DNA from: Isurus oxyrinchus
Taxonomy: Eukaryota
Assembly (NCBI GenBank): GCA_026770705.1
Contig: JANJGN010000007.1
Location: 108,996,001 to 109,060,000 of the forward strand
Length of the DNA: 64,000 bases
Direction: 5' to 3'
This document shows, one piece after another, positions 1 through 64,000 of this stretch (positions are counted from its first letter, which is position 1; every line of letters begins with the position of its first letter). A model generated the notes under the pieces. The model saw nothing but the letters and a program-made list of their open reading frames with translations. It searched no databases and was not told where the DNA came from. The position numbers were made by a program, and so were the translations under genes.

Positions 1-49
1 GGGAAAGAATTAGCCACTTGACCAAACCTTTTGCTTCTGGTCTTTGCAG

Positions 50-151
50 GGAGCAGCCGCTGAGACTGTGTGCTATGCTGCATGGAAATTCAGCAGAGCT
101 GGGAAAACTACAGGACATAAACGTGAAGAGGAGAGAAGCATGTGCGTTCAG
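50..151 (+). pseudogene. Penultimate (cytoplasmic) exon of an upstream paralogue of the VJ-C1 receptor; ITIM degenerate
   Basis: tctttgcag|GGA acceptor and CAG|gtagct donor. Translates GAAAETVCYAAWKFSRAGKTTGHKREEERSMCVQ, which aligns with exon 6 at 48438 (GAESDFVEYAALDLMKTPRRKREK). The following intron is also alignable. Confidence 0.8.
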
Positions 152-359
152 GTAGCTCTGAGCAACAGATGCAGAATCATAGATGATCAGGGTAACATCA
201 ACATTCATGAGATAAAGGAAGGCATTTTCTTTTGTTGGCTTTGATCGAGTGATGCATCGACGTTTATTTATTGCGTTCTTCGGATGGCCGTTTTGAGCAG
301 CAGAGCACAAAAATTGCAAAATGACAAATTAATAATATATCCAAATATTGGCTTCACAG

Positions 360-515
360 ATCCAACAAGGGGCAGTCGATCACAAGTTCCAGCATTGACT
401 CGTTCAGTAAAAGCAGGATTTACAACAATAAGGGAACAAGTACAGCGTATGCTAAACTGAAAATTGGATTGGAAAGATAAGTAACAAGCGACTTACGCAG
501 AAGCAGGAAAGAAAT
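360..515 (+). pseudogene. Last exon of the upstream paralogue, frameshifted with early stop
   Basis: ttcacag|ATCCAACAA matches ttacag|ACCCAACAA at 48727. The spliced frame gives IQQGAVDHKFQH* (TGA 396-398). TSTAYAKLKI (cf. RSTEYAELRI) and ATYAEA (cf. AVYTEA) lie in the two other frames. Confidence 0.8.
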
Positions 516-1237
516 CAGCAACAGGCATTTAGATGCAGGAGACAATTCCCTCATGTGTATGTATCGCATCCACCCCCCCACCCCCCCCCCCCCCAAGAAC
601 AATTTCAGGAGTATGTGTACGATGTGACAATCACCCTTCCGAGAGCTAACGCATTACATGATATATCAGATATCGTACTTATTACACGCTGGTCAATTAT
701 TCCATTAATTCTCTTTTAGCTGCTGCTCAGAAGAAAGTGGCCTTCTTGACTTACTTTATTTTTAGATCTGCATTGTTCAACCCTTTCGATTACAAGTGAC
801 ACGATAAGAGCATTACTCCATTCAATTATCATCATGCGTAAACTGGATAAAAATACATTATGTTCCATCACATATTATTAGAACGATTCCATACCACCGA
901 CCCACCCTGCATACACCCCCGCCCCCACCACTACCCCACCCCCCCCCCCGACCCCCTGCGCCCCATTATTTTTCGAGCGTTAAATTTGTTGAAATTTATA
1001 TATTGCGTTAAAGCCTTGTGAATTGTAGGCCAGTGGACGCTCGGCATGTGGCACGGGTGACGCTCGAGTGTATGTTCCCAGCATTAACCTAACGCAAGTA
1101 ACTTGAAGTTGCCCCCAAAACATGTATCTACCAACGCGGTCACGTGAAATCACATAATCTTAAAGCACAGAAGGAGGTGATGCGAGACGTTGTGCAATAC
1201 ATTTTTAATAATGTATCCAATTAGTTGCATCAATATA

Positions 1238-1422
1238 TTAGCAAAATGCTACGGATGCTGGGAATCTGAAATAAAAACAGAATAAAAGTAGAAATGTTCA
1301 GCAGTTCCGGCAACATGGGAGGAGAGAGAAAAAGAACCAGGGGACATTTAATCAGAATTGCCCATAGGATGTTGCTAGAGCTATTGAGTATTTCCAACAT
1401 TGTCTGTTCTTTTTATTTCTGT
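1238..1422. mobile_element. Degenerate palindromic Penelope-derived non-autonomous element
   Basis: ggatgctgggaatctgaaataaaaacaga...cagcag..ggcaacat on the left with an inverted counterpart gatgttgctaga..tgagtatttccaacatt on the right; same family as 47161-47372. Confidence 0.65.
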
Positions 1423-1817
1423 TAGTCTCATGCTCGGACTCTTTCCATATATCCCTGCGATCTTCTCTTTTTCAAGTGTATGTCCAATTCCATTTTGTTC
1501 ATTCCCGCGAGTATTGCTTCTAAGAATACATTTCCTATGCTGACACGGTATTTGTTATACATATATATAATTGATATTTGCTGCATGCACTTTAAACTGT
1601 GTGCGCTTTCTTCAAGAATGCTACAGCGGAAGTTAAGCAAGGTTTACAGTTTTGGAATCCTGCTGATTTGAATTAATAAAGTCACGGTTCTACAAGAACA
1701 TTTATCCCGAATAACAGGGGCCCCGCAAAATACAAATAGATATCCAACTGCTTGTTGATTATTATGTTTAGGTTTGATTCGAATTCGATTTTCTCATCTA
1801 ATGGCAATGTGTTGATT

Positions 1818-3052
1818 CAAAATGTCTTGTGCACAGTCACGTGCAGTGGATCCTTCAAGGGGAAAGCAAACACCTCCACGCTTCATAACTGTCATTTTTA
1901 CTTCAATGTCGTCACACTTGTTATTGTATTCGATTCCCTTTTGTGAAACCGATCTGGTGTACATTGTTTTGATAACTAATTAACGCTGTTGCATCTCTGT
2001 GCAGGAAATAGAAAATTCAACGTGTGGGTGTTCCATTAGTTCTCATAAAGTGCAAGCGATTAGCTGGGTTTTGCAATCATCTGTCTTTAGCTACAAGAAT
2101 GTGCTGCTAAATATTAACCAGCGCGGCTTGTTTATCCGAGCTAACTAAAGATGTCGTTCAGTCGCTCTGCTCAAAGCACAATGATCTCCAGCCCTAAATT
2201 TAACTCTGTTGATTGTAGCATGCTGCAAATGTACCTTCTCCAGAATAGCAACAGCAATTTCACATCAGTTGATTCGGTGTAAGTATAACAACAGCTACTG
2301 TTGTAATTATAACTAAAGCCACAGATATTGTATTGCACATTTGTCATTGTAACATTCCTAACTGCACTAATGGTAATCTGCAAGATCTTCGCCTTAAGGT
2401 ATTTGTCCCTTTTTTATTCATTCACGTTTTCCATGTTGCTTTGTGTTTTCATAAATGCAGCTCTGTTTTATTTTATTATTCATTTGCACACCATTTTCAG
2501 TAGAGTTAAGTTGGTTAGTTCCCTGCCGGGCAGTAGAACTTTCTTATGTCCTACGATGATGTAACATTGATCGCATCGATTCATAAATTAAGTTCTCGAT
2601 ATTGTCCAAAACGTCAAGAAAATTCAGGAATTGAAGCACACTTTAAATAATTAATCGATAATTTTATCATCTTGTGAAGAAAATGGCTTATTCAATTTTT
2701 TTCCTAACATCGTTTATTTCATAACTGAACTGGGATTTCGAGATGATGTAGGAGCAGGGATTGCAAAGAATTTCGAACGAATCGTCTTATCCTCCTGTTC
2801 CAGTCACATCGAGGCATAAAAATAAAACCTAATTAACGATGTCACCGGAGCAGCGCTTTCATATTAAAATCCCGTTCTCAGCCAGCACGCGATGGGCAGA
2901 TCTGTATCACAAAAGGGAATGGAAGACGATAAAAAGTGGGGTGATAATTCCTGTTACCATCTTGAAAGAATATATAATAGTGGTGAAGAGTCGAAGTGTT
3001 TGCTTTCCCCTTGAAGAATGCACTATATATGATTATGCACAAGAGCGTTTTG
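1818..3052. repeat. Imperfect inverted repeat, arms ~1818-1957 and ~2897-3052
   Basis: tcttgtgca..ttcaaggggaaagcaaacac..ttcccttttgtga..gatctg occurs on + at 1826-1956 and on - at 2897-3045; the ORF track shows FKGKANTSTLH on both strands. Confidence 0.8.
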
Positions 3053-3461
3053 CGGTTGTACACAAGGAAGAAAGTATCCGTATCACATACACATTTCAAA
3101 GGCATCGTTTTTGGGAATGCTTATTGACAATCTGTCAAGCTTCGGATGTCCTTGGGGAGTTATCGTGACTCCCACTGTTTTTGTATATTTGTAATTTGTT
3201 GCTGTGCTAATGTACTGTTGCAAATAAATGGTTTCAGTCTGTATTACAATTAACATATAATCAAAGACAATTTCTGAAGATAAGCTGTTTTCTTAATTGT
3301 GTGATTTCTATGTAAAGCAATAATATCTCACGTTATTTTATCACCATCTCTTGCCCAGTCAAAAAGGTGTTTACATCGCCAATTCTTGCAGTTTATAGTT
3401 GCATGACTTGAATCAGGAAAAAAATTGAGCTTTCAGTTACTGAATATGGGACAAAATCCCT

Positions 3462-3710
3462 TCAGGCTGAGAGTTGTGAGCCTGTGGAATTCGCTACCAC
3501 AGAGAGTGGTTGAGGCCAAAATATTGCATCTTTTCAAGAAGGAGTTAGCTATAGCTCTTGGAGCAAAAGGGCTGAAAGGATATGGGGAGAAAACGGGAGC
3601 AGGCTATTACGTTGGATGATCAGCCATCATCACAATGAACGATGGAGCAGGCTGGAAGAGCCGAATGACCTACTCCTGCTCCTATTTTCTATGTTTCTAT
3701 GTTTCCATGT
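3462..3710 (+). mobile_element. CR1 LINE 3' fragment
   Basis: RVVSLWNSLPQRVVEA..FKKEL C-terminal motif; ends with a (ctatgttt)n tail. Confidence 0.85.
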
Positions 3711-4465
3711 TAGGTACAGACATACCCTCCACCTTTAGAATTGTGACATCTGACTCCACATAAGTAACCAATTTTCTCACTGAAATTGATATTGCCGCAT
3801 TACCGAGAGGGCAGGAAAAAGGAGTTGCAACTAATAGTATGGAGTATACCACTTTATATTGATAATATTCGATATAGCACCTTTTCCCTTTACATCTTTA
3901 ATTGTCCACTGTCAGTTTGGAAAGCGCACATTTGGAAAGCTCCAAAGCCCGTCTGCTTCCGCGGAAGGAACAGTTGCTGGAGAGTACAAAACGTGGAAAT
4001 AAAGAAGACTCCAGGCGTTCCGAAAGAACTGCATTTTTTTACATAATTTCCTCTGCCACTAGGGTTATACTCAATGTCATGTTGAATGCCAGTGCTGTGA
4101 GGTTGTGAGGACATGACGTGGATTCATGCTGGAAGATTCGAATGGCTGGTAAACGGTAACCACTTATGACTTTGGCATCTGATACAATTACTAACTACGA
4201 AACATGTTGGGTTCAAAAAGCTGAAGAGACTTACTTGTCATTGACTCAACAATTTCTGCTCACCAAGACATTTTTATGGTAAAGATAGCTTTAGCAAAGA
4301 ATTCCACTATTAAACAGATTTTTTTATTATTGTTGTAAGCTTCATTGGGTTTAGTTTAAAAAAATAGGCCCAAATTAGCGCTTTAGTTGCATAACTGTAT
4401 TGTATTCTGAACTGTCCATTCTGAAAAGGAATGTACAGCTCTACATTCTAACCGCTCTCTGTTAA

Positions 4466-4565
4466 ATCTCTGAAGAAGTCACACCGACTTGAAATTTTGA
4501 CTCTGTTTCTCTCTCCACAGATGCCGCCAGATCTGCTGAGTTTTGCCAGCATTTTCTGCTTGTAA
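4466..4565 (+). mobile_element. Short Penelope terminal-repeat insertion with 10-bp TSD
   Basis: ctgaagaagtc..gacttgaaa..tctctccacagatgccgccagatctgctgag, flanked by tctctgttaa at 4456-4465 and 4566-4575. Confidence 0.7.
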
Positions 4566-5899
4566 TCTCTGTTAAGGTGGATATGCCAGGAAACGACACA
4601 TTCTGCAAATTATCTAATGAATTTAGTTTATCTTTATTTTTCTCGAGGCGTGACTTTCACTGACAAGGCTGGCATTTATTCAGTTACGACACTACTGTAG
4701 ATCAATAACTTTTAAAGGGAAAGAATCCCCGAATGACTCCAACATAAAGAATGCAACAGACAACAATTCACTTTTAAAAACTTCTACTGCAGCAATCAAA
4801 CCAAAATAGACATAGTTTTATGTTTTAAAACTATCATTCAACTGGGAGATACATTTCACTTAAGTCTAATGCTACAATCATCTCTGGCACAAATATGACA
4901 TCAAGAAGAGCCCCAAAAGCCCTCCAGGCTTTCCAGTCGGGTTCTACAGCTCCTCACCAAGCTGGCTCAAATCTTCCAAGGTCTTCATCAATAGCTTCAC
5001 TCCCTCCGAGGTTTTGCATAGCGCAATGTTCATCAGAATTGCTCATCCGTAATTGTCTTTCAGAACGCGATCATAAACTGACATCATGAACAGTTATATT
5101 CAGTTTGCTTTTAGGAAACGTGTTGGAGGAGCATGAGCCATGACCATAAAAGGACCGTGAAATATTTTCAAATCACTATACTGAGTGTGTTGGAGGACAA
5201 CCTGGATTGCTGGTGTCCACACGTGCCCTTGACCTCCTAGGTCGCTTTTCTGGGAGGTGTTGTTGGATTTGTTTCGGTGATTTGCCGCACTTCATCTTGT
5301 AGCGGGCATACACCGCGGCCAAGTTGCGCCAGTTCTGAAGGGAGTTGATGTTTAGTGTGTTGAAGGGGATGTCGAATAAGCAGGTTGAATTTCTTCCTCG
5401 ATGTTGTTGAGCTTGTCCTCATTGGTAAGAAAGTGTATTCTGTACACTGTTATTCAAAATAAATAAAGTACGCCATTTCTTCTCACTCTCCCCCCATCAA
5501 ATTACTCAATGAAAGAGAATCTAGTTATGAAATACAACGGATGTAGCATTGTGTGTTATCTTAAAACTACTTATTTTTGCACTCAGGTTTAATTAATTTT
5601 AATGCGAAATTGCACAGGAAGCGTTTTCATTCTGTAAGTGTGAGAATTCAGATTGTGAAATAATTTGAAAAAATTCCAGTGAGATTAATATTTCGATTGT
5701 GATTATTGTATCTTGGACAGTTGGAATACTGCAGTTTGATGATCGGATCAGCTGGGAATATCGGTCTTAACTTGATGTCATGAAGTGCGAAAGCTAATTT
5801 CAATTGAAACATGAATGCACAAGTTATGCGGTGTCATCATTTTTGAACGCTGTGAACCGCTTGTAACGCCAGCAATGAGATATATTCAATTTACATAAC

Positions 5900-6120
5900 A
5901 TATTTGAAAGCCTGAAAGCGCTTTAAAATCCTTTAATATGCTTTTGAAGCATATTCCGTCTTGTAATATCAGTCCACGTTGCTGTCAATTTGCACACAGT
6001 GATGCCATATAAACAGCAATAGGATAATGGCCAGATAATTAATGATAATGCTTGGAGAACTCAGGGGCAATTTCAATCCACTTCGTTGAGGAATGCCAGA
6101 AGTGAATTCTGCCATTCATT
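5900..6120 (-). mobile_element. Deu-domain/L2-tailed SINE remnant
   Basis: Resembles 37500-37870 and the reverse complement of 22370-22800 (aatttgcacacag..aaacagcaat..gataatggccagataat). Confidence 0.5.
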
Positions 6121-6394
6121 TGTTTCCTTATATTTTCCTAGGTTCTCTCCTGTCTTCCCTCATGCCCATTCTGAGCTCATTGTATCTATGAGACCCAATT
6201 CTCTTTCTGTCGACCTTATTCTCACCAAATGGCTAATGACGCAACGTGTCTCCCTTTTCATGTATTGTCGTTCTCATTTAAATCTGCCACCTGCTTCTGT
6301 GGGGAACCTGTTTTTGGAAAGATTGAAGAGCATTTAATTTTGAACATTCTTCCTGCTGCGTTATTTTTGAAAGATTGAAATATAAAATAGGGCT

Positions 6395-7211
6395 GTGAAT
6401 ATGGCATTTGTCATGGAACCACAGGTCAAGATGCAAGTCCCGCAGGGATCAGTTGTGAGGGAAGAGATACTTTGTATTCCTAAGTTCACAAAGAACTAAT
6501 GTTATCAGGTTAAAGGGTCTTCCTGATTGGTTACAAACACCTTGCCAAACGTAACCATTCCTTGAACATATTAGCCTTTAAAATTCTTACGCAGCGTGTG
6601 TTGGTGTGCCTAAGGTGCAAGCTGCAAGGAAAAATATTCCCACTTTTCCTCTCCCTGCCGTACCTTTATGTGGAACATTACACAGAAACGTCAGATCTGT
6701 ATAACTCATCTGTTTTTTTAAGAGTGCGGAAAGTTGTGATAAGTAAGATTCATCAAGGACAGTTTCACCAAACAATCTGGCTGAAGGAACCTCTAGAGCT
6801 GTTGTGACCAGAATGCTGGTAGATCAACAGCGTCGAGATCTGTTCGAGTTTTAACCTTTAATAAAAACGTTCCCATCCTCCAGCTCTGTAGGGGAACTGT
6901 GTTTGTTCTGTCCTGTTTTGTGTTTTGTGTGACTGTAAAGTGGTTGGAATATTCGCGCTGTTAAAACGGAAAAAAAACTGTTACACTTCTAGACTAATTA
7001 ATTAAATTTCCTTTTAAATAGTTTATTTTATATATTTTTTGAGTTTGCTGAATGAAGTTTGGTTAGAGTCTCCTTTATACCAAGAAAACCGTGTCAAATG
7101 TAAACAGTTGGCCCGTTTAATTGGTTAATTAAACATTTAAAGTTTTAGTGCAAACTTTATTGGAAGAGTGGGGCAGAATTAAGTGCATACTTTTCCCATC
7201 ATGGTCCACAC
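6395..7211 (+). mobile_element. Possible solo LTR
   Basis: TG...CA-bounded ~0.8-kb block with ctgattgg and aataaa (6860), a T-rich U5-like region, and an end at ggtccacaca. No TSD confirmed. Confidence 0.3.
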
Positions 7212-7229
7212 AAAATCCTTCGCTCCGAA

Positions 7230-8500
7230 AGCCAATCCTTGGTCCCACCGCTCTTGCAAACTGTCACCCCATCTTTAACCTTCCTTTCCTCTCCAAAATC
7301 CTTTAACATGTTGTTGCTTCTAAAACCTGCCTCAATATTTCCCACAAATCCATACTGGAGTTCCTCCAATCAGGTTTCTGCCCTTGGCAAAATAGCTCTT
7401 AATCAAGTCACAAATAGCATCCTATGTAACTGTCGCAAAGATAAATGCACCCCGCCCCCCACCCCGTCTATCCTGACATGTCTTCAGCCCTTTACACGAC
7501 AGAATGCACCAACCTGTTCCAAAATCTCCACACAACCGCCTAGTTGGAAGGGGCGGCTCTCACGTAGCCCCATTATTATTTATCTAATAGTAGAGGGAGA
7601 ATGACTTCTGACATCTTCTCTTCCTGCTCCCACATCGTTACCTCTGGTGTTTCACAAGGTCCTATCAGACTGGTTATACAACAGCCAGTAGTGGGTGAGA
7701 AAAATTGCCTCAAATTAAATTTTGAGAAGTTCGAAACCATTGATTTTGCTCCCTGCTTCGGTGTGCGTTCCTTTGGTTCTGACTCCATCCCCTCCTAACA
7801 ACAGTCCTAGATTAAGCTAGCTTATTTGCAACATTGGCGTTACATTTGATTCTGAGAGGGGCTTCCAAGCTCAAATTCGTTTCATTACCATAACATTGCA
7901 CGATCCCAACTGTGTGAAAGCTCATCTGCTGCAGAAAGCTTCATCCATACCTTCGTTACCTCTAGACTCGATTACTCCAATGGACTCAAGGCTGGCTCTC
8001 CACATTCCACCCTCTGCAAACGTGAGGCCATCCCAGACTCCATTGCCCGTGTCTTAACTCGCAAGAAGTCTTCTGCTTGCTGAGCAAAGTTGGTTTCCCG
8101 TCAGGAAAAGCCTTGAACCTACATTTCACAACTTGTTTTTAATGTCCCAACATGGTCTTGCCACTTCCTATCTCTCTAATTTCCTGCAGACTCACAACCA
8201 TTTGAGATTTCTGTATTCCCCTAATTCTGGCTTCTTGTGCATCTCCAATTATAACTGCTCCATCTGTGGTGATCACGTCTTCGGTTGTCCTGGTAGCAAG
8301 CACGGGAATTGCTTTATTTAATCTCGCTTTCATCCTTTAAGACCTTCTTTATAAGCCATCTCTTTAATCAAGGTGTTGGCTAACTCACCTATTATCCCCT
8401 TACGTGGTCCAGTTTGATATTTTAATTTATAACGCCCGTGTGAAGTAACTTGGGATGCTTCATTACATTAAAGATGCTATATAAATACATGATCCTGTTG
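7230..8500 (+). mobile_element. L2-type LINE 3' portion, degenerate
   Basis: SGVSQG (QGS-like) RT motif, IHTFVTSRLDYSN-like segment near 7940-7980, and an L2-type 3' end (tgtgaag..cttggga..tacattaaagatgctatataaat). Confidence 0.7.
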
Positions 8501-10590
8501 ATCTCAGACGGGAGAAGATGCCGTGTTTTACCGACTCATCGGAAGGCTATGGGCTACGATAATGCTTCACTCCCTAGTTCTTCTCTGAAGGATCAGCCTT
8601 GATTGATCAAGTGCCTGGAGTTGGGCTTACAACACGCGCTTACAGGAGGGAAAGTGTGCTACCACTAGGCCACGGCCGACCTTATACGTGCCCGGACCGA
8701 GGAGAGGGTTGCGGAAACCTTCGGGTATTTCCTGTTCTTGAAGCTTTCCTCTCAGTACATTGATCACTCATCCTATAATCTGCACAAATTCCCTCAAGAA
8801 ACGGATAGGTAATATGTGAATGTGTATAGTTCATCATTCGCCGCTGTTCTTATTTTCCCCGTATTAGTGTCTCTCATGCGCCAAAACAACCCATGAAATT
8901 AAAAATGTTCCCTTTGTTTGCATCAGCAATTGCGATGTTTCACCCACATTGCCAGCTGTATAAGTAATGCCAATACAATTATTCATGCCTGCAAAGTGAT
9001 TTACAGTCATGATTGGAATTAATTGAGAGAGTTTCTTTACGTCAATCATTCAATGCCCCTGCTGTTTATTGCTCGGGTTACAAGACGGGCGGCCGTTATG
9101 GTTTGGACTTCCTCTGTTCAGTGTGGGTTGTGAGGCTTTGACAATGCATTCTGAAGGTTGCGTCGGCTCGGCAACAGTGGGCATAGAAAGTCCGCAAAAA
9201 TTCATCTCCCATAAGCCAGCGGAATGCTTCAGCCATGCGCCTCCATTCACTTCGAAATAACGAAGTGGTACTGGAAAGTCAGGTTTCGATATTTGCTGCA
9301 AGGAACGATGTCAACTGTGAACATAATTGGCAAATGAACAAGTTGCAGTATAAGGGGAATAGTTACATAGCGATTAGTAATTGTCAGACTGAAAGAGTGT
9401 TTGATGAATATTCCAGACCCACCTCCAAACGGGAATTGAATAAATATTAAAGGTAAAATCAGTAGGCTTTTGGGGAGAAGCAGGGATGTGAGATTATTCT
9501 CCAGCTATTCCGAAGGGCAGGCAAAGCGCGATATTCGATTCTATGTTTCAATATTCTACAGATTCTTTTTTTCTTTATCATCCACATCGACCTGCATAGC
9601 AGTCTGTTTACTATCATAGCCGCCCTGAAATCGCATCTCCTTTCGGAATGCTTTGCTAAAGGTGAACAAATTCTAAATTCCAGAATAGACCTGATATCAA
9701 CTTTCTCCTTCGACTTTTCAGCAGATCCCCGAAATCAAGGAAAGACAGTTCCCCACGCATCTGAAATTAACCTGTCCGGGTTTTTTTTTGACTGCTCCCT
9801 TTGAAATCACTTCACTTAATTCCGGTAGACTGACTGTCACTTAAAACAAAAATAATGGAAGGGTTGGCACTGGAATACCACGAAACAGCTAATCGGGGAT
9901 AGGATGCATGGAATTTCCAGTTCCTTTGAAGAGGCATAGTCTGTACAGACAGTAATTTCTGTCTGGGTTTTCGCGTGAGCTTCCAGTTTCCAGCCATGCG
10001 AATTTCATAAGATCACAAGACTATTAAAATATTTGCAAGAGTAGGCCATTCTGCCCCTAAAGACACCATTCAATAAGCTCATGACTGATCTGATTGTGGC
10101 CTGAACTCCACTTTCCTGCTTTCCCCTCACAACACTTGAGTCCCTTGTCGATCAAAAGTCTTTCAAACTCAGCGTTGAATATATTCAGTGACCCAGCCAC
10201 CACTGCTCCCTGGGAGGAGAATTCCACGTACCAACGGTCCGCTGAGAAAATAAATTCCTCTCAATCCCCACCTTAAATGGGAGACTCGTTATTTATATGT
10301 TGATTCTCATAGGTCTACATTCTCCCACAAGGCGCATCGACCCTGACAAGCCTCCGCACCCCGCACCCCCGCCACCCCCCGCCACCTCCGCCAGAATCTT
10401 ATGTTTCAATAAGATCGCCTCGCATTCTTTTAAACACCAATGTGCATGGGACTAATCTGCTCAATCTCATTTTAAGGCAATTCCTTCATCCAAAGAATCA
10501 ACTTAGTGAACTTCTTCCAAAGGAAGTATATATCTGCTTAAGTAAGCAGAACAAAACTGTACACAATGCACTAGATACTGTCTCACCAAT

Positions 10591-12095
10591 ACAAAAACAG
10601 AATTATCTGGAAAAACTCAGCAGGTCTGGCAGCATCGGCGGAGAAGAAAAGAGTTGACGTTTCGAGTCCTCATGACCCTTCAACAGAACTAGGTGAATCC
10701 AAGGAAGGGGTGAAATATAAGCTGGTTTAAGGTGTGTGTGCGTGGGGGGGGGGGGGGGGGGGGGGTGGGGGGTGGGGGGCAGGGGGGGGGGCGCTTTTGG
10801 GTTGGGGGAGAGAAGTGGAGGGGGGGTGGTGTGGTTGTAGGGACAAACAGGCAGTGATAGAAGCAGATCATCACAGGATGTCACAGACAACAGAACAAAA
10901 GAACACAGGTGTTGAAGTTGGTGATATTATCTAAACGAATATGCTAATTAAGAATGGATGGAAGGGCACTCAAGGTACAGCTCTAGTAGGGGTAGGGGGA
11001 GCATAAAAGATTTAAAAATATTTAAAAATAATGGAAATAGGTGGGAAAAGAAAAATCTATATAATTTATTGGAAAAAACAAAAGGAAGGGGGAAGAAACA
11101 GAAAGGAGGTGGGGATGGAGGAGGGAGCTCAAGACCTAAAGTTGTTGAATTCAATATTCAGTCTGGAAGGCTGTAAAGTGCCTTGTCGGAAGATGAGGTG
11201 TTGTTCCTCCAGTTTGCGTTGGGCTTCACTGGAACCATGCAGCAAGCCAAGGACAGACATGTGGGCAAGAGAGCAGGGTGGAGTGTTAAAATGGCAAGCA
11301 ACAAGGAGGTTTGGGTCATTCTTGTGGACAGACCGCATGTGTTCTGCAAAGCGGTCGCCCAGTTTACGTTTGGTCTCTCCAATGTAGAGGAGACCACATT
11401 GGGAGCAACGACTGCAGTAGACTAAGTTGGGGGAAATGCAAGTGAAATGCTGCTTCAATTGAAAAGAGTGTTTGGACCCTTGGACGGTGAGGAGAGAGGA
11501 ACTGAAGGGGCAGGTGTTACATCTTTTATGTGGACATGGGGTGGTGCCATTGGAGGGGATTGAGGAGTAGAGGGTGATAGAGGAGTGGACCAGGGTGTCC
11601 TGGAGGGAATGATCCCTACGGAATGCCGACAGGGGGAGTGAAGGGAAGATATGTTTGGTGGTGGCATCATGCTTGAGTTGGCAGAAATGGCGGAGGATGA
11701 TCCTTTGAATGCGGAGGCCAGTGGGATGATAAGTGAGGACAAGGAGGACCCTATCATGTTCCTGGGAGGGAGGAGAAGGCGTGAGGGCAGATGCGCGGGA
11801 GATGGGCCGGACACGGTTGAGGGCCCTGTCAACGACCGTGGGTGTCCCTGCAACCACACCACCCCCCTCCATTTCTCTCTCCCCACCCAAACCCCCACCC
11901 CTCCCCCACACACACCTTAAACCAGCTTATATTTCACCCCTTCCTTGGATTCACCTAGTTCTGTTGAAGGGTCATGAGGACTCGAAACATCACGTCTTTT
12001 CTTCTTCACCAATGCTGCCAGACCTGCTGAGGCTTTCCAGGTAATTCTGTTTTTGGTTTGGATTTCCAGCATCCACAGTTTTTTTTGTTTTTATC
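10591..12095 (-). mobile_element. 5'-truncated Penelope-like retroelement with inverted terminal repeats and 14-bp TSD
   Basis: TSD actgtctcaccaat at 10577-10590 and 12096-12109; ~250-bp inverted pLTRs (10591-~10840 and ~11850-12095); internal GIY-YIG ORF. Confidence 0.92.
11129..11845 (-). pseudogene. Penelope RT C-terminus / Zn-finger linker / GIY-YIG endonuclease fragment
   Basis: VLTYHP, AFRR..SLQDTLVHS, CPHKRCNTC, FTCISPNLVYC..C..CGLLYIGETKR.L..RFAEH, VACHFN, RKLEEQHLI, LNIEF. Confidence 0.92.
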
Positions 12096-12384
12096 ACTGT
12101 CTCACCAATGGCCTGTACAATTGTAACCAGACTTCCCTACTTTTCCAATCTGCTTGCAATAAAGGCCAATATCCCTCGTTCCTTCCTTGCTGCATCTGAA
12201 TGCTAACTTTTTGTGATTTGTGTACAAGGACACCAATATCCCTCTCTACCACAACATGCTGCAGAATCTCTCCAATTAAATAATATTTTGCATTCCCATC
12301 CTTCTTACGCATGTGCACAACCACACATTCTCCCATATTATACTCCATTTGCCAAATGTCTGCGCACTCACACAACCTATCTAC

Positions 12385-14670
12385 ATAGAAACACTGAAAC
12401 GTAGAAAATAAAATCAGCTGTACGTCATTCGGCTTTTCGAGCCTGTTCCGCCTTTCAATATGATCACGACTGATCCTCTATTTTACCGCCGTACTCCCGC
12501 TCTCTCCTCATTCCCCTTGATGATTTTAGAGTCCACAAAACTATTTCCTCCTTAAATATATTCAATATATTGCCTGCACAACCTTATGCGGTAGAGAATT
12601 CTACAGGTTCCCCACCATCTGAATGAAGAAATTTCTCCTCATCTGATTCCTAAATGGCTTACCCTGTTTCTTGAGATTATGACCCCATGCTCTAGGCCCC
12701 ACAACCAGACGAACGGTCACTCCTGCTTAACAGTCTGTCCAGCCCTTTCAGAATTCATTACGTTTCAATTAGATCCCCTCTAATTCGCCTGAACTCCACT
12801 GAATACAGGCCTAGGCGGCCCAATCACCCCTCATCTGACAATCCTGCCATCTCAGGAATCAGTCTGGTGAACTTTCGCTGCAATCCCTCTTTGGCAAGTA
12901 TATTCTTTATTAGGTAACCATACCAGAACTGCACACAATACTCCAGGTGTGGCCTCATCAATGTCCTGTATATCTGCAGCAAGACATCCAAAGACACCAC
13001 TTTGCAGTCCTCATAGATTGCTTTCTTACCAAATTTTGTACCCTCAGCAAATTTGCCCAGCACCCAATCGGCCCATGTCATTCATGCAGATTGTAAAAAG
13101 CTGAGTCCCCAGCATTGATCCCCGTGAAATTCCATTGGTTACAGTTTGCCAACCTGAAAATAATTCATTTGCCACGATTATCTGTTTCCTGTTATTTAGC
13201 CAAGCGCCTCTCAATACGAATATATTACCGCCAATACCATAAACCCTTATCACAGAATAACCTAATCTTAACGGCGCAGGAGGAGGCTATTCGGCCCACG
13301 GTGACTGCACCGGCTCTACAAGTAAGCATTATAGCCTCGTGACATTGCCCTGCCTTTTCCCTGCACTCCTGCACGTTGTTTCTATTCAAATAATCATCCA
13401 ATGCCTTCTTGAATGCCTCGAATGAACCTACCTCCAATAGAATTCCAGACAGTTCATTCGAGACCCGAACCACCCGTTGTCTCAAAAAAGCTTTCTCACG
13501 TCACATTTGCTTCTTTTGTAAATCACTTGAAATATTTGTCCCCCTGCCTTGATCGTTTTACAAGCAGGAGCATTTCTTCATATTTACTCTGTCCAGCCCA
13601 CATGATTTTAAAAGCTTCTATCAAGTCTCCTCTCAGCCTACTCGTTTCCAAGGGAAACAGTCCCAATTTTTCCAATGTATTCTCAGAGCTGAAGTTTCTC
13701 ATCCCTGGGACCATTCTTGTTAACATCTTCTGCACTCTCTCCAATGTGTTCACATACTTCTTATAATATGGTGCCCAGAACTGTAAATGACATTCCAACT
13801 GATATCTAACGCGCGTCTTTTATAAATTCAGCACAACCCATCGCTCTTGTATTCTGTGGCCCTAATAATAAAGTCCAAGATACTATATGTTTTATGAATT
13901 GCTCTGTCCACGTGTCCTGTCACCTTCCACGATCTATGCACATATACGCCCAAGTCTTTCTGCTCCTCTACCCCCTTTAAAATTACACACTTAATTTTAT
14001 ATTTTCTGCCCACCTGCTTCCTATCAAAATGCATCGCCTCTCATTCTCCGCACTGAACTTCATCTGCCACCTATCTGCCCACTCCACCAACTTCCCTGTG
14101 TCCCCTTGTCCAAACCGTCATCCCCGCAGTTCCTAACACTCTGAAGCTTCGTACCGTCCGCACACTTTGAAATAGGCCCCTGCACACCAAGGTTAATATA
14201 TATCAGGCAAAGCAAGTGTCCCAATACCGACTCCTGGGGAACTGCACTGCAAAGCTCCCTCCAGCCCAACAAACAACCATGACCATTACTGACAGCTTCC
14301 TATTATTCAGCCAATTTTTCATCCATGTCGCCATTGCCGCTTTTATACCATGAGCTTTTCTCACAAGTCGGAAGTGTGGCATGTACACGTTATCTTACAT
14401 CATGTTATGTAGTAAGTTTTTATATTGCATCCTTTTGAATGCTTTTTGGAAATCGAAAAACGTCAAATCTTCCAGCTCCACTTTCTTCACCCTAATGATT
14501 GCACCATCAAAAAATTCTAAGTAATTTGCCAAAAACACTTTCCCTTTCAATAATCCAAGTTGAGTATCCCTGATTGGATTGTCATTTTCTAAATTTCTAC
14601 AAAATACCTCCCAATTAATGCATTCTAGCATCTTCCCAATGAGAGCTGTTAGTCTTGGGCTCCAATTATG
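12385..14670 (-). mobile_element. Cluster of nested CR1 LINE fragments
   Basis: Repeated CR1 motifs: RPHLEYCVQFW, LERVQK..TRMVPG, RLRGDLIEAFKIM, QESVLG.LL..IYIN, DFQKAF; separate 3' ends near 12385 and 13255. Confidence 0.85.
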
Positions 14671-14989
14671 ACCAAGAATGTTGTCACGATAAAACAATAA
14701 TCTACCCGTAACCCGACTGTTATATTCTACAAGAGGAAAAATGCTGTTCAGGTCTTGCTGCAGTCAGGCCCGGTGTGTTTCAATAACTGAGAATTTGCAA
14801 ATGGTACTAAAGGCCGTGTAATCATGAGTGAAAATTCATACTTATGACGTTATGACGGCGGGAATGTGATTGACTAAGCAGTTGAAGATGGCTGCCCGTT
14901 GGGCTGAACCCGTAGGAGCTCGTGAGGTGACGTCCTGAGTCTGACATGATTGGGCTCCAACAAGCATTTCCTTTGCGCCAGTTATGATT

Positions 14990-16980
14990 CCAAACAGCGG
15001 AGGCTTTCCGCCTGAATCCTAATTACTTCAATTTTCCAAGGGCTTCTTGATGACACACTTGGACAATTGCTACTTTGGCGTCAGGGACAGCCGCCCTCAC
15101 TGAGCCTTTGGAATTCAGCACTTTTGCCCATGTTTTCACCTAGGTTGTATTGAGGACTGGGGCCTCGTGACCCTGGCGGAACCCAAACTGAGCATCAATG
15201 AGCAGCCGATTGCTTATTAAGTGTTCCTTAATAGCCCATCTGCAGGATGCATTGCAGTAACTTACCACTGCTCGCTGGCTATCACCTACCAAACCAACAC
15301 CCTCTACTACCTAGAAGGACAAGGCCTTGAGAACACCACCACCTTCTAGTTTCCCAGCAAGCCACACATCATGCTGACTTGGAACTATATCGCCCTTCCT
15401 TCATCGTCGCTGGGTCAAAATCCTTGAACCTCTTCCCAAGCAGTACATGAACTGCAGCGCTTCAGGAAAGCGGCTCATCACCAGGGCAATAAGAGATGGG
15501 AAATAAATGCTGGACCAGCCAGGGAAACTCACACCCCATGGACGAAAATAAATACCGCTCCACTACACCTTCCAGCACTTCTTCAATGATTGTGGGGTGG
15601 TTATTTACACATTCTAATTGATCCGTTTTCTGTGGACAGTGCATATCTGGGTAATGTTTCACCTTGTACGGTAAACGCCAGTGCTCTGACTTTACTAGGG
15701 CAGTTTGGCTGCTAATGTAGCTGGATGTCGAGCGAAGGCTTTCATCACTACAGCTGAGAAGTTGGCAGAGCTATGTTGCATCCAAAGCATTCAGTGGTTT
15801 CTCGCTGTGGCGTGGAGCCAATCGAATTAGCTGAAGATTGGCATCTGTAGTGTTTGGGATCTGAGGAAGAAGCCGACTTGAATCATCCCCTCGGTACTTC
15901 AGGCAGGAGATAACTGCGCATGCTTAGTAATTTGTCACGGAATTGGGGATTGATGGGGATGTTTGTGCAGCCTCCTTTTGCCGTTAGTTGTTTAATTGTC
16001 CATCAACATTCACGAAAGTATTTCGCAAGACTGCAGAGTTTTGATCTGATCCATTGGTCCCGAGATAACTTTGCTCGTTCGGCAACGAATAGTTTCCACT
16101 GTTTAAATGCATGTAGTCTTATGTTGTAGCTTCGCCAAGTTAGCATATCGCGTTCAGATACGTTTGGTGTTGCTCCTGGCCTGCACTCAGAAATTCCTCC
16201 TTGCACCAGAGTAGCTCCAATGGCTTAATGGTAAAGGTAGTCAGTGATATGCCGGACCATGATGTTGCCGGTTGTGATGAATAAAAGTCTGCTGCCTCTG
16301 ACGGCCTACAGCGCCTTTTGGATACTCAGCCCTGATGCACTGAGTCTGTTCCGAATCCAACCTATTTACCACGATTGGTAGTTCCACACAACGTAATGGA
16401 GGATGCCCTCAGTTTAAAGGTCGACATCTCTATAAGCACAGTACAGTGGTAATTTCTACCGACTGTGTAATAGCCAGGTGCATCTGCGACTGGTAGATTG
16501 GTGTGGACGAGGTCAAGTAGGTTTTCCTTCTTGCTAGCTCCCTCATCACATTCTGCAGACTCAGACTAGCAGACTTGGCCTTCAGTCATTAGACAGTTAT
16601 GTGAAATGGGCAGTTATCGAGCAATTCTCGGTGATGGACATTGAAATCTCCTATCAAGAGCACACTCTGTACCCTGTAGCTTCAGTGCTCATTCCAGATA
16701 GTGTTCAAGAGTGGAAAGCTCTGATTCATCAGTTGAGGGGCGACGGTAGGTTGTAATCAGAAGGAGCTTTCCTTAGCCACGTTTGACCAGGTGTCATTGC
16801 GCTTCATGTGGCAAGAAAATAAAACAGTGCTGAGGACTTCTAGGATCATTCTCTGTTGACCATAAACTACAATGACGTCAAATCTGGTGGGTCTGCCCTG
16901 CTGTTGGGACAGAGCTTGTCCAAGGATATTACTGGAGGAAGCTGGGACATTGCGTGTAAGTATGATTCAATGAGGATCAT
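14990..16980 (-). mobile_element. Degenerate non-LTR retrotransposon (CR1-group RT, second family), with a + strand 3' fragment at ~15238-15550
   Basis: Clearly similar to 61480-63200 (e.g. gaggtcaagtag, tgatggacattgaa, atcagttgaggg); its 3' tail gggcaataa..gatggg..ataaatgctgg is shared with the SINE at 40725. Confidence 0.65.
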
Positions 16981-17089
16981 TACGTCAAGCTCTTTCTGCA
17001 CTCCCAGTTTTTTTGCATAAGTCCGTAGATGTTATTGAGAAGGACTTTACATGTTAGACTGGGCAGGGCAAGCCCCTTTTTCATATTAA

Positions 17090-17256
17090 CATAAAAGCAA
17101 AATATTGCAGATGCTGGACATCTGAAACAAAAACAGAAAGTGCTGTAAAAACTCGCCCTCTGAAGAAGGGCATACGGATTCGAAAAGTTAGGTCTGCTTC
17201 TCTTTTCACAGACGCTGTTAGACTTGCTGAGTTTTTGCAGCATTTTCTGTTTTTGT
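17090..17256. mobile_element. Palindromic Penelope-derived non-autonomous element
   Basis: aaaaacagaaagtgctgtaaaaactc ... gagtttttgcagcattttctgttttt inverted arms around ctgaagaaggg..ttcgaaa. Confidence 0.75.
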
Positions 17257-17809
17257 CCCCTTTTTAAGATTATCTGTCTTTTCTGCAGCTGTTTGATGCA
17301 ACTAAGTTGCTTGCTAGCCGTTTCAGAGAGCAGTTACGAGTCAATCACATTGTTGTGTGGTTGAAGCCACTTGCAGACCACACCGTGTAAGGATGGCGGA
17401 TTTATTTCCCTAAAATAATAGTGGGGCGGGGGTGGGGTGGGGGGGGCAAACGATTTATTAGATGGAATCTCAATTCTTGATGACTTGCCAGTGACATCCA
17501 TCGGTATGCAACCTGTGAGGATGAAATATTTCCATTTGGATATCTCCCCCAACACATACACTGGCACACATCAACACACACAAATGCATGCACGCTTCTG
17601 CTTGCCAATTGACATGGTAGGGCAGCCGAAACCGAGGAATTTTCCACATAAGAGATAATCACTTTGAGGAAATAGGACAAGAGAGTGGAGCAAGAATAAA
17701 ATGAACGAATGGGGCTTATTCTCCTGTTTCCTCAATGAATGTAAAGAATGTGGGTGTCTAAATTTTTTGAAAATGACAGGATAAATGATGAGTAAGTGAA
17801 AAAATGTCA

Positions 17810-18170
17810 AGTGACCCTTGGCTTTATTAATGGAGCTATTGAATTAAAGGCAAGGGAGTTGTGTTAATATTTATAAAGAACTAGTTAGGCCTCAACTGGA
17901 GTGCTATGTACAACTCTGCTTACCATGCTTTAGAAAAGATGGCAAGGACTTACAGGGCATGCAGAAGAGATTTGCTGGAATGGTAGAATGCCGAGGTTGG
18001 ACGACATAATTTATGAGGAAAGACTGGTGAAGCTGTGCTTAGGCTCCTTAGAGTCTAGAAGGTTAAGAGCGGATTTGCCCCCCGCATTCGAAATTTTGAA
18101 CAGTTTTAACAGATTAAATAAGGCGAAACTGAACCCGGTTGTAAAAGGGTCGATTAATCAAAGGACAGCG
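17810..18170 (+). mobile_element. CR1 fragment
   Basis: LVRPQLECYVQL and YEERLVKL.L.SLESRRLRADL motifs. Confidence 0.75.
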
Positions 18171-19289
18171 ATTTATGCTAGGAAAGGTGTTAGATCTTTG
18201 CAGTGAATATTAAATTAAGTGGCCTACATTCTGAACTAACTGCGGATACATTGTTGAAAGGTAAACTATTATACAACACTCAGGGCTGTGGATTAGCAAC
18301 ATAGAAATACAAATTCGTAATAGCAATTAAATGCATCATGTAATAAATCAGGTAGTCGCTTCGGCTACTTCTGAAGGACCGAAATTGTGGTCACGGTTTG
18401 ATTGGTGAAGTATGATTTTTCACATCAACTGTCAGCCCCCATTGAACCCCAGCAACTGGCCAACTCTTCGCCGCTAAATAGGAATCCTTTATTTCCGCTG
18501 AGAATTACAAAGAAAGCCCTCAAATGAGTTCACGAGGGCCACAACTGTAGCAGGGGCAGAACTCCACAACATTGGCCCACATAACTTTTGCGGTTGTTTG
18601 TGATGGTGTCCGTTTCGGCTACTGAAATTCGGAGAGGGAGAACAAAGTTACATGACACTTCCGTTTAGACAAGCTTACAGTTCTTAGGAAGAAGTAAGCA
18701 AAGTTTACAATGGGTCAGGAAGCAGCAAACAGCACAAGAATATGTCAGCGATCAATAACATGATATATACATGAAAATTTGGATTGAGAGAAAATAAAAT
18801 CTTCATTGTTGGAGATATGAAATATAGAATATTGTAATTACATTAAAGATTTACAGGATTTATAAAAAAACGTCTTGAGCTACATTAGAGTTGACAGCTC
18901 TATTTCGATATATTATTGAAGATTCGATCAGGCGACATCGCGCACATGCTGCGTAGTCACACAGGGCCGAAAATCGGCTATTTAGCTCTTCCAGCGTGTT
19001 TTGCCATTCAATGGGATGATGAGTGATCTCCAACCTAATAATTGACATTCCGTTGCGTGACACGTGCTTGCCACTTGCAAATGCTACAAGAGCAACTTAC
19101 TGTGGTTGCTGGACAGCTGAACTAAACACAAAAAGTGCTGGAAATGAGCAGCACTTCACACAGAATCTGTGGAAGTAGAAAGAGAGTTGCCCTTTCAGGA
19201 CTGCGTCTTTTCACCAGAATGGGGAGAAGTTAGAAATGTAACAGGTTTTCAGCTAAGGGAAATACCTAGGAAAAATATGTTGTGACGAG

Positions 19290-20140
19290 AGCATGAGGAG
19301 GTTGCAGATGCAAATAGATAGGTTGCGTGAGCAAGCAAAGATCTGGAAAATGGGGTTTTACGTGGGAAAATGTGAAGTTGTTCACTTTGTGAGGAAGAAA
19401 AGGAAAGGAGAGTATTACTTAAATTGAGAACAGCTTCATAGGTCTGAGGTGCACAGGGGTCTCGGTGTTCATATATATGAGTCACAGAAAGTTAGTGTGC
19501 ATGTGCGGCAAAGAAGTAAGAAGGCAAATGGAATGCTATCCTTAATTACGAAAGGGACCAAACATAAACGCGAGAATGTTATTCTTCAATAATACACGGT
19601 ATTGGTGAGACCGCAGCTCGTACACTGTGTGCAGTTTTGGTCTCCTTGTTAAGGAAAGAAGTAAATGCATTGGAGGCGGCTCAAAGGATGTTTACTAGAT
19701 TGATACCTGGAATGAGGTTGGGCAACATGGGATTGTTTCCACTGGAGTTCAGAAGAGTTAGGGATGATTTGATTGAAGTATACAAGACCCTGAACACCCT
19801 TGGCAAGGTGGATATTGAAAGGATGTTTCCTCTTGTGGGTGTGTCCAGAACTAGGGGCCAATACTTTAAAATTAGTGGTCGCACTTTTAGGGCAGAGGTG
19901 AGGAGATTTCTTTTTCACTCAGAGGGTTATGCCTCAGAAAGTGGTGGAACGGAGTCATTAAATATATTTAAGGCAGAGGAAGACAGATTGTTGTTAGGTA
20001 AGAGAGTCAAGGGTTATCGGCATGAGATGGGAATGTGGAAATTCAGGAAGATCAGCCATGATCTTTCTGGATGGCGTAGCAGCCTCGAGGCGCGGAATGC
20101 TCTACTCCTGTTCCTATTCATTGTGCTCTTATGTTCTAAG
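19290..20140 (+). mobile_element. CR1 3' fragment
   Basis: ALEAAQRMFTRLIPGM..LEFRRVRDDLIEVYK..MFPLVGVSRTRG. Confidence 0.85.
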
Positions 20141-20569
20141 GCGAGGCTGAGAATACAACAAAACAGGTCTGTAATAGGTTGCGAGACAGGAGAGATTAGA
20201 AAGTAGAAGTGTTATTCTTGCAGAATCGAAAAAAGTTGAAATAAGGCAAGAAAACAAATAAAGAAACTGGACATCTGCTCGGAGGCGTTATACTGCCGTT
20301 GGAAAGCAATACCAAGAGGGAGACCGAAACATGCGAGAAAGGGAAATAAGATGATGGAACAGATTACGGTCTGATATTCTGACACCCAATTTTGAGTCCA
20401 GAACGCTGTAAAGTATCTGATCGAAAGATGAGTCGCTAGTTCTCGATCTTAGTTTCGGCCTCATTGGAACGATGCAGAAAGCCGAGCACAGAGAGGTTAG
20501 CATGAATCAAGGCAGTGAATTTAGGCGAGTTCGGGTTCACGCTTGCAAATGTTATTGCATTTGCAATAC

Positions 20570-20695
20570 AAAGCGAAATACTGCGGATGTTGGAAACCTG
20601 AAATGCAAAGAAAAAATGTTGGAAATGCTCAGCAGGCCAGGCACCATCTGTGGAGGGAAATAGTTAACGCTTTCGGCCTGCATGGCCTTTCGTTT
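20570..20695 (-). mobile_element. Penelope terminal-repeat fragment
   Basis: ctgcggatgttggaaacctgaaat..ggaaatgctcagcaggccaggcaccatctgtggag. Confidence 0.65.
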
Positions 20696-22369
20696 ACATT
20701 CAGTTGAGTTTCTTAATATCACCTAGCTAAGAATACCAGGTTTCACTTTTTGTTCTTCATTGAACTGAATGCCAAATTTATTACGTTAAATTACCATGAT
20801 AGAAGCCTTTCATGGTAAATAATGTTTAAATACAAACGGACTTTGTGATCCTTCTACCGCATTAACACTATTTCACTGACATGTATGCTTTGCTTGAAGG
20901 CAGGATCCTTCTCTCATTATCTGCTGATGTTTAACCCTGAGCATTTTTTCTTGTCAGTTTTTGACAGTGCAGGCTTGCCATTGCCTTCCACCGTCAGGGG
21001 CAGGGCGGGAAGACAGGCCCCATGTCCACCTCAACCAAAACGGTTCCGAAGTCGTGCTTTTAGCATTATCCTGAAGCACATGCTAGCCATCTAGTCAACT
21101 GAGCTAACCAGCCCCATTACCAAAAGTAATAGCTACTAGCAATTCAAATTCTAACTGAAGTTTTAGTAATATTTTATGATTTATTCCAATGCCTAACAAC
21201 AATAAATAAAAGATGAATTCATTTAATGTACTGACACTTACCCCCCCCCCCCCCCCACCCCCCACCGCTGACGCCAAGCTTCAGGGAACTGTGGCTCAGT
21301 CCACAGAAAACAGCGCCAGGGAACTTGCCCAGTTCTCTCACAACACGTGATTTTCAGGATATTTCCTTGAATACCAATGCCGCCATCCTGAAAACCGGCA
21401 ATGGAGCAGTGATTCAGAATACCGGCTGGACCAGCAGGGCCCTGACAACACGACTTAGTTGAAAGCTTCAGCAACAAGGTATGAACGGCGCAAACAAGAC
21501 TGTCTCTCGCAGGTCGCCAGCAACAGCGGCCGAGGGACCTATATCCCATTTTATTGGTTCCTGTTGAAAGCGGCAGGATTGGGAACCCGAACTCCCTGTC
21601 TAGTTCTTAATCTAGTGCGAACCTCGTCCGCAAGGGAGTGGAGAACCGTTGTAGGATTGCCCAAAACTTAAAAAGGGAGACTGACACAAAGACACAATAT
21701 GCAATATTTTTTTCCGCTCGTCAGTTTTACAGACTCAACGCCAAGAATTTTTTTAGAATGTAAACTAAGTCGGTTTGAACGCTTTATGCATTTTTAAAGT
21801 TGCTAGTTTTGCTGCTTGCAACAGGAAAATGTGTCTGCTTTTGGGTCAAGATGCATTAAGGTCGCAGCTAGGTTAAAACCAACTCTAACAAGGTAGGGTC
21901 TCGTGGGTACTAGTTCACCAACTTTTATTTATATGCAGCAAAGCAATACGTGAAGAGTAAACTAAAGTTTTGCGCAAGTAACCTCATTTTTTCCATGTTT
22001 CACCATTGTTCCTCAGTTGGAGGTTGGAAATATTTCCAAAGAAATGAAGAAAGAAACGAAGAAAGAGAAAATGGTCAGAATAACGTGCGCTGATTTTATT
22101 TCTGGATTTTTTAAAGCCGATTTCTGAAATGATCGGAAAGGTTTACTGTGCCAGATGACACTTTCCATTTCAAGACTTGGCACGGCTCATCATTCATCGG
22201 TATCAGCTGTGCAAACTCTTCACCGGGAGAATAGCACCAGAAGCAGCAGTTACTGTTTTTGATGGTGGTGTATTCATCCAGCTGGATAGAAGAATGCAGG
22301 CTATAATACAGATATCCTCCTGATTGAGCTGCACGCAACTTAGATTTAAATAATCACGCTAATACAAAG

Positions 22370-22800
22370 AAGTCCGCTTTGGCTCGGTGTTAACATCCTT
22401 CCCCAATGAGCCAGAGTGCTGTGTGCCCCTTTCCACTCCATAATCCTCAACACTACAATGCGGTACTAAAATAATACTGCGCAGACGGTTGTGCCTTTCC
22501 CATGGGACAATGAAACAAGCCTCCCTTTTTCATCACAGATGAATAAAAATACTTCTACCGAGCGACGGAAAGATGAACAGGGAGTTCTCTCAGGTTTCCT
22601 AACTAATATCTATCCCTTATGCAACATCCCCAAAGAAACACATTGATTTTCTGTTGATTAGCACACTGCTGTTTCTCGGGCCTCGCAGTGGACATACTGC
22701 TGTCCATGTAGTACAAGAGTGATTAAATTGCAATAAGTGCTTCATCAGCTGTAAAATCTTTTGGGGATGCCTCACGTTCATGAATGGTGTTCTATAAACA
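22370..22800 (+). mobile_element. tRNA-derived Deu-domain-type SINE remnant
   Basis: Degenerate tRNA head (ggctcggtgtt), central region shared with 37500-37870, L2-type tail (tgtaaaatc.tttggggatg). Confidence 0.5.
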
Positions 22801-23030
22801 TTACTCCTTTTCTACGAATGATGTCCTTTCTTATTCTATTTGCAATAGGTATTGTTCATTGATCATGATGTGCATCATAAAATCGTCATCTTAACTGTCG
22901 TTAACAGAAGTGAAATGTTCGGCATGTCCCTGCACTTTGAAATTTACATCGGACCAATCCCTACAACGCACCACAACGTTGAATTGATTATTGACATATA
23001 AAACATTCTGGCATAAAAGAGATAGACATA

Positions 23031-23066
23031 CATATATATCTATATATATATATATATATATATATA
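23031..23066. repeat. (TA)n microsatellite
   Basis: Direct reading. Confidence 0.95.
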
Positions 23067-26000
23067 CTTTTAACACAATCTGAGAGAGATAATTTAATTT
23101 TTTTAAAACGTAAATTAGTAACAATTTATGGTAATGGGGCATAGCAATCATAAATATTTAATGCACTTTTAATAGCAATTAGAGAGATCATTTTGGTAGT
23201 TGAGGGATGCTATTGCAGGAACAAAACCTCTCCTGAGCAATTTTATTCAGAAAGTACCAGCGAAATCTTCCATTCCTGAGGTGTTGTTCTAACCAACACT
23301 TAATTAAGCATGAAAATCTCTCCCTCTGTCTCCTCGGGTGAATCCTGAAATCATCCTATTCCATATGGAGTTCTTCTGCTCCACTGATCAACACTCAAAA
23401 GAGCGCAACAGAGTCCAGACGATCTGCAGAAACATCTCGTTTTAATCATTAATAATCTGAGAATTTCGTGTTTTGTGTTTCATTAAAAAAAAGCGCTCGT
23501 GTTGTCTATTTTCTGTTATCAGTGAATATTGAGAAGACAGATTCTGCCAACATGTGCAGAATGCATCAAAACATGAGGGTTCTCTACTAACACTGCCTAA
23601 AATATGCTGTTAATCGTACAGATTGGAATTTATGCATTAACATTGATTGTACAACACCTTAGTTTCCGTGGTGAAGAATTCAAGTCGCGTTAATTTCAGC
23701 AAAGTAACTTTCTTCAGCGCGGGAACCAAGTGCTGGAATGTTACCACGTCATAAAAGGCTTATATTGGCAAGTTACGGGGTGTAGATTTTTTAAGAATCC
23801 ATACATCGAGGAAACTAAATCGGAGTTCATACTTGACGTAATTTCAGGCACTTGGTGAATTGAGTTTTGCGGCCTCAAGCAAGTTATCAGTGGGGAAAAG
23901 TGCACGAAATATGGTATGGACATGGGAACAGGAGTTGGCCATCTGTCCCCTCGTACCTGGCCCACCATCAATTAGATCATGGCTGCCATGTACCTCAAAG
24001 CAATTTGTCCAGTTTATCCCCATAATCCTTGATAGCCATTCCGAATGAAAATTGATCCATCCCAAAACTGAGAACTCGAATTGGCAATTTGGTGAGAAGG
24101 AACCTATCTCAACCTATTTATTAATTTCAGTCCAAGATTTAAGCATATGTACTATTTCAGTATCTTGCTTCAATAATAATGTTATCTGCATTCGGGAAAC
24201 ACTCATTGGATGAAACACTTCGAAATCGCATGATACTAATGAAGCAAATGACATTGACCTTGGGCCGTAGCGCATAACGCGTGATTGTAAATTGGGAGCT
24301 GATGCACTCCGTGTTCAATGGAAACGAAATTCCGAAGGTGCATAAATGGAATTTGGTATCACCAGTTTTAGCTCATCGATATTAAGGTCAAATTGCATAT
24401 ATCACACAGCTCAAAATTCGTCACGCCCGCTGCAATGACGGTTAGTACACAATACGTTGGCAACAATTAGCACAGCTAACAGATTTGTGACAATGTTCTA
24501 TTTTGCTATAATGCACTTGAGAATCGGTAGCACTAGCACGTAGAACATCAAATGAACTACTTCATTAATTCTTTAACACCAGCTCTCTTTCCGATATCGA
24601 TAAATATTTCGCTGTCGCAGTTCCAGCAAGAAAGATAGGGTATATGGAAACAATTACACCTCTGGCAACTCTCTGGAGTATTGGAGATTGATCTGATTTA
24701 TTTTAAACTACTTCAAAAGATTATCAGAAAAATAAACAAAATTGCTGATACAATGTGTATATTTTTCAAAACAAATATTAAAACATCATTTAAAGGGAAT
24801 CAAGAAAACTAACCGAATTAATAGCGCAATCAGAAAAATGGAAGAAACGAAGTTCAAGTTACGTGACGAATTTTGTTGCATTCGCCTTTTTCGCGAAGCA
24901 TGAAGCTGCAACGTAAACAAACCCAGCTCTGTAAAGAATGCGCTACAAGGTATGCGCAGAAGCAATGAACTTACCCTATTCTCAGTGCCGGACATCAAAC
25001 CTCGCAAATATTGCTCAAAATCATCAATCCCCTAGGATGCAGAAGCCACGGATTTAGACATAGGTAATGCATCCAATTGTACAATGTTTAGTGATGCATT
25101 TCCTTTATTAAGCCAAATTATACCAATAGGATTGACAATAGCATCTGTGATCGGAACTAGCTCGGTTTCGAATGAAAGCATAGGGAACGATATGTTTTTT
25201 TTTGCCGAAATCAACCCTGTTTCTGTTCGTTACTGGGCCCTGTTTCATAAACCGGTCCTAAAGTTGATTGGTGTTGAACGATAATTAATTTGGTGAGTAC
25301 AGCTGGAGGAGTGCTTCTTTCCGGTAATAGTGTGAAAGGGACATCCTAAACACAGAGTAAAGAATTGGAATGTGCTGTAGTTCTGGCGAGATCCTAAGAG
25401 CATTGGAAAAGACACTCCAGTATGAGAGGTGAGGGTCAGGCTAATATTGTGGGCAGGAAGCCGTGCAGACTCACTGTTTCATACACGTGCAGCTCTCTTG
25501 CGCCAAAACACGCAATCTTTAAGTTCCTGTAACATAACTGCGTTCAGATTGCAATTCTCCATAGGCACAAACGCTGAGGAAACTCCGAGATGTGAGAGCT
25601 GATTTCTTGTTTGAGTGTGTGCGTTTGTGTGTGTGTGGTGATAAAACTCTGGTAATTGCCCGAGTCGTCGTTTTGTTCAGTCGTTTCCTACAGCACACTT
25701 TGACCAACGTCATAAAATTATCCGTGCATTGAATGCTGATGCACATTATGCCAACCTATCGAGTTCGCTATGTTAATGTGATTAAGTACGGGTGCAACAA
25801 TGCAGTAACTAACATTCTACTGTAAATGAGAGGAGCTTGTTTGTCAGATCCATGATTGTGCAAATATAACAAAATGCTGGTCTTCGTCCATGATGGTACC
25901 GTACCGCATATACTGGCTTGCCTGCGTCATCCTTTTTAACCCACTTGTATTATCTCCCATCGGCGTTGAAGCTTACAAATGAGAAAATGCATTGAGAGGA

Positions 26001-26200
26001 ACTATGTACTCTGCCTCATTGTGCGGGGTATAACAACATCTCCTAATTCCTGTTGCCTAATTATATCGTAAGATCCACCTGAATTCACAGCCAATGACCT
26101 AATGGCTTCTTCGAAATGGTTGCAATGTCTTACGTGGCCTATGAGTATCCCATTAGCAGTCTCTCCCCAACACATGCCACCTGTGAGTTCATGGTGCAAT

Positions 26201-26349
26201 TGTAACTCTTTTGAGTACAAACACGTTTCCATCTGTTCCTATTCAGATGAAATTACATTGTTTCATGATTTGCTATGGTGAGATTTGAACTCTTGATCTT
26301 GGGGTTACAAGCCCAGTACCATAACCACTTGGCTATTTAGGCCAAGCCC
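26201..26349 (-). mobile_element. tRNA-Thr(TGT)-derived SINE with TSD
   Basis: Reverse complement of the 52698-52844 unit; flanked by catggtgcaattgta at 26190-26204 and 26350-26364. Confidence 0.85.
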
Positions 26350-26452
26350 CATGGTGCAATTGTACCTCACTATATTCCTATTCTTGCAAATTATATGGTT
26401 GCGCAGCATGTCAGCTTCGCATATTTTGCGTAAACTTTGACTTTGGTGTCGT

Positions 26453-26471
26453 CGGTATCAGGTGGCGCTAG
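26453..26471 (+). promoter_or_regulatory. CTCF-like motif
   Basis: atcAGGTGGCGCTag matches the 3' core of the CTCF consensus; a weaker tagatggcac lies at ~26710. Confidence 0.3.
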
Positions 26472-29214
26472 CGACAACAAATGTGATGGTAGCAAGGTTG
26501 AGTTAAATACCTCTACTATGGGGACAATCATCCCTAGTGAGGGATAACCTATGGAGTGAATAATGATGAAAGAGGTCTGGCCGCTGTTCATATCTAAAGC
26601 GCGCAATCGTTACGAGGCTTCAACTATAAAAATAGTATGACAAAGTCATTCGTTGACGTTGCCGACAGCTAACCAGAGGTTGGAAGCAAGTTAACGCGAG
26701 TGCAAACAAATAGATGGCACATTTGACACTGATATTCCTAAGATTTATTTTCACACAGGGTTAGTCAATATTCGAATAAGAATTCCAGTGCAAATACAAA
26801 TTAATCCACTGAAATAGTTCAGAAACAAAAGGATACTTTGTTCGGGGACTGTAAGGCCTTTCCACACCAAGACCCATTTTTATTTTCTCATCTGTGCCTA
26901 TTTTGCACTCATGACACCTACTACAAGTTATAGGAATGTTTCCACTTTCCCCATATGGGTCAAGTGTTACAATCTTTCTCGACATACCCTTTGGGCTCAG
27001 GTTTCAAGAATGATCAGTCTGGTAAGGGTGAATGGTACAGTAAGGCAAATGATTCCGGAGTACACGCACCTGATTCACTTTCAAGAGCCGAACAACAGTG
27101 GGAGGAAAATAAGGAACATTTTGTTTAGATCTACTTCATTTTTGAAAGCAGGCGAAGTAGCTTAAACTTATACCATTATGGCGTTTACATAGTATGTTTT
27201 CATCTTCAGTTTGCTAGTGATTTTGGGCTCATCTTTTTGTCATGAGGTAATTATGCTACATGCTCTTCTCCGTGAAGTTTCGTTACAACTGAATGTGTTA
27301 CTCGCCCTTTTCAGAAGACCGGTCAAAGCCAAACATATGAATTTAGGACTGGGTCACATATAATCCAGGCGCCAGATATGTTCCCTTAACGGACTGAACC
27401 ATAAGTTCACCGTTAGTTCATTAGTGAAAGACTTCGGCTATTACAACAATCTTTTTTTACAACAATCCAACAACGTCGTGGCCGGATTTACTGATAACAA
27501 CTACTTTCGCAGTTAGTCACATCCATATTGCGATTTACCTCAAACATTTTTAGTAAATGATGTTTCTTGCTTCATGGCGTTTTATTTCTAAACGGATTTA
27601 AATTCTCAAATTGCAATATTGAGATATCTAGTAACACTCGTTGGATTGCTTCTAGTAACATAAACATTAAGCAATCGCATTTATTGCAATTCTTGAATTA
27701 GGAAACAACAATTTTGTGTTTTGTCAATAGTGAGACAGTGAGCCGTTTTCTCTTGCGTAACTGCTCCCTCGCAACAGAACAGACCACTGCCAATTCACTT
27801 ACTTTTTTTGCGAGTGATATTACTTGACCTACGGAAAATCCATCCATAACCAGCATATGGCTTATTATATTCGGCATATTTCGACAGTGAATTTTACTGG
27901 ATGACTTAACAATAACACTTGTACTTAAGCAACCGAAGTTTCCTGACCATAAATGTAATTATAAAGGACCGGAAAGGCACCAGTCCTCGCGGCACGTCCG
28001 TTTTTATCAAATTGCGAAACAGTGCCGTATCATTGCAACAGGCTGAATGAGATAAATGTAGCTTCTTATTATGCAAGTTTTCTTGATAATATTGCAACGT
28101 TCAAATCAAAATAACAGAAATATTGCTCTAATGAAAACAATGAAAGGTTTTGAGAAATGAATTTCTTGCCCCTCCATCTCTCTCCCTCTCCATAATATTT
28201 TGTTAGAACAAGCCATTTTTCAAGGAGGTTACTTTCTAACTCATGGCACATTTTGTTTTCAATGCAGATTTATTCGCAAAATGGAAAGCCGTTCAAAAGT
28301 ATTTCCTCGGACCAAAGATATAGCTATAATCTGAAACATTTCTCATAATCGAATCTAGTTCCATTAGGAAATGGCATATGTCATGTCGGGTCTTTGGACT
28401 GTCCCAGTATTTATGTAAAACGTTTCACAGGTAGGGCTTGCTTTATTCTTCAGTAGTTAATCAATCTTAAGATAACACCAAGATTGGCATGAAATACTTG
28501 AAGCTGGTGGTTTTCACCAGGTACGATAATAAGGTAACGTGAAACAAACGACACAAGATGTGTATGAGCTGTCATGAGGTAGGGTCAATATTTACATAGG
28601 CACCCAATAATGGAATAAAAAATGCAGAGAAAGACACATCAAGAGTCAACTGTATCATTCATAGCTCTTTCCGTGCACCAATAAATCAGACAATATCTTT
28701 AGGCAATAATGAATCATTTAACAATTTAAGCAGAGCAATGCATAAAGAATATAATGCAGCGTGAATCTTCGCTGAAAGAATTAAAAAAATAAAATAAATA
28801 GAATTTAAAGGTGTGTGTAATGTGACAATAATCTTGTTCCGTGTATGCAATATGTTTTATTGCTCCAGGCTATCTGCGGCGCAGGCTACTCGCGTTAACG
28901 TCACGGAGATGTTCAGTTAATATTCAGAAGCAGCAATAGAAATTCATAACACATGAGCTGCTCATGACATGGTTTGTACAGAAATATGATGTAGAAATCG
29001 GAAGAATCTTTTCTCTGCTTGTTCAGCTTTTCTCAGTACAATCCCCAAGCAGGATATTGCGTGTACAATGAAATAAATAAACATAAAACATATTTCAAGC
29101 CATATGTACATATGTTCTTTATTTAATTGTTATTATAATATAATATTAATGAATACATTATTTAATTTCACCTGGCTGGGAGTGGAGTTGGGGGTGGGTA
29201 GGTTGCGGGAGTGG

Positions 29215-29535
29215 CGCCTTTAACCGGGGGACGCCGTCTCAGAATAAGGATAGGTCGTTTAGGAAAGAGATTACCAAGAATTTCTTCACTCAAGGGTGGT
29301 GAATCTTTGGAATTGTTTGCATCAGAGGGCTGTGAAGACTCAATCATTGAGTATGTTCAAGACAGGCATCGATAGATTTCTGGACAGTAAAGAATTCAAG
29401 GGATGTGTGGATGCGGGGAATGCCGTTGTGGTACATGATCAGCCATGATCTAATTGAATGGCTGAGCTTGTCTGAGAGACGGATTGGCCTACTTCTGCTC
29501 CTATTTCCCATGTTCCTACGTTTCTATGTTCCTAT
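29215..29535 (+). mobile_element. CR1 3' end
   Basis: tttcttcactcaagggtggtgaatctttggaat...gatcagccatgatc...(tatgttcc/t)n tail. Confidence 0.8.
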
Positions 29536-30059
29536 GGAACGGAAGATATTTAATTCAAATATTGTGCAATAGATATTACAAGATGGCAGTCTGACAATAT
29601 TTACTACAATTTTAACTTTGTCTGGCAATATATGCATTTCAACTGCATTTCCCTTGGTACTTGATATGGATCCACCAGAGAGTCAAGAGTTATGCTGAAA
29701 TATTTTCAATACGTAAGAGATAATGAAATATTTCCGTGTGTTGCTTGCGGTTGTCGGACTTGTGATTCTGACTTTTATCCCTTCTGTGCCCGTCGCTGTT
29801 TTCCCGAGGTGCTGGATTTTATTATCGTATAACTGCCCCTTTAAACTTGGATTTCTATACGCTCATCTACGCAGCCTTTGGTGACCGGAGGCTTTTCGAT
29901 TGCGAGGGCAACATACCTGAAGTCCAATATTTCCCCTCACGGTATTAACGCGTGTGTTTTCTACCAAATTGATAGGGTAAGAACACGAAATCAGCTGATT
30001 CATTTTATTCACTCATAAATCGATTTCTTACATCTCTATCATCTTTCTATGTGCCAGTG

Positions 30060-30520
30060 AAACAATCCGCTTCCATATGCGGAAAGACCAGAGCAACGTT
30101 CACGCTTGGGGTAATGAATGGCAAATAATGTTCGAATCGCAAGCTTGTCAGGAAAGGGCCATCTCCAATAAGAGAGGGAGTAACTATCTACCCTCGATAT
30201 TCAATGACATTATCGTCGCGGAATCTCACATCATCAACATGTTGGGGCCAGCATTAACCAGCCACCTAATTGTCCCAACCATATAAATATTGAGACTGCA
30301 AGAGTTAGGTCAGAGGCTAGGAATTCTGCGGCCAGTCTCTTAAATCCTGACTCCCAAAAAAGCCGATCCGCTATCTGCAAGGCACAAGTCAGTCATGTGG
30401 CCATATAACCCAATTTCCCTGGATGAATTCAGTTCTAAGAACACTCAAAAATCTCAACCCCATCAATGTCAAAGCAACTCGTTTGACTGGCACCCTATTG
30501 ATCACCTGAAACACTAGTGA
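30060..30520 (+). mobile_element. LINE RT fragment (second CR1-group family)
   Basis: D.SNVHAWGNEWQIMF...CQ..AISNKR motif. Confidence 0.6.
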
Positions 30521-31289
30521 AGATTCATAACCTGCTCCTGATGCCAACGGCAAGGTGGGATTTTTCTATATCCGAATTACGATATAAAATAATATATTGA
30601 AAAACTGTCTACTCACATCGCCATCACATGAGTGTTAGTGTTGTGATTAGCAATGGATGTATTATTAAAGATCTGCAGTTATATCAATGTTGTTAAACGG
30701 CTGCATCCGCAGAGGAATGAAACCTCTCATACGGAGTGCAAATTAACTTGCCCCAATCAATAATAAATTAGGCCATGAAAATAAACAAAAAAATAAGTTT
30801 ATTTAAATAAAAGCAAAATTTGTTTAAATGCTACTTTTCCTCCCAGCGCCTTCAGGCTTTATGCAGGGAACCCCTCACAGCCCACTAACTCCGTTGTCTA
30901 TTAATACCAAGGGCATTGCTTTGACTCCTGTATGAGATAAGAAATTTCTTAAATATTTTAATCAAATCATTTTTATTGGTTCTCACCACAAATAATTGCC
31001 ACAAGTCAATTATCCATAGTCTCTGTTTGCATTGGAAGTTGGGGAATCCGTTCACTAAATTTCCTGATTGTACGATTTTATCAATCACCGAATCATCAGA
31101 AGCATGTTGCCCTGAGTGAACAGTTGATAAATGGTAGGTACAGTGGATACATGAACTTGCAGTTTGTTCAGGATTGCATAGAATTGGTAGTCTGTATCAA
31201 GCCAACTTGTTTGTTTAATGGAGCAGCTGACACTGAGGCTGACAATGTGCCTGGGCAGGAAATCGTCTCCTTATTCTTGCGGCACAAAA

Positions 31290-31720
31290 ACACACAACTG
31301 TTGAGTAAAGGCACTTCTTGTCCATTCAGCCCTAAATGATAATCCAGATATCGTGAGCTTGTACCTCCTAGTTTTCTCTTCCCTAGGGAGGGAAACACCC
31401 TCCAAGTAGCTGCCCTGTCAAGCTCTTTTAGAAATGTATATATTTCAATATGAAAACCCCTTATTCTTCTTAATTATGACGAATATAGGCCTAGCCTACT
31501 AATTTTTCCTCTCATAGTACAATACCCTAATCACAGGAATAAGTTCAGGGAACATCTGTTGTAGTCCTTCTAAGCTAAATGCATACCTCTGTCGATGAGA
31601 AGATCAAAATTGTACACAGGAATCCAGGTATGGCAGATGTCGTCTCATCAAGGCGCTGCATAATGGTAGGAAAACCTTTTTATCCTTATATTCTCACAGA
31701 TGTAGCAGTAGTGACATCCC
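31290..31720 (-). mobile_element. CR1 fragment
   Basis: Similar to 10250-10590 and 12630-12980. Confidence 0.6.
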
Positions 31721-32189
31721 CATCTCACTGGCCACGTCATTACATTAATGCAAGACATACCTTCACCATAACTCTCATTCTGTGCACACCCTTTTACAAC
31801 CTCTACCTTAAGTGCTCATCATTGGTGATGGCTCACAACTGCATAAATCAACAATTAAACCATTAACGAATGCAGTATAGAAACTTTAAGGGAGTTCTCT
31901 CATCTAACACTTTGTCCTTCAGCATAAACACTTGCTATCAAGGGAATTGCAAGTGGAAGGTTTTGACAGAGGTGGACTAAAACTATAGCGCAAGAGAATG
32001 GAAAGACCAGCTGGCATCTGACTGATCAACCCAGTATTCGTGATGCCCCAAGGCGAAAGAGGAGCAACGCAGGAAGAGTGAGGACCACAGCAACATCAGT
32101 ATGTCCAGGAAGAGGGTCAGGCTTTGGATGATCATGTTGGAGAAGGGCGCAGACTTGTACACTATGAAACTTCCACCCGAAGATAAGCC

Positions 32190-32800
32190 GTTTAGCGACA
32201 CAGAGTATATCATATATGGCTTAATTATCTGCAGATGTCTGAGCAGCAATGTCAGTACAGACTTGGGAACTCCATAGAGGCCATCACTGATTTATCCACT
32301 GTGCTCTAAGTCGAGCTGAGACCAACGGGGTAAGGCAGACAAAATTGCAATGCCTCTGAAAATCACCATTGCTTACAACGTTCATGCCTCTGGATCTTTG
32401 CCCGAATCCACTAGGAACGTGTGACTTCTTCCAGGCTGCCACCCTTCGTTGCATCATGGAAATGAACAGTGTCGTGATCAAGAGCGCCACCGATTAAGTG
32501 CGCTACCAAACACTATAGGAAAACAGGCAGAAAGGTCGACTTGATTCAGGGCCATTGCAGGATGCCCCCATATAAAAAGTGTAATTCACTGCATGCATGT
32601 AGCCATCATGAACCTCAGCCATCACTCCGTGTTCTTTATGAAGAGAAGGGCTTTCACTCCATCAATGACCAATTAATCTGTAACCTCCAAAAACAGATAC
32701 TTTAGGCGTGTGTCCTGTTTCTGAGAGCAGCTACAATGGATATTGGCTTCGACAGTTGTAAGTTGCACCGCAGTTCTGACCACCTGAGTGCCCGCAGGGG
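32190..32800 (+). pseudogene. PIF/Harbinger (HARBI1-like) transposase remnant
   Basis: LNYLQMSEQQCQYRLG, PLKITIAYNVHASGS, FRAIAGCPHIKSVIHCMHVAI (cf. AGFP.V.GAIDCTHV.I) and KGFHSINDQLIC; contains stops and frameshifts. Confidence 0.75.
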
Positions 32801-34299
32801 TGGATTCTCGAAGGAAAGAGTCACCAATTGAAGGCCTGGCCACTCATGCCTTTGATGAAGCCTCCCCAGGACCACCACCCACCGCCCCCCACCTCGCCAA
32901 CTGCCGCGGAGCGAAGAAGAATATAGCTGTACCGCAATATAACAAGGGGTAACAATAGCAGCGGCATTCCTGTCAAAGCATTTACAATTATGCGGAATTC
33001 ACTGACATGTGCCTTTTTTGCCTTTTACTATTCTGGGCAAAAATAACAGTTCAGGATCCCCTATGATAAACGGAAGACTGCAACAATACTTGGAGAAATT
33101 TCGTGCAAAAAATTTGTTCAATGTCGCTTTGGTAGAGGTACGGAAAATAAAGCGCCAGTAATTAGAAAAATACATCTGCGATTATTTTATATTTGCATAA
33201 TTTCGAAAAGTATCAAGAAAGCATCATAAATACCGTATTCAGGAAACGAGATAAAGCTACGAAATAAAGTGCAATCGTGGTTGATTGCGAATATTCCTCT
33301 TGTCGATATTCATGCGGCGGTTTCACACGATGTTGAAATGAGCTAAATTTAAAAATTAAACTGTTGCTGTGGAAAAGCGAAACATTGGACCGCATTCTTT
33401 ATTTAGCTGGGGAAGGTCAGTTGTCTTTCTGTTAGGAAAATATTTGAGAAAAGCAAAAACCACACGGTCAGAATGTTCTCTGCCCAACCCGCACCACTCC
33501 CTCCTCCATCGCCCCCCTCCCGCCTTACATTTCAATGGAATACGTGATTATTCGAAAATACTGACAACTAACGTTGCCATATCTGAAAAATGTTATAATC
33601 CGCAACCAGGTTATCAAAGCAGTCCAGACACTCATTATACACACTCCAGTTTGAAGCAATTGGGTCAGTACCCAGAGGTCACAGAAACATTGCAAAATAG
33701 TTGCAAAAGAAAGGGAAATTAAGAGAATTATTTTCCAATAATGGCGGGTTGGATCAAACAGCATGTCCCAAATGCTGCTCGCAATAGCAGCGTAAAAATC
33801 TTACCCAACCAGCCCGTGCTTGCAAAACTCGAAACCCAGAGCTCAATATTATATGTGGTTCCACGATTGGACGACATTTGCTCAGGAATCCTGAATGTGC
33901 TAAAAATGCCGCTGACCATCGATTTATCATTGGCAATCGGGATCGCAGTGTAGCGCATTTGCTTGTACTGGAGGCTATATTAATAAACAGGGCCCTGTTC
34001 TTTGCAGATAGCTATAACATATTGGGCATGCTTCAGCTAAAAATAAGTCATAGCTCATTCATTCCTCAATTACGGTCAAGCTGCCTGGTTCAAATTTCAA
34101 ACAATTTTGGACAGTTAACTGACAGTCACCATCAGTGGTGCATTTTCTAGGGCACCGCCACTTTTCAACGAATCAGCACTCTCTGCACAGACAGTGTAAT
34201 TTATTGTCTTCCACATATATTGATATTCTTGCGAGCGTCCTGATGAGTGCAAAATGAAAAGCTTAGACATGTCTCTTTTTTCAGCCGTTACCTACGGAT

Positions 34300-34970
34300 G
34301 GTGGGTCCACCGGGTGGAATGTTTCCCTTTTGTTGGAATGCATCTGTTCTGTGTATTCTGAAATATCCCCTTGAACGTCCGCTAGTGCATCGCTATTGAC
34401 CTATCACTTAACCTAAGTCGCCAGTTTCCTTTTGCTAGCTCTGCTTTCATGCCCTTATATTTGCCCTTACCGAGGTTGAAAATATTAGTCTTAGATCCAC
34501 TATTCTCTCCCTCAAATTGATGGTAAAATTTAATCATAATATGATCACTGCTACCTAGATGTGCCTTCACTATGTGGTCTTTAACTTGTCGCATTTCATT
34601 GCTCAATACCAAATCTCGTGAAGCCTGGTCCCTGATTCGCTCCAGAACACGCTGTTCTAAGAAACTATCTCAACAACATTCCATGGAGTCCTCATTTAGG
34701 CTACCTTTGCCCATCTGATTTTTCCCGTCCACATTTAGATTAAAACCCCCCATGATATTCATTGTGCCTTTCTGACAACTCCCATTGTTTCTTTTCTGAT
34801 ACCCCATCCTGCCGTGTAGTTAGTGTAAGAGGACTTGGACACCACTCCCAGAAATCACTTTTGCTTTTGTCATTCATCATCTCTACCCAAACCACTTCCA
34901 TGTTCGGATTTCCGGAACTTAGGTCATCCCTTGAGCTAATATCATCTTCAATTAACAAATCCACCCCCTC
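34300..34970 (-). mobile_element. CR1 endonuclease-region fragment
   Basis: HLGSSDHIMIKF, KGKYKGMKAELA and EVVWVEM motifs. Confidence 0.8.
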
Positions 34971-34979
34971 AACCTCGAA

Positions 34980-35843
34980 CTCGGCAGATCCCTCTTAGCC
35001 CCCTGGCAGCCTTCACTGAACATTTTCTGCTGGTTTTGAATTCCCCATTGGTCCTGAAGACCGCCAGGGTCCCGCCTCCGCTCAGCCCTTATAACCAGTG
35101 AAAAAACGTTAGGGCGAACGTCAATCGGCCACTGAGCGTGAATTCGCGTTGAAAACAATGGCGAGAATTTTGTGTTCTGAGGTCTGGCGTGCGCCCGACT
35201 GAAACTGGCATAAGGCCCTGCGAGATGACGTGGGGCGAGCGTCCCGATGTTAACACGCACTCGCGCGATATTTCACTCCGCGGGCACGCGCAAAAGCCGG
35301 AAGCGCGTCTGTGGACAAGTGAGCCGGCAATTGAGCCCAATATCAGCACAACTGAAAGTGATTTCTCGTGGTCCGTCCAACCTTACTGATGCCGGAAGGG
35401 CCATTTGGGCAGGCGGGCTTTACATTTTTGATGAAATTTCATTCAAGAGCAGGAAGACACTTCGTTAGTGTTTAAAATGAAAATGAATACCTGGGGACAT
35501 TTTTAAAAGTGAGGTATGCTTTCAGGTGCTTGATTGTTCTGCATGGACTTTTTCCAGCATTTTTGTTATTTATTTTATTACTTGGATGTCTGCAGCTCCG
35601 TGAGGCAGCTGTTTGCCTTTAGGGTAATCAGTGGAAGCGCTCACCAGCACCAGTGATGACGTCGGCGCTCGCATTTTCCTGCTACCAAAGGTATTTTTCC
35701 AGGCGCATTTCACACTGGCTGGCTGCAAATTGGCCAGCCAGCGTAAGATTGTGTTCATAGCGCGATCTCAGCCGGGAGCAGATTCTACATCCCCTTGCCT
35801 GGCTGCCGACTTCGCACGCAATCCAGGCGTTAAATTTGGGCCC
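34980..35843. mobile_element. CpG-rich MITE-like non-autonomous DNA element
   Basis: GC/CpG-rich non-coding block; ggcgagaatttt (~35160) and aaatttgggccc (~35832) resemble degenerate inverted ends. Confidence 0.4.
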
Positions 35844-35879
35844 TCGGTTCGAGGGCTCCCTGGCGCAGGCTAGTCCGTC

Positions 35880-37500
35880 ACTTTAATATTCTTCGCGCTG
35901 ATGATAAGGCCCCGAAGTTATCAGAAGCAATCGAGAACTAGTCCTTGCTACGTTGGATGTCCAACTCTGATCCGGAGTTTAGTGCAAAGTCATCAACAAA
36001 CATGAAATTGTGAAATACCATGTGCAGACCTTCATCATTGCCTCGAGTCGCCTCACGTTAAGCAGCTTCCCATCCACGTAATATTTGATTTCAGTGACTG
36101 GATAGCCATCACAGAAGGTGTTGGAGAGCATGGCAAAGATAAAGATATGTTTAAGACGCAGCCCTGGGTAACCCCGCTAGTGTCTAGGAATGGGACAGAC
36201 GACTCACTATCTCCAGGATACGCTTGTGGATGCCGTTGTAGGACTGGTTGAACCATTGTGATTTAATTCCCAGGACGGCCAAATTTCTCCATTACGTTAA
36301 AAATGCCCTCATGACAGACTTTGTTGTAGGCCTTTGTCGGGTCAACAAGCGTGACGTAGTGGTCCATGTTTATTTGTTGGCATTTCTCCTGGAGCCGTAC
36401 AATTGCAAACAGTGTATCAGTGGTCCGTCGACATTTCCTCAGACTAAGCTGACTCTCTGGCGAGATGCTGCCCGGTGAAGGTGTTGCACTAAACTTTCAG
36501 AAGGATTCGGGTGAAGATTTTGCTGGTGATGGAGCATGCCAAATTCTTCTTCATTGATTGATGAAGGGAAATTGAGCGTGCCTTTAAAGTGTTCCGCCTA
36601 TCTTTTTAGAATCGGCGTTTTTTTCTGTGAGCAGTAGTGACATGATGACATTGAGAAATGGTGATGAACAAATAGGCAGGCCACGGTAGACAGATTTCAG
36701 AGCATCATAAAATCACTTTCAGTCTTTGTGGCTGGCATAGGACAGAAGCTCCTCTGCCTATTTGATTCCGCCAAGTTTCTTACATCTTTCTGAGCTTGCA
36801 TTGGACAGTCCTGTGGATGTGGATGTGCTTGGACAGTGATGATTCTTCATTGAAGTAAGCGCTGCAGAGGCAAAGTTCTTCTCCAGTTGTTTCTGGAAGT
36901 CCTCATTTTTCCTTCGAATCTGTCTTGATGTTTACAAGAGGCAGGGCCAATTGTCTCTGGAGCAGTGGAGTACATCGTATACCTCAAGATCAGCTATCCA
37001 ACCTAATTAATTTAGAGTTTAGAGTCCATTGTTCCTGTAGATAGGAGACTCTTGAGTTTTGCAGAAAGATATTCCTTCACGATAGCGTGTTTGAGCCTTG
37101 AGACATTGAGACGTGTCTGAACCTAAGTGCCCTGGACTGGTCTAGCGGTATAGAACTTTTTGTTTTACTTTGAAACGATAGAGTGGTAGTCAGTCCAACA
37201 AGTCAATGCCACACTTAGTTTTCGTTACACGCACATCCTGTCTGTCCCTCTACCCGCTGATGACATAGTTGATTCTGTTCCAATGCATGTAACAGGCGTG
37301 CACTCAAGATGCCTCATTGCGATTAGGGGGATGCGAAACTGGGTTGTTGATTCAGGGCTCATTGTCAGCACACAGCTCCAAGAGACCATTGCTGTTGCAA
37401 CTGTCGACCAGTCTTTTCCAATGACGCTTTCCATGCTGGTGATCTGCACCAACACTTGCATTTTAGTCACAAAGAATGATAAGCTTGTCTGACATTGGTG
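35880..37500 (-). mobile_element. RTE-clade LINE remnant
   Basis: Minus strand reads DKLIILCD.NASVGADH, CNSNGLLELCA, PNRNEAS.VH, INYVI, RDRQDVRVTK (APE domain) and SGVTQGCVL (RT). Confidence 0.75.
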
Positions 37501-37870
37501 CAGCAACAATCAAGGAGTAGTAATTTTGTGCACTGCAAACGCCAACAAAGAGCAATATGATAATAATCAGGTAATGTGCTTCTGTAAAGTTGGTTGAGGG
37601 TTTACTATTGCGCAGGACACCAGGGTAACTCCACTCCTCTTCTTCAAAAAAGCACCATGGGATCATTTATCTCCAGCATAGCCAGCAGTTGGAGCCTCAG
37701 TATCATGTCTCATCCGAATAATGGCAGATACAACAGTGCAGCATTCCCTCAGAACTGCACTGGAGTTTCAGCCTTGCTTTTTGTGTCCAAGCCTTGGAAT
37801 GTGACTTTAACCCTGAACCTTGTCACTCAAAGGCGAGACTGCTGCCAACTAAGTCATAACTGACTGAGAT
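37500..37870 (-). mobile_element. Deu-domain-type SINE
   Basis: acagtgcagcattccctcagaactgcactggag core and a tRNA-like head (gactgctgccaactaagtca) on the minus strand. Confidence 0.65.
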
Positions 37871-40724
37871 TGCGGAGTGGAACATGGTAACAGCAGGTGA
37901 AAACAAACTGCTTATCAGCTGGGGCTTCCTGAAGTACTATTTGCCATGGTTAATAGAGGACAGTAACGGTATAGAAAAACAAAACGTAAAAGAGTATTGA
38001 CTATTTCAGGGAAATGGAGCCATTTCAGTTTTAGTTAACGCTGGAGAGACTGTGTGGCTTTGCTGGCGATATCAGAAGAACAAGTGTCCAATTTAATGCT
38101 TGTACATTCAGAATGGAACCAGGTTAATCACTCAATATTCAAGCAACCCTGGAATCTCGGGACTTTCTGAATTTCAGAGTTTAGAAATATCCGGTGAGAT
38201 CTAGCTGTATTTTTAGGGTCTCCGGGTCTGAAAACATTCAAGGAGAACCAATTATTCTGGGAACATTCGGGAGTTCCCAACAGCACTGATGCAAGTTATG
38301 CCCTGTTTTGACCACAGTGAGATTGATGTTGGATTTCTCTCCAGGTCTGACAGAAATGGCGGCAGTTCTATTGTGAAGTAGAATTGGAAATGTGGTTGAA
38401 AGTTTTGTGAGAACGAAAAGTGAATCACAGGATACAACAATGTTGTCAGGGATTCCCAGGAGAGGAATCCAACGAGGAGAGGAAAATATTTAAAAGCACT
38501 GGGTTAACATATGAAGTGCACAAGCTAGTCTGCAAAGGCAGTTAGTTATAATTAGGTCTTTATGTTGGAACAGGTTATGGCAACCCCGAAAGCAAACTGC
38601 ACATTGTTACTGGGCACGCAGTGGGAAAGGCAAAGAAATGATGAAATAACTTGTTAGAAAGTTAAGCCTACTTAATTGGAATGTGATAAACCCGAAAAGG
38701 AGGGCTGTTTTCTGCTGGGAGGCAGGATAATGGCCATTATCAAAGGTTGCAAATGCTATACTTTACTGGAATGGAAAAATATTTTCTGATGTAGCCACAG
38801 CTGCCTTGATAATAGGTCGTAACCAAAAACATATGATGAAAGTAGGACGCGGAGCTGAAACTTAAACAATTCAAAGCCCTGTGTAAGTGTTTAATTTATA
38901 ATTAGATAATGAGGTTTTGTTTTCATGCTGTTATAATTGATTTGATAGTCTTTCGTCAGATTAACAATACAATAAAGGGATGGTTGAGTGAATGTGTGTC
39001 TATGGTTCTGCAGCTACTTAGCCTCTGTGTATGCCTATGACTGTCATGTACTCTGAAGAAGTAAACATCGTTGTTTAACGATTTAAAAAATCGTTTACGT
39101 AGCTACTTTCAGCCACAATAACAGGGGGTGTTACCCAGGAACATCACCGTGTAGTACCGAATGCTCCTGAAACCTGGCAACAATGTGGTAGCAAGGTCTC
39201 GCAGCTGTGTCGTAAGGTGTGTGTGCCCCAAAGAATTAGGACTTAAACTGCTCTGCTTCTCTTTCAAACCATCAGGCCCCAATTTACGATTATATTATCT
39301 GGTTTTCATATTACTATAACAAAATCAAATGTAATTTTGTATTCTTAGGTGCCCTCATTTTCCCATTGTCAATGATTATCTGTCTAAACCATCTTAGTAG
39401 AACGATTCTGTTTCTTACAATTAGTAGGCATCACGGAGCAGCTGCGCACAATTGTACAGTATCCATTTTTCAGCCGATGCGAAAAGCATAGATGTGAAAA
39501 TGCTGTCATTTAGTTTACATGGTAGCTTACAAGCCATGGAATTTCACTGCAAGTTCGGAAGCCTTTCAGCCGTTTGTTTATTTTCCACAGGTTTTGCCAG
39601 TCTGTCGCCGCAGTTCGGAGAGACAAGGGGAACACACTTTGAATTTAATAGCATTTTTCAATAAGCAATAAGATGTTTGTGGACGCAACAGCCATGAGTT
39701 TGCTAATCAAGTATGTTTGTATTAAAGTGTTGCCTAAACACTTATCAACAGAGAATAATATCCTATAATAAATACATTTTGAGAAGTCAACCTCCTATTT
39801 ATTTCCAAGCCATTTGGAGACAGGCAAAGCAATTCTCAATCAATCAGGACTGAATCGACGTACCCTATACCCTTCAATTCATTTTGTTACACAGGCAACA
39901 TGTAGAAAAAGAATTAAAAAGCGGGCGTAATGACAACGCAAAAAATGCAAGCTATAAAACTCTGCAAACTACAGAAAATCGGAATGCACAGATGTGGTTG
40001 TTCCTCCAACTGCCCTGAGGGAAACAACTATTCAATTGCTTTTGTGACAGGTTCAGATATTGATTGAAAAACTTTGCTGAAGTTTTTGAAAGTCACAAAG
40101 GACAATTGACTGGGTAAATAAAACGAATGACAAGATTATGATCACAACATTTATTTTATCATGCCAATGGATATAGATTTGCCATGAACATTTCCCTAAC
40201 AATATTCGAACCTAAGATTTTATCACTATTTTGTCGTTGCTTCTTTGTAGATGACTTGTTACTCGTCTTTGAATCTTCACCTTTAGCTCCGAAAATTCCA
40301 TGCTCCCTTTGTTACTTTTACATATACCGGCATTTTGGCTTTATTCTTGGCCAGCAACTCTCTTTCTTTGTGATGCCACGGTTTGGCCATAGTTTCTGCT
40401 TTTCATTACTGGTTTGTGCATTGCTGCTCAAAGCATCCATTCGCTTGAGATATAACACATGATCCAAATCAGTGCAATTTAAAATATCCTGGCGCCCCTT
40501 AAATATTAGTACTGTACATCTGCCTGATGGGTCCCTGAGCCTGCTTTTCGGTTATATGTAAGCGTAAACATTTCCTCACCTCATCAGGATTAGCTCCTGT
40601 AATTTGTTGCAGTACGAGCGAATTCATTTTTTAACATTATGTTCAGTAGTTAGGCGATTGCTAACATCCGTTTACATCCTGCCAGCCAAGCATTGATCAC
40701 AATGACTGGAATAAAGTAGTAATG

Positions 40725-41085
40725 AGGTGGTGGCACAATCGTAATAGCACTAGACGCATAATCGAGGGACCCCCAATCTAATGACCTGGGAAAATGTGTC
40801 CAAATCCCACCACGGCAGCTATTGGAATGTGAATTCAATTATAGACCTGGACTATAAAGATAGTCACATTGATAATGACCATGGAACGATCATCGATTAT
40901 CTGGCTCACTAATTACATTTAGGGAAGGAACTCTGCCGCCCTTAACCAATTTGGCCTACATATGGTTCCAGGCCCAGACCCACGGTAATGTGGCTCTTAT
41001 CTACGCTCTGAAAGTGCAATTAGTGCTGGGCAACAAATTCAGGCCTTGCCAGCGATACCCGCATTCCATGAGCCAATAAGGAAAA
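40725..41085 (+). mobile_element. tRNA-derived SINE sharing its 3' tail with the second LINE family
   Basis: ggtggcaca..gtaat head, caaatcccaccacggcag B-box region, tttagggaaggaa.tctgcc, and tail gggcaacaaat..ggccttgccagcga; another copy at ~46268-46490. Confidence 0.7.
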
Positions 41086-41099
41086 AAGTGCACTGACTT

Positions 41100-41760
41100 T
41101 AAATGCTCTTCACCTATCCTCAAACTCCTTTGTCATTGACCATCATCCTGTATCTTCTTGTCACTGATGCTTCTCAGAAGTTCCTAACATGCACCAACCA
41201 CTACCCTTTGTTTCCTGCCCCAGCGACAGTTGCAAGTCTAACTCACCACATTCTCCTGCATCTCATGGGATTTTACATTTCTAACCAGGCTGCCATGAGG
41301 GACCTTCTCAAATGCCTTACTAAAATCCAAGTATCCTTTTTACTTCCACAAAAAGTAAGAGGGGTCATGAGAAAAATTGTCTTCAGCCAGAGGGTGGTTT
41401 GTGTTTGGAATTCAGTGCCCGGTTTGGTAATGGAGGCAGAAATCCTCAGCTCCTTTAAAAGGTACCAGGATCTGCACCAAAGTGCTGTAACCTGCAAGAG
41501 TACGGACCAGCTGCTGGAAGGTGGTGTTAAAATGGACAGCTACATTTATTTTTCGGACGGTGCAGCCACAATGGGCTGAGTGTTCTCTTCCTGTTCTGTA
41601 ACTATTCCATGGCTCGATTTGCTCCCGTAAAGTACTCATGGTTTTGAACAACTCATCAAATTTCCTCTCCACCTTCTCTGTTTTAAAGAAAATGATCCCA
41701 GCTTGTGCTGTCTCTTCGCATATCTAAAATGCATCAACCGTGGTACAATCCCTCAATTTT
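41100..41760. mobile_element. CR1 fragments in both orientations
   Basis: FSQRVVCVWNSVP..VMEAE.LSSFKR on +; flanking minus-strand pieces. Confidence 0.65.
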
Positions 41761-42607
41761 CGCAACTCCCCTTTAATCCAATGGGCGTTGTCTGCTCGAG
41801 GTGCCTTTGGAGCTTATGTCTTGTCTCGATCGACCCATCCTGATGTTCCTCTCCCATAAAACTACGTAATCTTCCACGCAGGCTATGGTCCAATCCCCGT
41901 CAAAGTGTAATTTTTTTCATGGAAGAAAAAGCCAGAAATTAAGAACTGGACAAGTAAAGATCACTAAACAACGTAGTTACGGCTATTATACTGTTTGCCT
42001 GAAAGGCGATATTTCTGACATTGTAAAAGACACCTAGCAGAGCAGTATGCAGTAGTCCAGTTCTCTTTCAGTCCCGGGAGTAAGGGTTCAAATGACAATT
42101 AGCTGAGATGCAAGTGTGCTACCAGTGAGTATAACGGAGACTCACAAAGTTACTTTGTGCATAAGCATGAGGCATCAGTACGCAAGTGCATTTCCTGCGG
42201 CAAGCAACAAATTATACAACTGTGTAGTAAATTGGGCTTCTGGGATGTATAATTGGGAACAGTGCACACTTCGAATGGAATAAAATGGTAATCTGTTGAG
42301 AGCAAACAGAAATTAGGAATAAGCACGCTTATTACAAATACATTCTTCACAGTCTCATATCCTGGCTATAATAATGATATAAGCTTAACCTTCACATCTT
42401 CAATTCCAAGAGGTGTAGAGTTGACTAAGTCTTGCAAACAACTGCCCTTATCATCCAGAGCCACATCTAGCCGGATCATGTGAAGCCGCGCAGAGCCTCA
42501 CTCTTCGCGGCAACAACTGTTCACTTCTGTATTTGTCCTGGGAATAACGATAACCAAACATTTAGTCCACCGCGCTACACCCCAACCCCATAAAACAAGT
42601 ACAGGCA

Positions 42608-42610
<3 letters not shown>

Positions 42611-42640
<30 letters not shown>
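42611..42640. repeat. (CA)n microsatellite
   Basis: Direct reading. Confidence 0.95.
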
Positions 42641-42642
<2 letters not shown>

Positions 42643-43399
42643 ACTCCTGCTGCAATCTTTCTCACCTGGCGAAAATTTCTAAAAACTCAAGGGTGTTATT
42701 GCCAACAAATATGAACCATCCTGTCAACGACCTCTGGTGCCTCCTTCTTTCCACTTGCGCGCCAGACCAAATCTCTCCTTCGCGTTCTACCACATCCTTA
42801 AAAGTCTCTTACTCAGGACCTTTTCTTTTTCCCCCAAAAAACCCTCTAAACACATCTTATCCAAGAACCAGTTCCTCTTCCAGAGGCTCTATGGGAAACG
42901 AACAACTGGTCATCAACATTTATCAGGTCCCATGATAGCATGTTAAGCGACTGTTTCTCTAAAGACTCTACGTCCCTGGAAACCATTATTGTCTCTCTGC
43001 AATAAACTCACATTCGCCCGCTCTCCCCTTACAAACTTGCACCACACCTCCAACCTCCTAGTCGCCCCTGAAGGCAGCGAAGTTGTTATTGGAGCAAAAA
43101 TCCTGTTTCAGTTTCTGCACTTAGTTCTCGAATCCACACACAATACATAACAGTGCAAAATCTGCCGTGAATTACTGTATCTGTGAATATTATCATGGTG
43201 CGTAACCTCACCTCATTTTTAGGTTCTCAACCTCTCTGCAGCCTTTGATAAGCCCAGGAAATCACGATTCGTCGGCCCTTCACCGCTGATCTCCACCCTG
43301 GTTAGACTACCGTTGTTTGCGGGGAAACAACACTGACTCGGTGAGTGATAGCAAATTCAGCATTGGAAAATCAACATTTTCCCCCACACCTTGCTGTCC

Positions 43400-43606
43400 G
43401 TAACATGTGTGGTTCCATATGTTCAATAATTGAAGAGGTTTTTTTTAAATCGCACTGAACTAACGAAGCTGAATTTCTCAACCCACAATTGCCGGATGTC
43501 AATTGTCATTGCGACGTCTCTGATAGGAAACTAACCGGAAATCCTTTTAAACAGTTGCAAGCTCGCAGTTACTGCAGAGAGTCAACAGTTGGATCCATTT
43601 TTAAGA
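43400..43606 (+). promoter_or_regulatory. Putative proximal promoter / 5' UTR of the VJ-C1 receptor
   Basis: RUNX TGTGGTT 43408-43414, ETS CCGGATGT 43492-43499 and ACCGGAAAT 43534-43542, GATA-like TGATAG 43521, and E-boxes CAGTTG just upstream of the ATG. Confidence 0.5.
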
Positions 43607-43661
43607 ATGACAACGTGTTTGGCATTTCTGTGCCTGATCTTCCGAGGGAGCTTTGACACAG
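43607..43661 (+). CDS. Exon 1, signal peptide MTTCLAFLCLIFRGSFDT
   Basis: agaATGa start, hydrophobic core, phase-1 donor G|gtaccg. Confidence 0.85.
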
Positions 43662-46600
43662 GTACCGGTTTATTCATTTGCTCAGTTACTCTAAACTGCT
43701 TCGGAAGGTTTTTTCATATTCATTTAACAAACCGCATTTCCTCTGTCTTGATTATGTTTTCCCCTTCCACCTTCGTGTATTAGCTAATACTGCTAACCTA
43801 TGTTTGACTATATTTCTGACAGCTGAGTGCCACACTTCGATCCGTGTGTCTCAAGCACCACATAAAGCGAATGTATCCAGAGGCGAGAATGTCACATTCT
43901 ACTGCATATTCCCCATTCTTCAAGACCAAGCCAGGGCACGGGTATTATGGTGGAAACATGGTGAGAATGAATACCTGGACAGAAACGCGGAGAAGAGAAG
44001 GAGGTTTGGTATGGAAAGCAAAGTGAGCGGTTTCTTTCAGTTATTGGACGCGAAATTACAAGACTCAGGAATTTATTACTGCTCCGTGATCCGTCGGGGA
44101 GTAGTTCGAGGAAATGGAACAGGATCACATCTAATTGTGCACGGTAAGTTTGGAACACAGGAAAGCAAAACCGGCATAAATATATCAAACACAACAATCG
44201 GGAATGTGCATCTTTTCTGTCAGTAAAAACGTAGTTATTAATACATTTCGCGATGTTATTTGTATATTCGTGTTCTCCATATGAAATGCTAAATATACAA
44301 ACAATGCCACGCGCAGAGTAGCGAATACCTAGCAATATAATCAAATATAGCATAACTATAAAGGCAATTTGTGCACCAAATTTATATAAGCTGCAACTCG
44401 GAATAAATTCTTAACATATAACTGACTGAAAATCTTATACATGAATGCGCCTTTCCCAACATTTACATGCCTATTAGCCTGGCTTTGTTAGTCTACCTGC
44501 CGCCATGAAGATTAATGTCCCTGAAACTAAATCTAACGTCATGATAGCGTTCGGATTTCAATGTCAATCTGCAGCTAACCCTTGACCAACAAATTCATTA
44601 AAGAGCTGGGGTTTGAAACATATAAGGTTGTCACCTCTCCTCTCAAACTTTTCAATAAATAAAACAATACAGAGATGCTGTGTTGCTGAAACCTCCTGAG
44701 GTTCAACTGAATATAATTCATTTAATCAATGGTCTTGATATGGATCTGAGATATTCGGGCATCGTTAAAGTTCTCCTTTAATCATCAAAAATACGCTTAC
44801 TTTTCGACATTGTCTTTCACTGCACATTAAACAGTGAAGATTCAGCGAGCCGACTTGCCCACCAAGGTTTAATTCCGCAGACGATGTAAACCAAACATTG
44901 GTTAGCCAATTATGCCGTTGGCGGGCCAAGGAATTCAAAGTCTTGACAGCCTGCTAAAGTCGACAGAATGGCGGTCTTTATGAGAGTTCTATATGATTTA
45001 GGCACAGGTGATGTGTGTAACAGTAGAAGGACAGGAAGCTGGAATTGTAATTTACCCGACTGCAAGAAAATAGGCCCAAAGTAAATCATAACTATATTTA
45101 ATTTATCCAAGTAGCGTACAGTAGCTCAACCTTGTTCATCTGTGTTCACAGCGACCCCAGCCCCACTAAGAATTGTCCCCAGGACATCTGAATGGAATTC
45201 ATCTACTGTTTTGACTCTGGTCTGTTATACGGCTGCCTTTTATCCAGCAAATGTCACCCTCACGTGGTATGAAAATGGTATCGAGACTACATTCGGAATA
45301 AACACCAGTAAAGTGCAGAACTCTGAGGGACTGTATGAAGTTTCTAGCTCTTTGGCTGAGACGCAGCCTGCCCGGAGCGACGCGAATTATACTTGCTTGG
45401 TCTTCCATAGCACCCTCAATACTCCAGCTGTTGTCACGTACAAGGTTTTTAAATCTAACCAAGGTAGGAGACCAACATTTCAAGAAGGAGAACCAGCTAC
45501 TGTTGAATTCATAGAGTCATACGTCATACGCTATGTGCATATTGAGAATCATGAAACTGTTCTACGGAAATCTGATGGGAAATATCAATGACATCTTTAA
45601 AATCTTGTCTTTACAGTGAACTGAATGTGATGTTTTGCAAAACCTGGTTGTACCTCCAGGCACACAAATATACTTGGTCAAACCGAAGTTATTTCCAAAT
45701 TCTTTTATTTCTTACGTAACAATATTAAATATCACCATTTATTTTTTAGTCTCATATTTCCTCACCTAAACGTTATGAATATTTTCATTTTCTATTTTCC
45801 CATGTTAAAAGTAGTTTCTTCTGACCATTGCCGACTCATCTTGCAGGAAGACCATCATCAGGAGCTGCAGACATGTTATTTGCGCACGAAAGCCTTGCGA
45901 AATAATTTCCGATATTGCCTCATGTTCGGCTACTTCCAGTGGAAAGTTTTGAACTAACCATCTGGCCAACTTCTCCTCCTCACCGCCCACAACGGGTTTA
46001 ACTGGGATGGGTCTCATATGGTTGCAGCATATTCGGTTCAATGCAGCATGTTGTTGACGACTCCCTGCATAGTGAGACGAATCAATGATACATTTTTTCA
46101 TTTACTTAAGGGTTGTAGGCGTCGATGCCTGGTCCACCATTTCTTGCTCATTCCTAATTGACCTTGAACGGAGTGGCTTTCAGGACATTTCAGAGGGCAG
46201 TTAAGAGTCAACCACGTCGTTGCTGATGCCCGTTTATATCCAATGGCAGCAATATTTTACGAGCAGCTGGTGACGTAGTGGTCATGTCTCTGGACTAGTA
46301 ATGCAGAGGCCTAGGATAATGCTGCTCGAAAAATACATACTTCAAAGCTAGTTTTAGTGATGTGCCATGACACTATAATCAATGGCCATAAAAAAAAACA
46401 TTTGGTTCACTAAAGGCATTCAGGGAAGGAAATCTGTCATCCTTTCCCGGTCTGGCTCCAGACCCACTGCAATGCGTTGAGATCCTTAAAAGGGTAGGGA
46501 TCTTCACAGATTAATCAGAAATGCGTCATCTTTTCGAGGAGAAAGCAAGTGCAGATATTTTAGCTAAAAATAACATTTTGTATTTAAATATTCTTGCTCG

Positions 46601-48891
46601 TTTTGAATACTGAGGTGTTAGTGAGAACAGCACTATAGTTTAAACAATACACTATCCTAGAACTTATTTTTAACTGAACATTCGTCAAAACATAATATTG
46701 CAATTAACCTTGCAGGTATTGTCCAGAAGTCACTCTACTATTGGATTCCAGTGTATGTGGTGCTTGGATTCGCGCTCCTGTTGTTTATGAGCGTCATTGG
46801 AGGACGGTACCGAATGCAGAAGAATGAAGGTAAGATCTGCTGTGAACCCTTGATTTTTTGCATAAAACCTCAGGAGGAATGACAGTTACCGGTAACACAG
46901 GAATAAAAGGGAAGCCGATAAGGAGTTAAAGTTGAAAACACTCTTAATGTTTTCAGGGAGCATCGATTGTTGAAAATATGCCTTGTAATATATAGAATTC
47001 TAATAAAAATTTAAACTATTATCTAGATGTTTATAAAGATATTTTTCCTTTGCAAAATGCTAAACGAAAGGCACCTTGGCACGCAATCACTTTCCAAACC
47101 ATTACGTGTTGGAAGCGCAATTGGCATGATGTGCGGCTTCCGCCGGTAATGGTTGTAGAGAACAAAAACAGAATTACCTGGAAAAACTCAGCAGGTCTGG
47201 CAGCATCGGCGGAGAAGAAAACAGTTGACGTTTCGAGTCCTCATGACCCTTCGACAGAACTTGTAGACAGAACTCTTTTCTTCTCCGCCGATGCTGCCAG
47301 ACCTGCTGAGTTTTTCCAGGTAATTCTGTTTTTGTTTTGGATTTCCAGCATCCGCAGTTTTCTTTGTTTTTATAATGGTTGTACAGGTTGATACATGAGA
47401 AACAGGAGCAGGATCAGGTCATACAACTCCCCGAGCCTGCTCCACCATCATGGCTGATGTTCGGCACTCTTCAGCTGCATTTCGATGTCCTTTGATTCCT
47501 GCAGCATCCGAAATATTAACTTAGTTTGCGCGAAATATTCAAAACATAATCTACTGCTGCTTGGAGTTCAAAACCTTTCCGCACAGGTCAAAGCTGAAAA
47601 CGCATGTTGGGCTTTTTATAACTATAGACATATCTTTGTAATGTTTGAGATGAAAAATAAGTTTAAAAATACTGAAAATGCTGCGGGAGCGAGTAGGGTG
47701 GTGGTGGGTGGGGGCGGGGGGTGAGGTGGGTGCGGTTGGGGAGGGGGTCTCAGCAGGTCTGGCAACATCTTTGGAGAGATAAATGCGGTTAGTGTTTCGA
47801 GTCCCTATGCCTCTTCATCAGTGATTATTTCGATATTAAATTTTATTTCTTCCCAGGTAAACAAGAACATTTAACAGGCAGAGACCGTCGCGAGGAGCTG
47901 GTGCGTTGATTCATCGACAGTTTGTTGAATTATCAAAGAAGATTGATATAATGGAAAGTTAATATCACCATCAGATCAGACCAGTTTAAATACATTTATT
48001 AAAAGTATTTGCCCGATCTGAGAGAGATAGTCAAGTCAGATATAGAAATTTATTTGCCACCTAGTCCGTTGCTGGCAAACATTGGTAAATGCTTAGAAAA
48101 TAAAACCACCTATTTCGTTGAAAATGTACCTGGTTAACAACTATCCATAAATGTATCTATCCTTTTGGAATCGAAAATGAATTTTACGTATTGAGACTGC
48201 TGTCCATTTAAACATTCCTGTAAGGCTTCTATCGAGTAAACATTGGCAGGTTTAAATAGTTGGTATAGTAGCCACAGGCTCTTAATATTCGAACTTATGT
48301 AACGATCAATGCATTATCGTTTGCGCACTTCAGCTCGAGCCCAGGTTAACCTGTTCAATGCTTGAGCAGCGCCACGCAAACTGGTGAACATAATGAACCA
48401 GCTAGGTAACTAGAATTTTTACTTATGGTCCATTCAGGGAGCAGAGTCCGACTTTGTGGAATATGCGGCATTAGACTTGATGAAAACTCCAAGGCGCAAA
48501 CGTGAAAAGGTGAGTATGTTTAGGTAGGGCCGAGTAATATATCAGATAAACAAATATCACCAATATAACATCAACGGTCGTGTGATAGGCAGGGAAAATG
48601 TTTCTGTTGATTTTGACCGTACGTTGTCTCTAAGGTTATTATGTGTCCTTCTGATGAATGTTTTGAACAGGTTCCAGAGAACTTGCAAAACGGCAAATAA
48701 ACAATATTTTCAAACTGACCTTACAGACCCAACAATGCATAGCCGGTGCCGATCTGCTGTACGCGAGTGTAACACAAACAGGCCCAGGCAGAGGTAAAAC
48801 TAACGAAAGAAGTACGGAGTATGCAGAGCTGCGGATAAAAACACAAGGTGGAGTAAGAGAGGCTGTCTATACAGAAGCAAAAATCAACTAG
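43607..48891 (+). CDS. Ig-superfamily type I receptor: leader-V(J)-C1-TM-ITIM tail (NKp30/NCR3-like V, SIRP-like tail), ~360 aa, 7 exons: join(43607-43661,43823-44143,45152-45463,46716-46829,47857-47900,48438-48509,48727-48891)
   Basis: All introns are GT-AG with phases 1,1,1,1,0,0 and give one open frame of 1083 nt; canonical V and C1 motifs, a hydrophobic TM and tyrosine motifs are present. Confidence 0.9.
43823..44143 (+). CDS. Exon 2, V-set Ig domain with in-exon J-like G strand
   Basis: ttctgacag| ... VSQAP..VSRGENVTFYC..VLWWK..QLLDAKLQDSGIYYC..RGNGTGSHLIVH G|gtaagt; 321 nt. Confidence 0.95.
45152..45463 (+). CDS. Exon 3, C1-set Ig domain
   Basis: ttcacag| TLVCYTAAFYPANVTLTWYENG..NSEGLYEVSSSL..YTCLVFHSTL ..G|gtagga; 312 nt. 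Confidence 0.95.
46716..46829 (+). CDS. Exon 4, transmembrane
   Basis: cttgcag| GIVQKSLYYWIPVYVVLGFALLLFMSVIGGRYRMQKNE G|gtaaga; no charged residue in the helix. Confidence 0.9.
47161..47372. mobile_element. Young palindromic Penelope-derived element in intron 4, with TSD
   Basis: ~60-bp perfect inverted arms (47162-47221 / 47277-47336); TSD taatggttgta(g/c)ag at 47147-47160 and 47373-47386. Confidence 0.9.
47857..47900 (+). CDS. Exon 5, cytoplasmic GKQEHLTGRDRREEL
   Basis: tttcttcccag| ... CTG|gtgcgt; bridges phase 1 to phase 0. Confidence 0.8.
48438..48509 (+). CDS. Exon 6, cytoplasmic, ITIM VEYAAL
   Basis: cattcag| GAESDFVEYAALDLMKTPRRKREK |gtgagt. Confidence 0.88.
48727..48891 (+). CDS. 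Exon 7, cytoplasmic, with LLYASV, TEYAEL, AVYTEA and stop
   Basis: cttacag| TQQCIAGADLLYASVTQTGPGRGKTNERSTEYAELRIKTQGGVREAVYTEAKIN*; the acceptor is conserved in the paralogue at 360. Confidence 0.82.
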   Translation, partial: TQQCIAGADLLYASVTQTGPGRGKTNERSTEYAELRIKTQGGVREAVYTEAKIN

Positions 48892-49184
48892 CAATTGAAT
48901 TTAAACGCTGGAGTCGTTTTGCAGTCTGTTCTGATCGCTTCGCTCTGCTGTACCGTTTCCAGATGTATATGTATTGTGGGATAACATGTCTATCAGAAAA
49001 TTCAGTCCATAGTAGTCACTTGCTATTCAATTATTTGAAGTTTCATTTTCGCTGGTTTGATGAAAAACATAACTTTCGTGGCAAATTTTCAGGATGAATC
49101 TGTATCTTTAAAAATAATGCCACATCTTTTCCTTCGACCACAATGGTACGCTAATGGCACCTAATTATCTGTATACCAGAATTT

Positions 49185-49190
49185 AATAAA
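49185..49190 (+). terminator. Polyadenylation signal AATAAA
   Basis: First AATAAA ~295 nt after the stop codon. Confidence 0.6.
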
Positions 49191-51659
49191 ATCTATTATG
49201 TAGAATGTCTTACAAATCAGTAATTAGTGCTCATTTTGTACAGTAACACTGCAAAACCTGTATGTTGATTTATTTGTCCGCTTACTGCATTCTGGCCTCC
49301 AGTATATCTGAGGTCCCTGATGCCAAACGGGTGAAGCTGAAGTCCATGTACTTGTCCGACAACCTACTGAAAGTAGTTTCAAGTTGTTGCGGGATCTACA
49401 AATATATATCTCCATATGTGAACACGTAGAATCATGGAATCCTACAGCTGAGAAGGAAACTGTAGGGCCCATTTTACCAGTGCTAACCATTTGAAAAGGC
49501 GATCCAATTATTCCCACACTTGGTTCTTTCCCTAGATCTAAGCAATTATCTCCTTTTCAAATATACATCGAATACCATTATGAAATGTAATCCATGTATT
49601 CTTCTTCCAAGCGTCATTATTGGATAACGCTAGGCTTCATTTTCTTGTTCACTTCAATGCAAGCGCCATTTGCTGCTCTACCTTTCTGTTTTGCCTTTGC
49701 TGTTTCTTCAAATATTTCTACAGAGGAAGTCAAGCAGATCTGCTTTTTTGAAATCCGTGGAGATATAACTTGTTTAGCTCAGCTTATTACAAGAACTTTC
49801 ACCCCGAAAGAGAGGGATCCCTCAAAATGTAAATAAATGCGCAACGGTTAAATTGTCATGATCTTTCAGCTAACCTAATTTTTGATTTTCTTCACTTAAA
49901 AACAATACGTTGAATAGTGGCATATCTATTTACGGCATGGAAAAGATCATTGTGTTGGCGGCTTATCAGTTCTGATTAAATGTAGACCATTAGCTCAGGT
50001 TTGTAACCGTTTAGTTTTAGCTACACTTATGTGTTACTAAATATTGACATGGCCAAATTGCTTATTCGAGTTTGGCAGAGGAAATGGTTCACTCGCCCTT
50101 CTCGAAATATTAACAGGTCATTTAGTTCTAAATTTTGCAACATATCGTGGGCGTATCCAGTGTTAAATAGCAGCAATTGTTTCGCATCGCATGTTTGAAT
50201 GTAATTAAAGCAACACTTCAGCGTTCAAAAGGATTTTCTATTTTACATCTGTCAGTGTAAATTTCCAAGCCACACTGTTGTAGCAAGTTGAAATTATTCG
50301 TCTCATGGCGGTTGTGCCACTATTACTCCACCAACTTTCATATATTACTGAAAACATTTTCCTAATTACATTGTCTGTTCCTTTCTTATTGATGCATACA
50401 CAAGCTTTAGTAAATTTAAGTTTAGATCTCCCAGACGTAATGCAATTTCATGTCCTAAAGTACTGTAGCGTTGATCTCATTGATTCAAAAATTGCAGCTT
50501 CTGCATTTTGTCTAAAATCGGCCAATAATACCCATTTCATGCAAATTCTCCATTATTCTAATCATTTTGGAAGAAGTTCGCTCGTTAAGGTTGTTCCTGT
50601 CCTCGTGTTGTATATCACAGAAATGGAGTTTGGAGACGATGAAGAAACAGGTTTGCAAAATTATATTCTGTAGCGTTGTTTTGCCGCACCGTTCCAATCA
50701 CATCCGGACATTGAGAAGAGCCAATACATGCCGATTTGTAAACTCGCAGACAAGGGACTTTCATTATGAATTCTTGCTGCCGGACATAATCCAACTGGCA
50801 GATTCATATCATAAAAAGTGGAGAGATATTTCCCGCTAAAACATTGAGGGAATACATAAGCTCTGTTGCGAAGTTTGCATTCCCTTTAGGGCAGACGCTA
50901 ATGATTATTGTACAGGTGGTTCAAAAGGTTGTGTGCAAACACCTGCACTAGCATACCGATTAGCCATGGCAAATAAAAGGCAGCGGTGGATATTTATTGA
51001 TATAGCATCCAACTTTGAATGCCAGTGAGACCATACCGTGGCTCTCTGCCTATAGGCAGATTTGCAGATTAGTCTTTAGCTAGTAATAAACAAATATGTG
51101 CAATGGAAGTGAATAAAAACGCAATTTTGAATTCCAAATTTATCAGCAGCATCGCAGACTCTAATGATTTACTCCAGAAAAATCCCGGAAGGTTGAAATG
51201 GCCGCTGCATCCCAACATTGGGTGTGAACAATCAAACCTGTCTATGATTCCTTCCTGCCAACAGCAACACTGCTAACACTCAAATTAGGGATTCGCAGGT
51301 GAATAATGAGTGAGTTTGGGCTCCAACGTGCAGCCAGCACCCTCGCAACGATATTACATTGTGAGTAAACACTTTGACGACAGCAGGAGACACAATAGAG
51401 GGTTTGTTTGGAATTAAGCAACCTGAATATTTAAATTGCTTTGTAAAATGTTTCACTTTTGTTGGCAATGAGGGTCAATATTCAAATTTTCCTGTTGTTA
51501 ACATTTCCGCTCTCTTTCCTCCGTGAAGACAGCGACTTACTGTTTGAGCCCCAACAGGTCCTTCAATCCTTAATGCTACCGCCTATTTTCTTCTCTTCAC
51601 CATTTAGTTGACAATCGCAACAGCACACATAACACAAACAGGGAAACAATTAAATCTGA

Positions 51660-52100
51660 AACGGAATTGACATACACGAGCGCGTGAATCCGATATTGGC
51701 TGATTTCAACACGCGGTAATGATGTCCTGAACGGCAAATATCTATCATTGGTGAAGTTTGGTCGGGAAGCGATTCAGGGAGCGATGGGCGAAAGTAGATA
51801 AACAAATGTCCCAATAAGACCGCGGACCGGAAACAACAACCCACGCACAGTGGGGCTGGGACAAGGTGGTGGTAACGAAATATATAGCAGAATATGCAGC
51901 AAAAGCAGAGTAGAGAACATAAAGCTCGTCCTCAGAATTTACGCTAGCGACCGCCGTTCTCCTTTCTCAAGGAGCGGTGGGTTCAGTTCTACGATGGCAG
52001 GCGCTCATGGGAGGGGAAGCAAAAGCCTGAGCCGGGCTCAGAGCCGCCAGTTTGCTAGCTGGATCTCATGTTTAAGCGGCGGCGCATTTCGTGACATTCT
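51660..52100. promoter_or_regulatory. CpG-rich promoter-like island
   Basis: CpG enrichment with ATTGG/CCAAT boxes (~51695, ~51747, ~51811), ETS CCGGAA (~51827) and YY1-like GATGGC (~51993). Confidence 0.45.
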
Positions 52101-52561
52101 TTTTAATACTCGAGGTTGAATTCAAGCTTCCATTCTGATTTATTCAAAAACGCAAATGTATCCTTTACACCCCACTTTCTAAAGTTCCAGCCATATTTAC
52201 CTATTTAACATTTCAAACGTAGCTCTTCTTCATGATACATCAAAGCCTTCAGGCCAACTGTCTCTAATTCAATTAATCCCGCAACAAACAGACAGTTATA
52301 TAGATATAGGCCGCACAATTACTCTACTTTGCAATAAATTCCAAATAGCATTATGAAAATTACTATATCTTCCTGACACAGACACGTTAAACTCCTTTGG
52401 AGGACTGGTAGTGGACGCAGACTTCAGACTGATTCAGGTTTTCGCAGGTGGCAATCAATGCTGCAAGTGTATGCCAGTGTTAGAGAGGGTAAACATTTAA
52501 ACTGCTCGATGAGATGTTAGTTAAGCGGGCTTCATTCTCCTCAGTGGCGTCAAGTTTCTTG

Positions 52562-52844
52562 AGTGTTATGGTACTGGGCTTGTAACCCCAAGATCAAGAG
52601 TTCAAATCTCACAATGGCCAACTATGATACAATGTAACTTCATCTGAATAGGAACAGATGGAAACGTGCTTGTACTCGAAAGAGTTACAATTTAAAAGGC
52701 TTGGCCTAAATAGCCAAGTGGTTATGGTACTGGGCTTGTAAACCCAAGATCAAGAGTTCAAATCTTACAAAGGCAAACTGTGAAACAATCTAACTTCATC
52801 TGAATAGAAACAGATAGAAACGTGTTTGTACTCGAAAGAGTTAC
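52562..52844 (+). mobile_element. Head-to-tail dimer of tRNA-Thr(TGT)-derived SINE (52562-52690 truncated; 52698-52844 complete)
   Basis: A box TAGCCAAGTGG, anticodon loop CTTGTAA and B box GAGTTCAAATC, followed by a conserved ~70-nt 3' region. Confidence 0.85.
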
Positions 52845-53023
52845 TGACCATTATAGAGGAAAGTATTTAGAATTTATGGCACCAAAGGAGAATGTACCAC
52901 CCGTCGTGTCGAATCTGTTGAAGCTTATAAAGCTCTAGGTCCACAGCTCTGCAGCTCACTGTTCTTTAAGTAAACATCCAAATAGTTTGTTAACGTATTT
53001 TTTGTGCCTCTAACTTTCAGATA

Positions 53024-53890
53024 GTGAGTCTTACCTGCACTTCCCTGAATTTGATCTATTGCGTTCCTGCTCCCAACGCGGCCTCCTCTGCATTGGAGAG
53101 ACCAAACGCAGACTCAGTGACCGCTTTGCGGAACATCTTCCTTTTGTCCGCAAGCATGAACCAGACCTTCTTGCCGCTTGCCATTTTAACACACCACCCT
53201 GTTCTCATTCCCACCTGTCCGTCCTTGGCCTGCTGCAATGTTCCAGTGAATCTCGACGCAATCTGGGGGAACAGCACCTAACCTTCCGACTAGGCACTTT
53301 ACAGCTTTCCAGGCTTAACATTGAGTTCAACAACTTCAGATCATGAACTCTCTCCACCTTCCTTACCCCTTTTTGATCTTCTTTTTTCAAAGATTCATTC
53401 AAAATAATATATTCTCCGCCTATTTCTATTATTAATATTTTAAGCTTATTGCCATTCACTGCTTTACCCACACCTTTTAGCCTATTTTGATCTTTTTGCC
53501 ATACCGCCCTCTCTCCCCTTCCCACCCTCACTAAGGCCATCTTTCACTTGCACATCCTGCTTCCAACTCTTAATGTCATCATTAGCACCTCCTGTAGCCA
53601 ATATCACCACCATCAACGCCCCTTCGATCTTTTGATAATTACATCCTTTGCAATCTCTCCTTTGCCTCCACCTATCATTAGTCTTCTAGCCAGACTCACA
53701 TGTCCCTCCCCTCTCAAACAATACATATTTCACCACATTTTTACTTCCATTTAGAACTGAAGAAGACTCATAGGACCTCGAAACGTTAATTCTGCCTTTC
53801 TCTCCACAAATTCTGTCAGACTTGCTGAGTTTTTCCAGAATTTTTTTTTGTTTCAGATTCCTAGCATCCACAATATTTTGATTTTATTTT
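53024..53890 (+). mobile_element. Penelope 3' fragment (GIY-YIG end plus terminal repeat)
   Basis: LLCIGETKRRLSDRFAEH..ACHFN..EQHLTFRLGTLQ..LNIEFNNFRS, near-identical to the 11129 ORF end; pLTR with ctgaagaag..ctcgaaacgtt. Confidence 0.9.
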
Positions 53891-54259
53891 ATTATCATAA
53901 GTTTCAAGTCCCTACCAGCCTCTGGGTGTAAATTACACCCCGCTGTCCCTTCTAATCCTTTGAACAATTAATTTAAATCTATACCTGCTAGTTTTTTGTT
54001 GGCCTGCCGAGGCCAATACATCATCCGCATTTATGCTATTTAAGTCCCTCCTGATTTTATAAACCTCAATTAAGTGAATCATCAACCTAATCCATTCCAA
54101 GGGAAAGAAGATCAGCCTATCCAATCTTTTCCCATAACTGCAATTTTCCAGTTCTGACATCATCCTCATAAATCTCCCTTGCACCCATCACAGTACAATA
54201 GCATCTTTCTAGCAGTGCGGCAACCATGTTCATTCTATTGACATAGGAAGAAAGAGAAA

Positions 54260-57200
54260 TAAGGTCTTACAAGTAGACTTTATGGTTTTATGCAGGAAAT
54301 TGAAAAGCCGGACTTCAAAGGTAGCAATCGCTGGATTACTCCTGCTGCCACGCAGTAGCGAGAATAGGAACAGAAGGGCAGAGCAGCCGAATGACTGGCA
54401 GGGGAGGTTGCGCAGGAGGGAGGGCTTTGATTCCTGGGGCTTGGGACAATATCTGGGGGATGTGACACCTGTTGGATGGTATTGTCGGAACCACAAAGGG
54501 ACCAATATCCTGGCGGGGAGGTTTGCTAATGGTGCTGGGCGAATTTAAATTAAATTGGTAGGGGGAGGGATTCTGAAAAGTATCTCAGAGGGGAGAGAAG
54601 CTGAGTTGGAATTAGAAGTTAAAATGCTAGTAAATGAGGCTGGAAAGCAGAGGCAACAGGCTATATGAGAAAGATGTGTGTTTAGTAAAGGCTAAAATGA
54701 ATATCTTTTTAAGGCAATGAGCCAGTGAAATAAGACTGACGACTTGAGGGCACAGATAGGCACGGGGGAGGCGGGGGCGGGGTGGTGGGGGTGGGGGAGG
54801 TATGAGGTCATAGCTAAGACAGGCACTTGGCTAAAAGGAGGGCAGGAATGGCAGCTCAACATTGCTGGTCATAGTGTATTCAGATGAGATAGTGAGGGGA
54901 ATGGAAGAGGAAGGGTTCGCAATATTGATCAAGCAATCAATTATAGCAGTTGGGAGGGGTATTGGAAGGATCATCAAATGAAGATATATGGGTAGAAGTA
55001 AAGCACACAAAAGGGGCAAACAAGATGTTCGATGTTTACTATAGGCCCCCAAACAGTCAGGGAGATATACAGGATCGAATGTGTGCTCAAATTTCAGAGG
55101 AGTGTAAGAATAACAGGACAGTAACAGGAGAGAATTTAATGTCCCAACTATTAACTGGGATGATTTTAGTGTGCAAGGTACGGAGGGAGCAACAGTCTTA
55201 AGGTGCTCCCAGGAGAACTTTTTTAGCCAATAAATAGAAAGCCTAAGCAGGGAGGGGGCAGTTATGGATATAATATTCAGAAATGAGCCTGGGCAGGTGA
55301 AAGGCATATCAGTCGAGGAGCATTTTGGAGATAGTGAGCATAACTGAGTTAGATTTAGGATAGTGATAGAAATGATTAAGTTTAGGCCGGGAATACAATT
55401 TCTAAACTGGGGAAGGCTAATTTTAGCAGGATAAGATACGAATTGGTCCAAGTGGGCGAGGAACAGCTACATCCAAAAAAAATTGTCGCCGAGCAATGGG
55501 GAGCATTCAAGGAGGAAATATTTACTGGCAAATATATTCCTGTAAAGACAGAGGATTTGGGAGGGGGTTGATGGGGTTGGGGGGATATTGTGGCGTGGGT
55601 GGAAGGTGGGTTGGGGGCCAAGTCAAGGGAACCCTGGATGTCAAGGGGCATAAAGGCTGTGATTAAGAATAAATGGTTAGCTTATGGGTGATAGGATGGG
55701 CTCAATAAGGCAGGGTCACTAGAGGAGTATAAAAAGTGCAGTGGGGGGTGGGGGGCGACGTAGAAATAAATTAGGATCATGAAGAGACTGCATGCGAATG
55801 AATTGTTTCTGAGAATAAAACAAACCAAATGTATTTTTTAGTTATATAAAGAGCAAGGGAATATCTAGATAAAGAGCAGGGCCAATTAAGGACAATACAG
55901 CATATCTGTGTTTCGACCCGGAAGGAATGAATACTTTTGCATTGGTCTTCACAATGGGGAGGACATCAAGTACAGACATCAGGGTGGAGTGCTATACAAT
56001 ATTAGAGAAAATTAACATGGAATGAGAGAGAAAGTACTGGAGAGTTCAGTGGCCTTAAAAGTGGATAAATCTGGAGGGTGAGATCAGATGTATTCCAGGC
56101 TGTTGAGGGAGGCAAAGGAAGAGATGTCAGGGGCGCTAGGAATAATTTTAAAATCTTCTCTGGCCACAGGTGAAGTGCCAGAGGGCTGGAGGGCTACTGA
56201 AGTTGTCACATTATTAAAAAACGGAGGAAAGAATAGACTAGGAAATTATAGGCTGGTCAGAATAACCTCGGTTGTGGGGAAGTTACTAGAAATAATACTG
56301 AGGGACAGAAAATACCTGCACTTGGCGGGGCATGAATTAGTCAGGTCTAGACACCGTGTCATGTTAAAGGAATCTCGTGTTTGACAAATTTGATCGAGTT
56401 TTTTGAGGGAGTAACCTGAGGTGTTGATGAGGGTAATGCATTTGATGGGATCTACTTGGGCTCTAGCAAGGCTTTTGATTAGGTCACTCATGACAAAGTG
56501 GTCAAGAAAGTGGCAGCCCATGGGGTTCAAGAGAATGTGGCACTTTGGATCCAAAACTTACCAAGAGGCAGGAAGCAGAAGGTAATGGTAGAGGGATGTT
56601 TCTGTGTCAGTGGCTTTCTGCAGGGCTCTGTGCTGGGACCCTTGCTCTTTGTGGTGAAAATAAATGACTTGGAATTAAATGTAAAGGGTATGATCACGAA
56701 ATTCATGGATTAGACTAAAATTGGTAGGACGGCAACAAGTGACGAGGATTGCCATAAACTGCAGGAGGATATCAACTGGTCAGGTGAGCAGAGTGGTGAC
56801 AAATGCAATTCAGCCCTGAAAAGTGTAAGGTAATGCACTTGGGGAGTGCTAGCAAGGCGAGGGGTTACACTGCGAAGAGTAAGACCCCGGAAAGCTCTGA
56901 AGATTAGAGGGACCACGGTGCGCATATCCACAGATCCCTGAAGGAAGCAGGGCAGTTGATAAGGTGGTTTAGAAGGCATGTGGGATACTTGCCTTTATTA
57001 GCCAAGGCGTAGAATACAAGTGCAGGGGGATTATGCTAAACTGCATAAAGTGCTGGTTTGGCCACAATTGGAGTGCTGCGTGCAGTTCTGTTCAGCACAT
57101 TCGAGAAGGAATTTGATTGCTCTGTAGAAGGCACAGAGAATATTTAATAGGATGCTGCCTGGTCTGCAGGGCCTGAGATATGTGGAAAAATTGGATAGGC

Positions 57201-57605
57201 TGGTGTTGTTTACTTGGAGCAGCGAAGCTTTAGAGGGGACCTCATAGAAGTCTATAAGGTTATGAGGTGCATAGATAGGTTGGATAGGAAGGCACTTTTT
57301 CTATTAGTGGAGGGGCCAATAACAACGCAGCATAGACTTAAAGTAAGAAGTATTAGGATGAGAGAGAAGTTGAAGAGAAACTTTATTCACCCAAAGGGTA
57401 GTTGGAGCCTGGAACTCACTGCCTGAAAGGGTGGTTGAATCAGAACCTTTCATAACAGTTAAGAGGCATTTAGGTATTCACTTGCGTTGCCATAGCCTCC
57501 AAGTATGTGGGCCAAGTGGTGGAAAATGGGATTAGTGTAGTGAGATCTTTGTTGGCCTTCGTGGACATGATGGGCCAAATGGCATCCATTGGCTGTAAAT
57601 GTCCA
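54260..57605 (+). mobile_element. Long degenerate CR1 LINE (ORF1 end + ORF2)
   Basis: GTNILAGRFA (ORF1 end), IWVEV..VYYRPPNS, NYRLVRITSVVGKLLE, QGSVLGPLLFVVKINDL, RGDLIEVYKVM; many stops. Confidence 0.9.
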
Positions 57606-57619
57606 TGAGTGTTTGAGCT

Positions 57620-60560
57620 GTACTCAAGTTGAGGTCAAACTAGTGATGCATAGAGTTTTCACATCACTCCCTGCCCTTGTTTTTATGCCTCGGCTGAAAA
57701 GGCCAAAAACATGCAACAGTCCTGCATAATCACCTTAGGTACTGCTACCTCTAAGGACCTGCAGACATAGACCCGAAGACCCCTGCTTCTCCTCACTCCT
57801 CAGCATCCTCCCATTTATTATGAATATCCTTGACTATTGAACCTCCAAGAAACCATTTCTTCACCCTTATCAGAATTTTCCCCTTTTTTGTCCAACCTGC
57901 CAAACCATCTAAAGCTCCCTGCAGCCTAAAGCTATCTACTTCACTGTCAACCACGTGACCAATTGATATGCTATCTGCAATCGTTTTTCGTATGCCTCCT
58001 ACAGTTGAACCTAAGTTATTAACGTAAACCACAAATTATAAGCGACCAAATATTGAAACCTTGAGAAATATAGCAGCAACAATCTGCCAGTCCCAAAATT
58101 ACGGGTCAAAAATAACCCTTTGCTTCCCACCACCAAGCCAATTTTGCATTCATATCCCCACTTTCCCTTGGATTCCAAGGGCTTTAACTTTTGTGACAAT
58201 CCTGCCATACAGAACCTTGCTAAAATCCTTGACAGAATGTATGTAGATTACAACCTCTGCATTGCCCTCAGCAGACCCCTCAAAAAGCTAAGCAAGTTAA
58301 TCAGGCCCGAGCTTCCTTTAACAAATCTAAGCTGGTTTTTCGTGATAAATATATGCTTTGCTGAACAAAGTTTGCACTGTGTTTTAGAATTGACTCCAAT
58401 TATTTGCTCACAGTCAAGTTTAATCTAACAGGCCTGTAATTACTCTGAATTATACCTTCCCCATTTTTAAGCAACAATGCAGCCAGACAGTCGTCCGAAC
58501 CTCCGGCACAATTCCTCTAGCTGGGAGGTTATGAGCTATCAGAAGAATCTCATAACCTGGCATTTATCTATTTAGAAAGACACTGGACGTTTCAATACAT
58601 CCTTACAATTTTTACCGCATCCGTTTTTCACTCTCTTTCTCCTTAACTACGACATTGTCATTCATCCCTTTGTCATGAAGGCATTCATATAATTCACTTT
58701 TGCTAAATTATTTCTCAGCCTATCGAAATTGGTTTCCCCCAATTTAGAACTCACCTTTTCTGATTTTATCGTTGTCCTTTTCTAGAACTATGCCAAATCA
58801 ATCTGAATTATGATCACTGGCATCTCACACTGAATCTCCGTCCACCTTCACAACTTAATGCCCTAAAAGTAAATCCAGGATTCCCTCCCTTCCCCTTCCT
58901 CCGCCTCCACCCCCTCACCCCCGCCCCGCAAATCGTACCCCCATCAACTCCCAAATCTCAGCTTGTGCTTTTCAAATTATTGCCTAAAAAAAGGCTCTTC
59001 TGAATGCAGTTCAGTAATTTTGTGCCCTCTGTACCATTACAATGATTATCCCAGCTGACATTACGTAATTGCCCACCCCCTACCAAACTCCCCACGCCGC
59101 CCCACTATTACCACCCTTTTGCCTTTGCATTTGTGAAACTTCCCCTGGAAAGTTTCTCTTCCATCGCCCTCGGCCTATTTGGAATTCTAAAGTACATTCC
59201 CAGCAATGTGATTTCCACTTTCCTGTTGTTTAGTTCAGCCCACATCGCCTCATTTGATGTTGCATCTAAAAAATCATCCCATGTCATGCTGTAATTGTTT
59301 TTTGATCATTATTTCCAGCCCACTTCCTCTTTTATCCCCTCTCTATCTCGTCTGAAATCTTTGTAACCAGGAAGGTTAACTGCCATTCCTGCCCTGCTCT
59401 GAGCCATGTTTCAATGCGGGATAAGAAATTATACTCCAAAATGCCAATCTGTGCCCTCACTTCATCTGCCTTATCCATTGCCCTCCTTCCATTTAGTTAT
59501 GTTACAATAGGCACAAGCAGATTTTTTTGGGCAACTTTTTTTAGTTTCACTTCCAATCCCTCTTGTTTATTTTCCAGTTTGTTAATCTATGCTCAACTTC
59601 ACAGCCCCATGCCTATCAAGCGCAATCCACAACAACATCACCCCCACCCCCGCCCCACGACCACCACCCCCACTTCTGCTCCCTCCCACCAGCAGTACTA
59701 ACAAAGCTGCTGGTAAGAATATCAGTCTCAGTCTCTGCCCTTTTCCGGTACAATATAAACAGCCTGTACAAATACTATTTTCCATATAAACGGTCCTAAT
59801 GCCCCAAGAATCTAAAAGACATCTACCTACACCACCTCTTCAGCCATGCATTAGCCTGCTCTTTTCTTCTATTTCTGTGCATGGCACTTGGACGAAGCCC
59901 GAGAATACCATCTTTGATGTGCTACTTCTTAATCTTTTTCCTAACTTCTCAAAATCTGCCTAGAGGATCTCAACCATTTTTCTTTCTGTATTGTTGGCAG
60001 CATTATAGAGTTGTTCACCCTGCCCCTCAGTATCTTGTACAACCACTCAGTGACATCCTAGACGCTGGCATTAGGAAAGCAACATACCATTCTTGAATCA
60101 TGTCTGCTGACACAGAAGCGCCTGTCTGTTCCCCTGATTTTCAAAAATCCTGCAACTAACTCTCTCTTTACATTTCACAGACTGCCCTTCACCGCTGAAT
60201 GACCCAGCGGAATACTCTCCACCATCAGCATTGAGAACCTAGCACTACTGAGAAAACAAGATGCTCTCATGGGTTTCCTGAACTATCTGCTTGCTTATTT
60301 TTGCCTGCCTGATAAGCACCCCGGCTCTCTATGACCACACCCATGTGCAGCCACCTCCAGGAACATGCTAACCAGGAAACACACATCATCACAGCTGGAG
60401 CACAATGAACAAAGCTGCTGCTCAACCTCCCAAACCTGGAGCCTGAGGCCCTGTAGCTGATGACACTTCCTATATCTGTGGTTTTCCGGAACATGGAAAG
60501 AGTTTTGGAATTCCCACATGGTGCAGAGAGGAAATGAAAACTGCAGCACACCCAGGGATT
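57620..60560 (-). mobile_element. Degenerate CR1 LINE(s), opposite orientation
   Basis: VYVNNL...IADS..IG.VVDSE.DSFRLQ (RT) and ORF1-like FCSLCSSCD / CTMWE segments on the minus strand. Confidence 0.7.
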
Positions 60561-60879
60561 CAACGTATGGAATTCCTGTCATGTAACATTTTGTTCCCTT
60601 TTCGCATTGTTGGAAACTGGAATATGTCTCTCCTGGGCCCGACTGTCTCTCTCCAATTAAATAATCGGGTCCGAGCCAGGGCATTGATTTATTCTCTAAC
60701 AATTGGACTCAATTCCTCCCAGGTCAGCAGCTGCTATGACTCTGTCTCCAGACGAGTGATTTTCGCCATTCCTGGTTACCTTTTGTCATCTTCCGCTGTC
60801 CCTGCTTCCTCCCAGTTCGACTGCAGCTCCCGACCCTCGTTCTAGTTGTGTATTCATCAGACTCTTTACTTGTGTATCC

Positions 60880-63480
60880 AGATGGCGGGCATTCTCTGGA
60901 AAAAGAAGGGGTGAGTCATTGGCAACAAAAAACCAAGCATCTGGCCTGCTCTTGTAGCCACAGTGTCGACTTGGCTTGTCCACCTATGTCAATGGCGGCA
61001 GCTCAGGCCTTGGTGGTAAAGAACATAGCGATGGCAATGCTGTTGAAACTGAAAAAAGAGATGGTTAAATGGTCATTGTCTGGCATTTGTGTCAAACCTG
61101 AATATTGTCCAATACTTGCTGCATGCGGGCACCAACTGCATCTGGTGAGTTGTGAATAGAACTGAACACTACAATCATGATCAACCATCCTCACTTTCGA
61201 CTTTGTGATGGAGAGATTCTCAATTATTACTATTCATTCATGGGGTTGTGAGCATCTGTGGCATGTCCAAAATTCCTTGCTCATCCTTATTTCACTTTAC
61301 CATATGATCTTAAACTGCTCCAGTCAATGATCATACAGCTGATGATGTTTAGCCACAGGACAAATAGCTGAGTAATATTTTCAGTATGTACTTAGGCTAT
61401 AATGAGAGATTTTCAAAGACCACAACTACGTTTCTTTGCTTCAGGTATGACCCCAGTCAGTGCCGAAATTTGAGGGTCTTCAATTTTTCTTGCGCCCTGT
61501 GATTCCATATTCGTTCAAATCCTGCTTTGTTCTCAAGGTAGCAACTCACAGCTCTCCTCTGGAATTCACATTTTTGTCTATGTTTGGACCAGGGCTGTAA
61601 TGAGATCCAGAATCGAGTGGTGTTGGATGAATACAAACTGAACATTAGTGAGCAGGCTATTGGTGAGTAAGTGCCACTTGTCAGAGCTGTCCATGGCACC
61701 TTCCATTATTTTAATGATAATTCAGAGTACACTTATGGACGCTGGTGGGGACCCGTGAGGGTGAGGTAATGACTTACAAGAATCGATTTTTTCGTTTTTT
61801 TCACGGACAAAAAATACTTGTCTATTTTTGCAGTTTTCAAGGTCGATTTACTGTTGCAGCTGTATTGGAACAATTGGGCTAACTATGTGCTTATTTTCAA
61901 TTTCTATCTTCAGCAGCAGAGCCGCGGTGATGTTGAGTGCCATGGTCCCTATGTATCTAATGCATTCAATCATTTCTTGACATCAAGTTGAGTGAATCTA
62001 ATTGGTTGAAGAGCAACTGCTGCGATGGTGCAAACACCAGGAGGAGGGCAAGGCGGACCATGTGATTGACATTCCTGGCTGAAGATAGTTGCAAATGATT
62101 CAATCTCGTCTATTGCACTCAACTGTTGGGCTCTGCCATCAGTATGGATGGAGATGTTCTTAGTTAGTTTCTGTTAGTTGTCTAGCTGACCAGAATCATG
62201 CATGGCTGGATGTGCAGCTCCTACAGAGCTTCGATGTAGTCCATTGGTTATGGTGACGCTTTTCAAAGTCTATAGCATGCTGCATCCGTTGTTCAGCATG
62301 TCCATAGCTTGTTTTCTAGTTTCCCCAAGTTGGCATCACAGTTTTAGGAACACCTGAGTTGCTATTCTAAACTCTGCATTGAACCAGGTGTGATCCCCTA
62401 GCATGGTGCTAATGACAGAGTGAGGGGTATTGTGGGCCACGAAATCAGAGGCTATGGTGGGACACAAATTTGCTGCTGTGGATAATACATGGATGTCCTC
62501 ATGAATATCTAACTTTGAACTGCCATATTCGTTCTGAGTCTATCCTATTTAGCGCAATCTTATTGTTACACAAGACAATGGACGATATGCTTAATGTGAA
62601 GATGAGGCATTACCCTAACATTTGCAATGACTACTCTGACCTGAGCAGATGCATTTATAAAAGGTAGATTAGTGAGGAAGAGGTCAAGTAGAATTTTCCT
62701 CTTGTTGTTCTTAGCACCACATGTCACAAGTCAAGTCTGGTAGTTATGTCCTTTAAGTTTCAGTAGTGGTGCTGTCGTTCAGCTCTTGTTGATGAACATT
62801 GACATGCCCCACGTAGAGCACATTATCTGCCCTGGCAGCCCTCAATGTTTGCTCCAAGTTATGTTAAACCTGAAGGAGTACTGATAAATCAGCTGAGGGA
62901 TGGTGGTAGAACAGCATATTACCTTGCCACTGTTTGATCTGATTTCATGAGACAACCTTGACTCTAGGCTCCAGTATTAAAGAATCTAAGGTCCACTCGG
63001 CCCCCACTGTACCATTGCACTGCGACTTATTGTGTTTCCATTCTGCCAGCGAGAAAGTATGCACTTGAGAATGATGATGGAAGCACATGAGACTTGGGAT
63101 GATAGATATGTTCCTCTAACTATGACCTTGTCAGGGTATGGATTCATTAGTCTGTGGGACAGCTTTTCAACTTTTGGCACAATTCCTCAGATATTACTGA
63201 AGAGAACTGTACTTCCGACTGGGCTAATTGTGCCTTTCTCAGGTCCCAATGCAATGCCTAGTTCTAAGCCTAGTCTTGTTTTATTGGTACTGCACTGCTT
63301 TTTTTGGCAACTGAGTGACTCGCTGATTTGATACCACTGAGTGACTCGCTGATTTGATACAACTGAGTGAATCGCTGGTTCATTTCAGACGGCTGTTAAG
63401 ACACAACTACATTGCTGCGATTTTGGAGTTACATTTAGGCCAGAACAGGTGAGGAAGTCATATTTCGTTTCTTGAAGCGT
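60880..63480 (-). mobile_element. Degenerate LINE of the second CR1-group family plus associated SINE tail
   Basis: Minus-strand RT remnant (..LENKAGFERIWNH, cf. LDIKAAFDRVWH); similar to 14990-16980. Confidence 0.7.
63308..63377 (+). repeat. 26-bp tandem repeat x2.7
   Basis: c(a/c)actgagtgactcgctgatttgata repeated. Confidence 0.9.
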
Positions 63481-64000
63481 GTGCCATTTCATGTTGACTT
63501 GATATAGGGATCCAGTAAAATGGACTAATCACTCAACACATGCCTGAACAACCGTGGAAAGGTCAAGGCATCAAGGTACCGAAGCAAAGCTGAAGTGTGG
63601 CGTTTTTTTTTACTATTACAAACACGCATTGCTAAATATTGACACCGACTTGTAGGTTTCGAAAGATAATTAAGGCACATGGCTTCTTAGCTCACCTCTG
63701 CTGCAACAGATTAAATTTAGCTGTTAAATGGAAGACCTTGAGAACTTAACAAGTGTTGCCTAACAGCGGTTATTACTCTGGGTTTCCAGTGTAAATGGAA
63801 GAAAATACTTTGTCTCATTAAAGGAAAGTTGTTTATTGACAGTTAACCGTCCTTACACACAATCAATTGGAAATTACAATTGTGTCAGCTTAAGACGATC
63901 AAATTATATTTTCTATAATATGCTACATGTAGGAAGTTTTTCAACATGCATTTTAAAGCATTTCTTTTTCATCTACTCTCCAACTGTGTACACTAAATTT

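Follow-up and report, generated by a model that had tools for sequence, protein, structure and literature searches.

A tail-clipped, possibly signalling-dead paralogue of a V(J)-C1 inhibitory-type receptor gene in Isurus oxyrinchus

Results

Two copies of a receptor gene

The 64,000-nucleotide stretch of the Isurus oxyrinchus genome analysed here, referred to as the window (GenBank assembly GCA_026770705.1, contig JANJGN010000007.1, positions 108,996,001 to 109,060,000, forward strand), contains a receptor gene and, upstream of it, the tail exons of a second copy, with three relics of the same family between the two (Table 1). The downstream gene is, as judged from its sequence, a complete cartilaginous-fish V(J)-C1-TM-ITIM receptor gene. 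From the V exon through the last exon it forms a single joined open frame, its transmembrane (TM) segment is uncharged, and it has both the full leader-V-C1-TM plan and a canonical ITIM. The domain labels of the window exons rest on precomputed Pfam matches of relatives. At 48510-48529 the donor of its exon A has apparently moved 14 nt forward, with the old donor still visible and the use of either one predicted.

Table 1. Receptor-family features in the window
Feature	Position	Strand	Remarks
Upstream copy, exon A (penultimate cytoplasmic exon)	50..151	+	34 open codons; phase 0-0; tail profile iE 1.4e-6
Upstream copy, exon A splice sites	acceptor AG 48-49, donor GT 152-153	+	both retained
Upstream copy, alternative donor CAT/GTGCGT	139..147	+	exon end 141, phase 2; putative use
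Upstream copy, A-B intron	152..359	+	141/196 aligned bases identical to 48524-48726
Upstream copy, exon B (last), open part	360..398	+	12 codons, then TGA 396-398
Upstream copy, exon B remainder, decayed	399..523	+	frameshift-aware alignment to P0007 and P0008
Upstream copy, 3' flank	524..3199	+	colinear with 48914-51073, about 65% at aligned sites
Family C1 exon relic	9707..9994	+	stops, frameshifts; nhmmer E 1.7e-4; tblastn with P0001 E 8e-4
Family V exon relic	24439..24816	-	stops; other subfamily, closest to P0038/P0040; tblastn E 5.5e-8
Inverted tail-exon relic	40215..40605	-	nhmmer E 1.2e-6; acceptor AG lost
Downstream gene, leader exon	43607..43661	+	best match to family leader, score 40 (next best 19)
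Downstream gene, V exon with J-like GNGTGSHLIV strand	43823..44143	+	64-69% identical to five shark proteins
Downstream gene, C1 exon	45152..45463	+	
Downstream gene, TM exon	46716..46829	+	hydrophobic stretch without Arg/Lys
Downstream gene, first cytoplasmic exon	47857..47900	+	
Downstream gene, exon A, VEYAAL	48438..48509	+	earlier donor used, hence without TVYAQ-type motif
Downstream gene, last exon, LLYASV, TEYAEL, AVYTEA	48727..48891	+	AATAAA at 49185-49190

A reading made from the sequence alone (the sequence-only reading) had taken the upstream exons for those of a tandem paralogue and had staked this on a significant match between 1-600 and 48390-48950. The match is significant by every measure that found it. 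Local alignment of 1-900 with 48301-49300 scores 379.5, far above the scores of 200 shuffles (80.4 +/- 10.8, maximum 116.5); sensitive blastn matches 4-541 to 48392-48913 (61.4% over 549 columns, E 3e-33); and nhmmer also recovers the match between the two tails (E 2.8e-39), which default blastn with its 11-base words did not find. Beyond the tail exons the colinear blocks run on to 3199 in the one copy and 51073 in the other. By these alignments, 50-523 holds the final two exons of a paralogue of the complete receptor gene at 43607-48891. The exons are also homologous to, and in register with, the tails of chondrichthyan V(J)-C1-TM receptors, which places the copy in that family. Its leader, V, C1 and TM exons would lie before base 1, outside the window; if the spacing of the downstream gene holds, the first cytoplasmic exon is predicted at about 0.55 kb upstream, TM at 1.7 kb, C1 at 3.3 kb and V at 4.6 kb. 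A search with the P0008 tail returned only four H. perlo proteins among 155 candidates, and no orthologue of the upstream gene was found.

Lesions of the upstream copy

Exon A aligns to its relatives without a gap, with 17 of its 34 residues identical to both P0008 and P0029, and its register is exact with P0004 too. Exon B yields 24 identities to the 57-residue last exon of P0008 once frameshifts are allowed. The main lesion of exon B is a 13-nt deletion at about 390, which takes out an LTYATL-type ITIM; a net -1 shift near 413-424, a stop at 478-480 and a -2 shift near 487 follow. This lesion map comes from P0007 and P0008, the two best-scoring of the seven relatives' tails tried, the remaining five giving weaker and partly different frameshift paths through the exon. 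Under the identical frameshift-aware alignment, the last exon of the downstream gene has in-frame gaps only. With the ancestral donor, the predicted product of the upstream copy ends 12 codons into exon B. All three of its visible splice dinucleotides are intact.

The motifs named in the sequence-only reading are where it placed them: VCYAAW at 68-85, SMCVQ at 137-151 and the TGA stop at 396-398. The last exon, entered in phase 0 from the ancestral donor, is read in frame 3, so that TAYAKL (442-459, frame 1) and ATYAEA (488-505, frame 2) are both out of frame. The proposal that SMCVQ replaces a Tyr motif is also borne out. In relatives EEERTVYAQ stands in exact register with EEERSMCVQ. This alignment identifies the donor at 151/152 as the ancestral one and confirms a genuine change from Tyr to Cys. 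We also considered whether SMCVQ is mere intron sequence, as it aligns to the start of an intron in the downstream gene. This was dropped in view of the TVYAQ in register in relatives; the alignment to the intron start arises because the downstream gene shifted its donor. The second Tyr, of the TVYAQ type, is also absent from the intact downstream gene and from intact relatives, among them P0032 and the ray proteins, so its loss in the upstream copy tells little.

The wider claim that all of the Tyr motifs are disabled stands only in part. In I. oxyrinchus the tail translated from the ancestral donor contains VCYAAW and no canonical ITIM. However, the first Tyr is retained, and in a sister species, described below, the exon A ITIM is whole (VCYAAL). 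The reported GATAAA at 846-851 does lie opposite the AATAAA of the downstream gene but carries no weight, since AATAAA is present further on at 1270, 1281 and 1675. For the same reason, loss of the polyadenylation signal was dropped as evidence.

A second individual and a sister species

The sequence-only reading had allowed that the indels might be errors of assembly. Twenty sequencing runs of two organisms contain at least half of the sampled words, and 4 of the 24 listed runs were compared with the window. Run X5, from another individual of the same species, has no differences and no gaps across 1-469. Runs X7 and X13 are from what we call the sister species, a label inferred from about 98% identity in this region. 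X7 provides gap-free contigs over 23-82, 85-307 and 309-564, and X13 a single contig across 1-1000 with no listed gap within the exons; of the 8 gap letters in the X13 contig just 1 is placed (972), and the exon contigs of X7 have none. Neither run shows a change at 274-469; both species therefore have the deletion, the stop and the frames in common. The fourth run, X23, of the sister species and putatively RNA, has no coverage of the exons, which is evidence neither for nor against expression. The lesions of the upstream copy are real mutations rather than assembly errors.

Between the two species, 16 listed sites differ in 50-900, a count that leaves out 704, which differs within I. oxyrinchus, and 930, 932 and 972, which are in a repeat. 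Position 84 is T in the sister species, which makes the exon A motif a canonical ITIM, VCYAAL, in place of the VCYAAW of I. oxyrinchus. As L is the residue in the closest relatives, the W is derived in I. oxyrinchus. The exon A donor has C at +5 in I. oxyrinchus, where both the sister species and the downstream copy have G. In the TAYAKL frame, a further stop at 469-471 is confined to the sister species.

Runs X5 (records 18 and 21) and X7 (record 24) also contain extra contigs about 85-90% like the upstream copy, over 1-431 of the window, one of which runs on into a version of the TEYA motif that reads TEHAKL. Their source may be either a further paralogue or the copy of another species present in that run.

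Relics and clustering

The inverted tail-exon relic lies 3 kb ahead of the leader of the intact gene and has MEFSEL where a motif of the TEYAEL type stood. A 2-nt gap in this relic coincides with the -2 of the upstream copy, and since the gap is shared it may be older than the upstream copy. Five family-derived stretches thus lie inside 49 kb, and clustering is seen elsewhere: 10 family proteins of H. francisci and 8 of H. perlo are found, each set on equal-sized contigs. Birth-and-death turnover in this cluster, which had been proposed on the upstream paralogue, is supported by that paralogue together with the three further relics between the copies. The spacing of about 48 kb attached to that proposal is another matter: it is merely the offset of the two copies, and a regular 48-kb repeat unit is unsupported, with the C1, V and inverted tail relics interrupting the interval.

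The V(J)-C1-TM family

Of 7078 candidates in a profile search, 49 proved to be relatives (48 of these named), from 12 species of shark, ray and chimaera (for example XP_067853517.1, XP_067906051.1, XP_078066559.1 and XP_038662970.1). Their automatic names are of the kind 'SHPS-1/SIRP-like', 'tapasin-related-like' and 'CD276 homolog'. The TM was surveyed in 118 proteins with the C1 end motif and could be scored in 85. A basic residue is present at one aligned position in 16 of the 85, and in all 16 it is Arg. The Arg-bearing TM is of two kinds: one derives from the inhibitory TM exon, the other is distinct and ends in IIVD. Tails shorter than 60 residues accompany the TM Arg in 14 of 16 proteins, versus 20 of the 69 without it (Fisher p 2e-5, an overstatement given that isoforms, partial models and close relatives are among the rows; P0001, whose Arg is shifted, was counted as lacking it).

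ITIM-bearing and short TM-Arg forms occur as pairs: P0012/P0052/P0054 versus P0053 in S. canicula, P0013 versus P0055 in M. asterias, P0030 versus P0019 in C. milii and P0036 versus P0050 in H. perlo. In four such pairs the ectodomains share 200/204, 198/204, 199/204 and 199/204 residues, the C. milii pair being possibly two models of a single locus. P0053 and P0055 each form part of a 97-98% identical pairing with an Arg-bearing short partner (P0053/P0012 98%, P0055/P0013 97.5% ectodomain identity), with TM Gly versus Arg. In a tree of 41 V-C1 rows, the ITIM and short forms of C. milii, and likewise those of H. perlo, group as close sisters, and P0003, an Arg-bearing short form, is nearest to the downstream gene.

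These near-identical ectodomains, with an ITIM tail in some members and a short tail plus TM Arg in others, agree with the paired-receptor anatomy that the sequence-only reading had brought up. Paired receptors are described in the available text of PMC3533184 as activating and inhibitory members with closely similar ectodomains, a definition that the V(J)-C1-TM family fits on its sequences, at the level of the family only. No publication on the family, or on this pattern in it, was found in a search that had key subscription papers and supplements outside it. The available portions of PMC12227049, PMC11599192, PMC10751288, PMC3964593, PMC6795676 and PMC3533184 do not describe the family.

Discussion

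Comparison with known receptors

By ectodomain profile, the nearest sequence match in the PDB is UrIg2 (E 1.1e-20), followed by the IgA1 heavy chain and SIRP-alpha (both E 3.1e-17). UrIg2 is again top for one single protein. Mammalian SIRP shares with the family a V domain that has a J-like strand and precedes C1, a multi-Tyr inhibitory tail and short-tailed partners. The SIRP ectodomain plan is V-C1-C1, whereas the downstream gene encodes its ectodomain with a single V and a single C1 exon, and the short chondrichthyan partners have Arg near the outer TM end where SIRP-beta has Lys in its TM. SIRP is counted among the VJ genes in the accessible text of PMC11599192. Orthology to SIRP is not shown by the sequence scores, in which SIRP-alpha does no better than the IgA heavy chain and falls below UrIg2, and the window yielded no flanking marker gene by which synteny with SIRP could be judged. 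The V(J)-C1-TM family putatively works like a SIRP- or LILR-type inhibitory receptor.

LILRA/LILRB, DCIR/DCAR and KIR2DL/KIR2DS have the same near-identical ectodomains with an ITIM tail or a short tail plus basic TM residue, and according to the part of PMC3533184 available they also share clustered genes, pseudogenes and ITIM relics behind a stop. Their ectodomain is unrelated, and the TM of the upstream copy lies beyond the window. The non-rearranging VJ genes, shark UrIg/UrIg2, NKp30 and PRARP, share the unsplit VJ exon. The solved UrIg2 chain is antibody-like, V-C1-C2-C3 (PMC12227049, as far as its text is available), in contrast to the V-C1-TM plan of the tandemly expanded chondrichthyan family with its ITIM tails. 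Annotated chondrichthyan receptors are the closest comparison: they have the leader-V-C1-TM-tail plan and the exon A register, and P0004, P0053 and P0055 have clipped last exons. The upstream copy differs from P0053 and P0055 in truncation point and subfamily, and in I. oxyrinchus also in the W at Y+3.

A clipped receptor or a dead gene

Is the upstream copy a receptor gene that has lost most of its signalling tail but still makes a protein? Or has the whole gene died? The reading we prefer, at a probability just short of even, is that it is a tail-clipped inhibitory-type receptor, predicted to be signalling-dead in I. oxyrinchus. The 13-nt deletion takes out the main ITIM and brings in a stop 12 codons into the last exon. 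Stops in the last exon escape nonsense-mediated decay, an established rule, and because of this the truncation would have left a one-ITIM receptor. The rest of exon B would then have turned into 3' UTR and decayed subsequently. Later, the L-to-W change in the I. oxyrinchus lineage likely abolished the final phosphatase-docking motif. The predicted outcome is a receptor that is decoy-like or decaying, with a membrane protein with a clipped tail likely still produced. A long life with a clipped tail would have ended either in a non-signalling receptor, for which the chances seem close to balanced, or in recent death, which is somewhat less probable but has to be taken seriously.

The uneven state of the two exons is central to the weighing. 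Exon A has 34 codons without a gap or stop, whereas the distal 134 nt of exon B have three frameshifts and a stop. Could neutral decay have left this pattern? Decay was simulated in 5000 runs at the rate of the paralogous non-coding flank (0.45 substitutions and 0.040 gaps per site, both branches combined, from 1688 sites), with equal rates assumed on both branches, and a run counted as survival when exon A, the opening 30 nt of exon B and all three splice dinucleotides were still intact. Survival was 0.7%, 2.7%, 8.3% and 29% if the gene had been dead for the whole, for three quarters, for half and for a quarter of the period since duplication. A test free of such assumptions, that all lesions fall within the distal 134 of 266 nt, gives p 0.06-0.25, depending on the lesion count used.

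A pseudogene that makes no protein now, perhaps after a life with a clipped tail, and whether it died before the sister species split off or afterwards, has an appreciable probability, if one clearly below even. Long death is the version that the simulation counts against, as exon A and the splice sites outlast it in just 0.7-8% of runs. Every visible lesion is in the last exon or in the motifs, the last exon contains the sole stop of the ancestral frame, and none of the lesions in the visible exons would abolish the product. Annotated relatives also terminate at the same place, P0004, P0053 and P0055 ending 9 residues past the same exon junction with the exon A motifs alone retained, although their short tails come from automated gene prediction. 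Decay has gone much further in the three relics elsewhere in the window, where stops and a lost acceptor are seen. On the other side, dead relics make up 3 of the 4 other family-derived stretches in the window, which counts against a live gene, as does the comparison of the species. Exon A differs at 4 of 102 sites, versus 12 of 749 elsewhere in 50-900 (Fisher p 0.11), by a neutral-like three replacements to one silent change; the probability of at least three replacements is 0.006 at dN/dS 0.3 and 0.12 at 1.0. The divergence of exon A between the species shows no sign of constraint. Two of the changes in I. oxyrinchus strike functional sites, the L of the ITIM and the donor +5, as recent decay predicts, and the sister species has its extra stop. 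As to its live or dead state, a dead gene is nearly as likely as a short-tailed receptor.

The sequence-only reading had offered, besides a pseudogene, a signalling-dead or an activating partner, and of these options the activating partner is the least likely; we regard it as improbable. The TM exon that would bear its Arg lies beyond the window. Were translation to stop in the TM exon or in the first cytoplasmic exon, exons A and B would be untranslated relics, comparable to the relic ITIM behind a stop in KIR2DS2 (PMC3533184, in its available text). Arg-bearing members with short tails do exist in the family, as set out above, with ectodomains up to 98% identical to those of ITIM forms, and one of them is the nearest neighbour of the downstream gene in the tree. 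Yet such a partner would predict equal decay of both tail exons, when exon A is open and exon B is not, and the sister species retains a whole exon A ITIM. A stop two introns ahead of the end of the transcript would moreover be expected to trigger nonsense-mediated decay.

Very improbable is a rescue by splicing, in which the main transcript would use the donor at 141/142 and read exon B in the TAYAKL frame, so keeping an ITSM-like motif. In both species, splicing from this donor would leave the frame open as far as 478-480, TAYAKL included, and the donor has the intron hexamer of the one at 47901 in the downstream gene. It matches the consensus at 6 of 9 positions, however, versus 7 of 9 for the donor at 151, which is ancestral by register with the relatives. 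No relatives of the frame ahead of TAYAKL were seen, and one open frame of 40 codons can arise by chance.

The tail-clipped receptor can be extended to a larger and rather unlikely picture: a live cluster member in the middle of conversion, inhibitory with one ITIM in the sister species and a signalling-dead decoy in I. oxyrinchus, in an uncharacterised tandem cluster of paired VJ-C1 receptors of cartilaginous fishes, whose inhibitory members would be converted time and again through clipping of the last exon and gain of the TM Arg.

By itself, the upstream locus is an ordinary birth-and-death product of an immune-receptor cluster. Its larger interest is as an entry to a family with paired-receptor anatomy built on an antigen-receptor-like, unsplit VJ-C1 frame. 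If the family is undescribed, it would supply candidate regulators of NK or myeloid cells in the most ancient jawed vertebrates that possess adaptive immunity. How such receptors lose signalling could be tested simply through the single-base ITIM difference that separates the two sister species.

Other features

The P0055 model of M. asterias has two tandem copies of exon A, so that the membrane-proximal motifs are doubled, and its last exon is clipped. Within the window, 40658-40992 has a weak same-strand match (26.5 bits) to 46220-46476, in the C1-TM intron of the intact gene. A colinear match of 57-65% between 14930-17413 and 61386-63475 looks like a LINE-type retroelement by translation. 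It was not counted towards a 48-kb repeat, and its placement can be read either as a shared insertion or as a chance position.

What the first reader, a model, noticed from the sequence alone, without database searches (positions are those of the whole stretch)
43607..48891. Non-rearranging VJ-C1 'antigen-receptor-shaped' inhibitory receptor in a shark-like genome
Seen: an intact 7-exon gene with one V exon, one C1 exon, an uncharged TM and a multi-tyrosine tail. Established: V+C1 is the ectodomain plan of Ig light and TCR chains, and C1 domains are limited to a few gnathostome families (Ig, TCR, MHC, B2M, tapasin, SIRP, B7H6). NKp30/NCR3 has a similar V but no C1 and signals through a charged TM residue. 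Inference: this gene combines an NKp30-like V, one C1 and a SIRP-alpha-like tail, so it may belong to a poorly characterised chondrichthyan inhibitory receptor family resembling the hypothesised pre-RAG VJ-C1 ancestor of antigen receptors. I cannot tell from sequence alone whether the family is already named.
Basis: partly seen in the sequence, partly recalled or inferred. Interest (0 to 1): 0.9.

Follow-up and report, generated by a model that had tools for sequence, protein, structure and literature searches.

The report
Intact shark SIRP-like inhibitory receptor gene
This is an intact shark gene for a cell-surface immune "brake" shaped like an antibody light chain, one ordinary member of a large, unnamed family found in sharks, rays and chimaeras that public annotations already hold under inconsistent names.

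Summary
The seven-exon gene is real and intact. It has a leader, a single-exon V domain with a built-in J motif (GTGSHLIV), one C1 domain, an uncharged membrane anchor, and a tail with two ITIMs and one ITSM-like motif. It encodes 360 aa, all introns are GT-AG, and no RSS is present. Two exon borders needed a one-base correction.

Every exon aligns colinearly with annotated proteins of Heptranchias, Heterodontus, Mustelus and Scyliorhinus (65-69% identity in V and C1). The gene belongs to a multigene family that, among the named hits, appears only in cartilaginous fish. NCBI labels its members inconsistently: SIRP-alpha-like, tapasin-related-like, NCR3LG1-like or lambda-like.

The "NKp30-like V" reading is not supported. 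NKp30 is not among the best solved matches. Shark NCR3 genes sit in the MHC, and this family appears to lie on other chromosomes.

By profile, the ectodomain is about equally close to Ig light chains and SIRP-alpha. SIRP is the best functional analogue, but orthology is unproven.

No RNA data were reachable. This scan had already met the same family 11.5-12.5 Mb upstream on the same piece and on other pieces. Relics of family copies also lie in this window.

Best reading: an inhibitory member of a paired-receptor family. The pre-RAG-relic idea remains untested.

The parts
43607..43661 (+). Exon 1: ATG and signal peptide (MTTCLAFLCLIFRGSFDT plus the first base of an Ala codon); phase-1 donor
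   Evidence: The leader aligns with the leaders of P0163, P0162 and P0164 (M..s..FLCL..RG).
43823..44143 (+). Exon 2: V-set domain with a germline-joined J-like G strand (GNGTGSHLIVH). It has three N-glycosylation sequons and an extra Cys at residue 2 of the exon.
   Evidence: Pfam V-set E=2.8e-7. 64-69% identical to P0162, P0002, P0001 and P0163. No RSS heptamer.
45152..45463 (+). Exon 3: C1-set domain (LTLVCYTAAFYP...TWYENG...GLYEVSSSL...YTCLVFH) plus the start of the stalk
   Evidence: Pfam C1-set E=1.3e-13. 65-69% identical to P0162, P0163 and P0002.
46716..46829 (+). Exon 4: stalk, uncharged transmembrane helix and basic stop-transfer stretch (RYRMQKNE); phase-1 donor
   Evidence: Aligns with the TM exons of P0167, P0176 and P0164.
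47857..47900 (+). Exon 5: 44-nt cytoplasmic exon ((G)KQEHLTGRDRREEL)
   Evidence: Aligns with GKQGRVMGPTRHEEL of P0163.
48438..48509 (+). Exon 6: first ITIM (VEYAAL) and a basic stretch. The donor is AAG|GTGAGT. Read-through stops after 5 codons, and a relic of the orthologues' ERTVYAQNK motif follows (GRVIYQINK).
   Evidence: P0162 shows the same short form (KREE|IQRR...).
48727..48891 (+). Exon 7: second ITIM (LLYASV), ITSM-like TEYAEL, conserved C-terminal AVYTEAKIN, and the stop codon
   Evidence: 56% identical to the tail of P0002 and 47% to that of P0163.
49185..49190 (+). AATAAA polyadenylation signal about 295 nt after the stop
   Evidence: pattern only.
41..172 (+). Relic of a family tail exon from a copy lying upstream of the window. 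The motif residues are altered (VCYAAW; SMCVQV where orthologues have TVYAQ).
   Evidence: tblastn with P0162, P0177 and P0163.
9707..9951 (+). Family C1-like pseudo-exon with in-frame stops
   Evidence: P0165, P0041, P0021.
24433..24597 (-). Family V-like pseudo-exon with in-frame stops. A weaker C1-like trace follows at 24099-24299 (-).
   Evidence: P0103 at E=9e-5; P0020; P0034.

Best explanation
The locus is an intact gene for a type I membrane glycoprotein of a multigene family seen so far only in cartilaginous fish. The family plan is V(J)-C1-TM-tail. Shown: a germline-joined V domain that cannot rearrange, one C1 domain, an uncharged membrane anchor, and a tail with two ITIM consensus motifs (VEYAAL, LLYASV), one ITSM-like motif (TEYAEL) and a conserved terminal tyrosine. 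Also shown: colinear orthologues in sharks and rays, and family members with short tails and charged transmembrane residues. Inferred: the V domain binds an unknown ligand on cells or microbes. The tail tyrosines are then phosphorylated by Src-family kinases and recruit SHP-1/SHP-2-type phosphatases, which dampens activation of the leukocyte that carries the receptor. This is how SIRP-alpha and other ITIM receptors work. The gene would be the inhibitory arm of a paired inhibitory/activating family that evolves by birth and death. It works like SIRP-alpha; whether it is a SIRP orthologue is open.
For: Gene anatomy. A phmmer search of the V exon against 1.84 billion representatives gave 81 hits below 1e-10, and most of the single-V hits carry V plus C1 in the same order. 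Every hit that was named and carries V plus C1 comes from sharks, rays or chimaera. All seven exons align colinearly with P0163, P0167, P0162, P0173 and P0002, including the tail motifs. The V and C1 trees put the window gene in the same sub-family together with Mustelus, Scyliorhinus, Heterodontus, Heptranchias, Stegostoma and ray proteins (V clade SH-aLRT 97; C1 clade 84). This sub-family therefore predates the shark-ray split. Many members carry 2-5 ITIM/ITSM motifs. Others have short tails and R...(D/N)H in the TM: P0171, P0129, P0195, P0119 and P0099. A family profile aligns SIRP-alpha d1-d2 in one V-C1 stretch (65.0 bits), and SIRP-alpha d3 is the best single C1 match (47.9 bits). An AlphaFold model of orthologue P0002 has pLDDT above 90 across V and C1, and its best fold matches are V-C1 light chains.
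Against: There is no expression evidence. The only runs that hold the stretch are DNA; their contigs cover the introns. The window also holds decayed family copies, so this copy could be recently silenced. The ancestral long form of exon 6 is broken by a stop, so the model depends on the upstream donor at 48510. Annotated P0162 has the same short form. Ligand, phosphatase binding and cell type are all inferred from motifs. The similarity to SIRP is no greater than the similarity to Ig light chains (68.0 and 67.9 bits).
Confidence: 0.7

Rival explanations
1. It is the cartilaginous-fish orthologue (or co-orthologue) of SIRP-alpha itself: a myeloid 'self' sensor that binds CD47.
For: NCBI most often names the relatives 'tyrosine-protein phosphatase non-receptor type substrate 1-like'. 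SIRP-alpha and SIRP-gamma rank 5th and 23rd of 11,090 solved matches to the family profile. SIRP-alpha d3 is the best single C1 match. The tail motifs (xxYAxLDL, TEYAxL) resemble my recollection of SIRP-alpha's tail. The family also has paired charged-TM members.
Against: It has one C1 domain, not two. The V-only profile does not bring any SIRP V domain into the best 60 solved matches; NAR, TCR-alpha, TCR-delta and CD79b V domains score best. The V-C1 score to SIRP-alpha equals that to kappa and lambda chains. The family is large and expands by lineage. ITIM tails are prone to convergence.
Confidence: 0.15
2. It is an unexpressed or recently dead copy. The reading frame is intact only because little time has passed since silencing, in an array that turns over by birth and death.
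For: Three decayed family relics lie in the same 64 kb. An earlier follow-up found two pseudogene copies 11.8 Mb upstream (s1-300789). The long form of exon 6 is interrupted by a stop. No RNA evidence exists.
Against: 360 codons over seven exons have no stop or frameshift. All six splice sites are consensus. All hallmark residues of V and C1 and the tail motifs are kept. Exon 7 stays open for 54 codons after the alternative donor, and the short exon-6 form is annotated in Heterodontus.
Confidence: 0.15
3. It is a member of the NKp30 (NCR3) family that has gained a C1 domain and an inhibitory tail.
For: It has a VJ-type V domain with a GxG J motif. Some relatives are auto-named after the NKp30 ligand.
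Against: NKp30 structures are not among the best 60 solved matches for the exon or for the V profile. NCR3-labelled genes of white shark and sawfish are MHC class III genes between AIF1 and DDAH2. No 'SHPS-1-like' name occurs in the held text of the sawfish MHC chromosome table, a file that was cut when stored. Scan notes place NKp30-type genes of this genome on another piece (not checked).
Confidence: 0.03
4. It is a surviving non-rearranging descendant of the pre-RAG VJ-C1 receptor. It would be sister to Ig/TCR and would pair through its C1 domain as homo- or heterodimers, like antigen-receptor chains.
For: It has a single-exon VJ followed by C1, the plan sought as the RAG target (PMC12227049). 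V-C1 profile scores to light chains are the highest for any two-domain stretch. The best single-V matches are NAR and TCR V domains. C1 domains are said always to pair with another domain (PMC2785349).
Against: No tree with outgroups could be built here. UrIg2 scores lower than SIRP-alpha and IgL. The stalk has no cysteine for an interchain bond. The family appears unlinked to the MHC. A descent from SIRP or from a light chain after RAG explains the data equally well.
Confidence: 0.1

Closest known systems
SIRP family (SIRP-alpha / SHPS-1, SIRP-beta, SIRP-gamma)
   Same: N-terminal V domain with a J-like strand, followed directly by C1-set domain(s). A type I membrane protein whose tail has several ITIM-type tyrosines. 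Relatives include short-tailed members with a charged TM. One profile alignment spans SIRP-alpha d1-d2 (65 bits), and d3 is the best single C1 match. Published as a possible link to antigen-receptor evolution (PMC2785349).
   Different: One C1 domain instead of two. The V domain is not specifically SIRP-like. The family is large and, so far, seen only in cartilaginous fish. Orthology, synteny and CD47 binding are untested.
Ig light chains and TCR chains
   Same: V-C1 ectodomain. The J motif GxG(T/S)xLxV sits at the end of V. These give the best two-domain profile scores (kappa 68.0, lambda 67.9 bits) and the best fold matches.
   Different: V and J are in one exon with no RSS, so there is no rearrangement. 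The gene has its own long ITIM tail and an uncharged TM instead of signalling through CD79/CD3.
UrIg / UrIg2 (non-rearranging shark Ig-like genes; PMC12227049, PDB 9dmx)
   Same: Non-rearranging single-exon VJ followed by C1-set domains, in cartilaginous fish. UrIg2 is the top whole-chain match for the C1 exon and the C1 profile.
   Different: UrIg2 has V-C1-C2-C3, forms antibody-like dimers, and is linked to the MHC or the antigen-receptor complex. This gene has a single C1, a TM and an ITIM tail. Its V-C1 stretch score is lower (55.8 bits).
NKp30 (NCR3)
   Same: Non-rearranging VJ-type V domain on a type I membrane protein.
   Different: From established knowledge, NKp30 has no C1 domain, a charged TM residue and no ITIM tail. 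Shark NCR3 genes are MHC class III genes. NKp30 is not among the best solved matches.
[quoted passage not shown] 2019, cited in PMC10751288)
   Same: Non-rearranging VJ genes with inhibitory-type tails. This is from my memory of the abstract only.
   Different: Could not be compared. The paper is not held and no PRARP sequence was available. PMC10751288 describes PRARP as a VJ gene in the MHC, and this family does not appear to be MHC-linked.

Membership tests
Cartilaginous-fish V-C1 'SHPS-1-like' family (unnamed; RefSeq models such as XP_078066559, XP_038661932, XP_007902824) | Colinear leader, VJ, C1, TM and tyrosine-motif tail, with high identity to annotated members | tested here: met
   V and C1 are 65-69% identical to P0162, P0163 and P0002. 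All seven exons align in order. The V and C1 trees are congruent.
SIRP | V-set domain followed by two C1-set domains (V-C1-C1) | tested here: not met
   There is one C1 exon only. No second C1 lies between 45463 and the TM exon. The orthologues also have one C1.
SIRP | Sequence closer to SIRP than to other V-C1 proteins | tested here: inconclusive
   Family-profile V-C1 stretch scores: SIRP-alpha 65.0, kappa 68.0, lambda 67.9 bits. SIRP-alpha d3 is the best single C1 at 47.9 bits. No SIRP V domain is in the top 60 of the V-only profile. No tree with SIRP references was possible.
SIRP | ITIM tail that recruits SHP-1/SHP-2 (SIRP-alpha type) | tested here: inconclusive
   The motifs VEYAAL, LLYASV and TEYAEL are present. 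Phosphatase binding cannot be tested with these tools.
SIRP | Conserved synteny with the SIRP locus, and binding of CD47 | not tested
The window holds no other recognisable gene.
NKp30 / NCR3 | Single V domain without a C domain, and a charged TM residue that couples to ITAM adaptors | tested here: not met
   A C1 exon is present. The TM has no charged residue. The tail carries ITIMs.
NKp30 / NCR3 | MHC class III location next to AIF1 and DDAH2 | tested here: inconclusive
   NCR3-labelled genes of white shark and sawfish lie there. Relatives of this gene lie on chromosomes of 193.5 Mb (white shark) and 198.8 Mb (catshark). MHC chromosome coordinates end near 116 and 163 Mb. The window's own chromosome was not identified.
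Rearranging antigen receptors (IgL, TCR) | Separate V and J segments flanked by RSS | tested here: not met
   V and J are in one exon that ends at a splice donor. No CACAGTG or CACTGTG occurs in 43001-49500.
UrIg / UrIg2 | VJ exon followed by several C domains (C1-C2-C3), antibody-like | tested here: not met
   There is a single C1 followed by a TM and an ITIM tail. The V-C1 stretch scores 55.8 bits, below IgL and SIRP-alpha.
PRARP | Sequence and synteny as defined by Fu et al. 2019 | not testable with these tools
   The paper is not held and no reference sequence was available.

The most novel reading that the evidence does not exclude
The family is not a SIRP offshoot. It is an independent surviving lineage of the non-rearranging VJ-C1 receptor that preceded Ig and TCR, it pairs through its C1 domains, and it already had inhibitory and charged-TM (activating) versions. 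That would make the paired-receptor logic older than RAG-based rearrangement.
Probability: 0.1. Interest if true: 0.85.

Novelty: new member of a known kind. Interest (0 to 1): 0.45.

Why it matters
Single-exon VJ genes joined to C1 domains are actively sought as clues to the gene the RAG transposon invaded (PMC12227049), and SIRP has been argued to be such a link (PMC2785349). This gene shows that sharks, rays and chimaeras carry a large, old family with exactly that ectodomain plan. The family has both inhibitory and charged-TM members, appears to lie outside the MHC, and hides under inconsistent automatic names. I found no paper on it in the library I could search. A proper phylogeny and synteny study would show whether SIRP-type receptors date to the origin of jawed vertebrates. 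The single gene in this window is an ordinary intact member and adds little beyond that.

Tried and rejected
RNA evidence: the look-up of sequencing runs listed no RNA holder. The four runs I laid are DNA: their contigs cover the introns and are about 97-98% identical. The six junctions therefore remain untested.

Dimerisation: complex prediction on two copies of the P0002 ectodomain (residues 55-262) returned no verdict. This is neither support nor evidence against pairing.

Fold search: Foldseek against the PDB returned only antibody light chains with near-equal E-values, so it cannot discriminate between families.

Other genes in the window: Pfam on the ten longest other open frames found nothing.

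Family search: the word-indexed search with the family alignment did not reach tetrapod SIRP, IgL or TCR. No reference sequences were therefore available for a rooted tree.

Papers: Flajnik 2012 (NKp30/B7H6), Flajnik 2023 (UrIg), Ohta and Flajnik 2015, and Fu 2019 (PRARP) are not held. Statements about them rest on citing papers or on memory and are marked as such.

Each exon was sent by reference, and full-length public orthologues stood in for the whole protein.

Full report
**Observation.** The region 43607-48891 (+) holds a seven-exon gene. I translated each exon by reference and checked every border.
- Exon 1 is 43607-43661, the signal peptide.
- Exon 2 is 43823-44143, the V domain.
- Exon 3 is 45152-45463, the C1 domain.
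- Exon 4 is 46716-46829, the stalk and TM.
- Exons 5, 6 and 7 are 47857-47900, 48438-48509 and 48727-48891, the tail.

All six introns are GT-AG. The phases fit (1, 1, 1, 1, 0, 0). The CDS is 1083 nt, i.e. 360 aa plus stop. The exon 4/5 borders I first inferred were off by one base each; the protein is unchanged because the split codon is G|GT.

Pfam calls exon 2 V-set (E=2.8e-7) and exon 3 C1-set (E=1.3e-13). The V exon runs without interruption into a J-like strand, GTGSHLIV, which fits GxG(T/S)xLxV. It ends at a splice donor, and no RSS heptamer occurs anywhere in 43001-49500. The gene therefore cannot rearrange.

The TM has no charged residue. The tail has two ITIM consensus motifs (VEYAAL, LLYASV), an ITSM-like TEYAEL and a terminal AVYTEA. 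An AATAAA follows at 49185.

**Relatives.** A full HMMER scan of 1.84 billion representatives with the V exon gave 81 hits below 1e-10. Local BLAST showed that most of the single-V hits carry a V followed by a C1 matching exon 3, and many end in multi-ITIM tails.

Every V-plus-C1 hit that I could name comes from a shark, ray or chimaera. The genera are Scyliorhinus, Mustelus, Heterodontus, Heptranchias, Carcharodon, Cetorhinus, Rhincodon, Stegostoma, Chiloscyllium, Hemiscyllium, Pristis, Mobula, Hypanus, Hemitrygon, Narcine and Callorhinchus.

NCBI's automatic names disagree: SIRP-alpha-like (SHPS-1-like), SIRP-beta-1-like, tapasin-related-like, NCR3 ligand 1-like, CD276 homolog, lambda light chain-like and MHC class II beta-like. 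Within each species the members share one chromosome (same calls).

The nearest non-chondrichthyan V matches are reptile proteins with several V domains and no C1. One teleost protein has V and C1.

**Support for the gene model.** All seven window exons align colinearly with P0163 and P0167 (Heptranchias), P0162 and P0173 (Heterodontus) and P0002 (Mustelus). This includes the 15-residue exon 5 and the tail motifs.

The V and C1 trees put the window gene in the same sub-family with shark and ray proteins (V clade SH-aLRT 97; C1 clade 84). The two domains have therefore travelled together since before the shark-ray split.

There is one blemish. In orthologues exon 6 continues through ERTVYAQ. 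In the window that extension is cut by a TAG five codons after 48509, followed by the relic GRVIYQINK. The model therefore relies on the consensus donor AAG|GTGAGT at 48510. Annotated P0162 has the same short form, and exon 7 remains open and conserved.

**Which known family.**
- A profile of 40 family sequences against all PDB chains aligned kappa (68.0 bits), lambda (67.9) and SIRP-alpha d1-d2 (65.0) as single V-C1 stretches. UrIg2 scored 55.8 and VH-CH1 about 48-50. SIRP-alpha d3 was the best lone C1 at 47.9.
- A C1-only profile again put UrIg2, IgM, IgL and SIRP-alpha/gamma on top. MHC, beta-2-microglobulin and tapasin did not reach the top 60.
- A V-only profile favoured NAR, TCR-alpha, TCR-delta and CD79b V domains among single-V chains. 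Neither NKp30 nor SIRP V domains reached the best 60. The exon alone did not reach NKp30 either.
- An AlphaFold model of P0002 is confident over V and C1, and its fold matches are light chains.

The ectodomain is thus a generic antigen-receptor/SIRP-type V-C1. SIRP is the best functional analogue but not a demonstrated orthologue. SIRP has two C1 domains; this family has one.

**NKp30 and the MHC.** The supplement of PMC10751288 labels five white shark genes and three sawfish genes as NCR3. They lie in MHC class III between AIF1 and DDAH2. The held text of the sawfish MHC chromosome table, a file that was cut when stored, shows no 'SHPS-1-like' name.

Relatives of the window gene lie on a 193.5-Mb white shark chromosome and a 198.8-Mb catshark chromosome. 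The MHC chromosomes' listed coordinates end near 116 and 163 Mb. Unchecked notes of this scan place NKp30-type genes of this genome on another piece. The NKp30 reading is therefore not supported. I could not establish linkage to an MHC paralogon.

**Context.** The window also holds three decayed family pieces: a tail-exon relic at 41-172 (+), a C1 pseudo-exon at 9707-9951 (+) and a V pseudo-exon at 24433-24597 (-). I found no other recognisable gene.

Earlier notes of this scan describe the same family 11.5-12.5 Mb upstream on the same piece and on other pieces. One follow-up reached the same 'SIRP-like family under inconsistent names' conclusion for two dead copies. The scan has therefore met this family before on other DNA. 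What is new here is an intact copy.

The family includes short-tailed members with R...(D/N)H in the TM. This suggests paired activating partners.

**Mechanism.** Shown: the domain plan, the motifs, conservation, and membership of a paired, expanding family. Inferred: ligand binding by the V domain, tyrosine phosphorylation, recruitment of SHP-type phosphatases, and inhibition of the carrying leukocyte.

**What could not be done.**
- No RNA run holds the stretch. The four runs I laid are DNA.
- The dimer prediction gave no verdict.
- The joined protein was never searched or folded.
- I found no paper naming this family, but key subscription papers are not held.

Noticed in passing
window 47147-47372: A 226-bp palindromic, MITE-like element lies in intron 4 and is flanked by the direct repeat TAATGGTTGTA. 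The DNA contigs of all four runs skip exactly this stretch. Its sequence is extremely abundant in those runs (summed word depth up to about 4 million).
   Followed up: partly
window 41-172 (+): A relic of a family tail exon lies at the window's start (…VCYAAWKFSRAGKTTGHKREEERSMCVQV). The ITIM +3 Leu is replaced by Trp, and the second motif's Tyr is replaced by Cys. The rest of that copy lies upstream of the window.
   Followed up: partly
window 9707-9951 (+) and 24099-24597 (-): C1-like and V-like pseudo-exons of the same family, with in-frame stops. These are signs of birth-and-death turnover around the intact gene.
   Followed up: partly
window 48510-48560 (+): Just past the exon 6 donor the frame hits TAG and then reads GRVIYQINK. 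This is a relic of the ERTVYAQNK motif that orthologues keep inside this exon. The gene has lost one of the family's tyrosine motifs.
   Followed up: yes
window 43825-43830 (+) and 46718-46829 (+): The mature N-terminus has a Cys (AECHTS) where orthologues have Asp. Conversely, the Cys that orthologues carry at the start of the TM (for example LGCAMGGL) is absent here. Whether either affects pairing is unknown.
   Followed up: no
family proteins P0171, P0129, P0195, P0119, P0099, P0165: These are short-tailed family members with an Arg at the outer edge and Asp/Asn-His at the inner edge of the TM. They are candidate activating partners that would need an adaptor.
   Followed up: partly
family proteins P0010, P0017, P0064, P0090, P0100, P0139: These are V-TM-ITIM forms without the C1 domain. 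Some are isoforms of V-C1 genes (P0064/P0063, P0090/P0091), so the C1 exon seems to be skipped in some annotated transcripts.
   Followed up: no
proteins P0044, P0180-P0188, P0203: The closest V domains outside cartilaginous fish are turtle and lizard proteins with 3-6 tandem V domains and ITIM tails. A Coregonus protein has V followed by C1. Neither was explored.
   Followed up: no
Read-laying runs X1, X2, X3, X5 on window 45326-49300: The DNA contigs of organism A differ from the window at about 2-2.5% of intronic positions. Of the differences shown (40 of 76), none falls in the covered part of exon 3 (45326-45463). Organism A is either a close species or a divergent haplotype.
   Followed up: no

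Follow-up and report, generated by a model that had tools for sequence, protein, structure and literature searches.

The strand encoded at 44113..44143 (+ strand) of the analysed window, a 64,000-nucleotide stretch of DNA from the shark Isurus oxyrinchus, is a J-like strand fixed in the germline. Judged by sequence comparison, its gene probably encodes an inhibitory surface receptor that does not rearrange and that belongs to a family of paired receptors arrayed in tandem in cartilaginous fishes. Splice sites, reading frames and homology define a seven-exon gene on the + strand (leader, V-J, C1, transmembrane and three tail exons) with a product of about 360 amino acids. It combines V-set and C1-set domains with four tyrosine motifs in the tail, and its family occupies a single chromosome per species and forms one clade of V domains.

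The leader exon (43607..43661, + strand) opens with an ATG and encodes a split leader up to a phase-1 donor, as placed by splice sites and frame; it is hydrophobic and resembles the leaders of the relatives P0002, P0004 and P0008. It is followed by a single V-J exon (43823..44143, + strand) of 321 nt, preceded by AG, followed by GT and in phase 1 at both ends. The encoded V-set domain (Pfam V-set 31.2 bits, cut-off 26) is short, with 44 aa from Trp to Cys, carries three N-glycosylation sequons, is 53–70% identical to its shark relatives and was modelled by AlphaFold with a pLDDT of 92.5. The first-pass annotation had read this exon as YYC, a loop and a J-like strand running directly into a phase-1 GT, and this reading holds, with the donor at 44144. 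YYC lies at 44074-44082; the earlier start at 44075 falls one base inside the first Tyr codon.

Frame and family alignment place the F-strand YYC together with a 10-residue CDR3-equivalent loop at 44074..44112 (+ strand), the loop itself, SVIRRGVVRG, spanning 44083-44112. The J-like G strand, NGTGSHLIVH (44113-44142), has Asn (44113-44115) at the F/W site of FGxG, creating an N-G-T sequon, and retains the G-x-G bulge. A bulge lacking F/W had been noted before and is borne out by the AlphaFold model, where the G strand is interrupted as by a J-type bulge, being broken at G98-T99-G100 (strands 93-97 and 101-105). These three residues are invariant across eight aligned sequences, so the motif is not a matter of chance.

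The remaining exons had escaped the first-pass annotation. A C1-set exon (45152..45463, + strand, phase 1 to 1; Pfam C1-set 51.5 bits, E 1.3e-13) encodes a domain 49–70% identical to that of relatives; a profile scan found no second C1 in the gene, and the relatives likewise have one. The transmembrane exon (46716..46829, + strand) has no charged residue within the helix and scores 27.3 bits with the family transmembrane profile, against a best value of 5.4 in the reversed control. The three tail exons are predictions from splice sites and homology. The first (47857..47900, + strand, phase 1 to 0) is bounded by AG and GT and shares its EEL end with P0002, P0004, P0005 and P0008; the second (48438..48509, + strand) carries the ITIM VEYAAL and matches P0004 in tblastn at 59%. 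The last coding exon (48727..48891, + strand) contains the ITIM LLYASV, the ITSM-like motif TEYAEL, a fourth tyrosine in AVYTEA and the stop codon, and matches the P0005 tail in tblastn (E 2.9e-11, 56%); an AATAAA follows at 49185. The resulting tail of about 100 residues thus has four tyrosine motifs, two of them ITIMs and one ITSM-like. ITIM-like hexamers arise by chance at a rate of 0.0017 per residue over six frames, and the tail motifs are kept in place in relatives from horn shark, sevengill, smooth-hound and elephant shark.

Three remnants of paralogues lie in the same 64-kb window. Tail exons of an upstream paralogue at 50..480 (+ strand; 50-151 and 360-480) were identified by splice sites and a tblastn match of 59% over 27 aa (E 5e-4); the exon at 360-480 has a stop and a frame shift ahead of its ITSM-like motif. 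A weak C1 remnant, its decay marked by a stop codon and a shifted frame (9707..9936, + strand; tblastn in two pieces, E 5.5e-4), matches the second C1 type in P0001, with a profile score not above the reversed control. A decayed V remnant with stops (24403..24693, - strand; tblastn E 4.8e-5) scores 10.8 bits with the V profile, against a best of 6.7 in the reversed control. Pfam scanning of 72 of the 100 ORFs of at least 85 aa gave no flanking gene and three sub-threshold matches. Genomic contigs from runs X1, X2 and X5 cross introns and represent DNA of a relative, those from X1 and X2 carrying V and J-like strand joined; contigs from X7 span repeats only. In a partial V-exon match from a relative (88% likeness), 9 of 93 bases differ, versus 38 of 1165 in an intron piece. 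This hints that the V exon is perhaps changing faster than the intron, but the matched copy may be either an orthologue or a paralogue and the hint is given no weight.

The tandem family is common to sharks, rays and chimaeras. All 35 named members of its clusters are chondrichthyan, drawn from 11 species including Callorhinchus, with no tetrapod or bony-fish protein among them. Within a species the clusters share one sequence: eight on a 66.5 Mb contig in Heptranchias, five on 99.7 Mb in Heterodontus, four on 18.1 Mb in Callorhinchus and four on 85.9 Mb in Hypanus. ITIM-like motifs occur in 37 of the 69 family proteins with a transmembrane segment, and seven others (one of them doubtful) have a C1 and no ITIM, with a basic residue at the start of the membrane helix. 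The remaining 25 models, many of which look cut short, show neither feature. The roughly seven members without ITIM that have an Arg at the membrane edge and a short tail likely form paired receptors with the ITIM-bearing members, as their motifs suggest. RefSeq already holds the genes under mixed automatic names, mostly SIRP-alpha-like and some CD276 or NCR3LG1-like, so the novelty lies in recognising the family rather than the sequence. A literature search returned no description of this cluster, though an earlier mention may exist.

Loop and J-strand statistics were compiled from 110 domains that exceeded 71.5 bits against a profile made from the family itself. Collapsing reduced them to 94; one without a callable Cys and seven without G-x-G were left out, leaving 86. 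Loop length is 10 in 71 of the 86, spanning chimaera, sharks and rays. The F/W site is Asn in 66 domains and another residue in 20, with Phe or Trp in none, and 58 of the 86 have an N-G-[ST] sequon there. The three Arg of the window loop had earlier been taken to suggest an acidic ligand. This proposal is weak, as the loop varies among relatives: basic residues number from 0 to 3 among ten close relatives, three occur in only 12 of the 86 family loops, and in the DNA of a relative one of these three Arg codons reads as His. A mild basic bias is nevertheless real, because 61 of the 86 loops are net positive.

The heptamers CACAGTG and CACTGTG are present neither in the exon nor in 43000-46000, in agreement with the first-pass annotation. 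Scanning the loop for an RSS gave a best score of 7 mismatches out of 16 on either side, the score most often seen when 5000 random 38-nt segments of the 64-kb stretch were examined. Seventeen RSS-like sites with at most four mismatches occur in the 64 kb; the one at 43831 is close to where the exon begins rather than at a coding end, and was rejected as chance. No RSS is left at a RAG coding joint either, so RSS absence cannot separate an unsplit gene from a rejoined one and drops out as an argument for the never-split gene favoured earlier. That reading is instead supported, at the sequence level, by the fixed loop length, the lack of F/W, the separate V clade and the ITIM tail.

We consider it very improbable that the family goes back to an IgL or TCR gene whose V and J were joined once, long ago, by RAG in the germline, and which acquired an ITIM tail later and multiplied. 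Such an origin would fit the missing RSS equally well, and the layout of leader, VJ and C1 with phase-1 introns is that of a light chain; light chains are the top Foldseek matches of the P0008 model, the best matches in the C1 search are UrIg2 and Ig C domains, and a position sister to IgL-like rows is not rejected either for the family (p 0.27) or for the window V (p 0.21). However, the light-chain matches of P0008 have an rmsd of about 9 and about 20% identity, and the best antibody match of the window V reaches only E 2.4e-4, whereas an IgL-like control of four domains gave 368 matches below 1e-25. The C strand is of WWK type and the C'-D region is short, unlike an Ig/TCR framework, and neither the absence of F/W from all 86 domains nor a single loop length fixed across all three chondrichthyan lineages is in line with a rejoined gene.

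The first-pass annotation had pointed to a spacing parallel to that of human NKp30 (NCR3). The NKp30 segment given there is right, since the PDB chain reads C-RVEVLGLGVG-TGNGTRLVV, where ten residues separate Cys from the F/W site, the same number that the window V has. Only this length agrees, while sequence, C'-D region, clade, C1, membrane segment and tail all differ. Trp to Cys measures 44 residues in the window V against 48–52, about five fewer in the C'-D region. NKp30 is absent among the 60 phmmer matches of the window V at E<=0.01, and there is no reciprocal match from NKp30/NCR3, whereas control bichir and horn-shark NCR3 find NKp30 at 1e-14 to 1e-15. The horn-shark family is on the 99.7 Mb sequence and horn-shark NCR3 on another, of 74.5 Mb, which is indirect evidence for the window gene. 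The available supplement of PMC10751288 assigns shark NCR3 genes to MHC chromosomes, and its list for the sawfish MHC chromosome shows no SIRP-alpha-like or tapasin-related name.

Structural superposition gave no preference for NKp30 over TCR V. VNAR, NCAM, TCR-beta, CD79b, PD-1 and NKp30 fall within about one Z unit (13.0–14.1), NKp30 at Foldseek rank 5 with Z 13.0, rmsd 2.7 and 101 aligned residues, and SIRP-alpha V appears at Foldseek ranks 31 and 42; fold searches, themselves run on a model, do not rank the kin of the window V. V-only profile searches were swamped by multi-domain proteins. In a tree of 38 family and 37 other V domains, hand-chosen from 208 proteins to span subgroups, the 38 family rows form one clade (support 98/96); the NCR3 rows, a clade of their own (99/90), fall outside it, as do the lungfish SIRP-like, NITR-like and IgL-like rows. 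AU tests used 16 family and 20 other rows, likewise hand-chosen, with stand-ins for SIRP and IgL V (110 columns in the SIRP-like tests). For the family as a whole, sister positions to NCR3 (p 0.17), IgL-like (0.27) and NITR-like rows (0.31) were all retained. Grouping of the window V itself with NCR3 was rejected (p-AU 0.0017), and NCR3 membership is refuted. Even a close sister of NCR3 that gained a C1 and an inhibitory tail is hardly likely, although the putative activating paralogues share their membrane-edge Arg with bichir NCR3.

The SIRP proteins deserve more weight. The family could be the cartilaginous-fish branch of SIRP proper, with one C1 fewer, reading CD47, which would imply the same mechanism plus orthology; we regard this as possible but doubtful. 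SIRP-alpha and SIRP-gamma are the best non-antibody receptor matches of the family profile (ranks 3 and 7), and SIRP-alpha is its top non-antibody PDB match overall (112.7 bits, with 67.1 for the V+C1 stretch and 46.3 for the third domain). Alignment to SIRP-alpha domain 3 reveals a common VPPT-L start and an FYP..L.LTW..NG core, P0008 has SIRP-alpha as its first-ranked Atlas feature match (0.97), and most RefSeq names point the same way. SIRPs pair an inhibitory ITIM/ITSM member with activating members that carry a basic transmembrane residue, a pattern with which the paired forms and the four-tyrosine tail agree. However, light chains do nearly as well over the same V+C1 stretch (lambda 66.6 bits, kappa 65.6), and a lizard MHC class II C1 (50.3 bits on the family C1 profile) scores as well as the SIRP C1. 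The window V has no SIRP match at E<=0.01, whereas a lungfish SIRP-like domain matches at 5e-18; Trp to Cys is 44 residues against 55 in SIRP; and the gene has one C1, not two. A sister place beside lungfish or bichir SIRP-like V was marginally rejected (p-AU 0.016 and 0.036, stand-ins only), and PMC13262535, in the text available, places the SIRP family at Tetrapoda.

Another option, that the gene encodes a B7-type V-C1 ligand resembling B7-H6 and not a receptor, appears highly unlikely. PD-L1 is the best phmmer match of the window V (E 4e-5), some members bear CD276 or NCR3LG1-like names, and the P0008 model superposes on B7-H6 along its V and C1 domains alike (193 residues aligned at Z 15.1 and rmsd 4.1), although MHC II and other structures do equally well. 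But the inter-domain angle of that model is unreliable (pTM 0.59), B7-H6, PD-L1 and tapasin are absent from the 60 best matches of the family profile, and multi-ITIM tails with Arg-bearing partner forms are receptor traits.

PRARP is a VJ-C1-TM protein with ITIM/ITSM motifs. Several VJ-C1 genes, PRARP being named, are known in tetrapods according to the accessible part of PMC10751288, and the family might be a shark counterpart of PRARP or of the Xenopus VJ-C1 genes, and the Flajnik/Ohta or Zhao groups might then have it in their catalogues already. We think this unlikely: the named members include no tetrapod or bony-fish protein, and the same text lists PRARP among the VJ genes in the MHC, whereas the horn-shark family lies off the NCR3 chromosome.

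Returning to a non-rearranging inhibitory receptor, we hypothesize that the variable FG-loop face of its one V domain recognises a self ligand on cell surfaces, or a microbial mimic of such a ligand. Src-family kinases would then phosphorylate the ITIM/ITSM tyrosines, which by analogy with SIRP-alpha may recruit SHP-1/SHP-2 and damp leukocyte activation, while the short-tailed paralogues with a membrane-edge Arg could give an activating counter-signal through an ITAM adaptor. The Asn sequon in place of the J Phe/Trp would put a predicted glycan on the surface used by Ig and TCR V domains for pairing, and the receptor therefore likely works as an unpaired V. Homodimer prediction for the P0008 ectodomain, run without an alignment, scored 0.00 and 0.01 against a mark of 0.32, which speaks neither for nor against a dimer.

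Unsplit VJ genes are candidates for the gene entered by the RAG transposon. Those discussed for sharks in the literature consulted are NCR3, with V only, and UrIg/UrIg2, with many C domains. The present family contributes numerous genes of a plain VJ-C1-TM design, some inhibitory and others likely activating, and therefore an extensive set of innate receptors in the most ancient animals that possess adaptive immunity. More tentatively, we speculate that it may be a large undescribed germline paired-receptor cluster with the minimal build of an antigen-receptor chain, older than the chimaera-shark split and off the MHC chromosome, whose N-glycan at the J Phe/Trp site keeps V unpaired. It might then serve as a living model of the pre-RAG VJ-C1 gene and possibly mark the root of SIRP self-recognition, otherwise dated to tetrapods and lungfish. 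The family opens two long-standing questions to testing: whether self-recognition of the SIRP-CD47 type is older than bony vertebrates, and whether the J Phe/Trp site marks a gain or a loss of V-V pairing.

Among known systems, NCR3 shares with the window gene a single-exon VJ, G-x-G, the same loop length and the lack of F/W. It has V domains only, a transmembrane Arg, a short tail and an MHC location, unlike the window gene with its C1 exon, neutral membrane segment, four-tyrosine ITIM tail and different clade (and, in horn shark, a family off the NCR3 chromosome). SIRP-alpha and SIRP-beta resemble the family in the joined V-J with G-x-G and no F/W, the C1-set domain, tail tyrosines of ITIM/ITSM type and a tandem cluster with activating partners, the latter recognised in the family by motif only. 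SIRP-alpha is V-C1-C1 with a 13-residue loop, in contrast to one C1, a 10-residue loop and an Asn sequon at the F/W site here; the known range of SIRP is tetrapods (PMC13262535, available text) plus a lungfish SIRP-like protein.

Teleost NITRs, too, are paired receptors encoded in tandem whose V domains have J-like strands and whose tails carry ITIMs, and NITR-like rows have a C-A-V-x-x-x-G-x-I loop similar to that of the family. However, NITRs keep FGxG and an I-type second domain, while the window gene has Asn at the F site and a C1-set domain and falls in a separate clade. Chicken PRARP and Xenopus VJ-C1, compared by description only, are reported as few genes, some of them MHC-linked (PMC10751288, in its accessible part). 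Ig and TCR chains are secreted, or have a short tail and signal through CD79/CD3, whereas the window gene combines a transmembrane segment with an ITIM tail of about 100 residues. UrIg and UrIg2 are, like the window gene, shark, non-rearranging genes with one VJ exon, a split leader and C1 domains; the front half of the UrIg2 V fails to align with the family profile (-0.8 bits). In the available text of PMC12227049, UrIg2 is a dimerising protein from a single gene near IgH/TCR, for which no ITIM is mentioned; UrIg has at least three C1 domains after VJ and UrIg2 up to 9–11 C domains, whereas the window gene has one C1.

The window carries a gene for a putative receptor on the forward strand. 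Its split leader (43607–43661) lies 5′ of a V exon at 43823–44143 (321 nt, AG before and GT after, phase 1 at both ends), followed by a C1-set exon (45152–45463; Pfam E 1.3e-13), a transmembrane (TM) exon without a charged residue (46716–46829) and three predicted tail exons (47857–47900, 48438–48509 and 48727–48891) across which the frame is kept. The predicted tail contains VEYAAL, LLYASV, TEYAEL and AVYTEA and resembles those of relatives in other sharks (P0005, E 2.9e-11). With the predicted splicing, the product would comprise about 360 residues. High-copy shark repeats and a CA microsatellite occupy 47161–47373, 10586–10690, 11957–12094, 46182–46456 and 42610–42641; the repeats include one inverted pair within the TM–tail intron, and the microsatellite sits about 1 kb 5′ of the ATG.

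The V exon ends in YYC, a ten-residue loop and N-G-T-G-S-H-L-I-V-H, and runs directly into the donor. In register with the J consensus, Asn occupies the Phe/Trp site, G-T-G-S corresponds to G-x-G-T and H-L-I-V to x-L-x-V, which bears out the J-like strand lacking Phe/Trp described in the first-pass annotation. An AlphaFold model (85-row alignment, pLDDT 92.5) shows the G strand broken at both glycines. According to PMC11599192, joined-VJ proteins include CD79, NITR, SIRP, CD8, NKp30 and PRARP, and it is common to find G-x-G without the full J consensus; the motif by itself is therefore ordinary.

A V exon search returned seven shark proteins at 49–69% identity, and 183 representatives at E ≤ 0.001 (the best 150 of 183 being listed). 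The family profile sets 110 domains (>71.5 bits) apart from all others; it was built from family members, and members not included in it, e.g., P0197–P0207, pass too. All 35 nameable clusters, on which the chondrichthyan-only range rests, belong to cartilaginous fishes: Callorhinchus plus six shark and four ray species. Bony-fish members are possible among the remainder. Members within one species sit on one chromosome-size sequence, under RefSeq labels as diverse as SIRP-alpha-like, SIRP-beta-like, tapasin-related, NCR3LG1-like, CD276 and lambda-light-chain-like. Among 86 distinct domains with G-x-G, the loop has ten residues in 71, while the J Phe/Trp site holds Asn in 66, Phe or Trp in none, and an N-G-S/T sequon in 58. 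The joined F–G strand also occurs in genomic contigs of a relative (two studies). ITIM-like motifs are present in 37 of the 69 TM-bearing proteins; seven of the 69 combine C1 and a basic residue at the helix start with no ITIM, and 40 further models lack a TM.

The Scyliorhinus torazame RefSeq model P0001 likely fuses two adjacent genes, an inhibitory-type V preceding the V-C1-TM of an Arg-bearing neighbour. In the short-tailed members P0026, P0044, P0090, P0105, P0125, P0135, P0199 and P0201, the TM helix is directly followed by an acidic residue or Asn together with His (D/E/N-H), and in most of them Arg stands at the beginning of the helix; this may be an adaptor-pairing signature. In the PMC10751288 supplement, reedfish chr12 (7.4–12.5 Mb) carries a cluster with SIRP-alpha-like, tapasin-related and NCR3LG1-like names, as in the family, and C-type lectin NK receptor genes lie scattered through it; judged by gene names, it is possibly a bony-fish counterpart.

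Controls were identified by PDB search. Human NKp30 is the only match of bichir P0152 (1.7e-14), which shares a cluster with a PRRC2A-labelled model, and of horn shark P0074 (1.4e-15); P0112 (lungfish) has SIRP-alpha as its first match (5e-18), and P0139 matches antibody light-chain constructs. P0139 consists of four joined V-J domains in tandem, which are light-chain-like and have FGQG. At E ≤ 0.01 the window V gave no match to NKp30 or SIRP; PD-L1 was its strongest hit (4e-5). The NKp30 segment quoted in the annotation proved correct, and its Cys-to-J distance is identical to that of the window V.

A maximum-likelihood tree of 75 rows places 38 family rows on one side of a branch (98/96) and NCR3 on its own branch (99/90). 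Grouping the window V with NCR3 is rejected by the AU test (0.0017). Placing the family beside SIRP-like V is marginally rejected (0.016; 0.036 with bichir rows), and a family sister to NCR3 (0.17), IgL-like (0.27) or NITR-like (0.31) rows is not, nor is joining the window V to IgL-like rows (0.21); the alignment has 110 columns, and several deep origins are compatible with it. P0148, a V domain with a short C′–D region and a YCLFP motif, falls outside the family clade, and a sister placement is not rejected (p 0.30). Horn shark NCR3 lies on another chromosome than the family, and the PMC10751288 supplement lists shark NCR3 genes on the MHC chromosomes.

The RSS scan found no heptamer in 43000–46000; within the loop, the closest approach to an RSS shows 7/16 mismatches, the commonest value for random windows. 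The absence first reported thus holds. However, a RAG coding joint retains no RSS, so this is indecisive between an unsplit and a rejoined gene: the never-split VJ proposed earlier remains favoured, but not for that reason. A rejoined Ig or TCR gene is unlikely because the loop length is fixed over three lineages, the framework is non-Ig (WWK C strand, Trp-to-Cys 39–45 residues) and the tail carries ITIMs. One very old RAG join would be compatible with the tree.

The loop was also called Arg-rich, with an acidic ligand suggested. Its Arg content is indeed at the top of the 0–3 range in relatives, and the whole window V has charge +6, where the family median is about +3. An acidic ligand is conceivable, though conservation does not point to one. 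Compared with DNA of a relative, the V exon (match over 43823–44151) shows ~10% difference and the next intron ~3%; three amino-acid changes fall within the FG loop.

By its anatomy, the window gene likely encodes an inhibitory checkpoint receptor. In ITIM/ITSM receptors, tyrosine phosphorylation recruits SHP-1/2. We infer that a ligand would bind at V, followed by tail phosphorylation and SHP-1/2 recruitment, and that activating paralogues would balance the signal. The J Phe/Trp of Ig and TCR chains lies packed within the V–V interface; a sequon at this site suggests that V works unpaired.

We consider the J-like strand a real feature and part of a larger one, a form of joined-VJ paired receptor. 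The literature covered here contained no description of the cluster, so we call it undescribed provisionally. A term search of PMC3964593 (main text and zip supplement) gave no SIRP, ITIM or NKp30 passages beyond a reference. The boldest reading, in which the family is an undescribed pre-RAG-like VJ-C1 repertoire, perhaps at the SIRP root, seems to us possible but less likely than not.

The window also holds three decayed family relatives. The tail exons of an upstream paralogue (50–480, forward strand; 50–151 and 360–480) look decayed, the last having a stop and a frame shift ahead of an ITSM-like motif. A weak C1 remnant (9707–9936, forward) with a stop and a frame shift resembles the activating-type C1 in P0001, and a decayed V remnant lies in opposite orientation (24403–24693, reverse). 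Such decayed copies are as in birth-and-death clusters.

When the family profile is searched against the PDB, SIRP-alpha comes third overall and leads the non-antibodies (V+C1 67.1 bits, domain 3 46.3), and SIRP-alpha clusters ranked first in an Atlas feature match. Several points speak against SIRP orthology: V+C1 of light chains scores equally (66.6 and 65.6 bits), an MHC II C1 reaches 50.3 on the family C1 profile, the family gene has a single C1, and the V tree leans the other way. By analogy, SIRP is the closest working model for the family.
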